A stretch of 64,000 nt of DNA. Origin: Verrucomicrobiota bacterium. Lineage in GTDB: Bacteria > Verrucomicrobiota > Verrucomicrobiia > Verrucomicrobiales > DEV007. Under the pieces are notes generated by a model, which made no database searches, had not been told where the DNA came from, and saw only the letters and a list, made by a program, of their open reading frames with translations. This document shows positions 1 to 64,000 of the stretch, in pieces (the stretch's first letter is position 1; every line of letters starts with the position of its first letter). The translations under genes and the position numbers were made by a program. Where the stretch lies: NCBI GenBank assembly GCA_045046875.1, contig JASFYY010000030.1:33525-97524 (forward strand), written 5' to 3'.

Positions 1-373
1 AATTATCATAGTTAGTCAAAACTGAATTTCAGCTAACCCCCAGCGAGCAAGGAAATTTGTCTCACTCCCGCATCCTGCTTCACCAAGGCTACGGCGAGGC
101 AAGCCGCAAATAACCGCTAAGGAGCAATGGAAAAGACATCAACGGCATCATAAATGTTGCAATCTCACCCTATCGAGCCTTACCTTCATGGTGTGCTGCG
201 CGTGATGCTCACCCTTAATCGTTAATGCAAAAATCAAAATAAATCCTCCTAATCCTATTAGTTTACTTGTTGATTCAATACGATCATCCTGCAATTAGAA
301 TTCACTAAACTTATCGATGTTTTTTACGGATTTAAACTGGCTGAAAAAGGGAGTTCTGAACTAGGATTAGAAA

Positions 374-739
374 ATGTTAGCACAAATTTTTAAGAGCAAA
401 TATTTTCAATTTGATTTTCCCGTGGCGATGATTATGCCTTTGAGCTTAAGCTTAAAAGGAGAATTTGGAATTGGTGTAATATTGTTGGCTCAAATATTTT
501 TTATTTCCCCCAAATTCATTGAACATGAATTTTCTTTTATCGACTCAAAATATATAGAAATATTAAAAATAAAAAAAATAGGTTTTGTGTTCTGCTGGGT
601 GTATTCGGGGGCGCTTATTGTAATGTTTGTTTTTCTCCACAAAAACATCATCTTCTTCCTGAGTATTGCGTCTGTTGGAATTCCTATGCTTTTTAGATTT
701 TTATCGAGGAAGAGAGTCAAAATAGATGACAATCAATAG
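374..739 (+). CDS. Hypothetical AT-rich membrane protein
   Basis: 121-aa ORF with 3-4 hydrophobic segments; much lower GC than the neighbouring genes. Confidence 0.5.
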   Translation: MLAQIFKSKYFQFDFPVAMIMPLSLSLKGEFGIGVILLAQIFFISPKFIEHEFSFIDSKYIEILKIKKIGFVFCWVYSGALIVMFVFLHKNIIFFLSIASVGIPMLFRFLSRKRVKIDDNQ

Positions 740-902
740 CAATCAACGGGACTTACCCGTAGTGTCGAAATGATATATTCTCTCGCAATTAGCTCAATTT
801 GAAAAGGTTTTATAAGTTGTGTCCCATGGCACTGATTCGTTTAGGTCTAGCATGATAGAAACGATGTGAGTAAGAGTTTGGCTTATCTTTGAAAGACATA
901 AA

Positions 903-1181
903 ATGGAAAATGAAATTACTAAACGGCGGACAAAGTGGAAGTATGTTTTTGGAATTTCAGTGTTATTTCAGTGCGGCTTACTGCTTGGATTATATGGCAT
1001 TTATTTAGGAGGCCAGGTTAGCTTATCGGGGCTTACTCCTACTACTTCTGATGAAGGAAAAGAAATGATCAAAGGCGGAATGGATATTGCCTTGCAGTCT
1101 CTGCTAGCAGGTATAACATCCTTCTCAGCAGGAAGTTTCCTTATGATATTATCAAGACATAAGTTAGAGGAAACCAAATAA
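903..1181 (+). CDS. Hypothetical two-TM membrane protein
   Basis: 92-aa ORF with two hydrophobic helices; AT-rich. Confidence 0.55.
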   Translation: MENEITKRRTKWKYVFGISVLFQCGLLLGLYGIYLGGQVSLSGLTPTTSDEGKEMIKGGMDIALQSLLAGITSFSAGSFLMILSRHKLEETK

Positions 1182-1325
1182 ACTAATCCCAATGCGTAGT
1201 TGTTACCACTCGATTTGACACCAAAACCCGCATTGTGTCCTGAAAATACGTCCACACATAACACTTGGTGTAAACCTTCATCCTCTTATTGTAAGATCAT
1301 TGAATGAAATTTAGCAGGAGTATAT

Positions 1326-2240
1326 TTATTTTTTCTTTTCGACCTCGACCGGTTTGGCTTTTAATCCTCCGATGGGGGTTGCATAAACCCCTAAAAGGTT
1401 GCCGACAAAACGCTCCCGCCCATCGGCAGGGTAGTTGAGCAAGCGGTAGCCACCTCTGCCATCATCCATAGCCAGAGTGGATGAGCCTCCGCCATCCAGA
1501 TTGCAGCCTTGCCAGGCGCCAAAACGAATCAGCCACAAAGCGGTATGATACAGATTCGCGCCTTTGCTGCGGAAGAGGCTTCTGCCGTCAATAACCACAA
1601 AAATAAGATAACGGCCGTCTTTTGAAAATCCGGCTGCGGTGCGGGGTTCCTTTTTTTCGTCGGGCTTGCGCGTGGGTTTCCCGTTTTCCAACAGAGTATT
1701 ACCGGCAAAAGCAAATTGCAGGGAGTTGACCGCTTTTGGTGCGCGGTCAACGAAATAAGGACGGTTGTCCTTTGAAACAGCGAGTCCTACGGGTCGGGTA
1801 GCGGACCAGGGCGACACTAATTCCCCCTGCGCCACCGCCAGGCCGGACAAGTCTTTGCCTTCACCTCCAGGACCAAAACAACAGGGATCAAAAAAAGATG
1901 TATTCACCACCAATTGTAATTGGTGTTTTTTTAGGAAATCACCAGCACGGGTAGAAGCCGTTTCTTTTGCTTTAGCCCCATTCGATGGGGTGGCAAAAAA
2001 ATGAACCCCCGACGCTTGCAGGTCAATACGCACCGCAACCGTTTTCTGTAAATCGCGCTCATTCCTCAGACTTCCACGGGAAATCTCTATTCCTTGAAAA
2101 ATAGGCGACCATTCCGGCGCATCAGCACCATCCAAAGTGATCGGCTTTTGCGCATGCAAAGCCGAAGTGAACAATAGAATCAGACTTGTGAGATAATATC
2201 GCATGGGGGAACTGTATATAGGACGTAAGGGGCACCGCAA
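1326..2240 (-). CDS. Phosphodiester glycosidase (NAGPA/DUF2233) family protein
   Basis: Signal peptide; PRTAAG, VIDGR and NLDGGGS motifs. Confidence 0.85.
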   Translation of the reverse strand: MRCPLRPIYSSPMRYYLTSLILLFTSALHAQKPITLDGADAPEWSPIFQGIEISRGSLRNERDLQKTVAVRIDLQASGVHFFATPSNGAKAKETASTRAGDFLKKHQLQLVVNTSFFDPCCFGPGGEGKDLSGLAVAQGELVSPWSATRPVGLAVSKDNRPYFVDRAPKAVNSLQFAFAGNTLLENGKPTRKPDEKKEPRTAAGFSKDGRYLIFVVIDGRSLFRSKGANLYHTALWLIRFGAWQGCNLDGGGSSTLAMDDGRGGYRLLNYPADGRERFVGNLLGVYATPIGGLKAKPVEVEKKK

Positions 2241-2249
2241 AAGTTTTTT

Positions 2250-3131
2250 TTAACGACGGTCGGATACCCTTTTCCCTGGAGCAAGTTTAGATTTGATGAT
2301 ACCTCCACTCGCGGTGCGTTCCCCCTCAGTGAACCAGGTGGCAATGTCCTGTTTGACGGCAAAGGCGCTTCTGTATTGCCCATTCACAGCACTGTCTGAA
2401 ATCACTTTGCCGGCACGGTCGATCAAAACAAGGCTAGGGGTTCCCCTGGGCGCATATTTTTTCACCAACCTCTCTCGATTCGAATCCGAATAACTGATGG
2501 CAGGCCAGGGCATTTTTGATTTAATCATGTAATTTTCCATTTCAGCTTTACTGTTGTCCCGGCTAATAAATACAATCTCAAACTTAGGTTTGGCGAAGTC
2601 AATGTTGAGACGATAGTATTCCCTCAGACGAGGGGTGAACTGGGCACATGCGTGACACCATGATGCGGCAAAATACAAAGCATAATAATCAGGAGCCTTT
2701 TCTGTTTTGTGTTTTTGCACACGCGGGCCATTAACCATCACTAATTTTGAGCTTAAGCTCGAAATAATAGCGATGGCATTGCCCGAAGGAGGTGGCAAAT
2801 TGTCTTTTTTGGGCTCATTTTTCAGGGCCTCTTTTGTTGCTGGCTTTTTCCCCGTGGCCCGGTTGCTCAGATCTGAAAACTTAAGAAAATGTTGGTCGGA
2901 TGGAGAAAACCGGGAAAGGGGAATTTCGTGGAGCTTACCCGTGCGTTTCAAGCGTAAAACTACCGTTTTATTATTACCTGAAGTTTTCATATCTACAAAA
3001 TCCCCCTCGACCCTTACCCCTTGAATAGTTTCAAATACCCGGGCGTAAGATGAGCTGGAAGCTGTCCAGAACAGCAGTTGCAGTAAGAATATTACATTGA
3101 AGATACGAGTCATGCTTATCAACATGAGCAA
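2250..3131 (-). CDS. Exported thioredoxin/nucleoredoxin-like protein with an SHD1-like N-terminal domain
   Basis: YFAASWCHAC CxxC motif, FEIVFISRD, MPWPA; N-terminal IPLSRFSPSDQ motif. Confidence 0.8.
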   Translation of the reverse strand: MLMLISMTRIFNVIFLLQLLFWTASSSSYARVFETIQGVRVEGDFVDMKTSGNNKTVVLRLKRTGKLHEIPLSRFSPSDQHFLKFSDLSNRATGKKPATKEALKNEPKKDNLPPPSGNAIAIISSLSSKLVMVNGPRVQKHKTEKAPDYYALYFAASWCHACAQFTPRLREYYRLNIDFAKPKFEIVFISRDNSKAEMENYMIKSKMPWPAISYSDSNRERLVKKYAPRGTPSLVLIDRAGKVISDSAVNGQYRSAFAVKQDIATWFTEGERTASGGIIKSKLAPGKRVSDRR

Positions 3132-3145
3132 AATTTACCGGCTCG

Positions 3146-3925
3146 TCAAGCTCGATCAAGGTGAACATATCCGCCATCCACATGGATCAACTGCCCGGTG
3201 GTGTGGCTGCTGCGGTTTGATAATAAAAACACGGCGCTATCAGCTATTTCCTGCACTTCGGTCATGCGCTGACCAAGAGGGATGCGTGCCTCTATTTTTT
3301 CCTTGGCCTGAGCAGAATCATCCTGGGCGTTCAACCAATCATCATACATGTCCGTCCAGACTTCGGCGGGCATTATGGAATTAACTCTGATATGGTCTTT
3401 AGCTAAATCCAGTGCCCATTCACGGGTGAGTGCGGCCAGGCCTCCTTTAGCTGCTGCGTATCCAGAAGTGCCGCCTTGTCCGGTGAGAGCAACTTTGGAG
3501 CCCATATTCACAACCGCGCTTCCATGGTTTTTTTTCAAATAAGGCAAGCTGTAATGGAGCAGGGAAAAAGCGTGCACCAAGTTGCTTTCCAAAGAAAGTC
3601 GGAACTCTGCAGGGGAAGCGTCGATGCCCACTCGGTCATTCACCCCGGCATTGTTAACAATGCCGTCAATCCTATCAAAACAGGCGTAGGTGGTATCCAC
3701 CGCTTTGCGAACCAGCTGTTCGTCCGTGATGTCTATTTCGAAATATAGATCGTTTTTATGTTCAATGGCGAGTTCATCCATCAGCTCGCTACAGTCGGCA
3801 AAAGGTTTGCGATCCAGGATCACAGGGATCGCTCCTTCGATGGCGAGGGTTCGCACGATGGCTTCACCGATTCCGCTAGCGCCACCGCTGACGATGATCA
3901 CTTTCCCTTGCAATCCTAAGTCCAT
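3146..3925 (-). CDS. SDR oxidoreductase, L-fucose dehydrogenase-like
   Basis: GGASGIG, NNAG and YAAAK motifs; C-terminal DGGYVHLDRA. Confidence 0.8.
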   Translation of the reverse strand: MDLGLQGKVIIVSGGASGIGEAIVRTLAIEGAIPVILDRKPFADCSELMDELAIEHKNDLYFEIDITDEQLVRKAVDTTYACFDRIDGIVNNAGVNDRVGIDASPAEFRLSLESNLVHAFSLLHYSLPYLKKNHGSAVVNMGSKVALTGQGGTSGYAAAKGGLAALTREWALDLAKDHIRVNSIMPAEVWTDMYDDWLNAQDDSAQAKEKIEARIPLGQRMTEVQEIADSAVFLLSNRSSHTTGQLIHVDGGYVHLDRA

Positions 3926-3951
3926 ATTTCCGAAATTTTTTTACCCTTTGT

Positions 3952-4746
3952 TCAGCTGATACCCAGCACCAGATCCATTCTTTGCACCACTTCTTTTAAG
4001 CGTTTCAGGTCTCCTCCTTGCACCTCCGCAGTTGCCCATCCATGAAAACCAATCTCGTTGAGCGCTTTACGCACATCCGGCCAATCCACATTGCCCTCGG
4101 TTAAATTGCAGTTTTTGCTTTTGGCGTGATCCCTATCTTTGATGTCAATTTTAGAAATACGCGTATTCAAAGCCCGTATCCATACGGCAGCGCCGCCTTC
4201 TTTTTGATCGAAGTTGCCAATATCAAAAAAAGCTCCTACCAGCGGGCTGTTAAATTGATCAATGAATTTTTTCCACAAATCGATGGTTTCAGCAAAACCG
4301 TTTTTGACATTTTCACACTGAATGCGAACGCCCAAACGCCCTGCTGTAGGTAAGGCTTTTTGTATTTGCTCCGTGGAGCGTTGCCACATTTGCTGGTGAT
4401 TTTCCGTTTTGGGGTCCGTCACCTTGCCCACCACCGAAAGCACGGTGGAGGCCCCCACATCACTGGCAAATTCCATCGCCCCGGTTAAATTTTTCAATGC
4501 GGCTTCACGCACCGCGGGGTCAGCGTCTGAGAGTCTAACCTTCCAGTGATCCCATACATTGACATTATGGACAGGGAGCCCCGTTTTATCCTGGGCTGCC
4601 CAGACTTCTTTGGTCGGAAATTGACCCGGACCAAACAAACTGATGCCGTCAAAACCAGCATCGATACTCATCTTGAATTTATCCATCACCGAAAGATCTT
4701 TCGGCTGGATCATGGTCACTTTAACGGCTTTGAGGATTTGTGGCAT
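3952..4746 (-). CDS. Sugar phosphate isomerase/epimerase (xylose isomerase-like TIM barrel)
   Basis: ENV, FDIGN, IKD, GNVDW and ATAEV motifs. Confidence 0.8.
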   Translation of the reverse strand: MPQILKAVKVTMIQPKDLSVMDKFKMSIDAGFDGISLFGPGQFPTKEVWAAQDKTGLPVHNVNVWDHWKVRLSDADPAVREAALKNLTGAMEFASDVGASTVLSVVGKVTDPKTENHQQMWQRSTEQIQKALPTAGRLGVRIQCENVKNGFAETIDLWKKFIDQFNSPLVGAFFDIGNFDQKEGGAAVWIRALNTRISKIDIKDRDHAKSKNCNLTEGNVDWPDVRKALNEIGFHGWATAEVQGGDLKRLKEVVQRMDLVLGIS

Positions 4747-4855
4747 AAAGGGGTGGGGACTGGTATTTTAGCATTTTAAGCTACGCGTTTAAAAATTAAC
4801 CGAGAATTGCGCTGATAGCACGGATAATTTTTTAAATAGCTTTTTAGCCGCACGG

Positions 4856-6022
4856 CTAAGATTGGATTTCCAGATTCAAGGCCCATTTGAGCAAGTTATG
4901 CGAGCTTTTCCAGATGTAAGTACTAGAGCTGCCAATGATCACTACGATGCGATCCTGGCCATCCTTGTGCGCGCTGGAAATCAGGCATTTACCGCTGGCC
5001 CGGGTGTAGCCGGTTTTCATGCCATTGCAGAGGGGAAAATCACGCAATACACGGTTGGTATTAATAAGCGTGCGCTTTTTGCCATTGCTGAAATTAAAAT
5101 CACAGCTTTTGATTTTGACCAAGTCTCGGATCACCGGTTCGTGATAGGCTTCGAAAGCGAGCAGCGCCATGTCGTGCGCGGTGGAATATTGCCTCTTGTC
5201 GGGCAAGCCGTGCGGATTGGTGAAATGGGAATTGGTCATACCCAAGAGCAGCGCAAACTCATTCATTTTAACGCTGAAAGCATCCACACTACCCGCCTGG
5301 TCGATCGCCAGACATTCGGCGATGTCGTTGCCGCTACGAACCAGCAGACCTTTTAATAACTCCCGCCGGGTGTAATGCTGGCCAGGTTTGATGCCAATAA
5401 CGGTGGGCTCGACTTTGGCGATCTCGGGAGTCACCAGAACTTTTTTATCCAAATCTCCATTGCGGATCACCAACAGAGCGGTCAAAAGTTTTTGCGTACT
5501 GGCAACCGGTGTTTTTTTGTCAGCGTTTTTCAAATGATAAAATTGCCCGGTTTTGCCATCGATAATGGCCACGTATTTGCCCTTCACACTCGGCGTTTTG
5601 GGACCATTCCAGGCGTGGGGTGGGGGAAGCTTCTCACGGCGCTTGATATAGTTTTCGCGAGATTCAAGAATGGACTCTCGATCCAGCAGGGCTTTTTCAC
5701 GCTCGCTGATTGCCTTTTCCCGTTCGGCCAGGGCTTTTTCACGCTTGAGAACAGCCTGGGTGCGTGCTGATAAATTATCAGCAATACGCTCCAGCATATC
5801 CTTCTGCTCTTTTTTGGGATCAACAGGATCGTCACTGATAACCACTTGCGCAGATTTGGGTCGTGCAGTCGCCGGCAGATCAATCGGAGCCTTTTTTCCC
5901 GCTGGGGTCGCCGACGCGTTGGTTTGCGCCCAAATACCGGAAGTTTGCAAACAGATCACAACGGAAAGGGCCAGCAACCAGCTGGAAAAAAAACATCGTT
6001 GTGTTGTGTTATTGGAAATCAT
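4856..6022 (-). CDS. D-alanyl-D-alanine carboxypeptidase (peptidase S11) with an N-terminal coiled coil
   Basis: SxxK (STQK), SxN (SGN) and KTG motifs; NPHGL. Confidence 0.9.
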   Translation of the reverse strand: MISNNTTQRCFFSSWLLALSVVICLQTSGIWAQTNASATPAGKKAPIDLPATARPKSAQVVISDDPVDPKKEQKDMLERIADNLSARTQAVLKREKALAEREKAISEREKALLDRESILESRENYIKRREKLPPPHAWNGPKTPSVKGKYVAIIDGKTGQFYHLKNADKKTPVASTQKLLTALLVIRNGDLDKKVLVTPEIAKVEPTVIGIKPGQHYTRRELLKGLLVRSGNDIAECLAIDQAGSVDAFSVKMNEFALLLGMTNSHFTNPHGLPDKRQYSTAHDMALLAFEAYHEPVIRDLVKIKSCDFNFSNGKKRTLINTNRVLRDFPLCNGMKTGYTRASGKCLISSAHKDGQDRIVVIIGSSSTYIWKSSHNLLKWALNLEIQS

Positions 6023-6178
6023 TGATTTGAAAAATCCACCCTTCGAATCTTTTAGGATGAAAGATTACGATGACATCATAGCCTCGGATCAGGCATTCGT
6101 CACCACAAGATATCGGTGCAAAATAAGATCCCGTGATCGTGTATTTGACGATTCATTCGGCGGGTATTCTATTGCAAC

Positions 6179-7780
6179 ATGTCTCGCACATCATATAGCT
6201 ATTTGATTCTGGCGGTTTTTTTTCTGGTTGGTTTTTTCTTACCAGGAATGGTTTTCTCAAAAAACAAACCGCCCAATATTCTCGTTATTCTGACGGATGA
6301 CCATCGCTGGGACGCATTGGGATTTTTGGGACACCCTTTTCTTAAAACTCCCAATCTTGACCGCATCGCAAAGGAGGGCATTCATTTTTCCAATGCTTTT
6401 GTCACCACGTCACTGTGCTCACCCAGCCGCGCATCGATCTTCACAGGGCGTTACGCTCACAACCACCGGGTGGTTGATAATTACAATCCACTGCCAAAAG
6501 GGCTGATCTACTTTCCCCAGTATCTGCAAAAAGCAGGTTACGAAACCGCGTTCATCGGCAAGTGGCATATGGGCGGTGAAGTGGATGATCCGCAGCCTGG
6601 CTTTGATCATTGGATCAGTTTCAAAGGGCAGGGGGTGTATTTTGATGATCCGGAGCAGGCCAAAGTGAAGGGGCGTTATGTGCCGCAGGCGGTCAATGAT
6701 GGTTATAATGTTGATGGCAAACGCAGGCCACAAAAAAAATACATCACTGATGAGCTCACCCGTTTTGCGCTCGATTGGTTGAAAGAGCGACCACCTGGCG
6801 AAGACAATCCGCCGTGGCTGTTATATTTGTCCCATAAAGCCGTGCACGCTGATTTCATCCCCGCCAATCGCCATGCCTTCCAGTATGAAAAACAAGAGTG
6901 GACGGCACCGCAATCGTGGTTTGATAATCCCTCAGCTTTTCGTGATGTGCCTATGTGGGTACAAAATCAGCGCAACAGCAGGCATGGGGTTCAGTTTGCT
7001 TATTATGGCGACCTCGATCTCGCCACTTACTACCGTAGATATTGTGAAACCTTACTGGCGGTGGATGAAACAACAGGAACTCTGATGGATACCTTGCGAC
7101 AACGTGGTGAGCTTGATGATACTGTTATTTTGTATCTCGGTGACAATGGATTTTTATTCGGCGAGCACGGACTGATCGATAAACGTTGCGCTTATGAGGA
7201 TTCGATTCGCATCCCGATGCTGATGCGCGCCCCGATGTTCAGCAAGGGCGGACGCACGATCGAACAAGTGGTCGCCAACATCGACATCGCGCCCACTTTA
7301 CTCGACGTGGCGGGCATCAAAACTCCAGAACAAATGGACGGCCGTAGCTTTTTGCCGCTGGTGAAAGGGGAGCCAAGCGAATGGCGGGATTATCTGTTAT
7401 ACGAATATTACTGGGAGCGGAACTACCCCCAGACCCCGACGATGCACGCGCTGCGTGGGGACCGCTTCAAGTATGTGCGTTATCATGGCATCTGGGATGT
7501 GGATGAACTTTACGATCTCATCGCCGACCCGAAAGAGAGCACCAATCTGATCAATGACCCTGAATACGCTGACACAGTGAAACAACTTAATCACCGCCTG
7601 TTTGAAATTCTTGAAGAGACCGGAGGCAAATCCATGCCGGTATTAAATGATCACGGCACCAAATTCCTCCACCGTAAAAAAGGAGGCACGCCAGCCGCTG
7701 AGTTTCCTAATTGGTTCGAACGTCAGCCGGATTCGCCGCGAGGTAAAAAAACTAAAGACGTAAAAAAAACGGCAAATTAA
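6179..7780 (+). CDS. Sulfatase (S1 family)
   Basis: PNILVILTDD, CSPSR formylglycine motif, GKWH, GDNG. Confidence 0.92.
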   Translation: MSRTSYSYLILAVFFLVGFFLPGMVFSKNKPPNILVILTDDHRWDALGFLGHPFLKTPNLDRIAKEGIHFSNAFVTTSLCSPSRASIFTGRYAHNHRVVDNYNPLPKGLIYFPQYLQKAGYETAFIGKWHMGGEVDDPQPGFDHWISFKGQGVYFDDPEQAKVKGRYVPQAVNDGYNVDGKRRPQKKYITDELTRFALDWLKERPPGEDNPPWLLYLSHKAVHADFIPANRHAFQYEKQEWTAPQSWFDNPSAFRDVPMWVQNQRNSRHGVQFAYYGDLDLATYYRRYCETLLAVDETTGTLMDTLRQRGELDDTVILYLGDNGFLFGEHGLIDKRCAYEDSIRIPMLMRAPMFSKGGRTIEQVVANIDIAPTLLDVAGIKTPEQMDGRSFLPLVKGEPSEWRDYLLYEYYWERNYPQTPTMHALRGDRFKYVRYHGIWDVDELYDLIADPKESTNLINDPEYADTVKQLNHRLFEILEETGGKSMPVLNDHGTKFLHRKKGGTPAAEFPNWFERQPDSPRGKKTKDVKKTAN

Positions 7781-7819
7781 TTCAATCAGGAATTTGCACA
7801 AAACTTTCCAATCGCTTTA

Positions 7820-8545
7820 TCAGACTTCGCAAGCAGGGGAATTCTGGATCGTTTTGTCGTGCTTGATTTTGCCCAATTCCAAACGGTTGATGGTGAAACT
7901 GTATAACTTAAGCGGTACAAAAAACAGGATGAAGAGCGTAATAATAGACAAAAATACTCTCCAATCACCGAATTCTAGGAGGTTACCGTTTTCACTTTCA
8001 AAAAGGTGATCCGACATGAGGCCGTAGTAGTCAAACAGGGCAGCAATCAATACGAACAACTGAAGCGCCATGATAGCAAAGGGCCATCGGCCGATCACAT
8101 TCTTAAAACTATCGACAGAAAGTCCTTCGCGTCGGAGAAAAAACGATACCAGTGACATGTATAGCGGAAGGCCGATCAACATGACAAAAAGCATGCTGAT
8201 TGGAGATTTGAAGTCGGGCATGAAACTGTCAAGAAACAGTGAAACTCGGCCAACCGACATCACCATGGCAAAAAAGGTAAAGATGCCAATCAGTCGTCGA
8301 AAGTTAGCTTCCGTTTTTTTACGCAAAAGCTGATAGCCATAATGAAAAGCCAAAATTCCGGGGCTGAGTTTCAGAATGAAAGAAGAGAACACAGTTAGAT
8401 AACTCCAGAGCCCGTATCTAGGCGAATAATAATCGGAGCTCAATTCCGCTGCCGCTAGAGTCCAAACAGCGCAATACCAAACTCCGAAAATCATCGCCGC
8501 AAGAGCAAGCAGATTGCTGAATTTGATGCCTTTGAGGTATTTCAT
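7820..8545 (-). CDS. Hypothetical polytopic membrane protein
   Basis: 241 aa with about 6 TM helices; overlaps the upstream ORF by 4 nt. Confidence 0.65.
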   Translation of the reverse strand: MKYLKGIKFSNLLALAAMIFGVWYCAVWTLAAAELSSDYYSPRYGLWSYLTVFSSFILKLSPGILAFHYGYQLLRKKTEANFRRLIGIFTFFAMVMSVGRVSLFLDSFMPDFKSPISMLFVMLIGLPLYMSLVSFFLRREGLSVDSFKNVIGRWPFAIMALQLFVLIAALFDYYGLMSDHLFESENGNLLEFGDWRVFLSIITLFILFFVPLKLYSFTINRLELGKIKHDKTIQNSPACEV

Positions 8546-8901
8546 TGCTTCAAGGGAGCTTGAGTGAGAGTCTCGGTTGAATCCGCAAATTTAAGCTCAT
8601 TTTCAGCAAGTGAAAAATCATCACCGCAGTATGGGCATTGATTGATCGAGTGAGCAAGTTCAGGGATTTGCAAATGACCTTCACTGGGCAGCATCGAGAT
8701 GCATTGGTCACAACTTGGGCAGCGATCACGTTTTTCGAACACTCGGAAAATAAATCCAAAACCTATTAAGTAAATGAGGAAAGGGAATCTCTCGTAGTGA
8801 TTGATCAACCACCAGGAGGAGAGAACCACAAAAACAAGCAGGGCAACTTGCCTGAAAGCAATCGTTTTACGCCGAGCATTAATTTTATCACGCGAAGTCA
8901 T
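8542..8901 (-). CDS. Hypothetical membrane protein with a zinc ribbon
   Basis: Two TM helices followed by CPSC...CPYC. Confidence 0.65.
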   Translation of the reverse strand: MTSRDKINARRKTIAFRQVALLVFVVLSSWWLINHYERFPFLIYLIGFGFIFRVFEKRDRCPSCDQCISMLPSEGHLQIPELAHSINQCPYCGDDFSLAENELKFADSTETLTQAPLKQ

Positions 8902-8984
8902 GAGGCCTGCATTTATCTAAGCAAATTTAGCATAGCGAAATATCTAAGGGAGAACCAGCCTTATTCCCTCCCTCCGTATATTCG

Positions 8985-9012
8985 ATTTCACATTACATGT
9001 AGTGTGCGATAC
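8985..9012 (-). other. dif-like XerCD site, left prophage junction (attL)
   Basis: Minus strand GTATCGCACAC-TACATG-TAATGTGAAAT in an 11-6-11 layout; 24/28 identical to the site at 17390-17417. Confidence 0.88.
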
Positions 9013-9026
9013 AAGGAAGTAACATG

Positions 9027-9272
9027 TTAGTTAACAGTATGCAAATCCTTAAGATATGCAAGCCTTGCTGAGCGGTAAAACTTGTATTCTCGCAAGCTTT
9101 TTATTCCATAATAACGCCGCCCAGAACAGCGTATAAACTTTACTTCTCCCTTAACCGCTAATTGGTTAAGACGAGGGCGGCTAACATCAAGCATAGTCAT
9201 AGCAAGCGTAGGCGGAAAAATTCCATCTTGCTCACGTTGAAAGCTAAGAAACCTTGAATGACCACTAGCCAT
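9027..9272 (-). CDS. Phage HTH DNA-binding protein (excisionase/MerR-like winged HTH)
   Basis: LAMTMLDVSRPRLNQLAVKGEV...GRRYY pattern; basic; next to attL. Confidence 0.7.
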   Translation of the reverse strand: MASGHSRFLSFQREQDGIFPPTLAMTMLDVSRPRLNQLAVKGEVKFIRCSGRRYYGIKSLREYKFYRSARLAYLKDLHTVN

Positions 9273-9815
9273 GATGAAGCGTCAGACTAGACGCGGTGAA
9301 CGGAGTTTTAAGAGATAAAACAGCCAATTTTGTTTTATGGAAATTAGAATATAAGGACAAAAAAAATTTCATTTTAATTATTTAATCTTACTAAATTTAA
9401 AGTAAACCGAACTAAAGAGCAAGCGAAAGCGCCCACATGGGCGTTGACTCTGCAAATTAAGAAGGGGTTTGCCACCCCAAACCCCGCTAAACTGATGCAG
9501 TTTAATCCAATATTGCCTGCCGGCGGCTTACCCCCTCCGCCCCCTAAAGGGGGAACGGGAGAAGTCGTTTAAGAGATAAAAACTAAATTCCATTCCAGCA
9601 ATATTCATAACAACCTTAAAATAAGACAGTTAAAAGGCCATTGAAAAACAGTTTCCCAGGCAAAAGACAATATCCAAAAAACAAAAGCTTAAGGATGGTT
9701 GCCAAGACGACGAAAAGACAAAAGGAAGCCTAGGGCGGCAACCCTTTCTAATTTTTTATTAGTGCTTCGCAGAAAAAAAGGACATTCATTTTTAATAAGT
9801 TCCAAATAATCGCGC
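9273..9815. promoter_or_regulatory. Phage intergenic region with clustered hairpins (candidate packaging signal or complementary-strand origin)
   Basis: Inverted repeats at 9430-9443, 9464-9485, 9488-9504 and 9540-9553; lies downstream of the gene IV analogue, as the Ff intergenic region does. Confidence 0.55.
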
Positions 9816-11063
9816 TTATTTATGCCTCCTAGATGAAAGAAAAGACTTCTTTAAAGTTTTTTTACTCGATGAAAAAGGCAGTTTGAAGCGTGAAAACAGC
9901 TTTTTACGGGGTTTTACAGGCTCAACGGGCAGTTGCATAGGGTCAAAAGTGGCAAGGGCAGGGGAAACAGATTCTGCAATCGCTGGGACAACTCGAAGCA
10001 ATAACGCAATCTCACGCCGTGCATTTGATTCATCCTTTTTAAAACCAATCCCAAACAAACCCTTTTGTTTAAATTTACGCACCTCCTGACCCTTTAACCC
10101 TCCAACGGCATACCATTTGCCCAAAACCGGACGAAAACGACTCTCCCAGACCTGTGAAGCTATTTCCGGTATCAAATTGCCGTCAATCTCAGTTTCCCCG
10201 GCTACATCCTCAGATATTTGATTCACATTGATTTCAACGCCTGATCCCAATTGCACCAAATCAACAGTAAGAGTAAGAGCAACGCGCCGAAACTCGATGG
10301 AGTTCCGGACATTACCATTACCTTGTTGATCAGAGATAGGAACGGCAATTTCCCGCCCAGATGAAATTTTACCAGTTTCGCCACTAGAAAGAATAATTGA
10401 AGGCCTAGCGACCACATCGAGCCTACCGGAATCCTGTAAACGATCAATTGCTAGCGTGAGCCAATCCGTTTTTAAATCCAATCTGCCCGGAGAACTTAAA
10501 ATTGAATGATTATCAAAACTAAGGCGATCACCTTCCGAATATTTCAGAACCCAATCAAGTGAAAACTTTTCGCCATTAGAAATATTAGCAAAACCGATAA
10601 CAGCCTCAACTCGATACTGATCACCAGCAATATCAATAGCGCCTAACATAGCTTCAATCATTGGAGCCTGGTCCTCATCCAATCTGACAATCACTTGATT
10701 GCCTACTGGATTAATCATCCAATCAATTCGCGTATTGGTTCCAGAGTTTTGACGGAAAAACTCAATATTAGGAACAGCCCTATTAACGAATTTGCGAACA
10801 ATAACAACTTGTTCAGATTTCTCTGATGGGTCAGAAACAGGGGCAGGGGAGGGGAGCAAAGGTTTTTCAACCATTAAAGGCTGTGGAGCTTTTTCTTGCT
10901 CATCATCCAAACCAGTTTTTTCTTTTTCAGAATCATTTTCAGACTCTGCGCGGGCATCCATGGAAGCGCCTATAGCACCAAACAAACCGCGACCGCTAGA
11001 AAGCCTATTTTTAACACCCCAACCGATGCCAACCAGCAACAACACTACTATTAATAATTTCAT
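9816..11063 (-). CDS. Phage pIV-like secretin
   Basis: Secretin-domain motifs RPSIILSSGETGKISSGREI, IEFRRVALTL, VGGL; AAGGAG SD upstream. Confidence 0.85.
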   Translation of the reverse strand: MKLLIVVLLLVGIGWGVKNRLSSGRGLFGAIGASMDARAESENDSEKEKTGLDDEQEKAPQPLMVEKPLLPSPAPVSDPSEKSEQVVIVRKFVNRAVPNIEFFRQNSGTNTRIDWMINPVGNQVIVRLDEDQAPMIEAMLGAIDIAGDQYRVEAVIGFANISNGEKFSLDWVLKYSEGDRLSFDNHSILSSPGRLDLKTDWLTLAIDRLQDSGRLDVVARPSIILSSGETGKISSGREIAVPISDQQGNGNVRNSIEFRRVALTLTVDLVQLGSGVEINVNQISEDVAGETEIDGNLIPEIASQVWESRFRPVLGKWYAVGGLKGQEVRKFKQKGLFGIGFKKDESNARREIALLLRVVPAIAESVSPALATFDPMQLPVEPVKPRKKLFSRFKLPFSSSKKTLKKSFLSSRRHK

Positions 11064-11817
11064 TTTGTGACTCCTTTTTTACTCTCATTTTAACCAAGAT
11101 AGGAAATTCAAGCTCGAGCAAAGCTATAATCCTTTTTAAAACACTAACCTTTTTAACTTGCCGTCTTTTAATTCGGGCACGCTGATTTTGTGCCATGCCT
11201 TGCATAAGTGAATCTAGCATAGCCTCCGTTTTGTAGCAGCGACCAACGGACATAGTGAACCGCGCAAACTTACGCCGCATAATCAAACCCGATTTAGCAT
11301 CTCGACAAACCCAAACAAATATTTGACCGAACATTTTACCAATCAAAGGAAGAGTAATATGTTTTAAATTCACTGCCGACCAAATCACTTGAGACTGTTT
11401 TCTGAATTGTGAATTCATCGTGGTTTTGTCCTGGGTAATGAAAATAACATCAACCCCCGCTTTACGACTTTGAGTTAAGAAAGAAAGCATATCACCATCT
11501 TTTGATTGCGTCTCTTTCCACTTATGCGCGTTATACCAAAGATGCCCCTCGTCAATCGTAACGAGAACAGGACATTCAAGAGAGCCCCAGTCTACAAGTT
11601 TCCACCAATCTGTTAAACCATCAGCAACAGGCAAACTTTTTAATTGTTTCGAATCAAATTCAACCCCATAGCGCGCCGCTAAATAACGAGTCACATGATC
11701 ATGGTCAAATTCAATATTGGTAAAAGCCGTACCGCCAGCAGCTAAATGCTCAATCGTATTGACTACAGCCAAATAAGTTTTACCACCCCCGATTTTCCCC
11801 TCAATTATAGAAATCAT
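11011..11817 (-). CDS. Zot-like / pI morphogenesis ATPase
   Basis: Walker A GKIGGGKT, Walker B VTIDEGH, QSRKAGVDVIFITQ motif. Confidence 0.92.
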   Translation of the reverse strand: MISIIEGKIGGGKTYLAVVNTIEHLAAGGTAFTNIEFDHDHVTRYLAARYGVEFDSKQLKSLPVADGLTDWWKLVDWGSLECPVLVTIDEGHLWYNAHKWKETQSKDGDMLSFLTQSRKAGVDVIFITQDKTTMNSQFRKQSQVIWSAVNLKHITLPLIGKMFGQIFVWVCRDAKSGLIMRRKFARFTMSVGRCYKTEAMLDSLMQGMAQNQRARIKRRQVKKVSVLKRIIALLELEFPILVKMRVKKESQNEIINSSVVAGWHRLGC

Positions 11818-11822
11818 TTTTA

Positions 11823-12146
11823 TTAATTAGCGACTGTTGGAATAAAGCTTTTGATCCAACGAAACAAAAGCAACGCTGAAAACATGGTGAAATACGCAAG
11901 GCTCATTGCGAGAGTTTCAGACAAGGCAAAAAAATGATTCACTAAACCCGAAACCTCAGCAACAGCGCTGAAATTCAGATTAGAAAACATCATTTGCGAC
12001 GAGAGAAAAGAAGCAAAATTTACAAGCAAATCTGCAAGCATACCAGTAACCGATTCAATCACGGCAACCACTGGCAAAACGAAAAGACTAAGTTTAGCTA
12101 ACATTTTAGCCATAAACTCAGCAATCCTAACTAATAACAAGGCCAT
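11823..12146 (-). CDS. pVI-like minor coat protein
   Basis: 107 aa, hydrophobic, ends WIKSFIP; lies between pIII and pI. Confidence 0.8.
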   Translation of the reverse strand: MALLLVRIAEFMAKMLAKLSLFVLPVVAVIESVTGMLADLLVNFASFLSSQMMFSNLNFSAVAEVSGLVNHFFALSETLAMSLAYFTMFSALLLFRWIKSFIPTVAN

Positions 12147-12149
12147 GTT

Positions 12150-13916
12150 TTATATTTTTAAAGTTTTATAGGACAACGTGAGAAAACCGACACTCATAAA
12201 AATGAGAGTGCAAAGCCGAACCATGCCCCAAACCGAACTTGTGAAATCCAGCTTTAAAGGAAAATTTGCACCTAGAAGAGTAAAACTTTTATCAATCATA
12301 GCCACGTCACCCGAAAAGGCCGGAATCGTAGGCAATGACATAAATTTACCATTATCAGAAAGACTATCTTTCAAAATTTCCAAATCATTAAATGAATCAG
12401 TTAAAGCTGTAGCAGATTCTACACCCGACAAATCTCCCGATTCCATATCGAGATTATTAGCATAACCCAAAGCCTCAGCGTCAATACGCCGTATTTCACC
12501 AGCAACATCACCATCACCCGTAATTTTTACACTTGATGAATTATCAATCTCTGTAATTTCTGGTGGAAGGGGAATAGAACCCGTAAAACCATTAGTGTTT
12601 GAAACCGTAGTTGAAGTAGTCCCGTCTGGATTTGTTGTAGTGACGACCTGACTAGCCGTGGTTGAGCCGTCCGAGCCAATCACAGAAGAACCCGATGTTG
12701 TGACCGTTCCAGACCCGCCAACAATTGCACCACGTAAATTGAGCTCAGAAACACTAAGAGTTCCACCGCCGATTTGCTCAACCGGCGTACCTGATTGAGT
12801 CGTGACAGTTAATCCAGAAGCCGACTCTAGCGCATAATTCCTATCAACAGTCGTCTGACCATTGCCAACAGCAATCGTTTCAACTGGCCTTTCACCGTCT
12901 TGGATAACTATAATTTGTGGAGCTCCAGATTGATTGTCAACATTAAGCCGCACAGTAAAATCATCAGCAGGGTTAAAAGTCAAATTCCCCGCCGATTGAG
13001 TACGCGTAGATGCACCAACCACAAAAGAAGGATCAAAAGAAGGATCAAGAGCACCAGTAGGAACAACAAAAATCTGAGTGCCAGGCGGCAAATCTTGCGA
13101 ACCGGAAATCTGCAAAGTTTGCCCAGGAGCGATATCAATAGCTCCATTTGTTAAACTAATTTGCTGCCCATCAGGAGTCAAAGCAAAGACCTCCAAAGAC
13201 CGTGTGGTATCGTCATTATTAGTGACCTGATAATCAAAATCAAGACCCTCAATTTCCGGGGGAGCGGCAGTAGAAACACCTGGCCGACCAGTTGCCGGAA
13301 CCTCAATAGAATAAAGATTAATACCCTCAACAGGAAAAGAAATCGAACTAGAAGTAACAGACCCCAAAGAAATAGAAAGGCCAACGGTTACACTGCCAGA
13401 AAGTAACAATTCAAAGGAAACACTGTCCAGAATAGTCTCTGAATTATAATCGAGCAATTGAAACGTACCAAAAATAGAACCCTCAGCAATAACATTAATA
13501 GGCGGGTCAGTTGTCTGAGGATAAAGCCTGCCATCATCTGACCCCGCTGTACCATAACTTTTAAAACCTCTAACAGTATTAAAATTATGAGTTAAAGCGC
13601 GAATGCTCTCAGCAGGAACGCTAGTGGCGATTTTATCAACACTCAGCGCATAAATTGCATGTTGACCAGAGTCTAAAAGAATTCGAACTTTAAAATGCTT
13701 TTGAGTCAACGCCTGATTGTGCACATTAAAGGGAATATTAGCACTCTTAAAACTAAAAATTGCCGCACCAGAAACAACCGTTCCATCATTAAAAGTTAGA
13801 TTTTCGCCTCCCAAATATTTACGAGAACCCGTAAAATCAGTCGTTATTTTATAGCCCTGAGCGGCTAACTCACTTGATAAACCAAGAATTAATACCGTAA
13901 ATACTAACAAGCGCAA
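12150..13916 (-). CDS. pIII-like adsorption protein
   Basis: Likely TTG start at 13916 giving the signal peptide MRLLVFTVLILGLSSELAAQ (open frame extends to 14024); S/T/G-rich linker TTTNPDGTTSTT; C-terminal TM anchor. Confidence 0.8.
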   Translation of the reverse strand: MRLLVFTVLILGLSSELAAQGYKITTDFTGSRKYLGGENLTFNDGTVVSGAAIFSFKSANIPFNVHNQALTQKHFKVRILLDSGQHAIYALSVDKIATSVPAESIRALTHNFNTVRGFKSYGTAGSDDGRLYPQTTDPPINVIAEGSIFGTFQLLDYNSETILDSVSFELLLSGSVTVGLSISLGSVTSSSISFPVEGINLYSIEVPATGRPGVSTAAPPEIEGLDFDYQVTNNDDTTRSLEVFALTPDGQQISLTNGAIDIAPGQTLQISGSQDLPPGTQIFVVPTGALDPSFDPSFVVGASTRTQSAGNLTFNPADDFTVRLNVDNQSGAPQIIVIQDGERPVETIAVGNGQTTVDRNYALESASGLTVTTQSGTPVEQIGGGTLSVSELNLRGAIVGGSGTVTTSGSSVIGSDGSTTASQVVTTTNPDGTTSTTVSNTNGFTGSIPLPPEITEIDNSSSVKITGDGDVAGEIRRIDAEALGYANNLDMESGDLSGVESATALTDSFNDLEILKDSLSDNGKFMSLPTIPAFSGDVAMIDKSFTLLGANFPLKLDFTSSVWGMVRLCTLIFMSVGFLTLSYKTLKI

Positions 13917-14034
13917 TAAACCCCCCAAGAATTGTCGAAATACCCTCGTTGAAAATCGCAATAAAACCCGTTGCAGGCTCATTGATTTTTTGAAGCTCTG
14001 CCAAAATTTGAGTAAGTAATTCATTATCAGTCAT
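13870..14034 (-). CDS. Small hydrophobic phage protein (pVII/pIX-like)
   Basis: 54 aa from ATG at 14034 (MTDNELL...) with a C-terminal TM; overlaps the pIII start. Confidence 0.6.
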   Translation of the reverse strand: MTDNELLTQILAELQKINEPATGFIAIFNEGISTILGGFIALVSIYGINSWFIK

Positions 14035-14045
14035 TACGTAAAGGG

Positions 14046-14420
14046 CTAAGACCAATCAGCGTCGTCTGGATGCGAGTCTCTCAGAAACTCTTGATATGCC
14101 GCCTCATTTTCCTCTGCGGTCATTTCGTTTCCACTCGCATCATAAAAAGTTTGAGGTTCAGCACTCAGTAAATCACCATCATCATTGTAAGAATATTCAA
14201 CGCCATTCTCAACATATTGATTAGGATGAGCAGATTCATTCATACCGTGTAAATCCCAATCCTCCATTTGTTCTTGTAAATAATCATCATCACCATTAAC
14301 TAAAATTTTAAAAGTGCTGATGACTTTCTCAACTACAAAAAGAGTAATCACAGCAATCAAGCCACCCAATAAAAAAAGTTTTATTTCAGAATCCGCGTAA
14401 TCAAAAAGAGTATCAAACAT
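14046..14420 (-). CDS. Phage membrane protein with a highly acidic C-terminal tail
   Basis: One N-terminal TM followed by a D/E-rich region. Confidence 0.7.
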   Translation of the reverse strand: MFDTLFDYADSEIKLFLLGGLIAVITLFVVEKVISTFKILVNGDDDYLQEQMEDWDLHGMNESAHPNQYVENGVEYSYNDDGDLLSAEPQTFYDASGNEMTAEENEAAYQEFLRDSHPDDADWS

Positions 14421-14446
14421 AAGAATAAATAGATTAAATTAAATAG

Positions 14447-14482
14447 TTTTAAGAGGGGATGAATAAACACCCCCCCTTAAAA
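14447..14482 (-). terminator. Hairpin after the major coat gene (central terminator-like)
   Basis: Minus strand TTTTAAGGGGGGGTG...CATCCCCTCTTAAAA just downstream of the pVIII stop. Confidence 0.6.
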
Positions 14483-14491
14483 CGATCAACC

Positions 14492-14707
14492 CTAGCTGAT
14501 GATGCGTTTAGCAGCACGCAGCACGAACACGGCACCAATCACGATACCGACCACAGCAACAGCGGCAGGAATCACCAAGCCAAGTTCAGTGGAAATGTCA
14601 CCAGTAGCAGTGACAAGATCAGCACCAACACCAGCCTGAGCTGATCCAGAAGCCAACAACGATGCACCCGCAAGAGCGCCCAACAGCATGTTTTTATTTT
14701 TTTTCAT
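14492..14707 (-). CDS. pVIII-like major coat protein
   Basis: 25-aa leader ending AQA; 46-aa mature part with acidic N-terminus, one TM and a basic C-terminus (RAAKRIIS). Confidence 0.9.
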   Translation of the reverse strand: MKKNKNMLLGALAGASLLASGSAQAGVGADLVTATGDISTELGLVIPAAVAVVGIVIGAVFVLRAAKRIIS

Positions 14708-14727
14708 GTTTTTCTTATTTTGTCTAA

Positions 14728-14832
14728 TTAACCGCCGACAGCATCAAAAACCAGCCTAACCCCAGATATAACTACGCCAACAGCTCGCAAACCGAACCAA
14801 AGCAAAATTAAACTGGAAGCTGTCAATACCAT
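14728..14832 (-). CDS. 34-aa pVII/pIX-like minor coat protein (not in the ORF track)
   Basis: Translated by hand: MVLTASSLILLWFGLRAVGVVISGVRLVFDAVGG; directly upstream of pVIII. Confidence 0.6.
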   Translation of the reverse strand: MVLTASSLILLWFGLRAVGVVISGVRLVFDAVGG

Positions 14833-14848
14833 CTATAAACGATTAAAT

Positions 14849-15028
14849 CTATAATGCCGCTCCCCGTGCTACCTCGGCAGGAGTCACCAACCGAGAGCCC
14901 GCAGTCATAGGGAGAAGCAAAGTTTCACTAGCTTTCAAATCTTTTAAAATTCGATAAGCTAAAATTCTCAATTCCTTACTTTTTTGGATACTCTGAAAAC
15001 AGAGTTTTTTAATTTCGTTATTGTTCAT
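14849..15028 (-). CDS. 59-aa hypothetical phage protein (not in the ORF track)
   Basis: Translated by hand: MNNNEIKKLCFQSIQKSKELRILAYR...; ATGA overlap with the upstream ORF. Confidence 0.5.
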   Translation of the reverse strand: MNNNEIKKLCFQSIQKSKELRILAYRILKDLKASETLLLPMTAGSRLVTPAEVARGAAL

Positions 15029-15222
15029 CCTTCAAGGAATTTAGTGGGAACATCTTTGAAGAAATCAATGTGGACTGATTGCAATTCCGCATTTTTCTTT
15101 TCCTTCACATGATCAGTTGTATGATTTAAATACTTTTTTAAAAAATCATCATCAGAAGCACCGAGCGCATAACATTCAAACTGTCTACCATCGGCATCTA
15201 AACAAATAAATTTAACTCTCAT
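15025..15222 (-). CDS. Hypothetical phage protein
   Basis: 65-aa ORF in the same direction as the phage operon. Confidence 0.55.
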   Translation of the reverse strand: MRVKFICLDADGRQFECYALGASDDDFLKKYLNHTTDHVKEKKNAELQSVHIDFFKDVPTKFLEG

Positions 15223-15318
15223 GTCAATTAAGTTTTATTTTAACAAGGAAAGGAAACCCGCTTTCCTCGGTGTGCTCTCGCAAGCTCGGCACAGTCGAGG
15301 TAAGCGGGTAATCCTTAT

Positions 15319-15693
15319 TTAAACTATCTTGATGTCTCCCATCAATTCAGGATTAGACCCTTGGTTAGTATTCGCACTAGTGACATTGATTTCAACTGCC
15401 GCGAATTGGGGCAGGGGAACCAATGAACCAGGCGAACCCTCTTTTGCCTCTGCCATCTGTAGATGTGAAAACGAGCCTTTGCCGTCTGAAATCTCAGTGG
15501 TGACACGCTCCCAACATTTGCCTGACTTTGCCATCTTAGGCGGTGTATGGACTGACGTGACAACTAAGCCACAAGCTATCAAGCCGGTACGGTCACTGAA
15601 TTTATCTTGGAGAATTCCAGCGAACATTTTAACCATTGGGCTTTCATCCGATTTATTCCCTGCCTGTCTTTCGATAATAAGTTTTTCTGCCAT
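15319..15693 (-). CDS. Putative ssDNA-binding protein (pV-like)
   Basis: 124 aa, beta-rich OB-fold-like pattern; follows Rep, the position of gene V. Confidence 0.6.
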   Translation of the reverse strand: MAEKLIIERQAGNKSDESPMVKMFAGILQDKFSDRTGLIACGLVVTSVHTPPKMAKSGKCWERVTTEISDGKGSFSHLQMAEAKEGSPGSLVPLPQFAAVEINVTSANTNQGSNPELMGDIKIV

Positions 15694-16520
15694 GATTCTA
15701 TGTGTTTTTCAATGTTTTTTGCCGCTGTGTAGTATTGTTTGTTATACGGCAGCGACGCTTTACCGATAAAAACCAGATTGTTTAAATCTGTAAAAAATGT
15801 TGATTTGAGGGATTTTAATCTTGTGACCTGTGAGCCTAAATACCTGTCCTGTGAGTCTCTAGCAATCAGCACTACACAACACGCCCAACGGTCTAATTTT
15901 GCGCGCACTGTCCATGGTAAAAGACAGCTTTTCGGTTCGAGCTTTTTTTTTAGCTCAGTATCAATATTGCCAGTGTAAAAATGTGGGGACGTTTGCCAGA
16001 ATCGCGCACGGTCGAACGTTTTTCCATCGTCGCCCTGATAATCAGCGAACCAATCAGGGATGGTGGAATTTGAACCATCGGGATTTTTGAAAAGGTATTT
16101 GAACATATAGTCCAACGTTGCGCCCTCGATGCGTTTGATATTGACGCGACCCAATCCCCAAAACTCGCTGACCATCTGCATCTCAAACACGGTTAGTTTG
16201 CGAGTTATAGACATAGCCATGTGCCAATGTACCCAGCCATGATTCAAACCATTGCCGCCGTGAAATTCCATCTTCCAACAATGTTTAATCTCGAAATGGT
16301 CACCAAATTGCATTTTCATCATCGCGTTAAATCTACGCAAGCGGTCTAACCCTTTGAAATAACCGTCTACCTCATCCACAAATAGATCAGGATTGAGAGT
16401 TAGGGTGATGAAACGCCAATTTGTCATATCTGGCACACCCTTAGCAAGTATCTTGTTGCGCATCATCCGCACACCTTCGGGAGTAAACCAGTTTGGAAAT
16501 TTGTAGTCTCTGATTTCCAT
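15579..16520 (-). CDS. HUH rolling-circle replication initiator
   Basis: Motif 1 FITLT, motif 2 HWH, motif 3 YMFKY with two Tyr. Confidence 0.9.
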   Translation of the reverse strand: MEIRDYKFPNWFTPEGVRMMRNKILAKGVPDMTNWRFITLTLNPDLFVDEVDGYFKGLDRLRRFNAMMKMQFGDHFEIKHCWKMEFHGGNGLNHGWVHWHMAMSITRKLTVFEMQMVSEFWGLGRVNIKRIEGATLDYMFKYLFKNPDGSNSTIPDWFADYQGDDGKTFDRARFWQTSPHFYTGNIDTELKKKLEPKSCLLPWTVRAKLDRWACCVVLIARDSQDRYLGSQVTRLKSLKSTFFTDLNNLVFIGKASLPYNKQYYTAAKNIEKHIESWQKNLLSKDRQGINRMKAQWLKCSLEFSKINSVTVPA

Positions 16521-16521
16521 A

Positions 16522-16854
16522 TTATCCGAGTTGTAAGTTTTCCTGTGTTTCCACGGGACCCAATAAATCCAAAATCAAGCCACGCAGGAAAATAACTACG
16601 GCATAACGGAAACGCCCCATATGACAAAAAAATCGGCGTCCATCATCCATCAAAATTAACCACTCCCCGAGCCCTAAATATACGGCGACGCATTTGCGGT
16701 GTGAAATCGTCTCGTTACGATAACAAAGCTCGAATAATAGAGCGGGGGGAGCGGTTGGCAAAACCTCGAATTGAGGTTTGCATTTCTGGCGAGAAAAATC
16801 CCGCGGGTCGGAAGAGATCAAATCAATGATCCCAATTTCTGGCTGGTCTGCCAT
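16522..16854 (-). CDS. Hypothetical phage protein
   Basis: 110-aa ORF ending 1 nt before the Rep start. Confidence 0.6.
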   Translation of the reverse strand: MADQPEIGIIDLISSDPRDFSRQKCKPQFEVLPTAPPALLFELCYRNETISHRKCVAVYLGLGEWLILMDDGRRFFCHMGRFRYAVVIFLRGLILDLLGPVETQENLQLG

Positions 16855-17004
16855 ATCTTATTTTGTCTAGTAAAAACGGGATTACTTAAGTCCCGTTGTC
16901 CGAATCAATCGAACGACACCAGAAAACACCAAATAAAAGAAAATGTCAAAATAAAAAAAACAGAGCAGCGAAACCGAAAGACAAATCGAGCCTCTAAAAA
17001 AGAA

Positions 17005-17157
17005 TCAAATAATGAAATTCAGCAAAGATTTCTCCAAAGCGCCAAAGATTAAATACCTAACCGCAAAGTAAAGAATAACCAAAATAGGAATAGTTAGGAT
17101 GGCAGATAAGCAACTACCCAAACAGCTTTTTTTACCAGCTTCCCAATTCAATTTCAT
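17005..17157 (-). CDS. 50-aa single-TM phage protein (not in the ORF track)
   Basis: Translated by hand: MKLNWEAGKKSCLGSCLSAILTIPILVILYFAVRYLIFGALEKSLLNFII. Confidence 0.45.
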   Translation of the reverse strand: MKLNWEAGKKSCLGSCLSAILTIPILVILYFAVRYLIFGALEKSLLNFII

Positions 17158-17222
17158 AATTCAAAAATATAATTAAAAACAAAACCCGAAAAGAAAATCA
17201 AACCGGAAAGAGCATTAAAAAA

Positions 17223-17252
17223 GCCTTCTGGGATTAAGTAGTCCCAGAAGGC
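17223..17252 (-). promoter_or_regulatory. Perfect 11-bp stem-loop, candidate rolling-circle nick site (dso)
   Basis: Minus strand GCCTTCTGGGA-CTACTTAA-TCCCAGAAGGC upstream of rep. Confidence 0.45.
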
Positions 17253-17389
17253 GTATGAAGGTAACTAGCCTTCTTCGCGCCCAAAAGACTAGACAGGGAT
17301 AAGAAACCCTTGGAAAACCCTTGTGCGCTTATAGACACCATAAACGCACAAAGCCTGATAGAGCAAGGGGAATTAGAACAAAAAACCCG

Positions 17390-17417
17390 ATTTCACATTA
17401 CATGTATTGTGCGAAGT
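17390..17417 (-). other. Chromosomal dif site / right prophage junction (attR)
   Basis: Minus strand ACTTCGCACAA-TACATG-TAATGTGAAAT, resembling E. coli dif GGTGCGCATAA-TGTATA-TTATGTTAAAT. Confidence 0.9.
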
Positions 17418-17483
17418 TATAGATAGGGCTGATATACGACCGTAATGCTGATATATTGGGCTTTTACCCTATTTTGGTCAAAA

Positions 17484-20400
17484 TTACACATCCAGTATTT
17501 CGCGCAGATCATCCGTATTCAAGCCTCTCATCATCGGACTGTTGTCGTCGATAGCTGCATCGAACACGTCACGCTTCTGCTGTTGCAGCTTGAGAATCTT
17601 TTCTTCCACCGTGTCGCGTGCGATGAATTTGTAACTGGTGACGATCTTGCTTTGACCAATCCGGTGCGCACGATCAGTGGCCTGGGCTTCCACTGCAGGA
17701 TTCCACCATGGATCAAAATGCATCACCGTGTCGGCTGCGGTCAGATTCAGCCCGTAACCGCCCGCTTTCAGGCTGATCAGGAAAACCTTCACATTTTCAT
17801 CAGTCTGAAATCTCTCCACCTGCGCTGCTCTGTCCTGACTGGATCCATCCAAATATGCGATTTCGCCGTCATAAAAATCCGCCTGCTCCAATTCTTCCCT
17901 GATCAACTTCAGCATGCTCACAAATTGGCTGAAAATCAGCATCCGGTGTCCACCAGCCAGCGCCTCCTGTAACATTTCACGCAAAAGCTGCAATTTGGCC
18001 GAATCCTCAGACTTTCGCGGTTTGATCGACGAAGTTTCCGAGCCTTGTGATGGATCTTTATCAGCAGATTTCAATAACCTCGAATCGCAGCAGATCTGAC
18101 GAAGCCTGAGCAATGCCGTGAGCATATTCATTCTTGCCGCGCGCTCATCACCACTCGAAAAAGCTTGGTTTATTTTATTACGTGATTCACGTAATATACC
18201 GGCATAAAGTTCTTTTTGTGTGCTGGTTAATTGACAATAAACAATCTCTTCCATCTTCTCTGGTAGATCGGTAGCCACCTTTTGTTTGGTGCGCCGCAGA
18301 ATCATAGGTTCGAGGCGCCTGCGGAAGCGTTGATGCAGCGGAACGGACGCTTTGCCAGAATTAATGGGCTTTTCGTAGAGCTCTTTGAACTCCTCACGCG
18401 AACCTAAATATCCCGGGCGGACAAAATCGCTGATCGACCAGATGTCGAGCACCGAGTTCTCCACCGGAGTGCCGGTCAGAGCCAATCTCGAATCTGCGTT
18501 CAGCTTCTTGGCACTGCGTGCATTGTGGGTACTTGGATTGCGAATGTAACTGGCTTCATCAAGCACCACCAAACGGAAATACTGTTGTTGGTATTGTTCG
18601 ATATCACGGATCAATAGCGCGTAGCTGGTGATGACCACATCGGCAAAACGCATGTTTTTAAAATGACCGCCGCGCTTGGGTCCGCGCATCAGCAAACAAC
18701 TGTATTCCGGAGTGAACTTTTCAATCTCCTGATCCCAGTTGTCGATCAGCGACGTAGGGCAAACAACCAGCATAGGGCCTGATACTTTTTTGCCCCGTGC
18801 CTCCGTCTGCGCTTTCAGCAGCCTGGAAGTCGCCAAGGTTTGCAAGGTTTTGCCCAAGCCCATTTCGTCAGCTAGAATGGCCCCGCCGCCGTGCTCCGGC
18901 AGCAGTTTGTGATACAGCCAGGCGATGCCGTCACGTTGATACGGTCTCAAAATATCGTTCAACTCCGCCAAAGTCTGACAGAACTGATCATCGTCTGTTT
19001 GCAGTTTTAATTCCTGCTCGGCAGATTGGCTGTTTTGGTAACAGGCGATACTGGATTCGATGTAATCCCGCTGCTGCGTTGCTATCCGGAAACGGCCGTC
19101 CTGCTGAGTCAGGTCACAATCCCTCAATACTTCCAGCCAGTCTTCGCAAGCATCTCTATCGAGTACCGCGAGCGTTCCGTCACCGCTTTTCCGGATCTGG
19201 TTCTGCCCGGTCGCTAGAAATCGTCTGATTTCATGCTCACTGATGGATGAATGACCTTGCGCGCCCTCCATTTCGAATTCACAGCTGAACCAATCCTGCC
19301 CCTGGGAGCTGGCCTCGAAAGTCACGCTTGGTCGAATCGCTCGAACGTGTGAGGTTGCCGCGCCGTATTTAGCGCCAGCCTTCACCAGCCTCCATTTTTT
19401 CCGCAGGCGAGGAACCACGCTGACATGAAAATGCAGCACTTCATTCTGCCCGCGCAGATGCAAGCAGCCTTGCTGGTCAACCGAAGAGAATCCACTCGCA
19501 GTCAGTTCCCGCAGCGCCGTCATCTCGGCTTGCAGGTTACGGGTGAAATAGCGTGTGCGCCCCCCCGTGGAGCTGTCGGAGGTTTGACCCACATAAGGGA
19601 AATGAGATTCATTGGCATCCTCTGAATCACGCCCCAGTATCAGTTCATAATCTGCGTAAAAAACATGGATACTCGCCGTCACATGAATGAGCGAGCCATC
19701 TATGTGCAGCTCGAATGCCGGCCGGCCCGGAGCAAGCGACGGGGGCTGAAAACCTACTGCCGTTTCAATCTCAAAAACATCCGACCATTCTTCTATGACA
19801 GTAGCCAACCAAGCTTCATCAAAATTCTGCCCCTGTTCTCCTGCCGCCAGTAGCTCTAGCGCGGTTGCCCTGGAAGACGAATTTTCCGGCCATCTCACTG
19901 GCCACAGCTGTTGACGCTGATCATTATAAACCCAGGGGCTATCGTCACCATCCTCGTTTTTCAATAAAACCTGATTGCCATCGCTAAAACCTGACAATTG
20001 CAGCTTAACCTTTGCTTGATCTTGTCCGCTTAGATGGATTTTCAAGCGAATCGCCTGCTCATTGATAGATAAAGGCTGTTCTTTTTTATCAACTGAGAAA
20101 CAAGGATAGGTGGCGCAAAGCCTGAGCAACTCACCGCCTTGCTTACGGTTCAAAATCAAAAAAGGAGGCAACGCTTTTTGAGCGGACGGCCCTAATGAAT
20201 GCAGCCATTGTCGAATTTGGTTGGATTGCTCAAGCACCCGTTCTTCAACAGGATTGTCCGGCGCACGCACAGCGAGGCGAATCGGAAATTTATCTTTTTC
20301 CCATAATCGCGTAAAAACAGACTCTAATTTTATTATTATAAGCTGTTCAGAGGTAATTTTATCGGCAGGTTTAAATCCTTCACCGATTAACACCTTCGCA

Positions 20401-20717
20401 TCTTTACCCTCTTTCAACTCACTCTGCAATTCATCGGCAGCGAGCGCAACCGCAACGGAATGGGCGCAAATCAGCCCGTCGCGCAGTGATTCCCGGCAGC
20501 GGCACAGGTTATCCACCTCGGTCGACGAATGAATGTTAAGTCCGGCAATTTGAACTTTACGCCCTATCTTCACCTTCCCTTTTACCAAGGTTCCCCGGAT
20601 ATTTGCATCAGACACCCCTCCTCCGGCATAAATGAGCCCCCCATCCTTTACCGCCTTCCATCCAGCCGTCTCCATTAGCCAAGATTTACTTAGGTCCATA
20701 AATAGAATTGCAATCAA
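17484..20717 (-). CDS. SNF2-family helicase with an N-terminal SWIM zinc finger
   Basis: CxC...CAH SWIM motif, LADEMGLGKT, DEAS, LTGTP, QATDRAHRIGQ. Confidence 0.93.
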   Translation of the reverse strand: MIAILFMDLSKSWLMETAGWKAVKDGGLIYAGGGVSDANIRGTLVKGKVKIGRKVQIAGLNIHSSTEVDNLCRCRESLRDGLICAHSVAVALAADELQSELKEGKDAKVLIGEGFKPADKITSEQLIIIKLESVFTRLWEKDKFPIRLAVRAPDNPVEERVLEQSNQIRQWLHSLGPSAQKALPPFLILNRKQGGELLRLCATYPCFSVDKKEQPLSINEQAIRLKIHLSGQDQAKVKLQLSGFSDGNQVLLKNEDGDDSPWVYNDQRQQLWPVRWPENSSSRATALELLAAGEQGQNFDEAWLATVIEEWSDVFEIETAVGFQPPSLAPGRPAFELHIDGSLIHVTASIHVFYADYELILGRDSEDANESHFPYVGQTSDSSTGGRTRYFTRNLQAEMTALRELTASGFSSVDQQGCLHLRGQNEVLHFHVSVVPRLRKKWRLVKAGAKYGAATSHVRAIRPSVTFEASSQGQDWFSCEFEMEGAQGHSSISEHEIRRFLATGQNQIRKSGDGTLAVLDRDACEDWLEVLRDCDLTQQDGRFRIATQQRDYIESSIACYQNSQSAEQELKLQTDDDQFCQTLAELNDILRPYQRDGIAWLYHKLLPEHGGGAILADEMGLGKTLQTLATSRLLKAQTEARGKKVSGPMLVVCPTSLIDNWDQEIEKFTPEYSCLLMRGPKRGGHFKNMRFADVVITSYALLIRDIEQYQQQYFRLVVLDEASYIRNPSTHNARSAKKLNADSRLALTGTPVENSVLDIWSISDFVRPGYLGSREEFKELYEKPINSGKASVPLHQRFRRRLEPMILRRTKQKVATDLPEKMEEIVYCQLTSTQKELYAGILRESRNKINQAFSSGDERAARMNMLTALLRLRQICCDSRLLKSADKDPSQGSETSSIKPRKSEDSAKLQLLREMLQEALAGGHRMLIFSQFVSMLKLIREELEQADFYDGEIAYLDGSSQDRAAQVERFQTDENVKVFLISLKAGGYGLNLTAADTVMHFDPWWNPAVEAQATDRAHRIGQSKIVTSYKFIARDTVEEKILKLQQQKRDVFDAAIDDNSPMMRGLNTDDLREILDV

Positions 20718-20940
20718 TGTTCAGTTCTTGCGAATATCTCAATTTAGAGCTTCGCCAATGACTCTTAAACGGCCAATCTCGCCTTTGCGTCAAAAAACTG
20801 CAAAGTTTCTCACTAATCGCTTGAAGTCTTACGTAATTCTAATTAGTTAATAGATTCGAACAAAATCACCACTGTTATTTTTTGCTGTTATTAATTCAGG
20901 CAAAAGCACTGGTGGCAACCATAAATCTGAAACTCGCATA

Positions 20941-22113
20941 ATGACATCTTTGAGCCCACATTCTTCGCGTGCCCGCTATGTGATCGCGCTGGCGACAACA
21001 GCCCTGTTATTGATGGGGAATCCCGGTTCCGCAGATGCTATTTGGGGCTTTGGTAAAAAGAAAAAGTCTGCCAAGGTGCCTTCTGCAGGTGAACTAGCCA
21101 GCCAGGATGCCATTGCCAATCAGCTTTATGCTGAGGCTCAAGCTTCTTCCAGTAACGGAAAGGCGAGCAAAATTTACAAAAGCATTGTGAAAAAATACCC
21201 GCTGACGGCGGCGGCGGCAGAGAGCCAGTTTAAACTTGGTGTCTTGCGGGAGGAAGATAACAAACCCAAAAAAGCTTTCGAAGAATACCAGAAATTTATC
21301 GATTCCTACAAAGACAACGCCCATTTTAAAGAGGCCATCCAAAGGCAATACCACATCGCCACCTATTACCTTGAAAACCAAAAAAACGGATTCCTTGGTT
21401 TCGGCACTAATATCCAGCCTAGCAATTTGATCGAATTTTTCATTCAAATCAGCAGTAATGCCCCTTACAGCGAAGAAGCGCCCAAGTCTCTTTTTAATGT
21501 TGGCCAAGTTAATGCACGGTCAGGCAAAATAGAAGAAGCGCTGCTTTCTTATGCCGTGGTGGTTGAAAGATACCCCGGCACCCCCATTGCCGCAGAGTCT
21601 CAATATGAAATTGTGCAACTTCTGGGCAAAACCAGTGATAAATCCTATAACCCTGCAAATTCCCGTCAGCACCGTGAGGCTGCGGAGGATTTCCTCAATC
21701 AATACGGGGGCAACGCGCTGGCTTCGGATGTGAAAGCAGAGTTAGGCAAACTCGAAGACCGGGACCTTGAAAAAGCCTTTAATATTGGTCGTTTTTATGA
21801 AAAACAAGGAACCTTGCGCTCTGCGGCCGTTTATTACCGCGAAGTATTGGCGCATCCGGGTGGCAAGTATTACGCCGATGCAAAAGCACGCCTTTCCCGC
21901 CTGGAAGAGCTTGACCCGACCTTGGTGCGTAGCACAGGAACCCCACGCCGGGTCGAAACCCCGCCCGACCTGAATAAACGAAAAGATTACCTCGGCCCCC
22001 CGCCACCGAAACTGGACGCATCCACACCCCGCATGAGAACTTCTCCAGCGGATGTGACTCCTATTTCCCCCACGACCGCTCCGCTTAAACCTGCCGCAAA
22101 AACAGACAACTAA
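20941..22113 (+). CDS. BamD-like TPR outer-membrane assembly protein
   Basis: Signal peptide, TPR repeats, IGRFYEK...SAAVYY motif; upstream of lptE. Confidence 0.75.
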   Translation: MTSLSPHSSRARYVIALATTALLLMGNPGSADAIWGFGKKKKSAKVPSAGELASQDAIANQLYAEAQASSSNGKASKIYKSIVKKYPLTAAAAESQFKLGVLREEDNKPKKAFEEYQKFIDSYKDNAHFKEAIQRQYHIATYYLENQKNGFLGFGTNIQPSNLIEFFIQISSNAPYSEEAPKSLFNVGQVNARSGKIEEALLSYAVVVERYPGTPIAAESQYEIVQLLGKTSDKSYNPANSRQHREAAEDFLNQYGGNALASDVKAELGKLEDRDLEKAFNIGRFYEKQGTLRSAAVYYREVLAHPGGKYYADAKARLSRLEELDPTLVRSTGTPRRVETPPDLNKRKDYLGPPPPKLDASTPRMRTSPADVTPISPTTAPLKPAAKTDN

Positions 22114-22345
22114 AGCTTGTTTCCATCTTATAAAGGCGAAACCTCTTCGAAATAGGACCTGAAAATACGGAATGACGACCATTGCCCGCTTCAATATAAA
22201 TGCTGTTCCTGCACAGCCTGAGCTTGATTTTTCATAAGCTTTCGGTTACAAACGGTCGACACCAAGGCAAAAACACCACCCGGTGCTAGAGTCTCACAAG
22301 CTGACAAATATAACTTTCCAACTTTATTTCCCAAAATACATAACT

Positions 22346-22933
22346 ATGAAAACGGTATCCCGTATCTGTTTGTTGGCATTCCTGACCACTGCCGCCATTT
22401 TTTCGAATGGTTGTGCCGGTTACAAATTAGGTTCTGTCAAACCTTCGATCTATAACAGCATCGACAAAATTTATGTTCCCACTTTCGAGAACGCTACGCT
22501 CGAGCCCCGGATCGCTGTCTTGACCACCAACGCGGTCATTAAAAGTTTGCAAGCAGACGGGACCTATCAAATCACCGATCAAAGTAATTCGGATGCGGTT
22601 TTGCGAGGTAAAATCACCCGGATTGAAAGACGTCAGTTGAGAGCTACCAGAAGAGATACCTTGAGAACCCGCGAGATGCTGATTTTCATGATCGTCGAAT
22701 GGTCACTACATGATCCTGTCACTGGCAACAAACTCGACTACCGCGAAAACAGAAGCATTGATGAAGCCAATAGGGACTCTTCCACTAGCTTGAGAATCCG
22801 TCCTGGCCGGGTGATCGGACAGACCCAGATCTTTCTCGACGAAAACTTCCAGTTAACCGAGCGTAATGCCTTGCCACTGGCCGCACAAGACGCAGCCAAG
22901 GTATTGACCGGACAATTGACCGAAGGTTGGTAA
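22346..22933 (+). CDS. lptE: LPS assembly lipoprotein LptE
   Basis: Lipobox NGCAGYKLG, IYVPTFEN, C-terminal EGW. Confidence 0.75.
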   Translation: MKTVSRICLLAFLTTAAIFSNGCAGYKLGSVKPSIYNSIDKIYVPTFENATLEPRIAVLTTNAVIKSLQADGTYQITDQSNSDAVLRGKITRIERRQLRATRRDTLRTREMLIFMIVEWSLHDPVTGNKLDYRENRSIDEANRDSSTSLRIRPGRVIGQTQIFLDENFQLTERNALPLAAQDAAKVLTGQLTEGW

Positions 22934-23086
22934 AAACCCTCCCTTCTATATCTTGTCGCTGTGAGGCCACAAGGAATTAACAGGCATTTCCCTGAGACGA
23001 TCTATAATTTGGATCGTGCTATCTCATTGTAGGACAAATTTCCATGTTTGTCCGTGTAGTTCCCGCCACCCGTCAACACCCTTCAA

Positions 23087-23833
23087 ATGACTACAGAAGA
23101 TAACCATCAGGGGCGCATCATTTTCATAGCTACTCCGATTGGCAATCTTGGTGATATCACCCTACGCAGCATCGAGGCGCTCAAAGAGGCCGATCTCATC
23201 GCTTGCGAAGATACCCGCAGGTCGTCTAAACTGCTCAACCGTTTGGAAATCAAAAAACCGCTGATCAGTTTTCATGAACACAACGAGAGGCATCGCGGCC
23301 AACACTTGCTCGACGAAGTGAAAGCCGGTAAAATAATCGCCTGCCTGACCGATGCCGGCATGCCTGGCATTTCCGATCCTGGTTACCGTTTGGTTCAGGA
23401 CTGCCTTGCAGATACAGTTCCCTTTGAGATTCTGCCCGGCCCCTCTGCGGTATTAATGGCTTTGTTAGGCTCCGGCCTGCCTACGGATTCATTTTATTTT
23501 GGTGGTTTTCTGCCTCACAAAAAAGGAAAGCGTAAAAGCGAGCTGGAAGAAGCCATCCAGCGTGACTGCACTTCGGTGTATTTTGAATCTCCCCATCGCA
23601 TCATTGCCAGCCTGGAAATATTAAAGGATTTTGCCCCGCAGCATCCCCTGTGCGTGGCCCGGGAATTGACAAAAAAATTTGAAAGCTGGTATCGCGGCAC
23701 AGTTACTGAAGTGATTCCCACGCTCGGCACGGGTAAAGTCAAAGGCGAGATCACCTTGCTGATCGGCGGCAAACAAAAAACGAAAAAAGCAAAAGGTGGC
23801 AGAAACTTAACGCCCGCTTCAATTGAACCTTGA
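23087..23833 (+). CDS. rsmI: 16S rRNA (cytidine1402-2'-O)-methyltransferase
   Basis: ATPIGNLGDIT, CEDTR, DAGMPGISDPG, RELTK. Confidence 0.95.
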   Translation: MTTEDNHQGRIIFIATPIGNLGDITLRSIEALKEADLIACEDTRRSSKLLNRLEIKKPLISFHEHNERHRGQHLLDEVKAGKIIACLTDAGMPGISDPGYRLVQDCLADTVPFEILPGPSAVLMALLGSGLPTDSFYFGGFLPHKKGKRKSELEEAIQRDCTSVYFESPHRIIASLEILKDFAPQHPLCVARELTKKFESWYRGTVTEVIPTLGTGKVKGEITLLIGGKQKTKKAKGGRNLTPASIEP

Positions 23834-23895
23834 CCGGGCCTTTGTTAATAATCTTAACCGACCTCCCGCGCTCTATCATTTAAACTTGCCGCATT

Positions 23896-24822
23896 ATGTT
23901 GTCACTATCCACTCACTGGAACAGTCACCGCCATGATGAAGATGGCATGCACATGGTTTACGAGGCGATCTTGCTAGGTTTTAATAACATTGCCTTTGAT
24001 CAATCATTATCGCCAGCCCTCATGCCTGGTTTTGAAAAAGCATTCAAACAAAATGTGGAGGCCAAAAAACCCTTTATCAACTTTTCAAACCTGTATAATT
24101 ATGGGGACCCTATAGATGCAACAGCGGAGTCTGAATGTTACAGCTTCACTTCTCCAAAAAAGGAGCTACGTCGTCAGGCGATTGATTCGAGCAAAAAATC
24201 CATCGACCGCGCTGCTGATTTTGGTGGTATCGATCTGGTAATGAGACTCGGTCACGCTGCGATGAAAAACTACAGTGACAAATTGATCGAACTGCTTTCT
24301 TCAGGCGAACTCTACAGCAAATCTTACGCCGCGCTGAAATTGGAAATGGTGCAGGCAAGGGAACAACCAGACAGCACCCAGCTTGATGCGGTGAGAGCCG
24401 CATTGGATGAGCTGTTGCCCTACGCGCAAGAAAAAAGTGTGCGACTCGCTTTGGAGAGCGGCTCCCGCTATGAACAAATTCCCAATGAACGGGAAATGGA
24501 CACCCTTCTGAGCGAATACGACAGCCCCGGGCTGGTCTACTGGCACGACTTGGGTCACATCCAGCTCAAAGCAAATATGGGCTTGCTCAACCCCCAGCAA
24601 TATCTGGAAAAAATGCTGCCTCGACTGGCCGGTTGCAATCTCCATGATGTGGTCTGGCCAGTAGAAGATCAGTCAATTCCTTTTCAAGGAACGATTGACT
24701 TTGACCAGCTAATCCCTCTAGTGCCAAAAAATATCCCCATGGTATGGATGATGAACCCACGCCGCAAATCCAACGATATCAAAGAAGCACTCGCAACCTG
24801 GAAAGAAAAATACGGTGATTAA
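23896..24822 (+). CDS. Sugar phosphate isomerase/epimerase-family TIM barrel protein
   Basis: LALE, WHDLGH, LHD, GTIDF. Confidence 0.7.
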   Translation: MLSLSTHWNSHRHDEDGMHMVYEAILLGFNNIAFDQSLSPALMPGFEKAFKQNVEAKKPFINFSNLYNYGDPIDATAESECYSFTSPKKELRRQAIDSSKKSIDRAADFGGIDLVMRLGHAAMKNYSDKLIELLSSGELYSKSYAALKLEMVQAREQPDSTQLDAVRAALDELLPYAQEKSVRLALESGSRYEQIPNEREMDTLLSEYDSPGLVYWHDLGHIQLKANMGLLNPQQYLEKMLPRLAGCNLHDVVWPVEDQSIPFQGTIDFDQLIPLVPKNIPMVWMMNPRRKSNDIKEALATWKEKYGD

Positions 24823-25345
24823 AAGAAGCAAACAGGCCATCAACTTTGTCAAAGAGAACGACAAAAAAACAGTCGTGAAACATGTGTTATCCCACGACGC
24901 GCACCCGCTCATCCAGTTTGGCAAATACGGATTCTGCGGTGCATTGGCAGTGATGATTCACCTGTCTGTGGTTTACGCTTTGGGGCTGACGATTTTTCCT
25001 GCCATTGGCGAAAATCTACCGATTGAGCTTAAACAGCACAATGGTACGCTTAATAACATCATTGCCTTTTTCATATCAGGCAGCGTGGTTTACTGGTTAA
25101 ATATCAAATTTGTTTTCAAGTCAGGGCGTCACAGCGCTCTTGTTGAAATCATTTTGTTTTTTGCCGTATCAGCAATTCCCTTGGCGGCAGCCTCCGGCGT
25201 GAATTGGCTGATTTATCACAACTCTGAAATGTTAAGTGAGTTCCACATGCAAAAACACGTCGAACACATCGCCAATTTTGGCTTCATCTTAACTTCGGCC
25301 CTTGTGAACTTTGTCGCCCGCAAGTTCATCATCTTCAAAGGCTGA
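24815..25345 (+). CDS. GtrA family membrane protein
   Basis: QFGKYG N-terminus, KFVF, C-terminal NFVARKFIIF. Confidence 0.8.
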   Translation: MIKRSKQAINFVKENDKKTVVKHVLSHDAHPLIQFGKYGFCGALAVMIHLSVVYALGLTIFPAIGENLPIELKQHNGTLNNIIAFFISGSVVYWLNIKFVFKSGRHSALVEIILFFAVSAIPLAAASGVNWLIYHNSEMLSEFHMQKHVEHIANFGFILTSALVNFVARKFIIFKG

Positions 25346-25366
25346 CCCCCTAGTCAGCATAGGTTT

Positions 25367-25443
25367 GTAGGGCGAGCGCTCCGCTTGCCCAGTAGTAAAA
25401 ACCAGACTTCATCAGACAAAAACGTGCCGATCCCCCACCCTAC
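25367..25443. repeat. GTAG-type REP-like element
   Basis: GTAGGGCGAGCGCTCCGCTTGCCC palindrome and a distal CCCTAC, between convergent genes. Confidence 0.55.
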
Positions 25444-26216
25444 CACGGAGGAAGAGGGCCGGTGCCGCCATCCAGCACGATGATTGTGCCATTGATGTAG
25501 GAAGCCGCATCGCTCATCAAAAAAGCCGCGGTTTGCGCGATATCTTCAGGTTGACCCAGTCGTCGTGCCGGGATTTTTTTTGCCACTTCATCATAAAGTT
25601 CCTCAATCGGGCGATCCCATCCGTCACAGGTTGCTGCCAACATCGGGGTTTCAATAGTTCCGGGAGAAATCCCCACCGAACGGATTTTACCCGGATGGTC
25701 CACCGCCAGAGAACGCACCAAAGCCTCAAGAGCAGCTTTTGACGCGCAGTAGAGAGCATGGGCAGGAAATGCAATTTGCGCCGCCACTGAAGTGGTGGTG
25801 AGAAAAACCCCTCCCCTTTCATTTTTTTCCATAACTGGAATACTGTGCTTTGCCAGCCACAGCGCCCCTTTCACGTTCACTCCCATCACCTTGTTCCAGA
25901 TGCGGTCATCAAAATCAGTCACCAGGCCCTTAGCCCAAACTCCGGCATTACAGAACACCCCGTCGATGCGACCATAGGTCTCGACGGTCTCTGCGATCAT
26001 TCGCTTGACGCTTTCCTCATCAGAGACATCGGCATAGATAAACTTGCCCTTTTTCCCACTCTGCTTGATTTTTTCTTCCAAGGCAACGCCCTCTACCCGC
26101 TGGATTGAAGCGGCAACTACACTCGCTCCCAATTCGGCAAAATGCAGACTGCTGGCGGCTCCCATGCCCGAAGTCCCTCCGGTCACGATGATAACTTTAT
26201 CTTTTAATTCACTCAT
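25440..26216 (-). CDS. SDR oxidoreductase
   Basis: TGGTSGMG, NAG, YCASK. Confidence 0.9.
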   Translation of the reverse strand: MSELKDKVIIVTGGTSGMGAASSLHFAELGASVVAASIQRVEGVALEEKIKQSGKKGKFIYADVSDEESVKRMIAETVETYGRIDGVFCNAGVWAKGLVTDFDDRIWNKVMGVNVKGALWLAKHSIPVMEKNERGGVFLTTTSVAAQIAFPAHALYCASKAALEALVRSLAVDHPGKIRSVGISPGTIETPMLAATCDGWDRPIEELYDEVAKKIPARRLGQPEDIAQTAAFLMSDAASYINGTIIVLDGGTGPLPPW

Positions 26217-26284
26217 AAATTTTTATTAGAAAAATGACAGACGTTTCCTCCGCAGAAAATGATAATTTAATCCAAGCGGCATGC

Positions 26285-26629
26285 TTAATCGAGGTCGCTG
26301 AACTCACTGGCTCCTTCACGGAACTGCATATACTCGAACACCGCGCCGTCTTTCATAAAAAAAGCAACCTGCAAGCCTTCCATCGGAGTGAAAGGCTCGA
26401 GAATCACGTCCTCTCCTTCCAAGGCCGCGTGAATGTCATCCACCCGGAATCCCACATGCGGCATATCACGCAAAGGGCCGGTCACCGGTGAATCCTTCTC
26501 AAAGCGTAAATATTCAACCCGCATAGGATGATTCTCCGGCCGGGTGACCCACACCTTGGTATCAGCGACATAAGTTTCGCCTGGTTGAACCTCGTCTGTG
26601 GGCATTCCTATATGGTGAAAAATTTTCAT
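26285..26629 (-). CDS. VOC/glyoxalase-like protein
   Basis: FHHIG...HVGFRVDD...E pattern. Confidence 0.7.
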   Translation of the reverse strand: MKIFHHIGMPTDEVQPGETYVADTKVWVTRPENHPMRVEYLRFEKDSPVTGPLRDMPHVGFRVDDIHAALEGEDVILEPFTPMEGLQVAFFMKDGAVFEYMQFREGASEFSDLD

Positions 26630-26691
26630 GGTGACAAATGCCTACACCCTTCTTTTCCCGCTGTCATCTATTGGAAGCTGATAAGCGCCAT

Positions 26692-27807
26692 TTATAAATG
26701 TTTGGCAAAGCTCTGACGAGTTCGCTGCCACATTTCAGGCGAGAGCACATGACCCGCTCCTGGCTCTATATAGTGCGTAAACTGATCCGGCACCCCTACT
26801 CGTTGATAGGCCGCGGCAATTCGGCTCACTCCCTTTTTAGCTTCTTCGATCGGACTGCCTCCATCCAACTCTCCTAAATTCAAATGCAGCGCCCGAGGTG
26901 CGATCAACGATGCGATCTCCGGGGTATCACCATACTGCAACCAACCGGGGACAAAATTGGGAAAACAGTGCAGCAGTTCGTGTTTGCGAATCGCTTCATA
27001 GGTCGGCAGACAGCAATTTCCAACCACACACTTGATGCGCGGTTCCCATGGACCCACCAACCAGGCATGGGTTGATCCCATCGAGTGACCATAACAGCCG
27101 ATGCGTTGATCATCGACTTCGGCGCGGCTGCAGAGGTAGTCGATCGCCCGGCGCATATCGAGAATACTTTTCCATGCCAGGGATTGTCCCTTGAGCACAT
27201 ATTCGAGAAACATGAAACGTTCGTAGTTGCCTTTTTTCAACTTTCCACCTGGATCCTGGCGTTCCTCGAAACACAAAGCATCAGGACACAAAACCACATA
27301 ACCCTCTTTGACCAAAGCCACTCCGGTATGATGCATCGGATTGCCTTCGAGGCCCGCCGGTTCGCTTTTGCCCAGATGATACTGACCCGCATGCTGGTGC
27401 CACACCGCAACAGCCGGTGCCGGGTGCTTCGCATCCACTCCGTCGGGGATCAAGAGCATCGCGGGCACAGCGTCCCCCGCTTCGACTTCGTAGGTCAGGG
27501 ATTCAATTCGATAACCATCCTTTTGAATGGTTTTTCTTAATTGGGGTTTCAAATCACCCGGCTGCGGCCAGGCACCTCCCAAACATTCCCCCAATGCTTT
27601 TAACATTTGCTCAGGTTTCATTTTATCAATAAGGGGTTCCCCCCTTGGCTCGGATGGCTCGGATGGCTCGGCAGCATTGGTTGACGAAGTCTGAAAAACC
27701 AGATTGCCTGCGCACAAAGAGGCCGCTCCCTTGAGCGTAGTAGACTTCAAAAACTGACGCCGATCAACAGCGTCAGAAGTGGAATTGCAGTCGTTCTGCT
27801 TCGGCAT
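26692..27807 (-). CDS. Tat-exported alpha/beta hydrolase (dienelactone hydrolase-like)
   Basis: RRQFLK Tat motif, GHSMG nucleophile elbow, C-terminal GH. Confidence 0.85.
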   Translation of the reverse strand: MPKQNDCNSTSDAVDRRQFLKSTTLKGAASLCAGNLVFQTSSTNAAEPSEPSEPRGEPLIDKMKPEQMLKALGECLGGAWPQPGDLKPQLRKTIQKDGYRIESLTYEVEAGDAVPAMLLIPDGVDAKHPAPAVAVWHQHAGQYHLGKSEPAGLEGNPMHHTGVALVKEGYVVLCPDALCFEERQDPGGKLKKGNYERFMFLEYVLKGQSLAWKSILDMRRAIDYLCSRAEVDDQRIGCYGHSMGSTHAWLVGPWEPRIKCVVGNCCLPTYEAIRKHELLHCFPNFVPGWLQYGDTPEIASLIAPRALHLNLGELDGGSPIEEAKKGVSRIAAAYQRVGVPDQFTHYIEPGAGHVLSPEMWQRTRQSFAKHL

Positions 27808-27881
27808 GAATCAGCATTTGAAAGAATTGTCAAACAATAGGCGTTTCACAACATAAGAGAAAGGGGCGAGATCACATCCCC

Positions 27882-29114
27882 CTACTTGCCCTTGTTCCAG
27901 ATAATGTGTGTGCCGGATTTCCCTGGCACCACCACCTCTTTCCAACCATCACCATCCATGTCGATCACGCGAATCTGCAAACCAATGCCAGGCGCTTTCC
28001 CCGATTCTCCCTGGGCAATTTTTTTGGGCTTGGACCAAGTTTGCGCTTCGCCATCCCAATCATAATAATGCACCGTGGCTTTGTCCCCCGATCCTGGATC
28101 ACTTCCTGAGTGGGCAAAATAACGTTTACCGGTGATCAACTCGGGCTGACCATCATTGTCGATATCCTCCCACGCCAGCGCATGCGCTTGGGAGAATTTT
28201 TTATCGATCTCATGGATCCTCCAAGTGGTTTGACCATTCTTTTGTGTGTCCTGCTGTTCCATCCAGTAAACGCCGTAGTTGTGGCCGTCGGCCCAGATGA
28301 TGTCATTTTTGCCGTCTTTGTTAAGATCGACAACCAACGAAGGGCAACTGCCGTGAGGCATGGTGAAATCATTGTGGTATTTCCACGCAGAGGCAGTCGG
28401 ACCCGCCGCCGGTTGTTCATACCAGCCATCTTTATACAGAATATCTTGTTTGCCGTCGCCGTTGATATCGCCAAAACCCATACCGTGTCCATTGCCGCTG
28501 GCGGAAATAGTGTGTTTTTTCAACACCGGCTTGCCTTCGCCGTCTTTGGCAAAAGTCCACATATCCATCGGACTGTCATCCTTCCAACTGTTCTCAAAAT
28601 ACTCAGGTTTGCCGTCACCGTCGATATCGTGCAAATAACTGATCTCGTTGTGGGATGTTCCGGTATCCGCTAACAAATGACCTTTCCAGCCCTCCCCCTC
28701 ATATTTGCCTTTGCCCGGATTTTCATACCAAAAAACCTCGCTGACCGTAAATCCACCAGCCACCACATCCAAATCGCCGTCACCATCCACATCCAGCAGG
28801 TGGTCCGAATTGTTCATCATGTAGTCCTTGCCAAAAGTTTCCAGAGTGCGGATTTTCAGACCTTTGAAATCCGGTGCCGCATACCAGTATTCTCCAGCGA
28901 CCACATCCAATTTGCCATCACCGTTGATATCCCCCACGGCCACGCCTTCATTGTTATCCATCCGCAACTGCTGCACCTTGAACTTCAAACCTGCCGGTTT
29001 TTTACCTTTTACCGCTTTAGGAGCCGCGATCAATGTTCCAGCAGACAACAGGGCGATCGATAACATTGGGATTATTTTCTTCATCTTCATGGGGAATACT
29101 AGAGCACAAATCAT
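27882..29114 (-). CDS. FG-GAP/VCBS repeat protein
   Basis: Multiple DxNGDGxxD repeats; signal peptide. Confidence 0.85.
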   Translation of the reverse strand: MICALVFPMKMKKIIPMLSIALLSAGTLIAAPKAVKGKKPAGLKFKVQQLRMDNNEGVAVGDINGDGKLDVVAGEYWYAAPDFKGLKIRTLETFGKDYMMNNSDHLLDVDGDGDLDVVAGGFTVSEVFWYENPGKGKYEGEGWKGHLLADTGTSHNEISYLHDIDGDGKPEYFENSWKDDSPMDMWTFAKDGEGKPVLKKHTISASGNGHGMGFGDINGDGKQDILYKDGWYEQPAAGPTASAWKYHNDFTMPHGSCPSLVVDLNKDGKNDIIWADGHNYGVYWMEQQDTQKNGQTTWRIHEIDKKFSQAHALAWEDIDNDGQPELITGKRYFAHSGSDPGSGDKATVHYYDWDGEAQTWSKPKKIAQGESGKAPGIGLQIRVIDMDGDGWKEVVVPGKSGTHIIWNKGK

Positions 29115-29216
29115 CCGGCATTCCTAATGGCTAATTATTAATTCCAATTGTTCAGCCACCCTGCTTGCCTTTTGTGGCAATCGAAAGCATACTGGAACGG
29201 CTATAGCCTTCATTTT

Positions 29217-30437
29217 ATGAGCGAAAATCCAACCGCCAAAACACCTTTCAGTCCGATCGAAGAAGTCATCGCCGACATCGCAGCCGGACGCATGGTGGTC
29301 GTCACCGATGATGCCGATCGCGAGAACGAAGGCGACCTGATTGCCGCCGCAGATAAGATCACTCCGGAAATGATCAATTTCATGATCACCCATGGGCGCG
29401 GACTGATCTGCGCACCGCTGATGCCCGATGCGGTGCAACGCCTCGACCTGCCGCCGATGGCTCGCCGCAATACAGAGAAATACGGCACCGCCTTCACGGT
29501 TGCCGTGGATGCGCGCGAAGGCATCAGCACTGGTATCAGTGCTCCTGACCGGGCCCGCACCATTCAGATTTTAGCCGATCCCAATTCGGCTCCCGACGAT
29601 CTGGTTCAACCCGGCCATATCCTACCATTGCAAGCCCGTCCCGGCGGCGTTTTGCGCAGAGCCGGTCACACCGAGGCCGCCGTCGATCTTGCCCGCTTGG
29701 CCGGTTGCCAGCCTGCAGGAGTTATCTGCGAAATCCTCAATGACAGCGGCACCATGGCGAGGCTGCCGGACTTGGTTATTTTTGCAAAAAAACACGGCTT
29801 GAAAATCTGCTCAATCGAAGCCCTGATCGACTACCGGCGCAGCCGCGAAAAACTGGTGGAACGCCTCGAGACGATCAACATGCCAACGGACTATGGCGAT
29901 TTCAAGCTCAACCTCTATCGCTCCGTTTACGATGAAGGCGATAACCATCTGGCGCTGGTCAAAGGAAACATCGATGCCGATACTCCCGTTTTGGTTCGTG
30001 TTCACAGCGAATGCCTCACCGGCGATGTTTTTGGCTCGCGGCGCTGTGATTGCGGAGGGCAGTTGCATGCCGCCATGCGCTCCATCGAAAAAGCAGAATC
30101 CGGCGTATTGGTTTACCTCAAACAAGAAGGTCGCGGCATCGGCCTGGCCAACAAAATCCACGCTTACAAACTTCAGGAAGAAGGATTCGACACCGTCGAA
30201 GCTAATGAAAAACTCGGGTTCCCGATGGACTTAAGAGACTACGGCCTGGGTGCTCAAATCCTCTACGATCTCGGAGTGCGCAAGATGCGACTGATGACCA
30301 ACAACCCACGCAAAATCATCGGCCTCGAAGGGCATCACCTCACCATCGTCGAGCAAGTGCCGGTCGTCATCGACCCCAATGAGCACAATCAAAAATACCT
30401 GCAAACCAAAAAAGAAAAAATGGGCCACCTGCTCTAA
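29217..30437 (+). CDS. ribBA: Bifunctional DHBP synthase / GTP cyclohydrolase II
   Basis: [33 protein letters not shown]. Confidence 0.95.
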
Positions 30438-30463
30438 GCCTAAACTCCTGAATCCTCCTTCCA

Positions 30464-30952
30464 ATGAGCGACCAAGCTTTCCCCACCAATCCCGAGCCCG
30501 ATTCCACCGCTCGTCACATTGTCATCGTAGCCAGCCAATACAACCCACGCTTCACCGACGGGTTGGTGAATTCCGCGCAAGCCGAACTCGCACGTTTGCT
30601 GCCGCAAGCCAATATAGAAATCCATCGCGTACCAGGTGCTTTTGAGATCCCGGTGGTGGTCGAAGCCGTCTGTCAGAATTCAAACCCACCCGACGCCGTC
30701 ATCGCCCTCGGAGTCATCATCCGTGGCTCGACCGCCCACGCCGACCTGATCGCAGCCACCATCACCGACTCGCTGCAACGCAGCGCCCTCGATCACCTGA
30801 TCCCGGTCATCCACGAAGTCCTGCTGCTCGATAACGAAAAACAAGCCGAGGAACGCGCCCTAGGCTCACAGCTCAACCGCGGCATCGAATCAGCCCAAGC
30901 CGCCGCCGCCATGCTCAAAGTGTTTGCAGGCCTAAAAAATTCTAACTCCTAA
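30464..30952 (+). CDS. ribH: 6,7-dimethyl-8-ribityllumazine synthase
   Basis: VPGAFEIP, ALGVIIRGST. Confidence 0.92.
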   Translation: MSDQAFPTNPEPDSTARHIVIVASQYNPRFTDGLVNSAQAELARLLPQANIEIHRVPGAFEIPVVVEAVCQNSNPPDAVIALGVIIRGSTAHADLIAATITDSLQRSALDHLIPVIHEVLLLDNEKQAEERALGSQLNRGIESAQAAAAMLKVFAGLKNSNS

Positions 30953-30978
30953 CTTCTTCCTTCTAACTTCTCTCTTTG

Positions 30979-32034
30979 TCACTTCCAAACGATTTTTGCA
31001 TTTGGCAGTCTCTTCTGCAACTGTTTCACGCCTTTCGCCGTGACTTTAGAATGCCACAAATAAACCTCTCTCAAGCTCTTGAGTTTGCCAAGTTGCTGCA
31101 AGCCCTTGTCACTGACTTGAGTGCTGTAAAGGTTAATGTAACGAAGGTTTTTCAAAGTCGCCAAGTGTGCCATCCCGGCATCACCCACTTGCGTTTCATG
31201 GAGATCCAATCTCACTAGACGTTCCAATTTTCCAATAGATTCCAAGGCCGTATCAGTGATCCCTGTCTGTGATAAATCCAACAAGGCCAGATGATTTTCC
31301 AAAGCACTTAATCCAGCCAAGGAATCATCCCCCACCTCCTGCTCCGAATGGCGAAAATCGACGGCGAGCAGTGGACTTTGCTCAGCCAATGGCATCACTC
31401 GTCCTCCCTTTTCTACAATAGCTTTCCATTGCCCCTCGCTGATCGGCTTCAATCCTGCCGCAAGTTTTTTATAAACCTCCTGAATCTCTGAAACCGGAAT
31501 CTTTCCGCCGGAGTTGCTTAGCTCTTTGGGTTTACCTTCGAGACTGCCCGCCCATCCACCAAAATCAGCCCCTTCATCAATCCACTGTTTTAACAAAACC
31601 TTCTGATCCTCGGTCAACGCATCCGCCTTGCCCTCCGGCGGCATCACATCATCGTCATCCGCAGGCAGCATCACCGAGGTGTAGATCGCACTTTCATCCG
31701 CCTTGCCCACATCAATGATCGCGCCATCTTCACTGCCCAATGTGATCGCCCAGGCCGCATCCAATCGCAGCCCCCCTTTGGGCTTTTTTAATTTGCCGTC
31801 TTTTTTGTAAGGGGCCCGGTGACAATCAACACAACTGTTCTTCAAGAAAGGCCAGATTTGTTTTTCAAAATTTACTTTGCGGCTCTGAGCCGGAGACTCC
31901 GTAGCCGAAAAAAGCAAGCTGCCCAGCAAACACAGAGCGAAGCTGATTTTTTTATGAAAAGAATTGATCATGCGCTCACTGTAAACAATGAGCCCCTCCA
32001 CGCAATGACGTGATCCCGCCATCCCGCGTTTCAT
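30979..32034 (-). CDS. Planctomycete-type cytochrome c domain plus LRR protein
   Basis: CVDCH, GGLRLD, MPPEG, WIDEGA; C-terminal leucine-rich repeats. Confidence 0.85.
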   Translation of the reverse strand: MKRGMAGSRHCVEGLIVYSERMINSFHKKISFALCLLGSLLFSATESPAQSRKVNFEKQIWPFLKNSCVDCHRAPYKKDGKLKKPKGGLRLDAAWAITLGSEDGAIIDVGKADESAIYTSVMLPADDDDVMPPEGKADALTEDQKVLLKQWIDEGADFGGWAGSLEGKPKELSNSGGKIPVSEIQEVYKKLAAGLKPISEGQWKAIVEKGGRVMPLAEQSPLLAVDFRHSEQEVGDDSLAGLSALENHLALLDLSQTGITDTALESIGKLERLVRLDLHETQVGDAGMAHLATLKNLRYINLYSTQVSDKGLQQLGKLKSLREVYLWHSKVTAKGVKQLQKRLPNAKIVWK

Positions 32035-32195
32035 TTAACATTTAATCATTTAGGATTTATCATTTTTTCTATCTTATCACAGCCATACGTGCCCCCGTCT
32101 TGCCAGGCGCAGCAGAATCCCATCCCTATCACACAAAAAGACCAGAGCAGTTTCCCGCCCCGGTCAATTCAGATTTGATTAGATCAAAAGTGCGC

Positions 32196-32732
32196 TCAGT
32201 CTTTTTTATCGACTTCAGCATCACGTTCCCAAGCGCCAAAATCTGCGCCTTCTTTGATCCATTTGGCAAAAAGTTCTTTCTGCGCATCCGTCCACTGGTC
32301 AGCTTTGCCTTCTGGTGGTTGGTGGTCGTCGTGATCAAGCGGTAACAAAGTGCGTTGCAAAAATTCACTTTCATCAGGTTTGCCCGGTACGATCACTGGA
32401 CCTTCTTCGCCACCTTCCATGAAAGCCTTTTTATTGGTGATCACCATACCTGCTTTTGGCTTGCGTTTGCGACCACGCTCGTCCGTATAGGGAGGTTTGT
32501 GGCACTTCACACAGCTGTTCTTAACGAAAGGCCAGATTTGTTTTTCGAAATCAAGTTTCTCCTCGGCAGCTGCGCTTCCCGCAGTCATACCCAAGGCCAT
32601 TCCGACGACACTAAATAATGAGATGGTTTTTTGCATGGTTTTATTCTGAATAAACAGTCCTACAAATTTAGAACGGCAAAGCAAAAGATCAAATAAGATT
32701 TTCCAAAGTGATTCAAACGGCCACCGCACCAA
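32196..32732 (-). CDS. Planctomycete-type cytochrome c domain protein
   Basis: CVKCH, IVPGKPDES, WIKEGA; true start probably MQKTIS. Confidence 0.8.
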   Translation of the reverse strand: MVRWPFESLWKILFDLLLCRSKFVGLFIQNKTMQKTISLFSVVGMALGMTAGSAAAEEKLDFEKQIWPFVKNSCVKCHKPPYTDERGRKRKPKAGMVITNKKAFMEGGEEGPVIVPGKPDESEFLQRTLLPLDHDDHQPPEGKADQWTDAQKELFAKWIKEGADFGAWERDAEVDKKD

Positions 32733-32838
32733 AAACTAATTTGAACTTCATGAAAGGCCCGTCACCCCCTCTTTATCAGCTAAGGGCCGCGGCCTTAAAA
32801 ACCGCCAAGCATTTGAACCTTCGTGAGCCGCTCACCAC

Positions 32839-33003
32839 GTAGGATAGAATTCCAATTCTGTCTTCTGCCCCTACAATTCACCTCATCACCTGGCAACCAA
32901 TATGGAAATTGGTTCTACGCTCAACGTAACCATTCAGATGGCATGCGCTGACACCCAGCTTCCCTCCCTTCATTCGTGTTCATTTGTGTCCATTCGTGGT
33001 TCA
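32839..33003. repeat. REP-like pair plus ATTCGTG tandem motif
   Basis: GTAGGATAGAATTCCAATTCTGTC ... GGAAATTGGTTCTAC, then ATTCGTGTTCATTTGTGTCCATTCGTGGTT. Confidence 0.55.
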
Positions 33004-33081
33004 CCCCTCCCCCAAGCCTCCCGCGATTGCGCCATGCCTTCGCAGCTGACAGATCGCTGATTAACCCTTAATTTAATACCA

Positions 33082-33708
33082 ATGAAAATTATTGCGACTG
33101 CCCTTGTGGCTTTAACTATGTGTGGTGTTGGCAACACCTTGGCCGGCGAATTATTGATCTCTAAAAAAGGAGAATCGCTGATGGAAGCCGATTTTGCCAG
33201 TGACGGGCCATTAAAATCCCCTTGGACGATGGCTAAAGGAAAGTGGGAAGCCAAGGACGGTGCTTTGTGGGGAGCCGAACTTGAAGCGGACAAACACGCG
33301 GCGGTTCTGCACTACAACAAAAAGGTCCACAACCTCATCGTCGAGTTTGACTACGAAATGCAGGGAGCCAAATTTCTCCATCTGAGTTTTAATCATGCCA
33401 AAGGTCACCTCTGGCGTTTGATGATCACCGACAAAGAAGTACGTTTGCAAAAGGACAAAGACAAAAAGGATCCCAACTCAAAAGCTGAAGTGTCCGCCAA
33501 AGCAAGCCTCAGCTCCAAAACCGGTGAACGCCATCACGTGGTGGTCGAGATCGTCGGATCACAAATCGTCGCCCGCATCGACGATAAAATAACCCTGAAA
33601 GCGTCCAACTCCGCCTTTGACACTCAAAAACCCAACATCCGTTTTATCGTGCGCGGCAAATCCGTGCTGCTCGATGATGTCAAAGCCTGGCAAGCTGAAG
33701 CCAAATAA
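33082..33708 (+). CDS. Exported beta-sandwich (DUF1080/LamG-like) protein
   Basis: Signal peptide, GKWEAKDGAL, beta-rich, LDDVKAW. Confidence 0.6.
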   Translation: MKIIATALVALTMCGVGNTLAGELLISKKGESLMEADFASDGPLKSPWTMAKGKWEAKDGALWGAELEADKHAAVLHYNKKVHNLIVEFDYEMQGAKFLHLSFNHAKGHLWRLMITDKEVRLQKDKDKKDPNSKAEVSAKASLSSKTGERHHVVVEIVGSQIVARIDDKITLKASNSAFDTQKPNIRFIVRGKSVLLDDVKAWQAEAK

Positions 33709-33862
33709 TCTCCCCCCAAAATCCCCCCAAGGGAAAACAGCCCACATCGATCTTCGCATCGGTGTGGGTTTTCTATTCCCCCCTTCCATTCTGAATTCTA
33801 AATCCTGAATTCTAACCACAGCTTCCTTGCAATCCCTGCGCTAATCTGTCATTTTCCCGATT

Positions 33863-35542
33863 ATGTCCGACTACTACCCCTTTGTTATTCTTTTTATTGG
33901 CATGGCCACCGTGATCGGCATGATCATCGGCCTGCGTCTCAATGCTTTTATTGCCCTGATCGCCGCCGCACTGGTGGTGAGTTTTCTGGCTCCCGGGGAG
34001 ATCGGCGACAAGGTCGGGCGGGTAGCGAGTGCATTCGGATCGACTGCCGGAGGCATCGCCATCGTCATTGCCATGGCTGCGGTGATCGGCAAATGTCTGA
34101 TGGAGAGCGGTGCTGCCGACCGCATCGTGCAAGCCTTCCTCAAAGCGCTCGGCGAAAAACGCTCATCGCTGGCTCTGGCAGGTAGTGGATTTGTCCTATC
34201 GATTCCGGTCTTTTTTGACACCGTATTTTATCTACTGGTTCCCCTCGCCCGCTCACTCTACCGCAATACCGGAACCCACTACTTAAAATATGTGCTGGCC
34301 ATCTCTGCCGGAGCGGCGATCACTCACACCCTGGTGCCGCCCACGCCTGGCCCCTTGCTGATGGCACAGCAACTCGGCGTATCGCTCGGCACCATGATCG
34401 GGGTCGGTGCTCTGATCGGCATCCCGGCATCCATCGCCGGACTGGCTTATGGCGCCTGGCTGGATAAAAAAATGCCGATTGAAATGCGTGCCTTGCCCGG
34501 CGATGAAGATCTGCACTCCGAAGCAGATAACGGAGACTCCAATAAAGAACCGCGCAAAACTCCCGGCCTGTTGGTATCCCTGTTGCCGATCTTGTTGCCA
34601 GTGGTTTTGATTGGAATCAATACGGTGCTCGAAACCCAGGCCAATGGTGAGCGTGCGGCCAAATTAGGTGCGGATGAAAAAGTCAACTGGAGCGCTTTAA
34701 AAAGCGAAATCTCAAAAGCCGGCCCCAACAGCCCGCTGAAAAACCTGAGCGATTATCTGCCAGAAGGAAACGATCAAGCAGCTTTGGTCGCAGGTTTCAA
34801 CAAAGCCCTGGTGCAAAAAAACAAAACCCAGGAACGCAAAAACCTGGCTTATGTAGAGCACGAAAACCGTAAGGCCTTCGAAGGCGAAGTCTCGGAAGCG
34901 ATTCTACCCCACCACCTGTGGCTCACTCCGAAGCGCAAGCAGTTCAACGTCAGCAAGTTTTACGGCAACGCTAATTTTGCCCTACTGCTCTCTGCGATCA
35001 TCGCCACCTTGCTTTTTGTGCAGATGAGGAAACCGAGCAAAAAGGAGTTTTCCGATACCATCGAACACGCTTTGATGAGTGCCGGATTGATCATTCTGAT
35101 CACCGCAGCAGGTGGCGCTTTTGGAGCGATGCTGAAAGAAGCTGAGATCGGTGATGCGATCAAAAAACTGTTCACCAGTCAGGATCCGAGCAAAGAGTTC
35201 TCCGGCACTTTGCTGCTCTTCCTGGGTTTCATGATTGCCGCAGTGATCAAAATCGCACAGGGATCAACCACCGTAGCAGTGATCACTGCATCGAGCATGA
35301 TCGCGGCGATGATCGAAGGTATGACGCTCGGGTTCAATCCGGTTTACCTGGCAACCGCCATCGGCGGCGGCGGCCTGGTCGGCTCGTGGATGAATGACAG
35401 CGGCTTCTGGATTTTTTCTAAAATGAGCGGTCTCACCGAACTGGAATCGCTCAAATCCTGGACTCCGTTATTGGTGGTATTAGGCGTGGTCACTTTCATA
35501 TCAACCGTGATCTTATCCATCGTGATGCCACTGAATGGATGA
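33863..35542 (+). CDS. GntP family permease
   Basis: SIPVFFD, LVPPTPGP, AQGSTTVA, MNDSGFW. Confidence 0.9.
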   Translation: MSDYYPFVILFIGMATVIGMIIGLRLNAFIALIAAALVVSFLAPGEIGDKVGRVASAFGSTAGGIAIVIAMAAVIGKCLMESGAADRIVQAFLKALGEKRSSLALAGSGFVLSIPVFFDTVFYLLVPLARSLYRNTGTHYLKYVLAISAGAAITHTLVPPTPGPLLMAQQLGVSLGTMIGVGALIGIPASIAGLAYGAWLDKKMPIEMRALPGDEDLHSEADNGDSNKEPRKTPGLLVSLLPILLPVVLIGINTVLETQANGERAAKLGADEKVNWSALKSEISKAGPNSPLKNLSDYLPEGNDQAALVAGFNKALVQKNKTQERKNLAYVEHENRKAFEGEVSEAILPHHLWLTPKRKQFNVSKFYGNANFALLLSAIIATLLFVQMRKPSKKEFSDTIEHALMSAGLIILITAAGGAFGAMLKEAEIGDAIKKLFTSQDPSKEFSGTLLLFLGFMIAAVIKIAQGSTTVAVITASSMIAAMIEGMTLGFNPVYLATAIGGGGLVGSWMNDSGFWIFSKMSGLTELESLKSWTPLLVVLGVVTFISTVILSIVMPLNG

Positions 35543-35558
35543 ATAGCGCCCACCTACC

Positions 35559-35625
35559 GTAGCGCGGGCTTCCAACCCGCATTCCTTCCCCTCGCGCTCT
35601 AGTCGGGTGGGGACACCCGAGCTAC
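35559..35625. repeat. GTAG...CTAC REP-like pair
   Basis: GTAGCGCGGGCTTCCAACCCGC ... TCGGGTGGGGACACCCGAGCTAC. Confidence 0.6.
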
Positions 35626-35713
35626 TATCTCACGCGCCCACTCTATTGAATAATGGCGCGTATGCGGTGGAAAGTTCTTTTGATTTTCCTTGGACCCGTT
35701 ATAAATACAAACC

Positions 35714-37318
35714 ATGAACCGATTACGAATTCTCGCTTTTGTTTTTGCCTTCCTTTTTCCATCCCTATCGAGCTCCCACGCCGCCGAACGGCCCAACATC
35801 CTGTTCATCTTCTCTGATGATCACGCCCCCCATGCCATCGGGGCTTACAACGGCTGGCTCAAATCTGTCAATCCGACTCCTAACATCGATCAATTAGCCG
35901 CCGATGGCATGTTGTTTGAAAACAGCTTTTGCACCAACTCAATCTGCGGTCCGAGCCGCGCGGTGATCCAAACCGGTAAACACAGTCACAAAAATGGCTT
36001 CATGAACAATGGCAACTCCTTCGATTGGAACCAGCAAACCTTTCCCAAACTGTTACAAAAAGCCGGTTACCAAACGGCGATCTACGGCAAGTCCCATCTC
36101 AAAGGCAAACCCCAGGGTTTTGATGACTGGAAAGTCCTACCCGGCCAGGGGCTTTATTACAATCCCGACTTCATCACCCCTGAAGGCAAGATCACGGTCG
36201 AAGGTTACTGCACCGACATCGTCACCGACATGGCGGCCGACTGGTTAAAAAACAAACGATCCAAAGACAAACCCTTCATGTTGATGGTGCAGCACAAAGC
36301 CCCGCACCGCAACTGGATGCCAGCACCACGCCACTTGCATCTCTACGACGACATCGAAATCCCCGAGCCCACCACCCTGTTTGACAAATGGGAGGACAAC
36401 GCCCCGCCCGCCCGTCACCAGGAATTGGAAATCGATCGTCACATGGATCTCAACTACGATCTTTTTGTCGACCTGACTCCCGACTTTGATCAACCCGCGT
36501 CGCAGAAACGTCAGGATCGCTCGGCGTGGAAAAACATGAAACGCATGACCTCCAAACAACTCGGTATCTGGCGCGATGCTTATGCTCCCAAGGACGCCGC
36601 CTTTCACCAAGCCAAACTCAGCGGCAAAGAACTGGTGCGTTGGAAATACCAGCGCTACGCTAAAAACTACCTGCGTTGTGTCAAAGGGGTGGACGAAAGT
36701 GTCGGCACCCTGCGTGACACTCTCAAGGAACTCGGCCTCGATAAAAATACCATCGTCATCTACAGCTCTGATCAGGGGTTTTTTGTCGGCGATCACGGTT
36801 GGTATGACAAACGTTGGATGTATGAAGAGTCCCTTAAAATGCCCTTCATCGCCAGTTGGCCAGGGGTCACCCAAGCGGGATCCCGCAGCCAGCTTATGAT
36901 TCAAAATCTCGACTACGCCGAGACTTTCCTCGATGTTGCCGGGGCAGAAATCCCCGCCGACATGCAAGGGCTCTCTCTTGTTCCGCTACTGAAAGGCCAG
37001 AATCCCACCGATTGGCGCAAGAGCATTTATTACCACTACTACGAATACCCCAGTGTGCACATGGTGCCACGCCAGTTTGGTATCCGCACCGAGCGTTATA
37101 AGCTGATCCACTTTTATGAATTTGGCAATGAATGGGAACTCTACGATCTACAAACAGATCCGGACGAACTGAGTAATCTCTATGGCAAAAGCAAATACGA
37201 GAGCATCACCGCTGATCTGAAAAAGCAGCTGAAAGACCTACGGGTGAAGTATCAGGACAACACCGGCGGCGAAGCTAAAAGCGAAGAATGGCAGAAAAAA
37301 GTGCGGCCTTTGGAGTAA
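35714..37318 (+). CDS. Sulfatase (S1 family)
   Basis: PNILFIFSDD, CGPSR, SDQG, DKRWMYEES. Confidence 0.92.
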   Translation: MNRLRILAFVFAFLFPSLSSSHAAERPNILFIFSDDHAPHAIGAYNGWLKSVNPTPNIDQLAADGMLFENSFCTNSICGPSRAVIQTGKHSHKNGFMNNGNSFDWNQQTFPKLLQKAGYQTAIYGKSHLKGKPQGFDDWKVLPGQGLYYNPDFITPEGKITVEGYCTDIVTDMAADWLKNKRSKDKPFMLMVQHKAPHRNWMPAPRHLHLYDDIEIPEPTTLFDKWEDNAPPARHQELEIDRHMDLNYDLFVDLTPDFDQPASQKRQDRSAWKNMKRMTSKQLGIWRDAYAPKDAAFHQAKLSGKELVRWKYQRYAKNYLRCVKGVDESVGTLRDTLKELGLDKNTIVIYSSDQGFFVGDHGWYDKRWMYEESLKMPFIASWPGVTQAGSRSQLMIQNLDYAETFLDVAGAEIPADMQGLSLVPLLKGQNPTDWRKSIYYHYYEYPSVHMVPRQFGIRTERYKLIHFYEFGNEWELYDLQTDPDELSNLYGKSKYESITADLKKQLKDLRVKYQDNTGGEAKSEEWQKKVRPLE

Positions 37319-37469
37319 AAGGTGATGGCAGCGACCCTAACAAAGAATTGAAGCTCACACTTGATCTCTTGTCGATCCTCGGTAACCGTTGGCATCGATT
37401 TATCCTTCGTATTCAAAGCTAACGCTTGCCTGATACTCTTACTACTAAAACTGCTGAAACCTAAAAAAG

Positions 37470-37823
37470 ATGGACTACACATTTTATAAACTACTTCACA
37501 TGATCGGTCTGTGTTCCCTTTTCCTGGGTCTGGGCGGCATGATCTCTTACTCCAAAGGCACCTCTCCCTTCAAAGGTCTGATCGGCGCTTTTCATGGTAT
37601 CGGGCTTGTTCTGATCCTGGTTGGAGGTTTCGGCATCGCAGCAAAACATCACCTCGGCTTTCCCACCTGGATGATGATCAAACTTGGCATCTGGATCGTT
37701 ATGGCCGCAATGATTCCTCTTGCCAAAAAAGGCATCCTCAAAGGAGCTGCCCTATGGGGAACCGTTCTCATTCTCGGTGCTTTTGCCGCCTACCTCGGCG
37801 TCGTCAGACCTTTTCAGGGCTGA
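37470..37823 (+). CDS. Small four-TM protein (SirB2-like)
   Basis: YKLLH...HGIGL...WMMIKL pattern. Confidence 0.6.
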   Translation: MDYTFYKLLHMIGLCSLFLGLGGMISYSKGTSPFKGLIGAFHGIGLVLILVGGFGIAAKHHLGFPTWMMIKLGIWIVMAAMIPLAKKGILKGAALWGTVLILGAFAAYLGVVRPFQG

Positions 37824-37844
37824 TCGCTGAGACCACAAACGGGC

Positions 37845-39335
37845 TCAAGCCCAGCCCTTGCTAAGTTCGACAGCGCGCGACCAGCGCTTCATCTTGTCAG
37901 CTACCTGCTGAGCATCCAAGTTTGGCTCGAAGCTTTGGCCAACAGCCCACTGCTTCGCTATCTCCGCTTGATCCTGCCATACTCCCGTGGCCAGACCTGC
38001 TAGATACGCTGCTCCCAGCGCCGTGGTTTCCGGAATGCGAGCCCGCACCACTTTCACCCCCAGCATGTCTGCTTGAAATTGCATCAACAGAGCATTCATC
38101 GAAGCGCCTCCATCCACCCGCAACTGCTCGAGTTTGATACCGCTATCTGCTTCCATCGCCTGCAGCAGTTCCACCGACTGATAAGCGATGCCTTCCAGTG
38201 CCGCCCGCGCAATATGACCGCGGTTTGAACCACGGGTCAATCCTACCAACAAACCACGGGCATCAGGATCCCAGTGAGGAGCTCCCAGACCAGACAGGGC
38301 CGGCACAAAATAAACCCCGCCATTATCCTCCACCGACTCAGCCAAAGCTTCGATTTCTTCCGCTGATTGCACGATCCCTAATTGATCGCGCAACCACTGC
38401 ACCACCGCACCGCCGATAAACACACTGCCCTCCAACGCATAATTCACTTCATCGCCTATTTTCCAAGCGACCGTGGTCAATAACTTGTTTTTGGAAAACA
38501 CCGGTTTGCTGCCGGTATTCATCAGTAAAAAACAACCGGTGCCATAAGTATTTTTTGCCATTCCCGGCTGGTGGCAGGCCTGACCAAACAAAGCCGCCTG
38601 TTGATCCCCTGCGATTCCAGCGATAGCAATTGATTCGCCAAAAAGGTCCGCCTCGGTCTCAGCATAAACTTCACTGCTCGAACGCACTTCCGGCAGCAAA
38701 CTTTTATCCACTCCCAACCATTGCAGTAATTCATCGTCCCACTGCATCGTCTCGATATTAAAAAGCATCGTGCGACTGGCATTGCTAACGTCTGTAATGT
38801 GCAAGCGTCCCCCGGTCAAATTCCAAACCAACCAGCTATCAATCGTGCCAAAGGCCAGCTCCCCTTTCTCCGCCCGCTCTCGTGCGCCTTCCACATTGTC
38901 CAAAATCCAACGGATCTTGGTTCCGGAAAAATAAGCGTCCACCACCAAACCCGTCTTGCGATGAATCGCCTGTTCATGCCCCGCCTGTTTCAACTCATCA
39001 CAAAATCCTGCCGTGCGCCGATCCTGCCACACAATCGCCGGACAAATAGCCTTCCCTGTCTCGCGATCCCACACCACCGTCGTCTCCCGTTGATTGGTGA
39101 TCCCGATACCCGCCACTTGATCAGCTGTGATCCCCGCTTTGTCTAGAGCTTGTTTAGCGGTATGCAATTGGGTCTGCCAAATTTCCTCAGCATCATGCTC
39201 CACCCAGCCGGGTTGAGGGAAATGCTGAGGAAACTCCTGCTGCGCCGAAGCCACCGCCTTACCTTCTTTATCAAAAATAATCGTGCGGGAACTGGTGGTT
39301 CCCTGATCCAAAGCCATCACAAATGAATTATCCAT
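37845..39335 (-). CDS. glpK: Glycerol kinase
   Basis: [31 protein letters not shown]. Confidence 0.96.
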
Positions 39336-39372
39336 GACGGTATTTTGCGAAATTTATCGCCACAATAAAAGC

Positions 39373-39966
39373 TTAAAAATAACCAGGGGCGTTACCTGCC
39401 TTCCATTTGATATTACAACCTGAGCTTGGCTGCCAGGGTTGGGCAAGTGCCTCCCCTGTTTGCAGCACATGATCGACCGCTTGTCGCAAGTCATTCCCGC
39501 TGACCTCTCCAGCTTTCCCCGGTCGAGTAGCATCAAACTGACCTGCGTAGGCCAGTCCCCGTTTATCATCAAAAACGTAAAAATCCGGAGTGCACGCAGC
39601 TGAATAATCCAGCGCCACCTGCTGCGACTCATCGTAGAGATAAGGAAAGTCCCAATGATACTGCCGGGCAAAATCCACCATCTTCTGGGGAGAATCCGCC
39701 GGGTAATTCTCCACGTCATTGCTGTTGATCGCGATCACTTGCACATCTCGAGCAGCGTAGTCCTTTGCAAATGAGGCCATCGCACCCGCCAGATGAATCA
39801 CGAAGGGGCAATGATTACAGACAAAGGCAATCACGATCACCCGTTTGCCCTCGCACATCTCCACCAAAGTATGCGATTGACCATTTCCATCGGGCAAGGT
39901 GAAAGCAGGAGCCTCTTGGCCGGGAAGCAGTTGAAAAGTAGAAAGAACTTCAGACATAATGGGCAA
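39373..39966 (-). CDS. Thioredoxin-family (AhpC/TSA-like) protein
   Basis: CNHCPFV, FPYLYDESQ, CTPDF, GCNIKW. Confidence 0.9.
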   Translation of the reverse strand: MPIMSEVLSTFQLLPGQEAPAFTLPDGNGQSHTLVEMCEGKRVIVIAFVCNHCPFVIHLAGAMASFAKDYAARDVQVIAINSNDVENYPADSPQKMVDFARQYHWDFPYLYDESQQVALDYSAACTPDFYVFDDKRGLAYAGQFDATRPGKAGEVSGNDLRQAVDHVLQTGEALAQPWQPSSGCNIKWKAGNAPGYF

Positions 39967-40056
39967 ATCGACAACGCTTTACACAGTCCGTCAAATTCTT
40001 GATTCTGTGTTCTGAATATTGAATACTAAATTCTCTCCTCATTCCCGCCTTCCCAC

Positions 40057-40084
40057 TTGACAAAGCGCCAAAGTGTCACATAGT
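40057..40084 (+). promoter_or_regulatory. Sigma70-like promoter for rplI
   Basis: TTGACA, 16-nt spacer, CATAGT. Confidence 0.5.
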
Positions 40085-40119
40085 CCCATTTTCTGATTTC
40101 AACCCGATCCTGAGCTACC

Positions 40120-40614
40120 ATGGCAACTACAGATGTTATTTTAAAAGAGAAAATCGACAACCTCGGCGCTGAAGCCGATGTTGTTTCGGTTCGTCGCGGC
40201 TACGCACGCAATTTCCTGGTTCCACAGGGCAAAGCTTACGAAGCCACAGCAGCCAACCTTCGCCACGTCGAAGGTTTGGAAAAATCCCGCGCTCTGCGTG
40301 AGGCTGAAGAACTGCAACTGGCTGAAAAACAAGCCACCAAACTGCGCAAAGCCCGCATCACGCTGGAATTGGCGATCGGTGAACACGGCAAGGCTTTTGG
40401 CTCTATCACGACTAGTGACATCGCAGCTGCTATTCTGCAAAAAACCAAAATCGATCTTGATCGTCACGCGCTCAAGCTGGATAAACCGATCAAAGCAACG
40501 GGTTCATATGACATTCCGGTGAAGATTCACACGGACATCGATCTTTCGATCTCAGTCAGGGTCAAAACACCCGAACCTGTCGCAGCTGAAGAGAGAACAG
40601 AAAAAGACGCTTAA
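40120..40614 (+). CDS. rplI: 50S ribosomal protein L9
   Basis: GYARNFLVP, FGSIT. Confidence 0.96.
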   Translation: MATTDVILKEKIDNLGAEADVVSVRRGYARNFLVPQGKAYEATAANLRHVEGLEKSRALREAEELQLAEKQATKLRKARITLELAIGEHGKAFGSITTSDIAAAILQKTKIDLDRHALKLDKPIKATGSYDIPVKIHTDIDLSISVRVKTPEPVAAEERTEKDA

Positions 40615-40651
40615 AAAGCACTTTTTCTATTTTCATTTCTTTCACTTTCAC

Positions 40652-40684
40652 AAGCGGATGCTTTACTGAAGCATCCGCTTTTTT
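40652..40684 (+). terminator. Rho-independent terminator
   Basis: AAGCGGATGCTT/AAGCATCCGCTT stem followed by a T run. Confidence 0.8.
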
Positions 40685-40750
40685 GTGGCCACGCAGCTAA
40701 AAAGCTCCTCTTCCCACACCGTTTTAATTCAGCTTCACTCTCACCCTACC

Positions 40751-42253
40751 ATGGCAATGGACACCACACCCGCTCCCGAATACCAACCCTCGGCTCCCGA
40801 CTCCGAACAGGGATCCTTTCGGGCTTTTCCTAAAAAGCAAAAAAATACAGGCCCCGATGACGTGTTCACCTCCCTCCCGGTCAGTGAGACCGCTGAACGC
40901 GCCGTGCTCAGTTGCATGCTCAAATCCCAGCGGGACAAAATCAGCGACGCCCAGGAAACCCTCACCCCGGAATTTTTCTACATCCCCGCCCACCGCAAGA
41001 TCTACGAAACTCTCTCCTCGCTGTTTGATGAATTTGGCAAAGTTGACCTGATCACCCTCACCGAAGAACTCGATCGTAAAAAAATCCTCGAAGAAGTGGG
41101 TGGCCGCGCCGACGTCGCGGCTCTGCTTGACGACGTGCCCACAACTGCGTTTTTTGATCACTACGCTAGTATCCTCAAGGACAAATTCATCCTCAGAAGG
41201 ATCATAGATACCTGCACCAACTGTGTGCAGGACGCCTACGGCACTCAAGGTAACAAAAAAGACGATGACAAAGCCGGGGCTTCAGTCACCGAACTGCTTG
41301 ATACCATCGAAAAAAATGTGCTCGCCATCCGCGATGCCGCCAACAAGGAGCGCGGCAACCAGACCATTCATGACTATGTGATGAAGGTGATCGACAGCAT
41401 CGCTGAGATGCATGGCAAGGGCAGTAACGGCCTGACGGGCATCTCCAGTGGTTTGCGTGATCTCGACAAAATCACCAATGGCCTGCAACGAAGTGAGATG
41501 ATGGTCATCGCCGCGCGCCCCAGTATGGGTAAAACCTCACTGGTGATGAACATCCTGGAGAATATCACCATGCATCCGGAAAACCCGCAACCGGCCGCTT
41601 TTTTCAGCTTGGAAATGAGCGCGGAGCAGATCGTGCAACGTCTACTTTGCTCCCGCGCCCGCATTGATATGCAGAAACTGCGCAGCGGTTTCCTCTCCAA
41701 GACCCAGTTGCGTCAGTTGATGAGTGTGGCCAGCACCATCAGCAAAGCCCCGTTGCTTATCGATGACACCCCCGCGCTCACCATCATGGAGCTGCGCGCC
41801 AAAGCCCGTCGCCTGCACGACGAACACGGTGTGAAAATCATCGCCATCGATTACCTTCAGTTGTGTAAATCCCCCGGCGCCGGTCGCCAGGAGAGTCGCC
41901 AGGTCGAAATCGCAGAGATCTCTTCCGGCATCAAAGCACTCGCCAAAGAGCTCGACATCCCCATCATCGTGCTCGCTCAGCTCAACCGGGCCCCCGACGC
42001 CCGTGGCGGTGGCAAACCCAAGCTCAGTGATCTGCGTGAGTCAGGGGCAATTGAGCAGGATGCTGACTTTGTCGGCCTACTGGTGCGTGAGGAATATTAC
42101 GCCGAGGACGAAGATGAACGTCAAAGCTCTGCCGGACGTGCCGTGTTACATGTCGCCAAACAACGTAACGGCCCTACCGGTGAAGTGCCGATGACTTTCC
42201 GTAAGGAAATGATGCGTTTTGAAAACGCCGCCGAAGGCGAGTTTGAAGTCTGA
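40751..42253 (+). CDS. dnaB: Replicative DNA helicase
   Basis: ARPSMGKT, FSLEM, DYLQL, SDLRESGAIEQDAD, KQRNGPTG. Confidence 0.96.
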   Translation: MAMDTTPAPEYQPSAPDSEQGSFRAFPKKQKNTGPDDVFTSLPVSETAERAVLSCMLKSQRDKISDAQETLTPEFFYIPAHRKIYETLSSLFDEFGKVDLITLTEELDRKKILEEVGGRADVAALLDDVPTTAFFDHYASILKDKFILRRIIDTCTNCVQDAYGTQGNKKDDDKAGASVTELLDTIEKNVLAIRDAANKERGNQTIHDYVMKVIDSIAEMHGKGSNGLTGISSGLRDLDKITNGLQRSEMMVIAARPSMGKTSLVMNILENITMHPENPQPAAFFSLEMSAEQIVQRLLCSRARIDMQKLRSGFLSKTQLRQLMSVASTISKAPLLIDDTPALTIMELRAKARRLHDEHGVKIIAIDYLQLCKSPGAGRQESRQVEIAEISSGIKALAKELDIPIIVLAQLNRAPDARGGGKPKLSDLRESGAIEQDADFVGLLVREEYYAEDEDERQSSAGRAVLHVAKQRNGPTGEVPMTFRKEMMRFENAAEGEFEV

Positions 42254-42267
42254 ATAAATTGGCAGCG

Positions 42268-42497
42268 GGGTGTAAGACACAATAGTTAAGCTGCTGACCT
42301 CTATGCGTTGCGCCCTTGCAGGACTGGAAGAATTGGCTTTTTTACCCAGCGCTTCGCACCGGGCTATCTCATTGAGCACCGTTGGTGCCAAAATGGAGAT
42401 GGAAGCAAACTGTCCCGTAAGGACAGAATGTGATAGCCCGGTGCGAAGCGCTGGGGTTAAATCGTTTTTATTACCAGCCCTAAAAGGGCGGAATGAT
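42268..42497 (+). repeat. About 230-bp palindromic REP/REPIN-like element, copy 1
   Basis: Nested inverted repeats; an inverted near-copy lies at 59316-59542. Confidence 0.8.
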
Positions 42498-42635
42498 TTT
42501 GATGTTTGATAAGGTGGCTTTCAATAGCCAATGGCTAACTTTTTTGTCCTGCACCCCTGGCAGCGACCCTTATTCCTGTATTCCCGTAAATAGTGTCATT
42601 TTTGTCACATTGGCGTTCCACGGGTTTCACGGTAC

Positions 42636-43227
42636 TTTTCAACAAGTTATTCACAGGCTGAATGGCGTGTATTCAAGGATGTTTGAATAAGTCTATCGAT
42701 TCACTATGCCGGGTGAACTTGTTCCATGAAATGCGTGGAACATCCGTCGTTTTCTTTCTAACCCAGATTTGATTTCAATCGTCGCTCGATTCATCGGTCG
42801 GGAAATTCTTGATCCAAACCCTTTTGGTTTTTTCACTCCGCTAAGAAACATGTAAATTTATTCCGATGGATAACTGCAGCAACATTGCATCTCGCTGTTT
42901 TCATATAGCAAATCAATATAATTAACTTATTTAAAATGAGTTATATACGGTTTACACGTAATTAAAATAGTATAAATTCGCCATTTGCCGCCCACCACTA
43001 CAAGCACATTGCTAACTTAACGTGTTCCTCCGTAGCTTCGGTCAAAACCGCAATATTAGAAAAAAATCACTCAGGGATTAGCCTCAAAACGAGCAGCATT
43101 GCTCACTATGAATGGATCTGTCTCTCTGGACAGAGCATCGAATTTTTAGCTGAAATCCCCCATCGCAGCACGGATCGCTCTTCCTTCATCTGAAAGGCTT
43201 GCAAAAGAAGCTCACAAGTTATTCACA
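42636..43227. promoter_or_regulatory. DnaA-box cluster around an AT-rich core
   Basis: TTATTCACA at 42647 and 43219, TTTTCAACA at 42636, reverse TTATTCAAA at 42682. Confidence 0.5.
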
Positions 43228-43248
43228 TCTTATTTTTTGCCCTGCAAA

Positions 43249-44640
43249 TCAACTTTGCCGACTACACAAATGGAACAACTGTTCAAAAACATCCGTAGCG
43301 CGAATGTCAGAGCCGTCCTTGAGCGCCGAAAACTCGCCAATCAACACCGGGCGATCATTCCTATCTTCAGGCACCCGCCCATGTGAGCCACGCACCAAAT
43401 TAGCATCCAGTGGAATCACGTCATACAGACTGCGAAAGCCCAACAAGCTGCGCAATTTTTTAAAGCCCATTTTCAACTTGGGTGAGCGTAATTTAGGATC
43501 AAGAAAAAGCTCCACCGGGTCATAGCCCGGTTTGCGGTGAATATCTACCGTGCGGGCATAGTCAGGAGCGTAGCGGTCATCTTCCCAGAAGTAATAAGTG
43601 AACCAACTACGTTGATCGGCAATGGCAATCAAATCACCCGAATTTTCATGCTCCAGACCGTAATAGTTCTTCATCGATGGCCCGACCACTTCATCCACTC
43701 CGGCGGTAGCCGTCAAAAGACCACGAACTTCGTCGAGAATATCAGGATTATTAACATACACATGAGCCACCTGATGATCAGCTATGGCAAAAGCCTGGGA
43801 AGCCCCCAAGTCGATCGTATCCCGCTTGAGTTCTCTTTTGACCGCCAACCAGCCTTTTTCGCGGAAAATACGGTTGATATGAATCGGGCGATTCACCTCT
43901 GTGATCCCGTATTCTGATAACAGCACCACCTTCACCTCCCGCGCTTCATAAAAACGGATCAAATCCCCCACCACGGCGTCAATCAGGCAGAGGTCATCAA
44001 AAATATACGGATCATTGGGACCGATCCGCTGCAAATTGTAATCCAAATGTGGCAGATAGATCAGAGTCAAGCCCGGATCATTTTTCAGTTCCACGAATTT
44101 GGCTACCTGGGCGATCCAGCGGGATGACTCGATATTGGACATCGGCCCCCAGAAAGTGTGGAAAGGAAAAGCTCCGATTTCATCGCACACCTCCTGCGCC
44201 AATGACTCCGGTTGACTGGCCACGCCAAAAACCTTGCTGCCGTCAGCTTTGTAAATAGGCCGAGGGGTGACGGAAAAATCAACCGATGAATACATGTTAA
44301 ACCACCAGAACAAATTCGCACAGGTGTAATCCGGATCCGTTTCCCTCAGCAGCTCCCACAGCTTCGGCGCATCCACCAGATGATTGGACTGTTTCCAAAA
44401 CCGATGCTCTGCATACGCACGATCATACCAACCGTTGCCAACAATACCATGCTCCGAAGGCAGTTTTCCGGTCAGATAAGTCGCTTGTGCCGAACAGGTA
44501 AGCGCCGGTAATACCGGCTCGATGTGCCCCAGCTTATGCTCCCGGCGACTGACAAATTCAGCGATATGCGGAGTATGCTCACCGATCAAAGCCGGAGTGA
44601 GCCCCACCACATTAATAACAACAGTCGGCGACAGAGTCAT
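43249..44640 (-). CDS. Alkaline phosphatase superfamily nucleotide pyrophosphatase/phosphodiesterase (EboF-like)
   Basis: PALTC, HGIVGNG, YLPHLDY, SEYG, GSHG. Confidence 0.85.
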   Translation of the reverse strand: MTLSPTVVINVVGLTPALIGEHTPHIAEFVSRREHKLGHIEPVLPALTCSAQATYLTGKLPSEHGIVGNGWYDRAYAEHRFWKQSNHLVDAPKLWELLRETDPDYTCANLFWWFNMYSSVDFSVTPRPIYKADGSKVFGVASQPESLAQEVCDEIGAFPFHTFWGPMSNIESSRWIAQVAKFVELKNDPGLTLIYLPHLDYNLQRIGPNDPYIFDDLCLIDAVVGDLIRFYEAREVKVVLLSEYGITEVNRPIHINRIFREKGWLAVKRELKRDTIDLGASQAFAIADHQVAHVYVNNPDILDEVRGLLTATAGVDEVVGPSMKNYYGLEHENSGDLIAIADQRSWFTYYFWEDDRYAPDYARTVDIHRKPGYDPVELFLDPKLRSPKLKMGFKKLRSLLGFRSLYDVIPLDANLVRGSHGRVPEDRNDRPVLIGEFSALKDGSDIRATDVFEQLFHLCSRQS

Positions 44641-44836
44641 ACTTAAAAAATGCCATCATAGCGGTAATGGCAGTCAATGGCGAACCCTTTTTACCACAAA
44701 TGGGGTCAGGCAACAAATCTTGACAAATGAAACACTGTAACCCCCGACTTTAATATTTTTGATCAAAAAAAATACGGACATTAATAGATTGGTGAAAAAA
44801 CCACCTTCCTCTTAACCCCTCCCTAAAAGATATTTT

Positions 44837-45679
44837 TTGTCATCTTCGAATGAACATGATAATTACTCTGCGACAACATTACTTATGAGTTCCAAATCAG
44901 AATACCTTAACCAGTTTTTTCAATCAGATGGGCGCACCGTGATCGCGCCGATCGATCACGGCACAGCCATCCCCGTGCCTGAACTTGGTAATCCCTCTGC
45001 AGTGATCGAATCACTCAACCCGTTTGTTGATGGTTATGTGGTCAATCTCGGCCTGGCTCTGGCTTGTCACGAGGAACTCAGCGGCAAAGGACTGTGCCTA
45101 CGCACGGATTGTTACAAACCCACCTATGCTGACAACGAAGATACCGGCCCTTTCCGCCTTTATTCACCGGATGAAGCGGAAGCCGTCGGAGCCCATGCCG
45201 TGATGAACATGTGTTATACTCATCACCGTAACGAAACGGAGATCATCCGTGAGTGCGCCGAACTCATTTCAGAATCCCTTGAGGCTGATATGCCCGTCAT
45301 TCTGGAAACCTTGCCCTTCGGCATTGGTCGTCCTGATGATTACACTGTCGACAACATCAGCTTTGCTGCACGCATGGCGGTAGAGTTGGGTGCGGATGTG
45401 GTGAAAACAGCTTATCCTGGCGATGCTTCGGTCGCTGACTTCACAAAAATCGTGGATGCATGCCCCGTGCCACTGATCGTTCTAGGGGGCGCTGCCGCTA
45501 ACGATGCTCCATCCTTGCTTTCCATGGTGCGAAACGCCATGGATGCCGGAGCGGCAGGCATTGCTATCGGCAGGAATGTATGGCAACATGCCAATCCTCC
45601 AAAAATGGCGGCTGCCTTGCAAGCGATTGTCCACGAAAATGCTTCCGTTGATGCGGCACTCAATTTACTCAAAGCGTAA
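44837..45679 (+). CDS. Class I aldolase (DhnA/LsrF family)
   Basis: PIDHG, ELGADVVKT, LGG, GRNVWQ. Confidence 0.85.
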   Translation: MSSSNEHDNYSATTLLMSSKSEYLNQFFQSDGRTVIAPIDHGTAIPVPELGNPSAVIESLNPFVDGYVVNLGLALACHEELSGKGLCLRTDCYKPTYADNEDTGPFRLYSPDEAEAVGAHAVMNMCYTHHRNETEIIRECAELISESLEADMPVILETLPFGIGRPDDYTVDNISFAARMAVELGADVVKTAYPGDASVADFTKIVDACPVPLIVLGGAAANDAPSLLSMVRNAMDAGAAGIAIGRNVWQHANPPKMAAALQAIVHENASVDAALNLLKA

Positions 45680-45727
45680 GCCACCAAGCTTCCATTTATT
45701 AAAATTTATCTACTGAATATCAAACTC

Positions 45728-47725
45728 ATGAAATCACTCTGGTCCGACAAAGAATCAAAAAAATATCGCGGGGCGCTCGCCACCCGGGTTTACACTTCAC
45801 GCCTACTCGGCGCAGAACCATCCCTGGTTTTGCATGGTGGTGGCAATACTTCAGTCAAAACCCGTGAAAAAGACTTTTTCGGCAATCCTGTAGATGTCCT
45901 GCACGTCAAGGGCAGCGGCTGGGATCTAGGCACTATTGAAAAAGCAGGTTTTGCCCCGGTCCGTATGGACACCCTATTGCAAATGGCCGAGCTCAAGTTA
46001 CTCAGTGATGCCGACATGGTCACTCACCAGCGCGCTGCGATGCTCAACCCTGACGCTCCTACGCCTTCTATCGAAGCCATCGTGCATGCGGTCATCCCGC
46101 ACAAATTTGTCGACCATACTCACGCTGATGCTGTAGTGGCCTTAACCAATCACAAAAATGGCCGCGCCACCATAGAAGAAGTGTATGGCTCACGTCTCAT
46201 CGTAGTGCCTTATGTCATGCCCGGTTTCGAGCTGGCGCTTGCTGTTCACAAAGCCATACAGCAGACCAAAGACCTCAGTGAGATCGATGGCATGATTCTA
46301 ATGAATCACGGCATATTCACTTTTCATCAAGACGCCAAAAGGAGTTACGAACTGATGATCGAACTGGTGACTCTAGCCGAAAAATTCCTCGCTAAAAAAA
46401 CTCGTGGCAAATCAATCGCCAAAGCCACCCGTTTGCACAAACCTGCAGAGGATCTGCTGCAATTGGCCGAACTTCGTCGTCAGGTTTCAATCAGACGCGG
46501 TTGCGCCGTGTATGCGAAAATCAATCAATCCCGCGAAGCTGTCGGTTTTTCCAACATCAAAAACGTCAACTCCCTCGCTACCCGTGGACCTCTGACCCCC
46601 GACCACGTCATCCGCACCAAACGAACTGCACTGACGCATCAAGGAACAGATCCTGCCGCTTCACTTGATAAATTCACAGCCAGCTATCAAAAATATTTTG
46701 ATAAAAACAATGACGGCACGCTCACTATGCTCGACCCCGCTCCACGTTGGGCCGTTTGGGCCAAACACGGAACGGTCGCCTTTGGTGCCACTCTTGGAGA
46801 AACCGGAATCATCGCTGATATCACTGAGCACACAGTGAAGACGATCCAACAAGCTGAGAATGCCTTTGAAGGTGGCTGGAAAGCGCTGCCCGCCGGGAAA
46901 ATATTCGACATCGAATACTGGGAACTGGAACAAGCCAAACTGAGGAAAAATTCAACGGGAACGACGCCCATCCATCAAGGGAAAGTTGCCCTTGTCACTG
47001 GAGCCGCCGCAGGCATTGGTTTTGCTTGCGCCGAGGCGCTCTCCCAACAAGGAGCCAAAGTTGTTGCCCTCGATCTGAATCCTGACATCATTCCACAGAT
47101 GGAAAAAATTGGGGCCGACGCCATGGTCGTTAACCTCACCGATGACAAAAAAGTGCAGGCAGCGGTGGAAGAAACTGTGCGCCGTTATGGAGGCATCGAC
47201 ATCCTCATTTCCAATGCGGGTGTTTTCACCGCAGGACAATACCTCGACGAGCTTGAATCCCGCAACTGGGATCTATCGATAGCCGTCAATCTCACTTCAC
47301 ATCAGAAACTGCTCAAATACACCATCCCTTATCTTAAAAAAGGCATCGACCCTGCTGTGGTATTGGTTGGCTCACGTAATGTCAAAGCTCCTGGAGCTGG
47401 AGCTGCCAGTTACTCTTGCGCCAAAGCCGGGCTCACTCAACTGTGCCGGGTTGCCGCTCTCGAACTCGCCCCCGAAGGTGTGCGCTGTAACATCGTACAT
47501 CCGGATGCCGTGTTCGACACTAAAATCTGGACACCTGAAGTGCTCGCCCGCAGTGCCGAGCGTTATGGCATCACGGTCGAAGAATACAAAGCTCGCAACC
47601 TGCTGAAAACAGAAATCAAAAGCCGCAACGTCGGTGAAATGGTTTCTGCCATGGCCAGTCCGCTGTTCTCAAAAACCACAGGGGCTCAAATCCCAGTTGA
47701 TGGCGGTAACGACCGGGTTTTGTAA
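45728..47725 (+). CDS. Bifunctional class II aldolase / short-chain dehydrogenase (rhamnulose-1-phosphate aldolase-type)
   Basis: GGGNTSVK, HTH, NHG, TPDH, YWELEQAK; C-terminal SDR domain. Confidence 0.9.
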   Translation: MKSLWSDKESKKYRGALATRVYTSRLLGAEPSLVLHGGGNTSVKTREKDFFGNPVDVLHVKGSGWDLGTIEKAGFAPVRMDTLLQMAELKLLSDADMVTHQRAAMLNPDAPTPSIEAIVHAVIPHKFVDHTHADAVVALTNHKNGRATIEEVYGSRLIVVPYVMPGFELALAVHKAIQQTKDLSEIDGMILMNHGIFTFHQDAKRSYELMIELVTLAEKFLAKKTRGKSIAKATRLHKPAEDLLQLAELRRQVSIRRGCAVYAKINQSREAVGFSNIKNVNSLATRGPLTPDHVIRTKRTALTHQGTDPAASLDKFTASYQKYFDKNNDGTLTMLDPAPRWAVWAKHGTVAFGATLGETGIIADITEHTVKTIQQAENAFEGGWKALPAGKIFDIEYWELEQAKLRKNSTGTTPIHQGKVALVTGAAAGIGFACAEALSQQGAKVVALDLNPDIIPQMEKIGADAMVVNLTDDKKVQAAVEETVRRYGGIDILISNAGVFTAGQYLDELESRNWDLSIAVNLTSHQKLLKYTIPYLKKGIDPAVVLVGSRNVKAPGAGAASYSCAKAGLTQLCRVAALELAPEGVRCNIVHPDAVFDTKIWTPEVLARSAERYGITVEEYKARNLLKTEIKSRNVGEMVSAMASPLFSKTTGAQIPVDGGNDRVL

Positions 47726-47757
47726 GGGGATTGTATCAGCAGCCTGTAGAAAGGCAG

Positions 47758-48411
47758 TCAAGCCAAGTGCTTCCTAATCCCACGCAAGACCACTGCCACC
47801 ACTTCTTCCAAGCTCAAATCTGAGCTATCCACTACCACGGCTCCTTCGGCAGCCACCAGTGGTGAGGCTTTTCTGGTGGAGTCCTGTCGATCACGGTCAG
47901 CAATGCTATCAACGATTCCCTGTGCCTTGCGTCGCTGCTCTCTGACTTCTGGAGAAGCGTCGATGTAATATTTATAAGGAGTGTCAGAGAATACCACGGA
48001 ACCGATATCCCGCCCTTCCATCACCACGTTACAATGCTCACGATAGGCGCGCTGCGCAGCCACCAAGCGCTCACGCACTTCGGGATAAGTAGCGATGGCC
48101 GAAACCGTAGCGTTCACCTGATCACTGGTGAGCTGTTCACCCGGATCCACCCCGTTCACTAATACCGTGCCCACCCCGTCTTTTTCACCACACTCAAATT
48201 GAGTGCTGTGCAAAAGTTCCAATACAGACTCTTCATCATTGGCATCCTTGCCTGCCTGTAACACCTGCCAGGCAAAAGCTCGATACATCGCACCTGAGTT
48301 CACAAAAACAAAGCCTAGCTCTTGCGCCACTCGTCGCGCCACACTGCTTTTCCCTGAAGCGGCCGGCCCGTCTATGGCTATCGCGATTCCCTTTTCAGCA
48401 CTCATATTCAA
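47758..48411 (-). CDS. cmk: Cytidylate kinase
   Basis: IAIDGPAASGKS, GAMYR, EGRDIG. Confidence 0.95.
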   Translation of the reverse strand: MNMSAEKGIAIAIDGPAASGKSSVARRVAQELGFVFVNSGAMYRAFAWQVLQAGKDANDEESVLELLHSTQFECGEKDGVGTVLVNGVDPGEQLTSDQVNATVSAIATYPEVRERLVAAQRAYREHCNVVMEGRDIGSVVFSDTPYKYYIDASPEVREQRRKAQGIVDSIADRDRQDSTRKASPLVAAEGAVVVDSSDLSLEEVVAVVLRGIRKHLA

Positions 48412-48428
48412 ATACTAATTGATTAAGC

Positions 48429-49736
48429 TCACCCTTTCATCACTTGTTTGAGCTCGGCGGCGAAACCGGGGTAGGAAGTGTTCACACATTCGACATCTTT
48501 CACGATCGTCTCCCCTTCAGCAAAGAGGCCGGCAATGGCAAACGCCATTGCTATGCGGTGATCCCCAAGGCTATTAACTTCCGCCCCTTTCAGAACAGTC
48601 CCTCCTTCGATCTCCATGCCATCTTCGAATTCTTGCACCGGAACGCCCATGCGTCTTAACCCATCGGCAACGGCGGACAAGCGGTCAGACTCTTTCACCC
48701 GTAATTCTTGTGCATCCTTTATGATCGTGCGACCTTCTGCCAAAGCGGCGGCAACCGCTAGCACGGGAATTTCATCGATCACATTGGGGATCTCATCTCC
48801 GGCAATTTCAGTGCCCTTAAGCTTGCCCCCATGAATTTCTATCGTGCCACAGGACTCAGCTCCTGATTCATCCACCACCTCGTTGATATGAGCTCCCATT
48901 CGCACCAAAATTTTCAGGATACCACTGCGTGTAGGATTGAGCCCCACATTCTTGATTCGCAAGACCGTTCCCGGTGTTGCCGCAGCTGCCACCATCCAAA
49001 AAGCGGCACTTGAGATGTCGCCTGGAACGAACAAATCCCGCGACTCCGGAGTTTGACCACCCCAAGTCGAAATAGCATCACCTTCTTTTAAAGTTTTCAC
49101 CAGCAGGTATTTAAACATGCGCTCAGTGTGATCCCTCGTGACCGCCGGTTCATGCACCACCGTTTTCCCTTTGGCGTTTATTCCCGCCAATAAAATGGTG
49201 CTTTTCACTTGAGCGCTGGCCACGGGCAAAACGTAATCAATGCCTTGCAAGCTTGAGCTACCTACTATAGTCAGCGGAGCCGTTTGTCGCTCACCGGTTC
49301 CGGTCAATTTTGCCCCCATCAAAGAAAGCGGCTCGATGATTCTGCCCATCGGACGTTTGGATAGAGACTCATCTCCTACCAATTCGGTTTGAAAAGGTTG
49401 CGCAGCCAGGATTCCCGAGATCAAACGCATCGTCGTACCCGAATTTCCACAATCGATCGCTGCCTCCGGTTGAGTGAATTTGCCACTCACCCCATGCACC
49501 AGCAAACGTATCGGGCCATAGTCATTTTCCTCCAACACCTCTATTTTCACCCCTAACATGCGCATCGCTGCTACCGTGGCGAGACAGTCCTCACTGGGCA
49601 GAAAACCTGATATCTCACAGTCCCCGTTAGAAAGCGATGCCATCATCACTGCGCGATGGGAAATACTCTTATCTCCAGGCACTTCCAATTCAGCTGATAA
49701 GGCTTTGGCTTTTTTTACTCTGAAATCTTGCATCAC
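48429..49736 (-). CDS. aroA: EPSP synthase
   Basis: PGDKSISHR, GNSGTT, ASAQVKS, KESDR, DHRIAM. Confidence 0.96.
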   Translation of the reverse strand: MMQDFRVKKAKALSAELEVPGDKSISHRAVMMASLSNGDCEISGFLPSEDCLATVAAMRMLGVKIEVLEENDYGPIRLLVHGVSGKFTQPEAAIDCGNSGTTMRLISGILAAQPFQTELVGDESLSKRPMGRIIEPLSLMGAKLTGTGERQTAPLTIVGSSSLQGIDYVLPVASAQVKSTILLAGINAKGKTVVHEPAVTRDHTERMFKYLLVKTLKEGDAISTWGGQTPESRDLFVPGDISSAAFWMVAAAATPGTVLRIKNVGLNPTRSGILKILVRMGAHINEVVDESGAESCGTIEIHGGKLKGTEIAGDEIPNVIDEIPVLAVAAALAEGRTIIKDAQELRVKESDRLSAVADGLRRMGVPVQEFEDGMEIEGGTVLKGAEVNSLGDHRIAMAFAIAGLFAEGETIVKDVECVNTSYPGFAAELKQVMKG

Positions 49737-49742
49737 TGATTA

Positions 49743-50630
49743 TTATTGATTTTCTCTTGTACCAATGGAATCCCGGTGGTCTTTAGCGGCGGCGAGGAAG
49801 CTCATCATTCCCTCTTCGTCCACCTCTTCCAATAAGGCAAGCGTTTCGCCCAGCTTCGCTTGCAGCTGCTTCAACTCCCCCATCACCGCATGTCTATTCT
49901 CCAATAAAATTTCCGTCCACATCTCCGGAGCCCCTGAAGCGATCCGAGTGCTGTCAATAAAACCCGTTCCCGCCAACGAAGCCGCTCTGCTGCCTTCCAA
50001 AAAGGCTACTTCAACCATCACCGATGCTAATAAATGTGGCAAATGACTGATCCGAGCGACCAGCCGGTCATGCTCCCCTGCATCCATCACACAAGTTCTC
50101 ATGCCAATGTTCTGCCAAAACAATTCCAACTTAGCTACAGTTGATTGTGTGTTGGACTTTGCCGCAGGAGTGAGGACACAAGGGGCCAACGAGAACAAAT
50201 CAGCCCTGGCATGATCCAGCCCCATTTTCTCCGACCCTGCCATCGGGTGACTGCCCACGCAGATCACTTCAGAGTCAGTGAAAATCTCACTGAAAGTGTT
50301 CATCACCGGAGCTTTCACACTACCTACGTCAGTGATCACACATTGCCCGGTAATCACTCCGCTTGACTGAATCGCCCGGCAAAGCTCTGCCATGATGCCC
50401 ACGGGGGTCGCTAAGATCACCAAGTCAGCGTTCTGCAAAACTTCACCAAGATCGGTCGAGGCCAAATCGGCCATTGCCCGCTTGCGAATTTCTTCGATCA
50501 CTGAGCTGCGTCGGCCCCAAAGGCTGACTTTGCGGTCAGGAGAAAACTTTTGAATTGCCAGTGCCAGAGATCCCCCTAACAAACCCGGCCCCAAAATGGC
50601 AATACGACGGAAATCCAAAGCTTTGCTCAC
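49743..50630 (-). CDS. tyrA: Prephenate/arogenate dehydrogenase
   Basis: GPGLLGGS, DVGSVK, HPMAGSE, HD...SHLPH. Confidence 0.9.
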   Translation of the reverse strand: MSKALDFRRIAILGPGLLGGSLALAIQKFSPDRKVSLWGRRSSVIEEIRKRAMADLASTDLGEVLQNADLVILATPVGIMAELCRAIQSSGVITGQCVITDVGSVKAPVMNTFSEIFTDSEVICVGSHPMAGSEKMGLDHARADLFSLAPCVLTPAAKSNTQSTVAKLELFWQNIGMRTCVMDAGEHDRLVARISHLPHLLASVMVEVAFLEGSRAASLAGTGFIDSTRIASGAPEMWTEILLENRHAVMGELKQLQAKLGETLALLEEVDEEGMMSFLAAAKDHRDSIGTRENQ

Positions 50631-50699
50631 AGTTAATAGAGTGGTGTCGATAGGGGTATCGACCTTTCCACCATAGGCGTATTGTTCGAAACCTTTTGT

Positions 50700-51278
50700 T
50701 TAAGGCACACGAAAGTAAATTTTCTTACCGGGTTTGGTGGGATCGGGAATTTCAACCGGAGTGCCCGGAGCAATTCCTCGCACATCGATCTCACCCAATC
50801 CATCATGCGGAGATGGCAAGGTCACAAAACCACCTTTGCCAGGAACCGGTTTTCCAAAAGGGTAAGATTTCAAGTTGCTTGGCGGGCTGGACTTGGAACC
50901 TCCCGTTCCCGTTTTAGCCGTATCTCCACTTTTGGGATCCTTCTTCCCATCTGCAGGCGGTTTATTGCCTGTTGTATCACCAGGAGTTGACCCCAGATTA
51001 CCGTTAGCGGGTGGAGGACTGCCGGCACCAAAACGACTGCCTTCAGCATTACCTGCAGCGTCGGCTGTAGTGGCATTAGCATCCCCTCCCTCAAAACCAA
51101 AACGATTCTTTTTTTCCTGGTCTGCCGGCGCATTGGGATCCTTTTGAACGTCTTGCGTTCCTCCGTGACCGTAACGTGAAGGTTTGTTCCAAATCGCGGC
51201 ATCCTGTGGGGGGGTACTTTCGCACGCGATCATGCCTAGAGCAGCTCCTGTTGTCACTATGACTAAAATAGATTTCAT
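50700..51278 (-). CDS. Lipoprotein with a G/P-rich linker
   Basis: Lipobox IAC; C-terminal PVPGKGGFV...IDVRG...FRVP motif. Confidence 0.7.
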   Translation of the reverse strand: MKSILVIVTTGAALGMIACESTPPQDAAIWNKPSRYGHGGTQDVQKDPNAPADQEKKNRFGFEGGDANATTADAAGNAEGSRFGAGSPPPANGNLGSTPGDTTGNKPPADGKKDPKSGDTAKTGTGGSKSSPPSNLKSYPFGKPVPGKGGFVTLPSPHDGLGEIDVRGIAPGTPVEIPDPTKPGKKIYFRVP

Positions 51279-51384
51279 TATAGATTATTTAATCCTGGTT
51301 GAAACACGGGGTTCCTGCTGAAAAACACAGCGCTAGCTGCCCGAGTCGACGCATAATAGTGAAAAAAGCCTTAATTCTCAAGTT

Positions 51385-52485
51385 TTATCTACTCTCTTTC
51401 AAAATTCGGAACTTTCCCCGTGAACGGCGAATCAGACGTTTCCATTCTTTCACATCTTCGCTTTTTGGCTGAAAGCCAATAAACTGGATGACCGCCGGAG
51501 TGGTTAAGGCCGCTTGTTGCCCAGCTAATAGTTTTTTCAAATGGTCATAGGGAATATCCGAAATCCCCCCTCCCACCCGCCATTGAAAGCTCGCATCGGA
51601 AATCAATAGAATAAGATCCGGTTTCATCTTAAAGGCTTGTTCCAATACCGCGGCCAAGCCTCTTGGATTGGATACCACCCCCTTTCCTGACATCGTGCCA
51701 CTTTCGACCCACTCGTTTTCAACCCATTTGCGGGCGTTGTTTTTATTGCCATCTGTTGCGGACAATAATTCGGAGCTGAACATTTTGAAATTCTGAGTAA
51801 ACTGAATCATCGAAAATTTTGAAGTAATCGGCAGACCTTCTATCAATTTCAACGTTTCTTCTTTAACCCGCTCTAGCGGAATTCCCAGTGACCGGGCTTT
51901 GTTCACCACGCTTGAGGACACATCAAAGAGCAAAATAATGCGCTCCCCCTCCGCCTGCATGCCAAAAAAGCTCAATCCTCCTCCGTCCCCCTTGCCTCCA
52001 CCGCCTTTGAGGCCATTTCCCAAACCACTTCCCAATCCGGCAGTTCCGACCAAGCCTGCCACCTGATCCGATATCAACTGCGAAGGATCCAAAGGCAGCA
52101 TTTGATCCATGTTTACTGTTGGCAAATCAGGCAAAGCAAAATCGATGGGACGGATACTGGCCAGTTTATCAGTGAACACGGGCTTGGGAGTCATCGCTTC
52201 GTGTTTTAATAAATTCATTTTCTGCTCTGGAATACGCGGAGGAATCTTGACCAGTTTTTTCACCTCGAACACCGCTTCAGGTTGTTTCCAATATCGAGCC
52301 ACCGTCCACAAACCGAATAAAACCAAGGCGATCACGTGCACGGCTATGCTGCCCACAATGATAGAAAAAATGACTCCCCGGCGACGGTTCTCAATAATTT
52401 TCTTTTTATTAAACACAGAGGCCGCTTCCGAAGCGGGCTTTTTTTTCGCCGCCCCAGACATTTTATCGAGTTTGACAGTAATCAT
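51385..52485 (-). CDS. Membrane-anchored vWA domain protein with a TonB/TolA-like TM
   Basis: TM containing SIAVH; Pro/Gly-rich linker; MIDAS-like DVSSS and SD. Confidence 0.75.
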   Translation of the reverse strand: MITVKLDKMSGAAKKKPASEAASVFNKKKIIENRRRGVIFSIIVGSIAVHVIALVLFGLWTVARYWKQPEAVFEVKKLVKIPPRIPEQKMNLLKHEAMTPKPVFTDKLASIRPIDFALPDLPTVNMDQMLPLDPSQLISDQVAGLVGTAGLGSGLGNGLKGGGGKGDGGGLSFFGMQAEGERIILLFDVSSSVVNKARSLGIPLERVKEETLKLIEGLPITSKFSMIQFTQNFKMFSSELLSATDGNKNNARKWVENEWVESGTMSGKGVVSNPRGLAAVLEQAFKMKPDLILLISDASFQWRVGGGISDIPYDHLKKLLAGQQAALTTPAVIQFIGFQPKSEDVKEWKRLIRRSRGKFRILKESR

Positions 52486-52937
52486 AACGAGCTCCCTTCT
52501 TCATTGCCCGCCGCAAAGGTCACGCCTTTGATCCGAGCCACCGCACAGGCATTGAGCACATCAACGATGCGCTGATGTTTGACCGCATCTTCCGGAGCCA
52601 GAGTGATCAAGGCCTCAGAACGATTTCTCTCCGATGCCAATTTGAACCGTTTTAATACGGTTACCAGCTGGGTCAAAGCCCTATCCCCGGGATCACCCAA
52701 AACCTGCTCATTGAGCACCACCTGCCCTGATTCTAAAATAACGATGCGTTGTTCATCTGGTATATCCAACACCTCTTCCTGGCTCACCTGCCCCGGCAGA
52801 GCGATGGAAATATCAGCCTCCGGCTTGATCGGTTTTGAAGTCACCATGAAAAACACCAATAACAGAAAGACCATGTCTATCATCGGGGTCATCTGCATTT
52901 CCACCACCTTTGGGATTTTGTATTTTTTACGTATCAT
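52482..52937 (-). CDS. exbD: ExbD/TolR family protein
   Basis: MTPMIDMVFLLLVFFMV. Confidence 0.9.
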   Translation of the reverse strand: MIRKKYKIPKVVEMQMTPMIDMVFLLLVFFMVTSKPIKPEADISIALPGQVSQEEVLDIPDEQRIVILESGQVVLNEQVLGDPGDRALTQLVTVLKRFKLASERNRSEALITLAPEDAVKHQRIVDVLNACAVARIKGVTFAAGNEEGSSL

Positions 52938-53434
52938 CAGGACTTCATCCCTTTCCCTGCTTCTTTGCGATAAGTTCCAAAAATCACATCCAGCGCCCCA
53001 GCCTCTGTCGCCATTTGCATGAACTCACGAATTTTCACTGCAGGCGTATCCTGATCCGCCCGCAAATAAATCCGTAGTGGCGGGAAGTTCTCGAAACGTT
53101 TTTTTAAATAAGCAGCCATCTGCTCCCGCGATTGTCGCTGGTCACCGATATAATAAACACCCTGCCCATCGATATTGATCGTATCACGATTTTTTAAATC
53201 CTTGGGCACCACAGAGCTCATTGCAGAAGGCAAACGAATCTCGCGCTTCCGGCTTTCATCTGTCATACGCGTCGTGACCATGAAAAAGATCAACAGTAAA
53301 AAAGTCATGTCAATCATTGGCGTCATTTGGAATGACACTTCATCGTCGTTGGCTCTTTTTCTTACGCGGGTCATTTTTTTGGGGAAGGAGTTAGAATTTT
53401 TTGGTAGTAGGCTTTTAGTAATTTGAGTCTTCAA
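52937..53434 (-). CDS. exbD: ExbD/TolR family protein
   Basis: MTPMIDMTFLLLIFFMV, LRAD. Confidence 0.9.
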   Translation of the reverse strand: MKTQITKSLLPKNSNSFPKKMTRVRKRANDDEVSFQMTPMIDMTFLLLIFFMVTTRMTDESRKREIRLPSAMSSVVPKDLKNRDTINIDGQGVYYIGDQRQSREQMAAYLKKRFENFPPLRIYLRADQDTPAVKIREFMQMATEAGALDVIFGTYRKEAGKGMKS

Positions 53435-53492
53435 ATGTTTTAGCTTTCTCTTTCATTTTAATCTTCTCCATTCTGAATCCTGTCTCCTTCTT

Positions 53493-54320
53493 TCACTCTT
53501 CCAAACGAATCTCTCCTGATAAAATATCTATCGCGAAAGAAGCATTTTTTTGAATCAAGGAAACGGTTGCCATCAGTTTGTTGCGGAAATAAAAGTAAAA
53601 AAACATCGCCGGAATTCCCACCAACAAACCACCCGCCGTGGTTCCCATTGCTTTCTTGATCCCACCAGCCAAATCCTGGGGTTCGGCGTTACCACTGGCG
53701 AGCTGGTCAAAACTTTCGATCATTCCCCAAACCGTGCCGAGCAAACCGATCATCGGTGCCAGAGTGGCAAAAACATTAAGGTAATTGACCCATACCATTT
53801 GTTTGAGTTCTTCTTGATCCAAAACCTCCCCCGCAGCTTCGTCCATCGACGATTTGTTTGCTTTGTCCCGATCAAAATTCACTTTTAATAAAGCTGAAGA
53901 TATCACATTGCTGTAACTGCTAAGGCTGGCTTGACACAAATTATACGCGCTGCTCACATCCTTTCCCGCCATCGCGTGATTGATCTGCTCTACTTGTGAA
54001 TGCGGAGTCATTTTGCGCGGTGTGATCTGAACAAAACAGTAAACAATCACCGCGATGGTGCCGATCGAACACAATAACAATACGTGCATGAACCAGCCAC
54101 CCTCGGAATAAACATCCAAGGCCGAACGGGTCTCGTCAGGCTCCGGATCTGTCGCTTGAGCCGTTTCCCCTGCTTTGTTGGCTTGTGTTTCTTCCCCTTC
54201 GCTGTTTTTTTGCGCACTCGCCTGTGGAGCTGATGCAAATAACAATGTTGTCAGTAACAAACAGCAAAGGATCATTGCTCTATTGTAAAACCCTTCAATC
54301 AATCGTTTTTTATTTTTCAT
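53493..54320 (-). CDS. MotA/TolQ/ExbB proton channel
   Basis: APMIGLLGTVWGMI, LAGGI, TTAGGLLVGIPA. Confidence 0.92.
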   Translation of the reverse strand: MKNKKRLIEGFYNRAMILCCLLLTTLLFASAPQASAQKNSEGEETQANKAGETAQATDPEPDETRSALDVYSEGGWFMHVLLLCSIGTIAVIVYCFVQITPRKMTPHSQVEQINHAMAGKDVSSAYNLCQASLSSYSNVISSALLKVNFDRDKANKSSMDEAAGEVLDQEELKQMVWVNYLNVFATLAPMIGLLGTVWGMIESFDQLASGNAEPQDLAGGIKKAMGTTAGGLLVGIPAMFFYFYFRNKLMATVSLIQKNASFAIDILSGEIRLEE

Positions 54321-55239
54321 TATTTAAATTTGCTTTGGCGGCATTGATTACCTCCAATTTGCGTTTTGCCTGCGCGCCCATTGGGGACAGCGCATAGATC
54401 TGCAACACATCTTGCAGGACTTCCTTGCTACGTTTCCAGTCTTCAACAAAATCATACAAAGCAGCGCTCCCCATCAACCCGCGCACCGCCGCATCTTCCC
54501 TGGTGCCGTGGAAAAGATACGGGGTCAGGTAATGATCGAGCGCCTGGTGATAGAGTTGATCACGCACAGGCTTGAGCTCGTCATCTTCGTACCACACCGG
54601 GTTCTCTTTTTGTAATTCCCTCAGTTGTCTAAATTTTATTTCAGCCAGTAAAAGGTTAGCTTCCACGATCATGGATCCACTGGTATTTTCGACGATGATG
54701 TTTTCCGCCGAATGGATTGCCCCGGCGATTTTCCCTTGTAGCACTAAAACCCTTATTTTGCCCAAGCGGGCTTTGTCGCGCACCGCTTCGTCCCAGGCCT
54801 TGTCTTCGATCAAAGTGTATAACTCCATCGCCTGCGTCCAGAAGTACACCGAATCCTCCGACTTTAGCGCCAGGGCATATAGCAAGCCAATTTGCCCCGC
54901 ATTAGAACGGGGTTGGTCCAAATAGCCCCCCTTGGCATTCCATATTTTTTGTAAAACCAGCCGATTAAAAGGTGATTTTTGTTTTAATAGTTCAGCTTCT
55001 TTTTCGGATTGGAAAAAATCTATGTAATCCACCTTGCTGAGCGGAAAGGAGCGTTGCACTTGCCGCGACCTTCCTCGTTGTGCTTCACGACTGAGCACAA
55101 AATTGATCGTCTTTTGCGTGACACTCAAAATTTGACATCTCACCTCCTGCCCGGTTTTTAAATGCAACACATCAGTCGCCCACACCTCGCTGGTTAAAAA
55201 AAAGCATGCAAACACCAGACTTAGAAAACACCTCATCAC
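54310..55239 (-). CDS. Exported TPR-like protein
   Basis: Signal peptide, DVLHLKTG N-terminal domain, helical repeats. Confidence 0.7.
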   Translation of the reverse strand: MMRCFLSLVFACFFLTSEVWATDVLHLKTGQEVRCQILSVTQKTINFVLSREAQRGRSRQVQRSFPLSKVDYIDFFQSEKEAELLKQKSPFNRLVLQKIWNAKGGYLDQPRSNAGQIGLLYALALKSEDSVYFWTQAMELYTLIEDKAWDEAVRDKARLGKIRVLVLQGKIAGAIHSAENIIVENTSGSMIVEANLLLAEIKFRQLRELQKENPVWYEDDELKPVRDQLYHQALDHYLTPYLFHGTREDAAVRGLMGSAALYDFVEDWKRSKEVLQDVLQIYALSPMGAQAKRKLEVINAAKANLNNEK

Positions 55240-58082
55240 AGCTCCCCCTTCTCAAGTCGCAACTTTTCCAACCTTTCCGTTGCCAGATCAAATTCCGCAA
55301 AACTTTTCAAATTATCGCGACTGGTCAGTTCGGCGTAAACCTCTTCGGCCTCCCGCGGTTTTGTCATTTTCTCCAGGGCCTCACCACGTCTCCAATAAGC
55401 ACGCGCCACCAATTCTCCAAATTTTCCATACACCACATAGATCCTCTCATAATAAGCGGCGGCTTTGAGACTTTGCTGTTGATCCATCAGCAGCTCCCCC
55501 GAAGCGAACAAAGCCAACGCTTTGCTGCGACTCGACACTATCGGATTCTCAAGAAGTTCCTGTAGCACTTCCTGAGCCTCATCGCTGCGGCCAAACCCTG
55601 CCAATAATCGCGCGCGATCTAACTTCAACTGAGACATCAACGTGGTGGAAGCCGTCGATTTTTCAGCTCTTTCATAATAATAAAGAGCGCGTTTGTTCTC
55701 ATCGTTCGCTTCGGCAATTTTCCCCAAGCCGGAAAAAATACGATCCCGCTCCACGGCTCCAGGATGCCACTTTTTAACCGTTTGATATAAATCCCGCGCC
55801 AGAGTGTGATTGCCCATGGCTAGTTGCGCATCCGCACAATCCACCGTGATGCGTGGCTGATCCACTTTACCATCCACTTCAGTTGTCGCTGCGAGCAACG
55901 CAACACGGTAGGATTTCACATCGCGTCCGCGGTGAACTTGTGCCATGCCCCAGGAACAGCGCAGACTCAGAACTCGCTGTTTTTTCTGCTGCGCCATTTT
56001 TTTGAGCTGATCAAACTTTCCCAACAAACCCCTATCACCTTGCTCGCCCGTATCACGGTAAAGTTTGGGCAAAGCCGCAATCAAATCTTCAATCGCAAGC
56101 AACCGGGCCTTATTACCATGAGTAGTCAGAACTTGCCAATACACCTCTTTGGCGCGCTCCAGTTCTCCATTCTGCCGATCCACCCAACCGATCCAATAAA
56201 TGGCCTCAGGCATACGCCTGCTGTCAGGATAGGATTGCAAAAAACCTTCAAAATGACTGCGCATTTGATCCAACTGATCCGTCAAGCGCAGCGCCTTGCC
56301 TATTTTGAACCAGCCATCTTCAAAAAAGCGCTTCGACTTTGGATTGATTTTACGATAAACCCGAGTTCCTTCATCTATCCTGCCCTCTCCCAGATAAGCA
56401 TCCCCCAGCAATAAACGGGCTTCGTCCAACAAAACATGGTTTTTATGCTGGGAAATAAATGCCGCAAACAAGTCTGACGCGAGCACGTTATCCCCCAAAG
56501 CAAACACACAATAGGCCAAACGAAATTCAGCTTCGATCCAGTATTTCCCCGCCTTGCCGTGTCTGTTTAAATAGCGTTCCAGACCTAGCTTGGCCTTTTC
56601 ATACTCACTCGAAAAAGACCAGCTCATCGCCGTCCAATAATCCGCATCATCATTCAACAAATGTTGTGGGTAACGTTGCCTGAGTTGATCAAAATGATAA
56701 ACAGCGCCTTCACTGTCATCCTGCACAAGATACATATAGGCTTGCATGAACAGCGCCGCTGGAGCTTGTTCATTTTTGGGAAACCTTTCCGCCAGTTCCC
56801 CGTAAGCCCTTGCCGCCTGTCGGTTATTGTGCTCTTGCCGGAAAGCTTCCGCTTTCAAAAACAAAGCTTGAGGCAAGTATTTAGCCTCTTCCCATGATCC
56901 GAAACGCTTTAAATACAAATCAGCAACCTCGACCACCTTCGGCCAGCGCTCAATTTGAGCCCAGCACTGCATTTGCGCCAAACTGGCCGAGTCGACAACC
57001 GAATCCGCAGGCATCTTTTTTAGCATTGCCCCCATCACCAAAGCCGCTTCGCGGTAGCGTTCTTGTGATTGAAACGCTATAGCCAGACGCAGACGCAAAC
57101 CCGAATCAAAATTTTCCATTTGTTCCAATTGCCCGACTTCACGCTCCACCCGGCGAATGATCGCCTTGATTTGAAATAACACCGCTTGCCGTCCCTGTTG
57201 TTGACTCAATTTATGTTCACGTAGACGCAGTTTGATCAACCTCTCTTGCTGATACTTCAATAGCTTCGCTTTCGGCCACACCCGCTGTAGGCAAATGATC
57301 GACTTGCGGTATTGTTTTTGTTCTAAAAAATCAACTCCCAACTGCAAAGCCAGTAATTGGAAGCTCACTACTTGGGTTATATTTTTAATTTCAACCGATT
57401 CAGCTTGAACCAAGTGCAAAGCTTGATCATCCTCGCCCGCTTTGATCAAGGCATGCAAACGCAAAACCACAGCTCTGCCTGCGGCCTCGGGTGCTCGTTT
57501 GCGCATTTTCGGAATCTGATCCTTGAGAAAATCCGCTGCCGCTTTATCAAAATCCTGCATCAGATACAAACCCGCGAACAATAACAAAGCTTCATAGCGT
57601 TTGAACACTTCGTGTTTCTCATTCGACCAGTATTCACCAAAACCTTCTTGCGCTGCGACCAGCTCCCCTGCCTGCATCAGGCAAATAGGTCGCCAAAAAC
57701 CCAGCTCATCTGCAAGTTTCTCCTTCAACTTTCCGTCCTTTAACGACTCTTCAATCAGAGGCAAGGCTTCTGCATAGCTTTTCACCCCTACCTTGGATAA
57801 AGCGAAAAAAGGGCGGTGAATACGCAGCGCTTCCTCCGCTTCGGGATTCTCCCCATAATCGCTAAAAAACTGCCCAAAAGCCAACTCGGCTGCCATAAAA
57901 TCATTTTTTTGAAATGCCGCGCGCCCTCTTTTTAATAACTCAAGCGGGGACAGGGCGGAGTCACCCCCTTGTTCCGAACCAGAATCCCCCTTAGCCGGTT
58001 CCGCCTGTTGCCCATAAATATCTGCTCTGCAAAAAAACACTGCCAACGCAATAAGAGCAGTGCCGGAGTATTTTATTCTCAT
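55236..58082 (-). CDS. Large TPR repeat protein
   Basis: 948 aa, export signal, many TPR units. Confidence 0.85.
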   Translation of the reverse strand: MRIKYSGTALIALAVFFCRADIYGQQAEPAKGDSGSEQGGDSALSPLELLKRGRAAFQKNDFMAAELAFGQFFSDYGENPEAEEALRIHRPFFALSKVGVKSYAEALPLIEESLKDGKLKEKLADELGFWRPICLMQAGELVAAQEGFGEYWSNEKHEVFKRYEALLLFAGLYLMQDFDKAAADFLKDQIPKMRKRAPEAAGRAVVLRLHALIKAGEDDQALHLVQAESVEIKNITQVVSFQLLALQLGVDFLEQKQYRKSIICLQRVWPKAKLLKYQQERLIKLRLREHKLSQQQGRQAVLFQIKAIIRRVEREVGQLEQMENFDSGLRLRLAIAFQSQERYREAALVMGAMLKKMPADSVVDSASLAQMQCWAQIERWPKVVEVADLYLKRFGSWEEAKYLPQALFLKAEAFRQEHNNRQAARAYGELAERFPKNEQAPAALFMQAYMYLVQDDSEGAVYHFDQLRQRYPQHLLNDDADYWTAMSWSFSSEYEKAKLGLERYLNRHGKAGKYWIEAEFRLAYCVFALGDNVLASDLFAAFISQHKNHVLLDEARLLLGDAYLGEGRIDEGTRVYRKINPKSKRFFEDGWFKIGKALRLTDQLDQMRSHFEGFLQSYPDSRRMPEAIYWIGWVDRQNGELERAKEVYWQVLTTHGNKARLLAIEDLIAALPKLYRDTGEQGDRGLLGKFDQLKKMAQQKKQRVLSLRCSWGMAQVHRGRDVKSYRVALLAATTEVDGKVDQPRITVDCADAQLAMGNHTLARDLYQTVKKWHPGAVERDRIFSGLGKIAEANDENKRALYYYERAEKSTASTTLMSQLKLDRARLLAGFGRSDEAQEVLQELLENPIVSSRSKALALFASGELLMDQQQSLKAAAYYERIYVVYGKFGELVARAYWRRGEALEKMTKPREAEEVYAELTSRDNLKSFAEFDLATERLEKLRLEKGEL

Positions 58083-58441
58083 CGAAAAGGTTAACTAATA
58101 ATAACCTCCTGATTAGAAACTTCCCAACAATTAAAGAAAAGAAAAAACCGTCAAATATCGTTCATTTTGAAAACAAAATTTAACAAATCAGCTAAATTAT
58201 CAATGGCCGATAATGGGATATCTAACCACTGATTTTCACAGCCGACTGAAAGGAGACAGCCGGAAATTATTACTTGAAGGCAAATAGCACTGATATGAAA
58301 ATTCAAACGAATAATATTTTCAAAAATGGGAGCGACATATCTCTTCAATTATGCTCCCTTGCACTAGGTTCAGATTCCTTTCAGGCTGTGAAATCCGAGG
58401 AAAATCTCAATTCCTCTCGGTTCTCACAAATATTCCCTCCA

Positions 58442-59164
58442 TCAACCTCCTACTTGAAACGGCAGTTCTTCATAGGGTTGGATCACCACAAAACCGGAGC
58501 CTTCAAAAAGCATCTGGAAAGATTCTCCTGAACCTCGGCCTATGAAAGTCCGGAAAGAAGCATCAGTCTTGAATTGAGGAGTCAAGCCCCCGCTCCAGGC
58601 AACCGTGGCGTTGGGGTCGGTCATCACCGGCTTGCCGGGTTCGACTACCAAGGTCACCGGATCATAATGAGTGGTCATGGCGACCATGCCGGTGCCTTCC
58701 AAGCGAATATTAAAAAGTCCTCCGCTGACCATTGCGGCAACTTTTTTCATCATCTTGATCTCGTGTTTGAGAGAAGGTTCGAAGGCCAGCACATCATTGC
58801 CATTGATGAAAATGCTTTCATTCTGCAAATTGATGATGCTCACTTTTTTCCCAGCGTCAGCTAAATAAAGTTTGCCTTGGCCATCCGCGTAAGTGATTCG
58901 CATCCCCTCACCCGAAACTGCCTTTTTAAGCAAACTCCCCAGGCCCTGGTCGAGAGCTTTCTCCCGGGTGAATTTGATATCACCATTGTAAGCCACCATC
59001 GAGCCCATTTTGGTATTGATTCGCCCGTTAAGGTTCACTTCGAGCAAACGCTCTGTCTCCATTTCAAAAAGCCCCTGCCCTTTGTCTTGTTGGGAGGTGG
59101 CTTGAATGAATTGATCAAGAGTGTAACTGGGATTATTTTCTGGGAGAGGTGGTGGATTATTCAT
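58442..59164 (-). CDS. AIM24 family protein
   Basis: GSMVAY, VSGEG, GSGESFQ, GFVVIQP. Confidence 0.85.
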   Translation of the reverse strand: MNNPPPLPENNPSYTLDQFIQATSQQDKGQGLFEMETERLLEVNLNGRINTKMGSMVAYNGDIKFTREKALDQGLGSLLKKAVSGEGMRITYADGQGKLYLADAGKKVSIINLQNESIFINGNDVLAFEPSLKHEIKMMKKVAAMVSGGLFNIRLEGTGMVAMTTHYDPVTLVVEPGKPVMTDPNATVAWSGGLTPQFKTDASFRTFIGRGSGESFQMLFEGSGFVVIQPYEELPFQVGG

Positions 59165-59315
59165 AACGGTGGAAAATATTCGTGTGAAGTGTTATCAGAA
59201 CAAGCTCTATTTCACTTTTTTTAGATCGTGCCCATCTCATTTCACCCTACACTACATTGGGGCAGGATAAAAAGTTAGCCATTGTTTATTGAAAGCTATC
59301 TTATCACACTCCCAC

Positions 59316-59542
59316 ATCATTGCGCCCTTTTAGGGCTGACAATAAAAACAATCTAACCTAGCGCTTCGCACTAGGCTATCTCATTTTGTCCTTACAGGAC
59401 AGTTTGCTTTCATCCCTTTTTGCACCAACGGTGCTCAATGATATAGCCCAGTGCGAAGCGCTGGGTAAAAACCCAATTCTTCCAGCCCTGCAAAGGGCGA
59501 AACGCATGGTGCTCAGCAGCTTAACTATTTTGTCTTACACCC
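59316..59542 (-). repeat. About 230-bp palindromic REP/REPIN-like element, copy 2
   Basis: Reverse-complement near-copy of 42268-42497. Confidence 0.8.
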
Positions 59543-59555
59543 AAGGTCGCATAGT

Positions 59556-60716
59556 GTGATCTCATTTATGTCTTCCATCGAAAAGCAATATCACGAAATT
59601 GAGCAAACTCTGACGGTTTTCATCAAGCAAGCGCAGAGCGCTACAGTCAGCCCCCCTGATATTGCTGCGGACGAACAGGTTTTCACTGCACTGGCCCTCG
59701 AAATTTTCCGCTTTCAATACCAGAACAATAAACCCTATCAACAATGGTGCCGCCACCTCGGAGTCAATGATCCAGCAGCCCTCATTGGCTGGCAGCAAAT
59801 CCCTGCGGTGCCTACCTCTGCTTTCAAAGATTCCGGGCTCCGGCTGAACTGCTTTGAACAAGATAAGTTGCAGCATGTTTTCAAAACCAGCGGCACCACC
59901 AATGATCAGCAACGGCGCGGCGAGCACGGCTTCTATTCTGTCGAACTTTATCACCAATCTATCCTCAGTGCCTGGTCCCAACTGCAATTACCGAAAAACC
60001 TGCCTCACCTTTTTTTGACTCAAAAAGCATCGGATGCTCCGCACTCTTCCCTTTGCCACATGATGGACGTGCTCGGTGGATCCGGGCAGTCCGGCCACTC
60101 CGCCTCAAGCGACAAAACTTCCGATCCTTATTATATTTCAGCCGAGGGGCAACTTGAGCTTGCTCGCCTGATGGAAACCTGTCACTCGCTGGGTCAGCCT
60201 GCCCTGCTGCTTGGCACCGCACTCGCTTTGCTTAAACTGATCGAAGAACTCACCGCAAAATCAACCAGCTTAACTTTACCCGCGGGATCAGCACTGTTTG
60301 AAACCGGTGGTTACAAAGGCAGCGGACGCCACTTGGATAAAGCCGATTTTTATCGTCAATTGGAACAAACTCTGAGCATCCCTAGCGAGCTCATTTTTAA
60401 TGAATACAGCATGACCGAGCTCAGCTCGCAGTTTTACACCAAGGGTATTGACCAGGCGCATACCGGGCCACACTGGACACGCATCCAAATCATCGACCCC
60501 GTGACCCGCGAACCGGTCGCTGCCGGACAGAGTGGTCACCTGCAAATCCTCGATTTGGCCAACCTCGGTTCGGTGGCCGCCATCCGCACCGAGGACCTCG
60601 CCATCGCCACCGATTCACCCCGTTCCTTTCATCTGCAGGGAAGAGATCCTTCTGCCCTTCCCCGTGGTTGCTCCAGATCGGCTGATGAGATGTTAAATAG
60701 TGCGGAGCATCAATGA
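59556..60716 (+). CDS. LuxE-like acyl-protein synthetase
   Basis: FKTSGTT, ETGGYKG, EYSMTELSSQ, DLAN, PRGCS. Confidence 0.85.
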   Translation: MISFMSSIEKQYHEIEQTLTVFIKQAQSATVSPPDIAADEQVFTALALEIFRFQYQNNKPYQQWCRHLGVNDPAALIGWQQIPAVPTSAFKDSGLRLNCFEQDKLQHVFKTSGTTNDQQRRGEHGFYSVELYHQSILSAWSQLQLPKNLPHLFLTQKASDAPHSSLCHMMDVLGGSGQSGHSASSDKTSDPYYISAEGQLELARLMETCHSLGQPALLLGTALALLKLIEELTAKSTSLTLPAGSALFETGGYKGSGRHLDKADFYRQLEQTLSIPSELIFNEYSMTELSSQFYTKGIDQAHTGPHWTRIQIIDPVTREPVAAGQSGHLQILDLANLGSVAAIRTEDLAIATDSPRSFHLQGRDPSALPRGCSRSADEMLNSAEHQ

Positions 60717-63403
60717 ACATTTTTCCCGCAAGGTTTTCTCAAACAAAAATCACGGATTGTAACCGGTCTAAAAACTCTATTTTCATGAAAATCCCCCCAA
60801 TGCCTTTCTTCGCTGTCCTTCTCCTCGGCAGCTTTTTAGTCTTGCCGCTGCAAGCTGCTGACAAAGCCCCCCCGGCAAGCGAGCAGAACTTCTCACCCCA
60901 GCCCCCGACCCCCTATCTTTCTGCCGAGGAAAGTATGCAGCACTTTGAGTTGCCTGAAGGTTACAGCCTCGAACTGGTGCTCAGTGACCCCGATATCGAA
61001 GAGCCTGTCATTTGTGTGTTTGATGGCAATGGACGCCTTTTTGTCGCCGAAATGCGCACCTACATGCAGGACATTAATGGCAGCAACAAGTTCGAAAAAA
61101 TCAGTCGCGTTTCGATGCACGAAGACAGCAACGGTGATGGCCAATTGGACAAACACACGGTTTTTATCGACAAGCTGTTGTTGCCACGAATGCTTTTACC
61201 TCTCGATGACCGGCTCATCGTCGGCGAAACCAATACCCTCGACCTTTATTCATACCGCGATACCAATGGCGACGGAGTAGCTGATGAAAAAAAACTGATC
61301 TACAAAGGCGGCGAACGTGGCGGTAATCTGGAGCATCAACCGAGCGGCCTTATCTGGTCAATGGATAACTGGCTCTACACCACCTACAATGCCTACCGCC
61401 TGCGCCTGACCCGTGACGGTGAAATGATCAAGGAACCCACCGCAGCGAATGGCGGACAATGGGGACTGACTCAGGATAACTACGGCAAACCCTGGTATGT
61501 GAACGCAGGAGGAGAAATCGGACCGATCAACTTCCAGCAACCTATTGTTTACGGTGCCTTTAATGTTCCCGATCAGTACCCGCCCGACTACCGTGAAGTT
61601 TACCCTCTGATCCTCAAGCCTCGGCAGATGCCCGATGTTCAGGGCGGCACTCTGAGATACCACCCAAGTGATAAAACCCTCAACCACTTCACCGCCACCT
61701 GTGGAGCAGAAATCTACCGCGGAGACCGCCTGCCAAAAGATCTTCAAGGCGACCTGTTGTTTTCCGAGCCGGTCGGGCGCCTGATCCGACGCAGCAAAAT
61801 CACGGTGAAAGACGGCGTGACCTATTTGAAAAATGCTTACAACAATAAGGAATTCATTCGTTCAACTGACGCCAACTTCCGTGCGGTCAACATGACCACC
61901 GCGCCGGATGGCACGCTTTACATCGTCGATATGTATCGCGGCATCATCCAGGAAGGCAACTGGGTCGCGCCAGGATCTTATCTGCGCAAAGTGGTGCAAC
62001 AATACCAGCTCGACAAAAACTTTGCCCGAGGCCGCATCTACCGGCTGGTGCATAAGGACTTCAAACCCGGGCCTCAACCCAGAATGCTCGAGCAATCTCC
62101 TGCGGATTGGGTGCAACACCTCAGCCATGCCAACGGTTGGTGGCGTGACACTGCGCAAAAACTTCTCATCGTCAAAGGCGACACCTCGGTAGCTCCCGCC
62201 CTCAAAACCATGGCGCGTAGTCATGACAACCCGCTGGCACGCATGCACGCCTTGTGGACTCTCGAAGGTCTCGACCTATGGGATAAAGAGCTGCTGCTGG
62301 AAAAGATGGCAGATAAAGATCCCGCCGTCAGAACCACCGCCATTCGTATCAGTGAAACACTTTTCAAAAAAGGAGATCAAAGTCTGCTGCCTCCATTGCA
62401 TAAAATAATGACCAGCGACCCCGATCCCGGCGTGGTGGTGCAAGCCATGATGAGCAGTAAGTTGCTCAAACTCCCCGATTACAAAAAACAAATTGAAACC
62501 ACGATTGCCAAAAGCAGCAGTCATGGAGTGAAGGAATTTGGCAATCAATTGATCAAAGGAGCTCAAAGCGGCCCTTCCCGTTTAACGGCGGATCAGATCA
62601 AATCGATGAAAAACGGTGCGCTCATTTTCAACTCCCTGTGTTTTGCTTGTTATGCCCAGGATGGCAAAGGCATGCCCATCCCCGGATCGGGAGGCCAAAC
62701 GATGGCAGCGTCCTTTGTCGGATCAAAAACCCTCGCCGCCCACCCCGATATGTCGATCAATGTGGTTCTACATGGTCTCACCGGCCCGGTGGATGGCAAA
62801 ACCTTCCCCGGCGAAATGATCGCGATGAAAAGCAATGGTGATGAGTGGGTAGCCGACGTGCTCTCCTATGTGCGCAACAGTTTTGGCAATCGCTACGGGT
62901 TCATCAGCAAACAAGACGTGGCTAAAGTGCGCAACAAAAACAAAGACCGCCTCAAACCCTGGACCATCGAAGAATTGCGGGCTGCCGTGCCTTACCCCCT
63001 GCCTAATCGCAAGCAGTGGAAACTGAGCGCCAGCCATAACCAGAAAAGTATCCACAATGCGGTCGATGGTGAGATTTCCACGCGTTACGACACCGCAGGC
63101 AGCCAACAACCCGGCATGTGGTTTCAAATCGAGTTGCCGCAAGCCACGACCATCAGCAGCCTGGTGCTCGATACAACTGGATCCAACGGAGATTACCCGG
63201 TATCCTACACGGTTCACTTATCGAAAGACGGCAAACAATGGGGTCAACCCGTAGCCAAAGGCGGCAAAAAACAAGTCAAAACCCGAATGAGTATCAACTG
63301 GCCCGAACAAAAAGCCCGTTTCATCAAAATCACCCAAACCGGTGCCAAAAGCTCCTTCTGGTCGATACATGAATTGGATGTTTTAGGACGAAGCTCGAAG
63401 TAA
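60713..63403 (+). CDS. PVC-type membrane-bound dehydrogenase-domain protein with HEAT, cytochrome c-like and F5/8 discoidin domains
   Basis: LPEGYSLELV, PDGTLYIVDMY, WWRDTAQ, ARMHALWTL, C-terminal WSIHE. Confidence 0.85.
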   Translation: MNIFPARFSQTKITDCNRSKNSIFMKIPPMPFFAVLLLGSFLVLPLQAADKAPPASEQNFSPQPPTPYLSAEESMQHFELPEGYSLELVLSDPDIEEPVICVFDGNGRLFVAEMRTYMQDINGSNKFEKISRVSMHEDSNGDGQLDKHTVFIDKLLLPRMLLPLDDRLIVGETNTLDLYSYRDTNGDGVADEKKLIYKGGERGGNLEHQPSGLIWSMDNWLYTTYNAYRLRLTRDGEMIKEPTAANGGQWGLTQDNYGKPWYVNAGGEIGPINFQQPIVYGAFNVPDQYPPDYREVYPLILKPRQMPDVQGGTLRYHPSDKTLNHFTATCGAEIYRGDRLPKDLQGDLLFSEPVGRLIRRSKITVKDGVTYLKNAYNNKEFIRSTDANFRAVNMTTAPDGTLYIVDMYRGIIQEGNWVAPGSYLRKVVQQYQLDKNFARGRIYRLVHKDFKPGPQPRMLEQSPADWVQHLSHANGWWRDTAQKLLIVKGDTSVAPALKTMARSHDNPLARMHALWTLEGLDLWDKELLLEKMADKDPAVRTTAIRISETLFKKGDQSLLPPLHKIMTSDPDPGVVVQAMMSSKLLKLPDYKKQIETTIAKSSSHGVKEFGNQLIKGAQSGPSRLTADQIKSMKNGALIFNSLCFACYAQDGKGMPIPGSGGQTMAASFVGSKTLAAHPDMSINVVLHGLTGPVDGKTFPGEMIAMKSNGDEWVADVLSYVRNSFGNRYGFISKQDVAKVRNKNKDRLKPWTIEELRAAVPYPLPNRKQWKLSASHNQKSIHNAVDGEISTRYDTAGSQQPGMWFQIELPQATTISSLVLDTTGSNGDYPVSYTVHLSKDGKQWGQPVAKGGKKQVKTRMSINWPEQKARFIKITQTGAKSSFWSIHELDVLGRSSK

Positions 63404-63425
63404 GTATTCGTATTGGGGTTTGATG

Positions 63426-63869
63426 TCAAATCGAGCGGTAATAACTGAGCTCTAACAAACTTTGCCTTTCTTCGTTTTCAGAGATGTTTCTCAACCAAAT
63501 ACCAAAATCATAATCCTCCTCTTCCTCGTAGCTACCAATTAGAAGGTTTGTGTTTACTCCCAGATCACTTAAAGTATAACTTATTTGTTCAACAGTTCCG
63601 TCCTCGAAGTGCATTTTTAAAAATCGAAACGAAAGGTCTTTTCTGAATGAAAACCTTGTTGACCTAAACTGATGATAAATACCGTTCAGTCCAAAAACAA
63701 GACTTTCACCATCAAAAAAAAGGGAGAGGTCGGTTGTTCTTATTACATCAAAAGATCCATTCATCGATTCAGGATATTCCTCAATTGGAAGAAGGATAAA
63801 CTGAAGATCTCCAGTTTTTTCTAAAATCCTAATGTTTTTATATTTACTACTTTGGCGAAGAAATAACAT
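63426..63869 (-). CDS. Hypothetical AT-rich protein
   Basis: 147-aa ORF, low GC, no recognisable motif. Confidence 0.55.
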   Translation of the reverse strand: MLFLRQSSKYKNIRILEKTGDLQFILLPIEEYPESMNGSFDVIRTTDLSLFFDGESLVFGLNGIYHQFRSTRFSFRKDLSFRFLKMHFEDGTVEQISYTLSDLGVNTNLLIGSYEEEEDYDFGIWLRNISENEERQSLLELSYYRSI

Positions 63870-64000
63870 ATAAAGAGTTTATTTAAAAATCAAAAGCTCC
63901 CCCTATCTCTCTTCTTACTTATTATCCGCGTACATCCGCGAAATCCGCGGTAAAAAAATCCGCCGAATAGGGTCAGTCAAAAATTACATTTTCACTAAAA

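Follow-up and report, generated by a model that had tools for sequence, protein, structure and literature searches.

A filamentous-phage-like element occupies the dif site in the 64,000-nucleotide stretch of Verrucomicrobiales DNA analysed here (the window). That a prophage lies at dif through XerCD is close to certain, and the full account, in which a complete inovirus-like prophage is inserted in the single dif of a Verrucomicrobiales chromosome via host XerC and XerD, is very likely. The gene set, the terminus position, the empty site in a relative and the junction geometry are direct observations. Viruses of this sort are a known kind; what is unusual is the attachment site and an apparently tethered exit channel.

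Gene content and chromosomal setting

The element is bounded by dif-like sites at 8985..9012 (the far junction) and 17390..17417 (an intact dif on the SNF2-helicase side), 8,405 bp apart from start to start; these and all features below are on the minus strand unless stated. Its interior GC is 41.2%, compared with 51.0% for the whole genome. A first-pass annotation had described an 8,405-bp AT-rich unit between direct 28-bp repeats; size, composition and repeat positions hold, but the repeats are imperfect, with 24/28 bases identical and the differences in the XerC arm. No third dif-like match at ≤7 mismatches occurs in the whole 5.59-Mb genome. Leading-strand octamers number 69 on the plus and 9 on the minus strand before the element and 7 and 100 after it, and this polarity switch, together with GC skew, places the element at the chromosome terminus. 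Of five same-genus genomes, four contain just one dif-like site, and one of the four (G005) has a clean empty junction with one dif, its flanks 91–93% identical over 16 kb. Both arms of the intact dif equal the single site of these four genomes, and its spacer is one base off theirs. The unique site pair, the octamer flip and the empty site bear out the insertion at dif proposed in the first pass, which had named an empty dif in relatives as a check. The verrucomicrobial host also proposed there agrees with the nearest named DnaB (92%), from a Verrucomicrobiales bacterium. The host has XerD-like, XerC-like and FtsK-gamma genes, the XerC and XerD models scoring just below their equivalog cut-offs, and none of the genome's eight tyrosine-recombinase matches is on the element's contig, in keeping with the reported lack of an integrase. 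The element thus has the features of integrative mobile elements that exploit Xer (IMEX): it is inserted at dif, has dif-like flanks, keeps an intact dif and has no recombinase of its own, in a host with predicted XerC and XerD.

All named ORFs lie on the minus strand and follow the inovirus order, with an Ff-like VI-I-IV arrangement. Judged by the criteria for inovirus-like phages (Tubulavirales) of PMC6813254, the element has a genome within 5–15 kb (8,405 bp) with a rolling-circle Rep (PF23343) and an SSB (gene V-like profile matches), short single-TM structural proteins of 30–90 aa (the 71-aa pVIII and hydrophobic ORFs of 34 and 61 aa), and a pI-like FtsK-HerA ATPase with intact Walker A and B motifs. 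The HUH Rep (313 aa, 15579..16520) matches PF23343 above the curated Pfam cut-off (E 2.8e-9), contains motif I, HxH and YxxKY, and has homologues in related prophages. The region before it (16560..17389), with ORFs in or near it at 16522-16854 (−), 16771-17052 (+) and 17005-17157 (−), is strongly structured as ssDNA (z −6.3; 0/20 shuffles equally stable) and is likely the origin and regulatory region. The pV-like SSB (124 aa, 15319..15693) gives no match on its own; with the profile of its 14-member family, all 16 of 16 PDB matches are Ff gene V/G5P chains (best E 0.0054), and 4/14 members have weak PHROG SSB matches.

A pair of small ORFs, both soluble (14849..15222; 59 aa and 65 aa), precedes a 34-aa hydrophobic ORF (14728..14832; KD 1.97), a candidate pVII/pIX by size and position with no family match. 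The major coat protein pVIII (71 aa, 14492..14707) has a weak match to PHROG 1646 (major coat, E 0.0045), the expected layout of leader, amphipathic part, membrane helix (KD 2.86) and basic tail, and look-alikes in related prophages. Directly 3′ of its gene, a stem-loop of 16 pairs with a T-rich tail (14446..14483) is likely a terminator, in a position that we take to correspond to the Ff central terminator; the total of terminator-like matches is not above that of shuffles. Next come a 124-aa ORF with an N-terminal membrane segment and an acidic tail (14046..14420) and a 61-aa ORF with a single hydrophobic segment (13870..14055), without homologue in the related loci fetched. The names pIII and pVI are putative, from position and hydrophobicity. 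The pIII-like adsorption protein (12150..14024), whose uncertain start codon probably falls between 13910 and 13982, has a signal peptide, a Gly/Ser/Thr-rich linker and a C-terminal hydrophobic helix; it has no homologue in the relatives' loci and no match in Pfam or PHROGs, and its single-sequence structure model was unusable (pLDDT 37). The hydrophobic pVI-like protein (107 aa, 11823..12146) has homologues right before pI in relatives. After the secretin gene, an intergenic region with short GC-rich hairpins and terminator-like matches (9280..9815), which overall folds no better than shuffled sequences (z −1.4), is a possible packaging signal or terminator. The inovirus-like cassette of the first pass is supported by profiles for Rep, SSB, coat, Zot/pI and secretin, and, as it also stated, no disrupted frame is seen in the core genes.

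Whether the element still makes virions we regard as an even question. A defective or domesticated prophage that has lost particle production would fit the lack of an identified repressor in the element and the several small ORFs without homologues, but seems unlikely given the full-length core frames with their catalytic motifs, the presence of both junctions, and the lack of the element in the closest relative, which points to a recent or mobile insertion.

The attachment site and the route of integration

As read from its sequence, the attachment site is unusual in that the far junction keeps the spacer and the XerD arm, and not the XerC arm, unlike the sites of CTX, VGJ and TLC. With arms assigned by the XerD motif of bioRxiv 10.64898/2026.06.12.731946 (9/11 matching), the far junction and the intact dif have identical spacers and XerD arms (11/11) and share 7/11 positions of the XerC arm; the three outermost positions and the innermost are altered. 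The same layout recurs in related prophages, which are kin and not independent samples. pI-like genes occur in 20/401 Verrucomicrobiales genomes. Among 20 loci anchored at an intact dif, 17 show a second site with ≤3 mismatches over spacer and XerD arm. In these second sites the spacer is identical in 16/17 pairs and the XerC arm has 4–9 mismatches of 11; XerC-arm information is 0.0–0.8 bits, compared with 2.0 bits at 6/11 positions in the intact sites. The far site described here is, with that of L090, the mildest case (7/11 kept). Exceptions are L081, VGJ-like in that its XerC arm is nearly intact and its spacer differs; L136, where the phage lies on the XerC side and the far end has the XerC arm only; L093, with four mismatches; and L096, which ends early. 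The order in L116 is HTH-site-Rep. Two contigs with terminal repeats, L121 and L014, each have one site of the XerC-arm-poor kind, which suggests that loss of the XerC arm precedes integration.

Like the Vibrio IMEX CTX and VGJ and the satellite TLC, the element has no integrase, is inserted at dif and regenerates one intact dif (PMC5357621; bioRxiv 10.64898/2026.06.12.731946), and tandem units as in the Vibrio IMEX are found in relatives L054, L056 and L108. The three, which the first pass had cited as integrating at dif, differ in their attP: CTX relies on a hairpin, the VGJ spacer differs on the XerD side, and TLC has a degenerate XerD arm (PMC5357621; bioRxiv 10.64898/2026.06.12.731946). 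None of these layouts fits. No inverted attP halves pair as in CTX: the spacer is unpaired in the element's own modelled attP (z −2.3), and no hairpin is shared over the modelled attP of 17 loci (z +1.6 to −2.8). The VGJ type does not fit because both spacers of the element are identical, one base from that of the same-genus genomes, nor does the type of TLC and the gonococcal island because the XerD arm is intact (11/11) and the XerC arm is not (7/11), the opposite of a degenerate XerD and an intact XerC arm. No Pfam match to the XafT domain DUF3653 was found among the 16 element ORFs scanned.

A XerD-arm attP on double-stranded DNA is probably the route used, to judge from these sites. The double-stranded replicative form would carry an attP with the host spacer, a XerD arm and a poor XerC arm, and full spacer homology would permit both strand exchanges. 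The XerD exchange would most likely precede the XerC exchange and be set off by FtsK during division or by a factor of the phage. This would leave 17390-17417 as an intact dif and 8985-9012 as a weak site, and re-excision should be damped. The arrangement would mirror the one in TLC and in the gonococcal island. It is distinctly improbable that the element is instead an ordinary XerC-first, replication-resolved IMEX of CTX or VGJ type, with the odd XerC arm a leftover of a folded ssDNA attP or the result of drift after integration. The 7/11 retained bases, the fold at z −2.3 and the VGJ- or CTX-like loci L081 and L136 speak for such a history, but the VGJ attP differs in its spacer and CTX requires a paired hairpin (PMC5357621), while here spacers are identical in 16/17 pairs, a common hairpin is lacking, and the terminal-repeat contigs have the same arm-poor site.

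A similar site is in print: the dif-type double jelly-roll phages PM2 and Cr39582 have a "left-armed" 17-bp attP, one arm plus spacer as here, and the printed PM2 arm matches the XerD motif (PMC12715192). The layout has therefore already been published, as a sequence observation; the portion of PMC12715192 available gives no mechanism for it. The PM2-like phages differ in being icosahedral dsDNA phages that infect Gammaproteobacteria and carry a P16/P15 (XafT-like) module (PMC12715192).

The last gene before the far junction (9027..9272) encodes an 81-aa HTH_17/excisionase-like protein, found at the equivalent location in relatives. Its Pfam HTH_17 match is below cut-off (E 0.016); the L085 relative is above it, and the Atlas HTH_17 cluster gives 0.93. 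The protein most likely acts by binding close to attP, where it would regulate or bend the DNA. That it is an accessory factor dedicated to Xer, analogous to XafT or XafV, and compensates for the weakness of the XerC arm, perhaps together with IHF of the host, is rather unlikely. An arm-poor site lies ≤150 nt away in 18/19 loci with an HTH match, the gene is kept in L135, a 1.8-kb element without phage genes, and the host has two IHF/HU genes; an IHF-like motif with ≤1 mismatch occurs at 8/10 such sites and in 57/1,700 background windows. Yet terminal position alone explains retention in shrunken remnants, the gene also adjoins the different junction of L136, and an HTH homologue is missing from seven loci whose site is of this kind, five of which have a different small helical ORF there. 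The element's own IHF-like motif has two mismatches, the register of the motif varies, and XafT works through DUF3653 (PMC6744903), not matched in the element. The XerC-arm difference, the mismatch with all three of CTX, VGJ and TLC, this HTH gene and the apparent anchor on the secretin had been overlooked in the first pass.

pI ATPase and secretin

The pI/Zot-family ATPase (268 aa, 11011..11817) matches Zot PF05707 above the curated Pfam cut-off (E 2.5e-14) and the PHROGs M13 pI profile (E 1.9e-12), the grouping that the first pass had asked for. Inovirus pI proteins are expected to have a TM segment, C-terminal or, in atypical forms, N-terminal (PMC6813254). The hydrophobicity scan found no clear TM segment in this pI, and none at its N-terminus; the best window (KD 1.68, residues 224-242) is C-terminal and contains four charged residues. 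The secretin (pIV-like, 415 aa, 9816..11063) matches PF00263 above the curated Pfam cut-off (E 3.5e-11) and the PHROGs M13 pIV profile (E 1.8e-23), and Foldseek matches of its model are secretins, f1 pIV 7ofh among them. The model comprises a hydrophobic helix (2-20), a low-confidence, disordered linker (19-78), N3 (85-145) and the barrel (149-360); the N0 domain of a canonical pIV is found neither by Pfam nor in the model nor by Foldseek. Docking of the f1 secretin on pI/pXI is made by N0 (PMC8563730).

The membrane anchor of pI thus seems to be placed on the secretin. A short pI followed by a TM-led secretin occurs in nine relatives, whose secretin start codon overlaps the pI stop in seven and lies ≤11 nt from it in two, and whose secretin helix ends in aromatic and basic residues, as does the TM of long pI proteins. 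In relatives with a long pI the TM stays in pI, and two of their secretins have a weak N0 match. Three viral contigs join Zot, TM and secretin core in a single frame of 550–560 aa (E 1e-11 to 9e-6 with a profile made without the fused proteins), and in L014 the TM segment is a separate gene without a secretin. A pI without a clear anchor, a TM-led secretin without N0 and pI-fused relatives suggest a tethered channel spanning the envelope. The pI ATPase would be made anchor-free, the secretin N-terminus would take the place of the Ff pI membrane segment and periplasmic linker, and a single chain would run from the inner membrane to the outer-membrane pore instead of N0-pI/pXI docking.

On this evidence we lean slightly towards an uncleaved inner-membrane tether at the secretin N-terminus. 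That the secretin is an ordinary outer-membrane one whose signal peptide can be cleaved, with pI held by its basic amphipathic C-terminus, by pVI or by another small membrane ORF, is a lesser but serious possibility: any exported protein should begin with a hydrophobic helix, pI does have the 224-242 window, and the secretin N-terminus compares weakly with pI TM segments (best unrelated matches 12.4 bits, E 0.12, and 9.1 bits, E 1.3). Moreover, the pI of L082 has its own hydrophobic C-terminus, and in a quick tree the short-pI group has an SH-aLRT of only 84 and the fused proteins do not branch as its sister. Against a cleaved signal peptide stand the absence of N0 where the linker sits, the helix ends and adjoining genes of the nine relatives, the separate segment of L014 and the complete pI-TM-secretin chains.

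Relation to known phages and significance

The element shares with Ff phages (f1 pIV, PDB 7OFH) the order VI-I-IV, N3 and barrel, a pV-like SSB and a terminator after pVIII, but in Ff phages the TM and periplasmic domain are part of pI itself and N0 is present in pIV (PMC8563730). Here pI ends after the ATPase, the secretin opens with a TM and linker and without N0, and Rep belongs to PF23343, which we count as a further difference. Ff phages are not known to integrate.

The first pass knew of no experimentally characterised filamentous phage in the PVC host group; novelty of the host group is not supported. Four inovirus species, integrated prophages included, were predicted in Verrucomicrobia (Roux et al. 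2019; PMC6813254), sharing the host phylum, with sizes of 5.7–11.9 kb, direct repeats in 3/4 and assignment to Vespertilinoviridae Sf_20 or Protoinoviridae Sf_1; the searched text of the supplements does not mention XerC, fusion or fused. Filamentous particles and a 6.3-kb inovirus have been reported from Lentisphaerae cultures (Phage-WC36-1/zth2-1; PMC11361711). The PVC host is common to both; by description, that genome is incomplete and wholly outside the chromosome (PMC11361711).

Compared with CTX, VGJ and TLC, the element keeps spacer and XerD arm, has lost the XerC arm and has no DUF3653 match. That its lineage forms a fourth Xer-exploiting class, with a XerC-arm-less attP helped by the HTH protein and host IHF as a distinct mechanism, falls a little short of an even chance; that its virions leave through a one-chain conduit across the envelope, formed by a secretin with a covalent inner-membrane tether and driven by a free ATPase, is marginally favoured; that both are true is unlikely.

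Verrucomicrobiales have few genetic tools, and a dif-integrating, non-lytic phage family is present in about 5% of the sampled genomes. One copy (L054) is in the cultured strain Haloferula luteola YC6886, which opens a direct way to phage isolation and to a vector for site-specific integration. An attP poor in its XerC arm provides a natural test case for which strand XerCD cuts first. If the tether is real, an inner-membrane-anchored secretin lacking N0 would reveal how the energy of pI is passed on to open the gate, a point not yet settled for the assembly of filamentous phages, and would demonstrate that tethering does not prevent a secretin from assembling.

Insertion of the element at the chromosomal dif site

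The bounded unit proposed in the first-pass annotation is real: two 28-base sites (8985–9012 and 17390–17417), identical at 24/28 positions, lie 8,405 bp apart, and no third site within 7 mismatches occurs in the 5.59-Mb, 163-contig host genome. GC content is 41.2% inside the element, versus 51.0% for the genome. On the minus strand the genes run Rep, SSB, two small ORFs, a 34-residue hydrophobic ORF, major coat, two membrane ORFs, pIII-like, pVI-like, pI, secretin, and HTH. Rep (PF23343), pI (PF05707), and the secretin (PF00263) pass Pfam cut-offs; among PHROGs, pI matches M13 pI and the secretin M13 pIV. Rep has HxH and YxxKY motifs, and pI has Walker A and Walker B motifs; Rep had no match among GenBank phages. 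The SSB alone matched no family; a profile of 14 post-Rep ORFs matched only gene V/G5P chains in the PDB (16/16 hits, best E = 0.0054). The major coat, typical in anatomy, has a weak PHROG match (E = 0.0045), and a 16-pair terminator-like hairpin directly follows its gene. The pIII assignment is putative, being made solely from position and hydrophobicity, and the pIII structure model was unusable. A promoter scan of the element stayed at chance level, and its own genome holds no CRISPR-spacer-like match to it.

The insertion point is the dif site. As the first-pass annotation had anticipated for a relative without the element, the same-genus genome G005 shows a single dif at the junction, where both flanks meet across one site and 16 kb align with the window at 91–93% identity. 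Allowing 3 mismatches, four of five same-genus genomes have a single dif-like match, and there is none in the fifth or in 55 genomes that are more distant. Along the contig, GC skew changes sign, first positive and then negative, with its peak ∼8 kb ahead of the element, and 60 leading-strand octamers learnt from other contigs are distributed 69 plus/9 minus before the element and 7/100 after it. The host genome carries XerD-like and XerC-like genes, scoring just below equivalog cut-offs, and an FtsK gamma domain; its 8 tyrosine-recombinase matches all lie on contigs other than that of the element. Dif was earlier predicted in 3/3 verrucomicrobial genomes (PMC3025954). The nearest named DnaB (92% identical) is from a Verrucomicrobiales bacterium, organism-named hits are all verrucomicrobial, and the window encodes a PVC-type heme protein.

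Several features of the host DNA were noted in passing. An SNF2-family helicase gene (17484–20717) adjoins dif in 4/4 congeners and lies near the element in 7/18 retrieved loci of the order. Beside the far junction, 7757–9009 is a variable patch, in which a 241-residue membrane ORF (7820–8545) has no counterpart in G005 and 8508–9009 is only 75% identical to that genome, compared with 91–97% further out. Another contig of the host, C83, has a second positive-to-negative turn in cumulative GC skew near 40 kb with no dif-like site, perhaps reflecting an inversion or a mis-join. The window ends are low in GC (36% for 1–1000 and 41% for 63001–64000).

Attachment sites with a degenerate XerC arm

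In gene-strand orientation, the sequences are ACTTCGCACAA TACATG TAATGTGAAAT for the right site and GTATCGCACAC TACATG TAATGTGAAAT for the left site. The third block agrees at 9/11 positions with the XerD motif given in bioRxiv 10.64898/2026.06.12.731946, so left and right differ in their XerC arms. The right site shares its arms with the site of the congeners and is the working dif. Four same-genus genomes each have a single dif, from which both spacers here (8996–9001 and 17401–17406) depart by one base. Among related hosts dif spacers differ widely, yet agree within each genome's pair; this pattern might come from conversion by phage traffic.

A pI alignment of 29 sequences found 40 viral contigs; a single-protein pI search of viral contigs confirmed none, and the dif/attP motif of this genus had 0 exact matches in the metagenomes scanned. 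The alignment also led to seven loci in named genomes, six verrucomicrobial (including Haloferula luteola) and one from a Bdellovibrionales bin, the latter a 7-kb contig with terminal repeats. It matched 20/401 genomes of the host's order, host included, and loci were retrieved for 18 of the other 19. An intact dif-like site lies upstream in 20/26 loci examined, and in 17/20 a second site, with spacer and XerD arm within 3 mismatches of 17 bases, follows 6.2–11.8 kb downstream; many loci are close kin, so these counts are not independent. The loci dropped from the 26 were L055, L057, L091, L094, and L097, at contig or stretch ends or without an intact site, and L098, which shows a weaker site pair. 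On the opposite strand, the best match has 4–6 mismatches in 19 loci, against 3 for the window. In 16/17 pairs the two spacers are identical, although spacers vary between hosts, and the XerC arm of the second sites has 4–9 mismatches, with almost no information content. The same kind of pair occurs in five later loci (L016, L107, L122, L134, and L135), and the terminal-repeat contigs L121 and L014 have one such site; two others, L055 and L113, have no clear att site. The order in L116 is HTH-site-Rep. There are two exceptions: in L081 the XerC arm is near-intact and the spacer different, and in L136 the phage sits on the XerC side of dif.

Individual loci showed further arrangements. In the cultured strain H. 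luteola YC6886, a related prophage is followed by a 2.07-kb second unit (together L054:3987–17203) whose HTH gene is broken and which has a junction of its own, forming a small IMEX array. At the far end in L136 (6686–19243), a short inverted repeat comes after an intact XerC arm, which is more CTX-like, and this inovirus-like element ends in the same HTH gene. L055, the 7,123-bp contig from the Bdellovibrionales bin, is a circular-looking short-pI inovirus with a 99-base terminal repeat, possibly mis-binned or non-integrating. We rejected L108 as a circle, as only ∼50 terminal bases are shared; it is a unit between two junctions.

Three classes of attachment site are described in PMC5357621: the CTX hairpin, the VGJ spacer differing on the XerD side, and the degenerate XerD arm of TLC/GGI. 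None fits the junctions of this element. When 17 modelled attP regions were folded, no common hairpin emerged; the element's own has a fold z of −2.3, with its spacer unpaired. Full spacer identity would permit both strand exchanges. The combination of a good XerD arm and a poor XerC arm suggests an XerD-first reaction on double-stranded DNA, which FtsK or a phage factor could trigger, and excision should be held back by the weakness of the far site. A “left-armed” 17-bp attP is listed for dif-type double jelly-roll phages such as PM2 (PMC12715192), a layout similar to that of the element and thus already in print. Within the titles and opening lines of abstracts in the openly accessible literature, we found no description of an XerC-degenerate attP, nor of a phage secretin that is tethered or fused.

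Next to the far site, the final gene of the element encodes an 81-residue HTH_17-like protein, for which a role in recombination is plausible. A homologue lies ≤150 nt from such a site in 18/19 loci where it was found, L135 among them, and the gene is absent from seven loci with this kind of site, five of which carry a different small helical ORF there. The family was found in 3/133 genomes of the host's taxonomic family and in none of 400 others across the phylum (11 candidates scored per genome). Scored against the IHF consensus, an IHF-like motif within one mismatch occurs at 8/10 HTH-linked sites, 0/7 other sites, and 57/1,700 background windows; the element's own has 2 mismatches. Six long-pI loci (L087, L088, L089, L090, L092, and L095) end in a helical ORF of 69–115 residues unlike the HTH protein, clearly alike in L088, L089, L092, and L095 and more loosely in L090 and L087, which is a second candidate accessory protein. 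L135 (14051–15869) is a 1.8-kb element with an intact dif at one end and an arm-poor site at the other; it holds the HTH gene and a 129-residue ORF without phage core genes, and may be a remnant or satellite.

Division of the pI/secretin module

The pI of the element (268 residues) has a best hydrophobic window of KD 1.68 with four charged residues inside. The model of its secretin (10-sequence alignment, mean pLDDT 62) comprises a helix (2–20), a low-confidence linker (19–78), N3 (85–145), and a barrel (149–360); it gave 40 Foldseek matches at E < 0.001, and among the matches listed all are secretins, including f1 pIV. N0, the part contacting pI/pXI in f1 (PMC8563730), is absent. The same split is present in nine relatives, where the secretin start overlaps the pI stop (seven) or lies within 11 nt (two). 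In long-pI relatives (343–470 residues) the ATPase is still followed by a hydrophobic segment, and 2/4 of their scanned secretins have a weak N0 match. L014 encodes the TM-linker in a gene of its own. L028:4101–5750, L038:243–1928, and L044:5220–6881 are single frames of 550–560 residues with a Zot/pI ATPase, TM, and secretin core; the secretin was undetected by Pfam, and a profile built without these three detects it (E = 1e-11 to 9e-6 among 11,281 ORFs). Two of these loci, L028 and L044, also have a Rep homologous to that of the element.

Most simply, the anchor and linker of pI would now form the start of the secretin, so that the pore would be tethered to the inner membrane. Against this reading, the secretin N-terminus may be a cleavable signal peptide, a direct profile test of this region against pI TM segments was weak, the short pI of L082 has its own hydrophobic tail, and in a quick tree of 46 rows the short-pI cluster (18 rows, SH-aLRT 84) excludes the fused proteins, which lie elsewhere. 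Joining of pI to the secretin by a −1 frameshift at the A-run near 11075 was rejected, as that frame stops within a few codons and the secretin is in the +1 frame with its own ribosome-binding site.

Standing of the element among PVC inoviruses

The first-pass annotation overstated host-range novelty, since Roux et al. (2019) list four inovirus species from Verrucomicrobia, with prophages found within large contigs as validation (PMC6813254), and filamentous particles and an extrachromosomal 6.3-kb inovirus are recorded for Lentisphaerae (PMC11361711). Our literature search on Haloferula, prophage, and filamentous returned no paper. Such phages had been predicted in this host group, and within the literature searched their integration had not been described.

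No repressor was found in the element. We favour a recent, possibly live element, given that its motifs are intact, both junctions are present, the region ahead of Rep folds strongly (z = −6.3), and the nearest relative lacks it. The element is a real dif prophage that looks intact and belongs to a known kind, and its XerC-arm-poor att site and re-divided pI/pIV module make it a variant.

Follow-up and report, generated by a model that had tools for sequence, protein, structure and literature searches.

The attachment site of a filamentous phage integrated in a Verrucomicrobiota chromosome retains the XerD arm and the whole spacer of the host dif site and carries a degenerate XerC arm, the mirror image of the design known from TLC-phi and the gonococcal genetic island (GGI). 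The element lies in the window, i.e. the whole stretch of 64,000 nucleotides that was analysed, and is, as judged from its genes, an inovirus prophage inserted in dif (Table 1). The same layout was found in all 22 pairs of attachment sites collected from this and related elements, and it appears to be a heritable trait of this phage group.

Table 1. Features of the prophage and of its attachment sites (positions in the window)
Feature	Position	Strand	Basis or remark
attL	8985..9012	+	host XerD arm 8985-8995, spacer 8996-9001, phage XerC arm 9002-9012 with 4 changes
Filamentous prophage, 8,405 bp, without integrase	8985..17417	-	genes on minus strand
81-aa winged helix-turn-helix protein (excisionase/BldC-like fold)	9027..9272	-	HTH_17 weak; ends 14 bp from attL
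Secretin, pIV-like	9816..11063	-	PF00263 3.5e-11; phrog_1012 1.8e-23
Four KOPS octamers, all toward attR, none reversed	9956, 10841, 10846, 15409 (9956..15416)	+	60 Markov control runs gave a mean of 0.17 and at most 2
pI morphogenesis ATPase (Zot N-terminal family)	11011..11817	-	PF05707 2.5e-14; phrog_197, phrog_1675
pVI-like hydrophobic protein (name inferred)	11823..12146	-	position; clusters with gene in 19/19 elements
pIII-like adsorption protein, 624 aa	12150..14024	-	position and size only; no family match
Major coat protein, pVIII-like	14492..14707	-	phrog_1646 E 0.0045
Putative ssDNA-binding protein pV	15319..15693	-	position and size only; no family match
Rolling-circle replication initiator	15579..16520	-	PF23343 2.8e-09; cluster of 9 elements
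Stem-loop, arms = inner heptamer of host XerC arm facing outward	17321..17351		about 40 bp inside attR
attR = restored dif	17390..17417	+	phage XerD arm, spacer, host XerC arm

The left attachment site, attL, reads ATTTCACATTA CATGTA GTGTGCGATAC, and the right one, attR, reads ATTTCACATTA CATGTA TTGTGCGAAGT. They are direct repeats spaced by 8,405 bp. The two sites have 17 bp in common, consisting of the first arm and the 6-bp spacer, and their mismatches, at position 18, which adjoins the spacer, and at positions 26, 27 and 28, all fall in the right arm. This alignment bears out the sequence-only reading, which had proposed an identical XerD arm and spacer and four differences confined to the XerC arm. 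A shifted register with a 7-bp spacer gave, by eye, a poorer alignment than 11-6-11. The two sites are the sole copies in the 5.59-Mb assembly (163 contigs), the next best places having 8 mismatches; as 28-mers the repeats are beyond chance, as 11-mers alone they are not.

The insertion site is dif. The left flank of attL matches an empty site in the relative L003 (genome G005), where both flanks, 97% identical to those in the window, meet at one full site; the exact insertion point is therefore given by the junction around this single site. Four of the five other genomes of the genus contain a single copy equal to attR except for one spacer base (CATATA vs CATGTA), and the dif motif was matched in 305 of 401 genomes from the order, in almost every case by a single copy, whereas the reversed motif, used as a control, matched nowhere. 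On the contig (C30) the GC skew flips across the site, from +0.07..0.17 to -0.10..-0.18, and KOPS are distributed 3:0 on the left, 4:0 in the prophage and 0:7 on the right. Because the polarity of KOPS switches at attR, and not at attL, attR is the dif in use, and the earlier proposal that attR restores dif stands, its sequence agreeing with the dif of the genus in all but the one spacer base. As in other IMEX, insertion took place at the chromosomal dif, which is restored at one end. The host genome has a XerD-like gene on contig C25, a XerC-like gene on contig C77 and an FtsK-gamma domain; the Xer proteins score slightly below the TIGR cut-offs, each favouring its own model. A same-species empty site was sought in JGI metagenomes with 0 matches.

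Both spacers in the window (8996-9001 and 17401-17406) read CATGTA, as opposed to CATATA in four of four matched genomes of the genus, including the 97%-identical one; possibly, the host spacer was converted by cycles of the phage. In genus g46, CATGCA occurred in 3/4 lysogens vs 1/9 others among the genomes listed, which are kin and thus dependent samples. The host genome (G000) also has two integron-integrase-like genes, at C117:19489-20280 (TIGR02249 above cut-off) and C27:44696-45247.

Assignment of the arms is supported by homology and conservation. On the opposite strand attR reads ACTTCGCACAA TACATG TAATGTGAAAT, which aligns to the E. coli dif sequence (quoted in PMC3603311) as XerC arm, spacer and XerD arm. 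Variation across the order peaks in the middle of the right arm, and the arm shared by attL and attR is conserved; the XerC arm is described as the variable arm in all phyla (PMC3025954). Two more distant hosts (L082 and L087) have a near-canonical XerD arm of the TTATG type on the shared side. These three lines of evidence uphold the proposed arm identity, with the shared arm as the predicted XerD arm. In L082 and L087 the att layout is the same, and the phage genes are oppositely oriented relative to dif.

The prophage has a GC content of about 0.41 vs about 0.48 in its flanks, and it contains the inovirus (Tubulavirales) gene set, with a pI ATPase, small coat genes and a rolling-circle Rep in a 5-12 kb unit. 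The labels pIII, pV and pVI are presumptive, given by position and by the usual inovirus gene order. No integrase was detected in the element with Pfam and PHROGs, the check for serine recombinases being limited to the window's element; as expected for an IMEX, it has no recombinase of its own, and the host has XerC and XerD. Between the pIV and winged-helix genes (9417-9485) there are four clustered terminator-like hairpins (1.2 in shuffled sequences), a cluster that may include the packaging signal or an origin. Elsewhere in the window, at 28300-28932, repeats about 140-160 bp apart lie within a minus-strand gene and are likely a coding pattern of a repeat protein.

Relatives were gathered via pI, and the 22 pairs are that of the window plus 15, 4 and 2 from three sources. 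The search of the order found pI prophages in 20 of 401 genomes; 19 regions yielded 15 att pairs, two sites with only an attL-like half, one with only a full dif and one with neither. Seven loci from genome contigs added four new pairs, next to one duplicate of an order region, one half-site and one locus with nothing, and 14 regions from other orders or classes gave two pairs, two full dif sites without a partner in the fetched stretch and, with the motif used, nothing in ten. One duplicate and nothing new came from 44 viral-contig loci. Haloferula luteola, a cultured environmental bacterium, is among the lysogens. A viral-contig scan with a single pI detected no relative, and 26 viral-contig loci selected by the att pattern had none of the phage genes. 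Neither pI nor the winged-helix protein had a match among GenBank phages, and a PDB sequence search found nothing better than E 0.23. A profile search returned 51 relatives at E<=1e-10, counted without gene context, and 24 metagenome loci provided two further integrated pairs of the same design.

In the 22 pairs attL and attR are 89% identical in the XerD arm and 97% in the spacer, both values being inflated because pairs were detected through these parts, and 43% in the XerC arm (random 24%); the elements compared are related, not independent. Spacers are identical in 20/22 pairs vs 11% between unrelated pairs. The three bases on the XerC side match in 20/22 pairs (21% in cross comparisons), those on the XerD side in 21/22 (59%), and the matched halves include the rare variants CAC, CGT, CGT and CAA. 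Next to the spacer attR has T in 22/22 cases; at the same place attL has G in 13/22, T in 7, C in 1 and A in 1, and the G spans both main phage clades plus another order and class. The number of mismatches in the XerC arm of attL ranges from 2 to 9, the window's element, with 4, being among the least degenerate. The opposite asymmetry, a poor XerD arm with a good XerC arm, was seen in no pair in the scans able to show one.

Elements with the same attP were also found in the non-integrated order, with attP between the winged-helix gene and Rep (L162) or at both ends (L154), although the 152-nt terminal repeat of L154 is not identical throughout and both contigs could be tandem prophages instead of free circles. 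Since L162 and L154 carry the poor XerC arm in the non-integrated order, it is a property of the phage and not a product of decay; decay of attL after integration is ruled out by these intact attP sites and by the 22 parallel cases. The mirror-image design postulated from the single element is thus a real and heritable phage trait.

Some loci show additional peculiarities. The att pair of L058 (4197 and 12807, minus strand) has the spacers CCCCCA and CGCATA and eight identical bases outside the XerD arm, which does not fit a crossover with full homology. Extra half-sites consisting of XerD arm and spacer occur past attL in L006 (15132, 17203), L008 (11093, 11424 and a third about 830 bp on) and L168 (12189, 13273, 14570), which suggests that small elements or cassettes are stacked in tandem at dif, in the manner of IMEX arrays. 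A motif, TCAA-NN-RSTT, lies in or just beyond the degenerate arm in 8/22 attL flanks (L006, L011, L012, L058, L059, L060, L061 and L062); it was derived post hoc from the same sequences, is absent from the window's element and is a candidate site for an accessory protein.

KOPS in the window's prophage point 4:0 toward attR although that strand is C-rich. The bias is general in the group: 67:9 in 19 prophages vs about 15:14 in order-3 Markov controls (max 24, 60 runs), and 75:10 toward attR in the 22 elements. Nine other G-rich octamers had at most a weak bias in the 19 prophages. The genome-wide KOPS skew of 874:54 is not independent, the contigs having been oriented by GC skew. It follows from the polarity that FtsK arriving from the left has to pass attL. 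Prophages of enterobacteria, too, have polarised KOPS, and selection in lysogens alone is expected to produce them (PMC3603311); because such selection predicts the polarity as well, KOPS are by themselves no proof of FtsK-driven entry.

The gene beside attL codes for an 81-aa protein, whose structural model (pLDDT 91) has BldC and phage Xis as closest folds, none at E<=0.001; it is a candidate directionality factor or regulator. Relatives of this protein are located beside attL in 10/22 elements, an unrelated helical protein in 7 and neither in 5. The helical protein, 76-115 aa long, belongs to a second phage clade with a different Rep (L065, at 5380-5727, L066, L067, L069, L070, L072 and L075; also L068, L071 and L074). 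The XafT domain DUF3653 was found in 0/22 host genomes, phmmer found no homologue of PM2 P15 or VGJ ORF136 in the paired loci, and comparison of profiles between the 81-aa protein and VGJ ORF136 gave a probability of 1.6%. Tyrosine recombinases were absent from the 22 paired loci; six unpaired loci gave a match. Complex prediction for the 81-aa protein with host XerD and XerC scored 0.00, which speaks neither for nor against an interaction.

The mechanism that we favour tentatively, with a confidence somewhat short of even, is that attP enters dif as double-stranded DNA by a full crossover started by FtsK-activated XerD and finished by XerC, that the poor XerC arm acts as a brake, and that the excisionase-like protein may lift this brake. 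Both strand exchanges would occur, as in dimer resolution and TLC, and not one as in CTX and VGJ, because host-specific spacer variants match on both halves. FtsK would be the activator and XerD would act first, since the intact XerD arm and the KOPS directed toward it suit FtsK-driven integration and no Xaf was found. In Vibrio, FtsK is reported to integrate a XafT-less plasmid efficiently only if the XerD arm is near-canonical, the innermost base of the arm being critical (PMC9226527). The poor XerC arm, chiefly the changed base at the XerC cut (position according to PMC4246890), would slow the second exchange and make attL a weak partner, and attR-attR dimer resolution would then beat attL-attR excision. 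Entry needs XerC on the same poor arm as excision, and this arm alone therefore sets no direction; copy number must contribute, or else the excisionase-like protein next to attL, which may release the XerC brake. On its own, XerC has little affinity for dif (KD >100 nM) and needs the cooperation of XerD (PMC2800217), a reliance that would explain why a poor XerC arm is tolerated. Several observations count against parts of this mechanism. Vibrio difI variants with changes at the 5th and 6th innermost bases of the XerC arm are described as harmless, which speaks against a brake; the unequal spacers in 2/22 pairs, differing at 3/6 positions in L058, speak against a full crossover; and 12/14 regions from other orders or classes gave no pair with the motif used. 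By analogy, it is possible that an unrelated activator acts here, as the layout can accompany one, PM2 and the left-armed elements of Vibrio having a XafT homologue.

Such an activator could be the phage protein beside attL itself, winged-helix or, in the second clade, helical, in which case integration would be independent of FtsK as in TLC and VGJ. The genes xafT and xafV directly adjoin attP (bioRxiv 10.64898/2026.06.12.731946), left-armed PM2-like phages encode a XafT homologue, and a conserved terminal gene occupies this place in 17/22 elements (10 winged-helix, 7 helical). We consider this explanation fairly unlikely, taking into account that DUF3653 is absent, that the profile match to VGJ ORF136 is negligible (see above), that the fold is Xis/BldC-like, and that the slot is filled by two unrelated genes and, in 5/22 elements, by neither. 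Alternatively, the XerC arm could be unconstrained: XerD, bound tightly, would recruit XerC even to a poor arm, attL would be about as good as dif, the phage would enter and leave freely, and the base changes would be drift. The weak binding of lone XerC and its cooperativity with XerD (PMC2800217), the variability of the XerC arm in all phyla, the functional XerC-arm variants described in Vibrio and the wide divergence among the attL arms (2-9 mismatches in 22) are all compatible with this. However, the changes strike positions fixed in the host, such as the T found beside the spacer in every attR, pure drift would not favour the G that recurs in 13/22 attL sites of both clades and of another order and class, and prophages are kept in 20/401 genomes of the order; free exchange by an unconstrained arm is therefore quite unlikely.

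The sequence-only reading had suggested that the design limits FtsK-driven excision; on this view an altered XerC arm might let FtsK displace XerCD from attL, much as happens at the GGI site, and excision driven by FtsK would be avoided. On its way to the XerD side of attR, FtsK, guided by KOPS, has to traverse attL, and lone XerD has a shorter half-life and halts FtsK less than XerCD does (PMC2800217). Against this, a half-site occupied just by XerD strongly blocks FtsK that comes from its outer face, the face that attL presents (PMC2800217), and the escape documented for GGI and TLC rests on a poor XerD arm (PMC9226527). Judged by these analogies GGI-style stripping is improbable, and a brake, if there is one, is more likely to operate at the XerC step. 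Exchange of a single strand, by XerC as in VGJ or by XerD in mirror image, with resolution by replication, would account for the L058 spacers, whose differences at 3/6 positions are too many for a full crossover, and for the one-base difference in L067; moreover, of the two L058 sites attL resembles the host more closely, which is what cutting at the XerC edge would give. Both spacer halves match host-specific variants in 20/22 pairs, however, and the spacer of VGJ, 7 bp long, departs from dif on the XerD side, which makes single exchange very improbable. Still less credit, to the point of extreme improbability, is given to a folded single-stranded attP of the CTX type or to decay of attL. Inoviruses do have a single-stranded phase, and the stem-loop near attR carries XerC-arm-like heptamers, but no similar heptamer pair was noticed by eye in the attR flanks of other elements, an inverted partner within 400 nt was no better than in shuffled controls in 19/19 elements, and in the folded junction the site does not form a stem; the missing inverted copy and the junction fold rule out a CTX-type hairpin, as the degenerate arm in the non-integrated permutations L162 and L154 speaks against decay.

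The layout had been proposed to be undescribed, which turned out to be incorrect: att sites made of XerD arm and spacer are already apparent in published accounts of phiRSS0, PM2 and the dif-type tailless prophages of Vibrio. The Ralstonia inovirus phiRSS0 is likewise a filamentous phage at dif, with a repeated core spanning XerD arm and spacer and a helix-turn-helix gene, ORF13, at attP; unlike here, its attP lies inside ORF13 and truncates it, and its host is a beta-proteobacterium (PMC3816273). The left-armed double-jelly-roll phages (PM2, Cr39582 and Vibrio prophages) share the 17-bp XerD arm and spacer, the degenerate XerC arm and the lack of an integrase, the Vibrio tailless prophages being bounded by a full dif and, opposite it, by the 17-bp core, whereas they are double-stranded and tailless and possess a XafT homologue (P15, DUF3653) that was not found in the Verrucomicrobiota group (PMC12715192). 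In the PM2-like phages P15 lies beside attP together with the repressor P16. The degenerate XerC arm is visible in attP of the PM2 record sequence. TLC-phi of Vibrio cholerae and the Neisseria GGI also have a single double-stranded dif-like attP with a dif-identical spacer and one degenerate arm, and restore dif at one end, but there the degenerate arm is the XerD arm, and TLC needs XafT (PMC4246890, PMC9226527, PMC5357621); in both, as far as described, the new dif has the prophage at its XerC side, and in the window it has the prophage at its XerD side. VGJ-phi, likewise an inovirus, has a single double-stranded attP at dif, next to a small helix-turn-helix gene (PMC4246890; bioRxiv 10.64898/2026.06.12.731946; NC_004736). 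Strand exchange in VGJ-phi is described as due to XerC alone, with XafV as activator, and its 7-bp spacer differs from dif on the XerD side, in contrast to the fully matched 6-bp spacer found here.

The attP studied here thus consists, like that of the left-armed dif mimics, of the XerD arm and spacer of dif with a degenerate XerC arm. The dif-identical spacer of TLC and GGI is present in 20/22 pairs, and their degenerate XerD arm is replaced by the reverse in 22/22. Homology limited to the XerC side of the spacer, often of 7 bp, which is typical of VGJ, was not observed, the spacer being 6 bp long with both halves matched, nor was a second, inverted dif-like site that folds with the first as in CTX. 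The element fits the testable features of IMEX and lacks those that define CTX, VGJ and TLC.

Because the layout has precedents, the known picture is not overturned. The scheme of three classes (CTX, VGJ, TLC), however, offers no slot for an attP that combines a perfect XerD arm with a poor XerC arm. Earlier records of this layout consist of sequences; in the present phage group it holds throughout, the known activator was not found, KOPS are aimed at the restored dif and a change at the XerC cut recurs. In the literature covered, from which most subscription journals were missing, there was no study of Verrucomicrobiota inoviruses at dif or of the mechanism of an XerD-armed attP. The wider proposal that these inoviruses form a fourth mechanistic class of IMEX, which would recruit FtsK rather than evade it, having a perfect XerD arm, KOPS directed at that arm and no Xaf, would secure their place through selection for another base at the XerC cut and would be released by a phage excisionase-type protein acting on the host Xer recombinases, is rather doubtful; if true, it would comprise a pairing of a phage excisionase-type protein with host Xer that we did not find described. 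The question how the element persists when FtsK meets an intact XerD arm at every division has become testable with 28-bp substrates. Few genetic tools are available for Verrucomicrobiota, and for this group the survey yields a dif consensus and natural integration modules.
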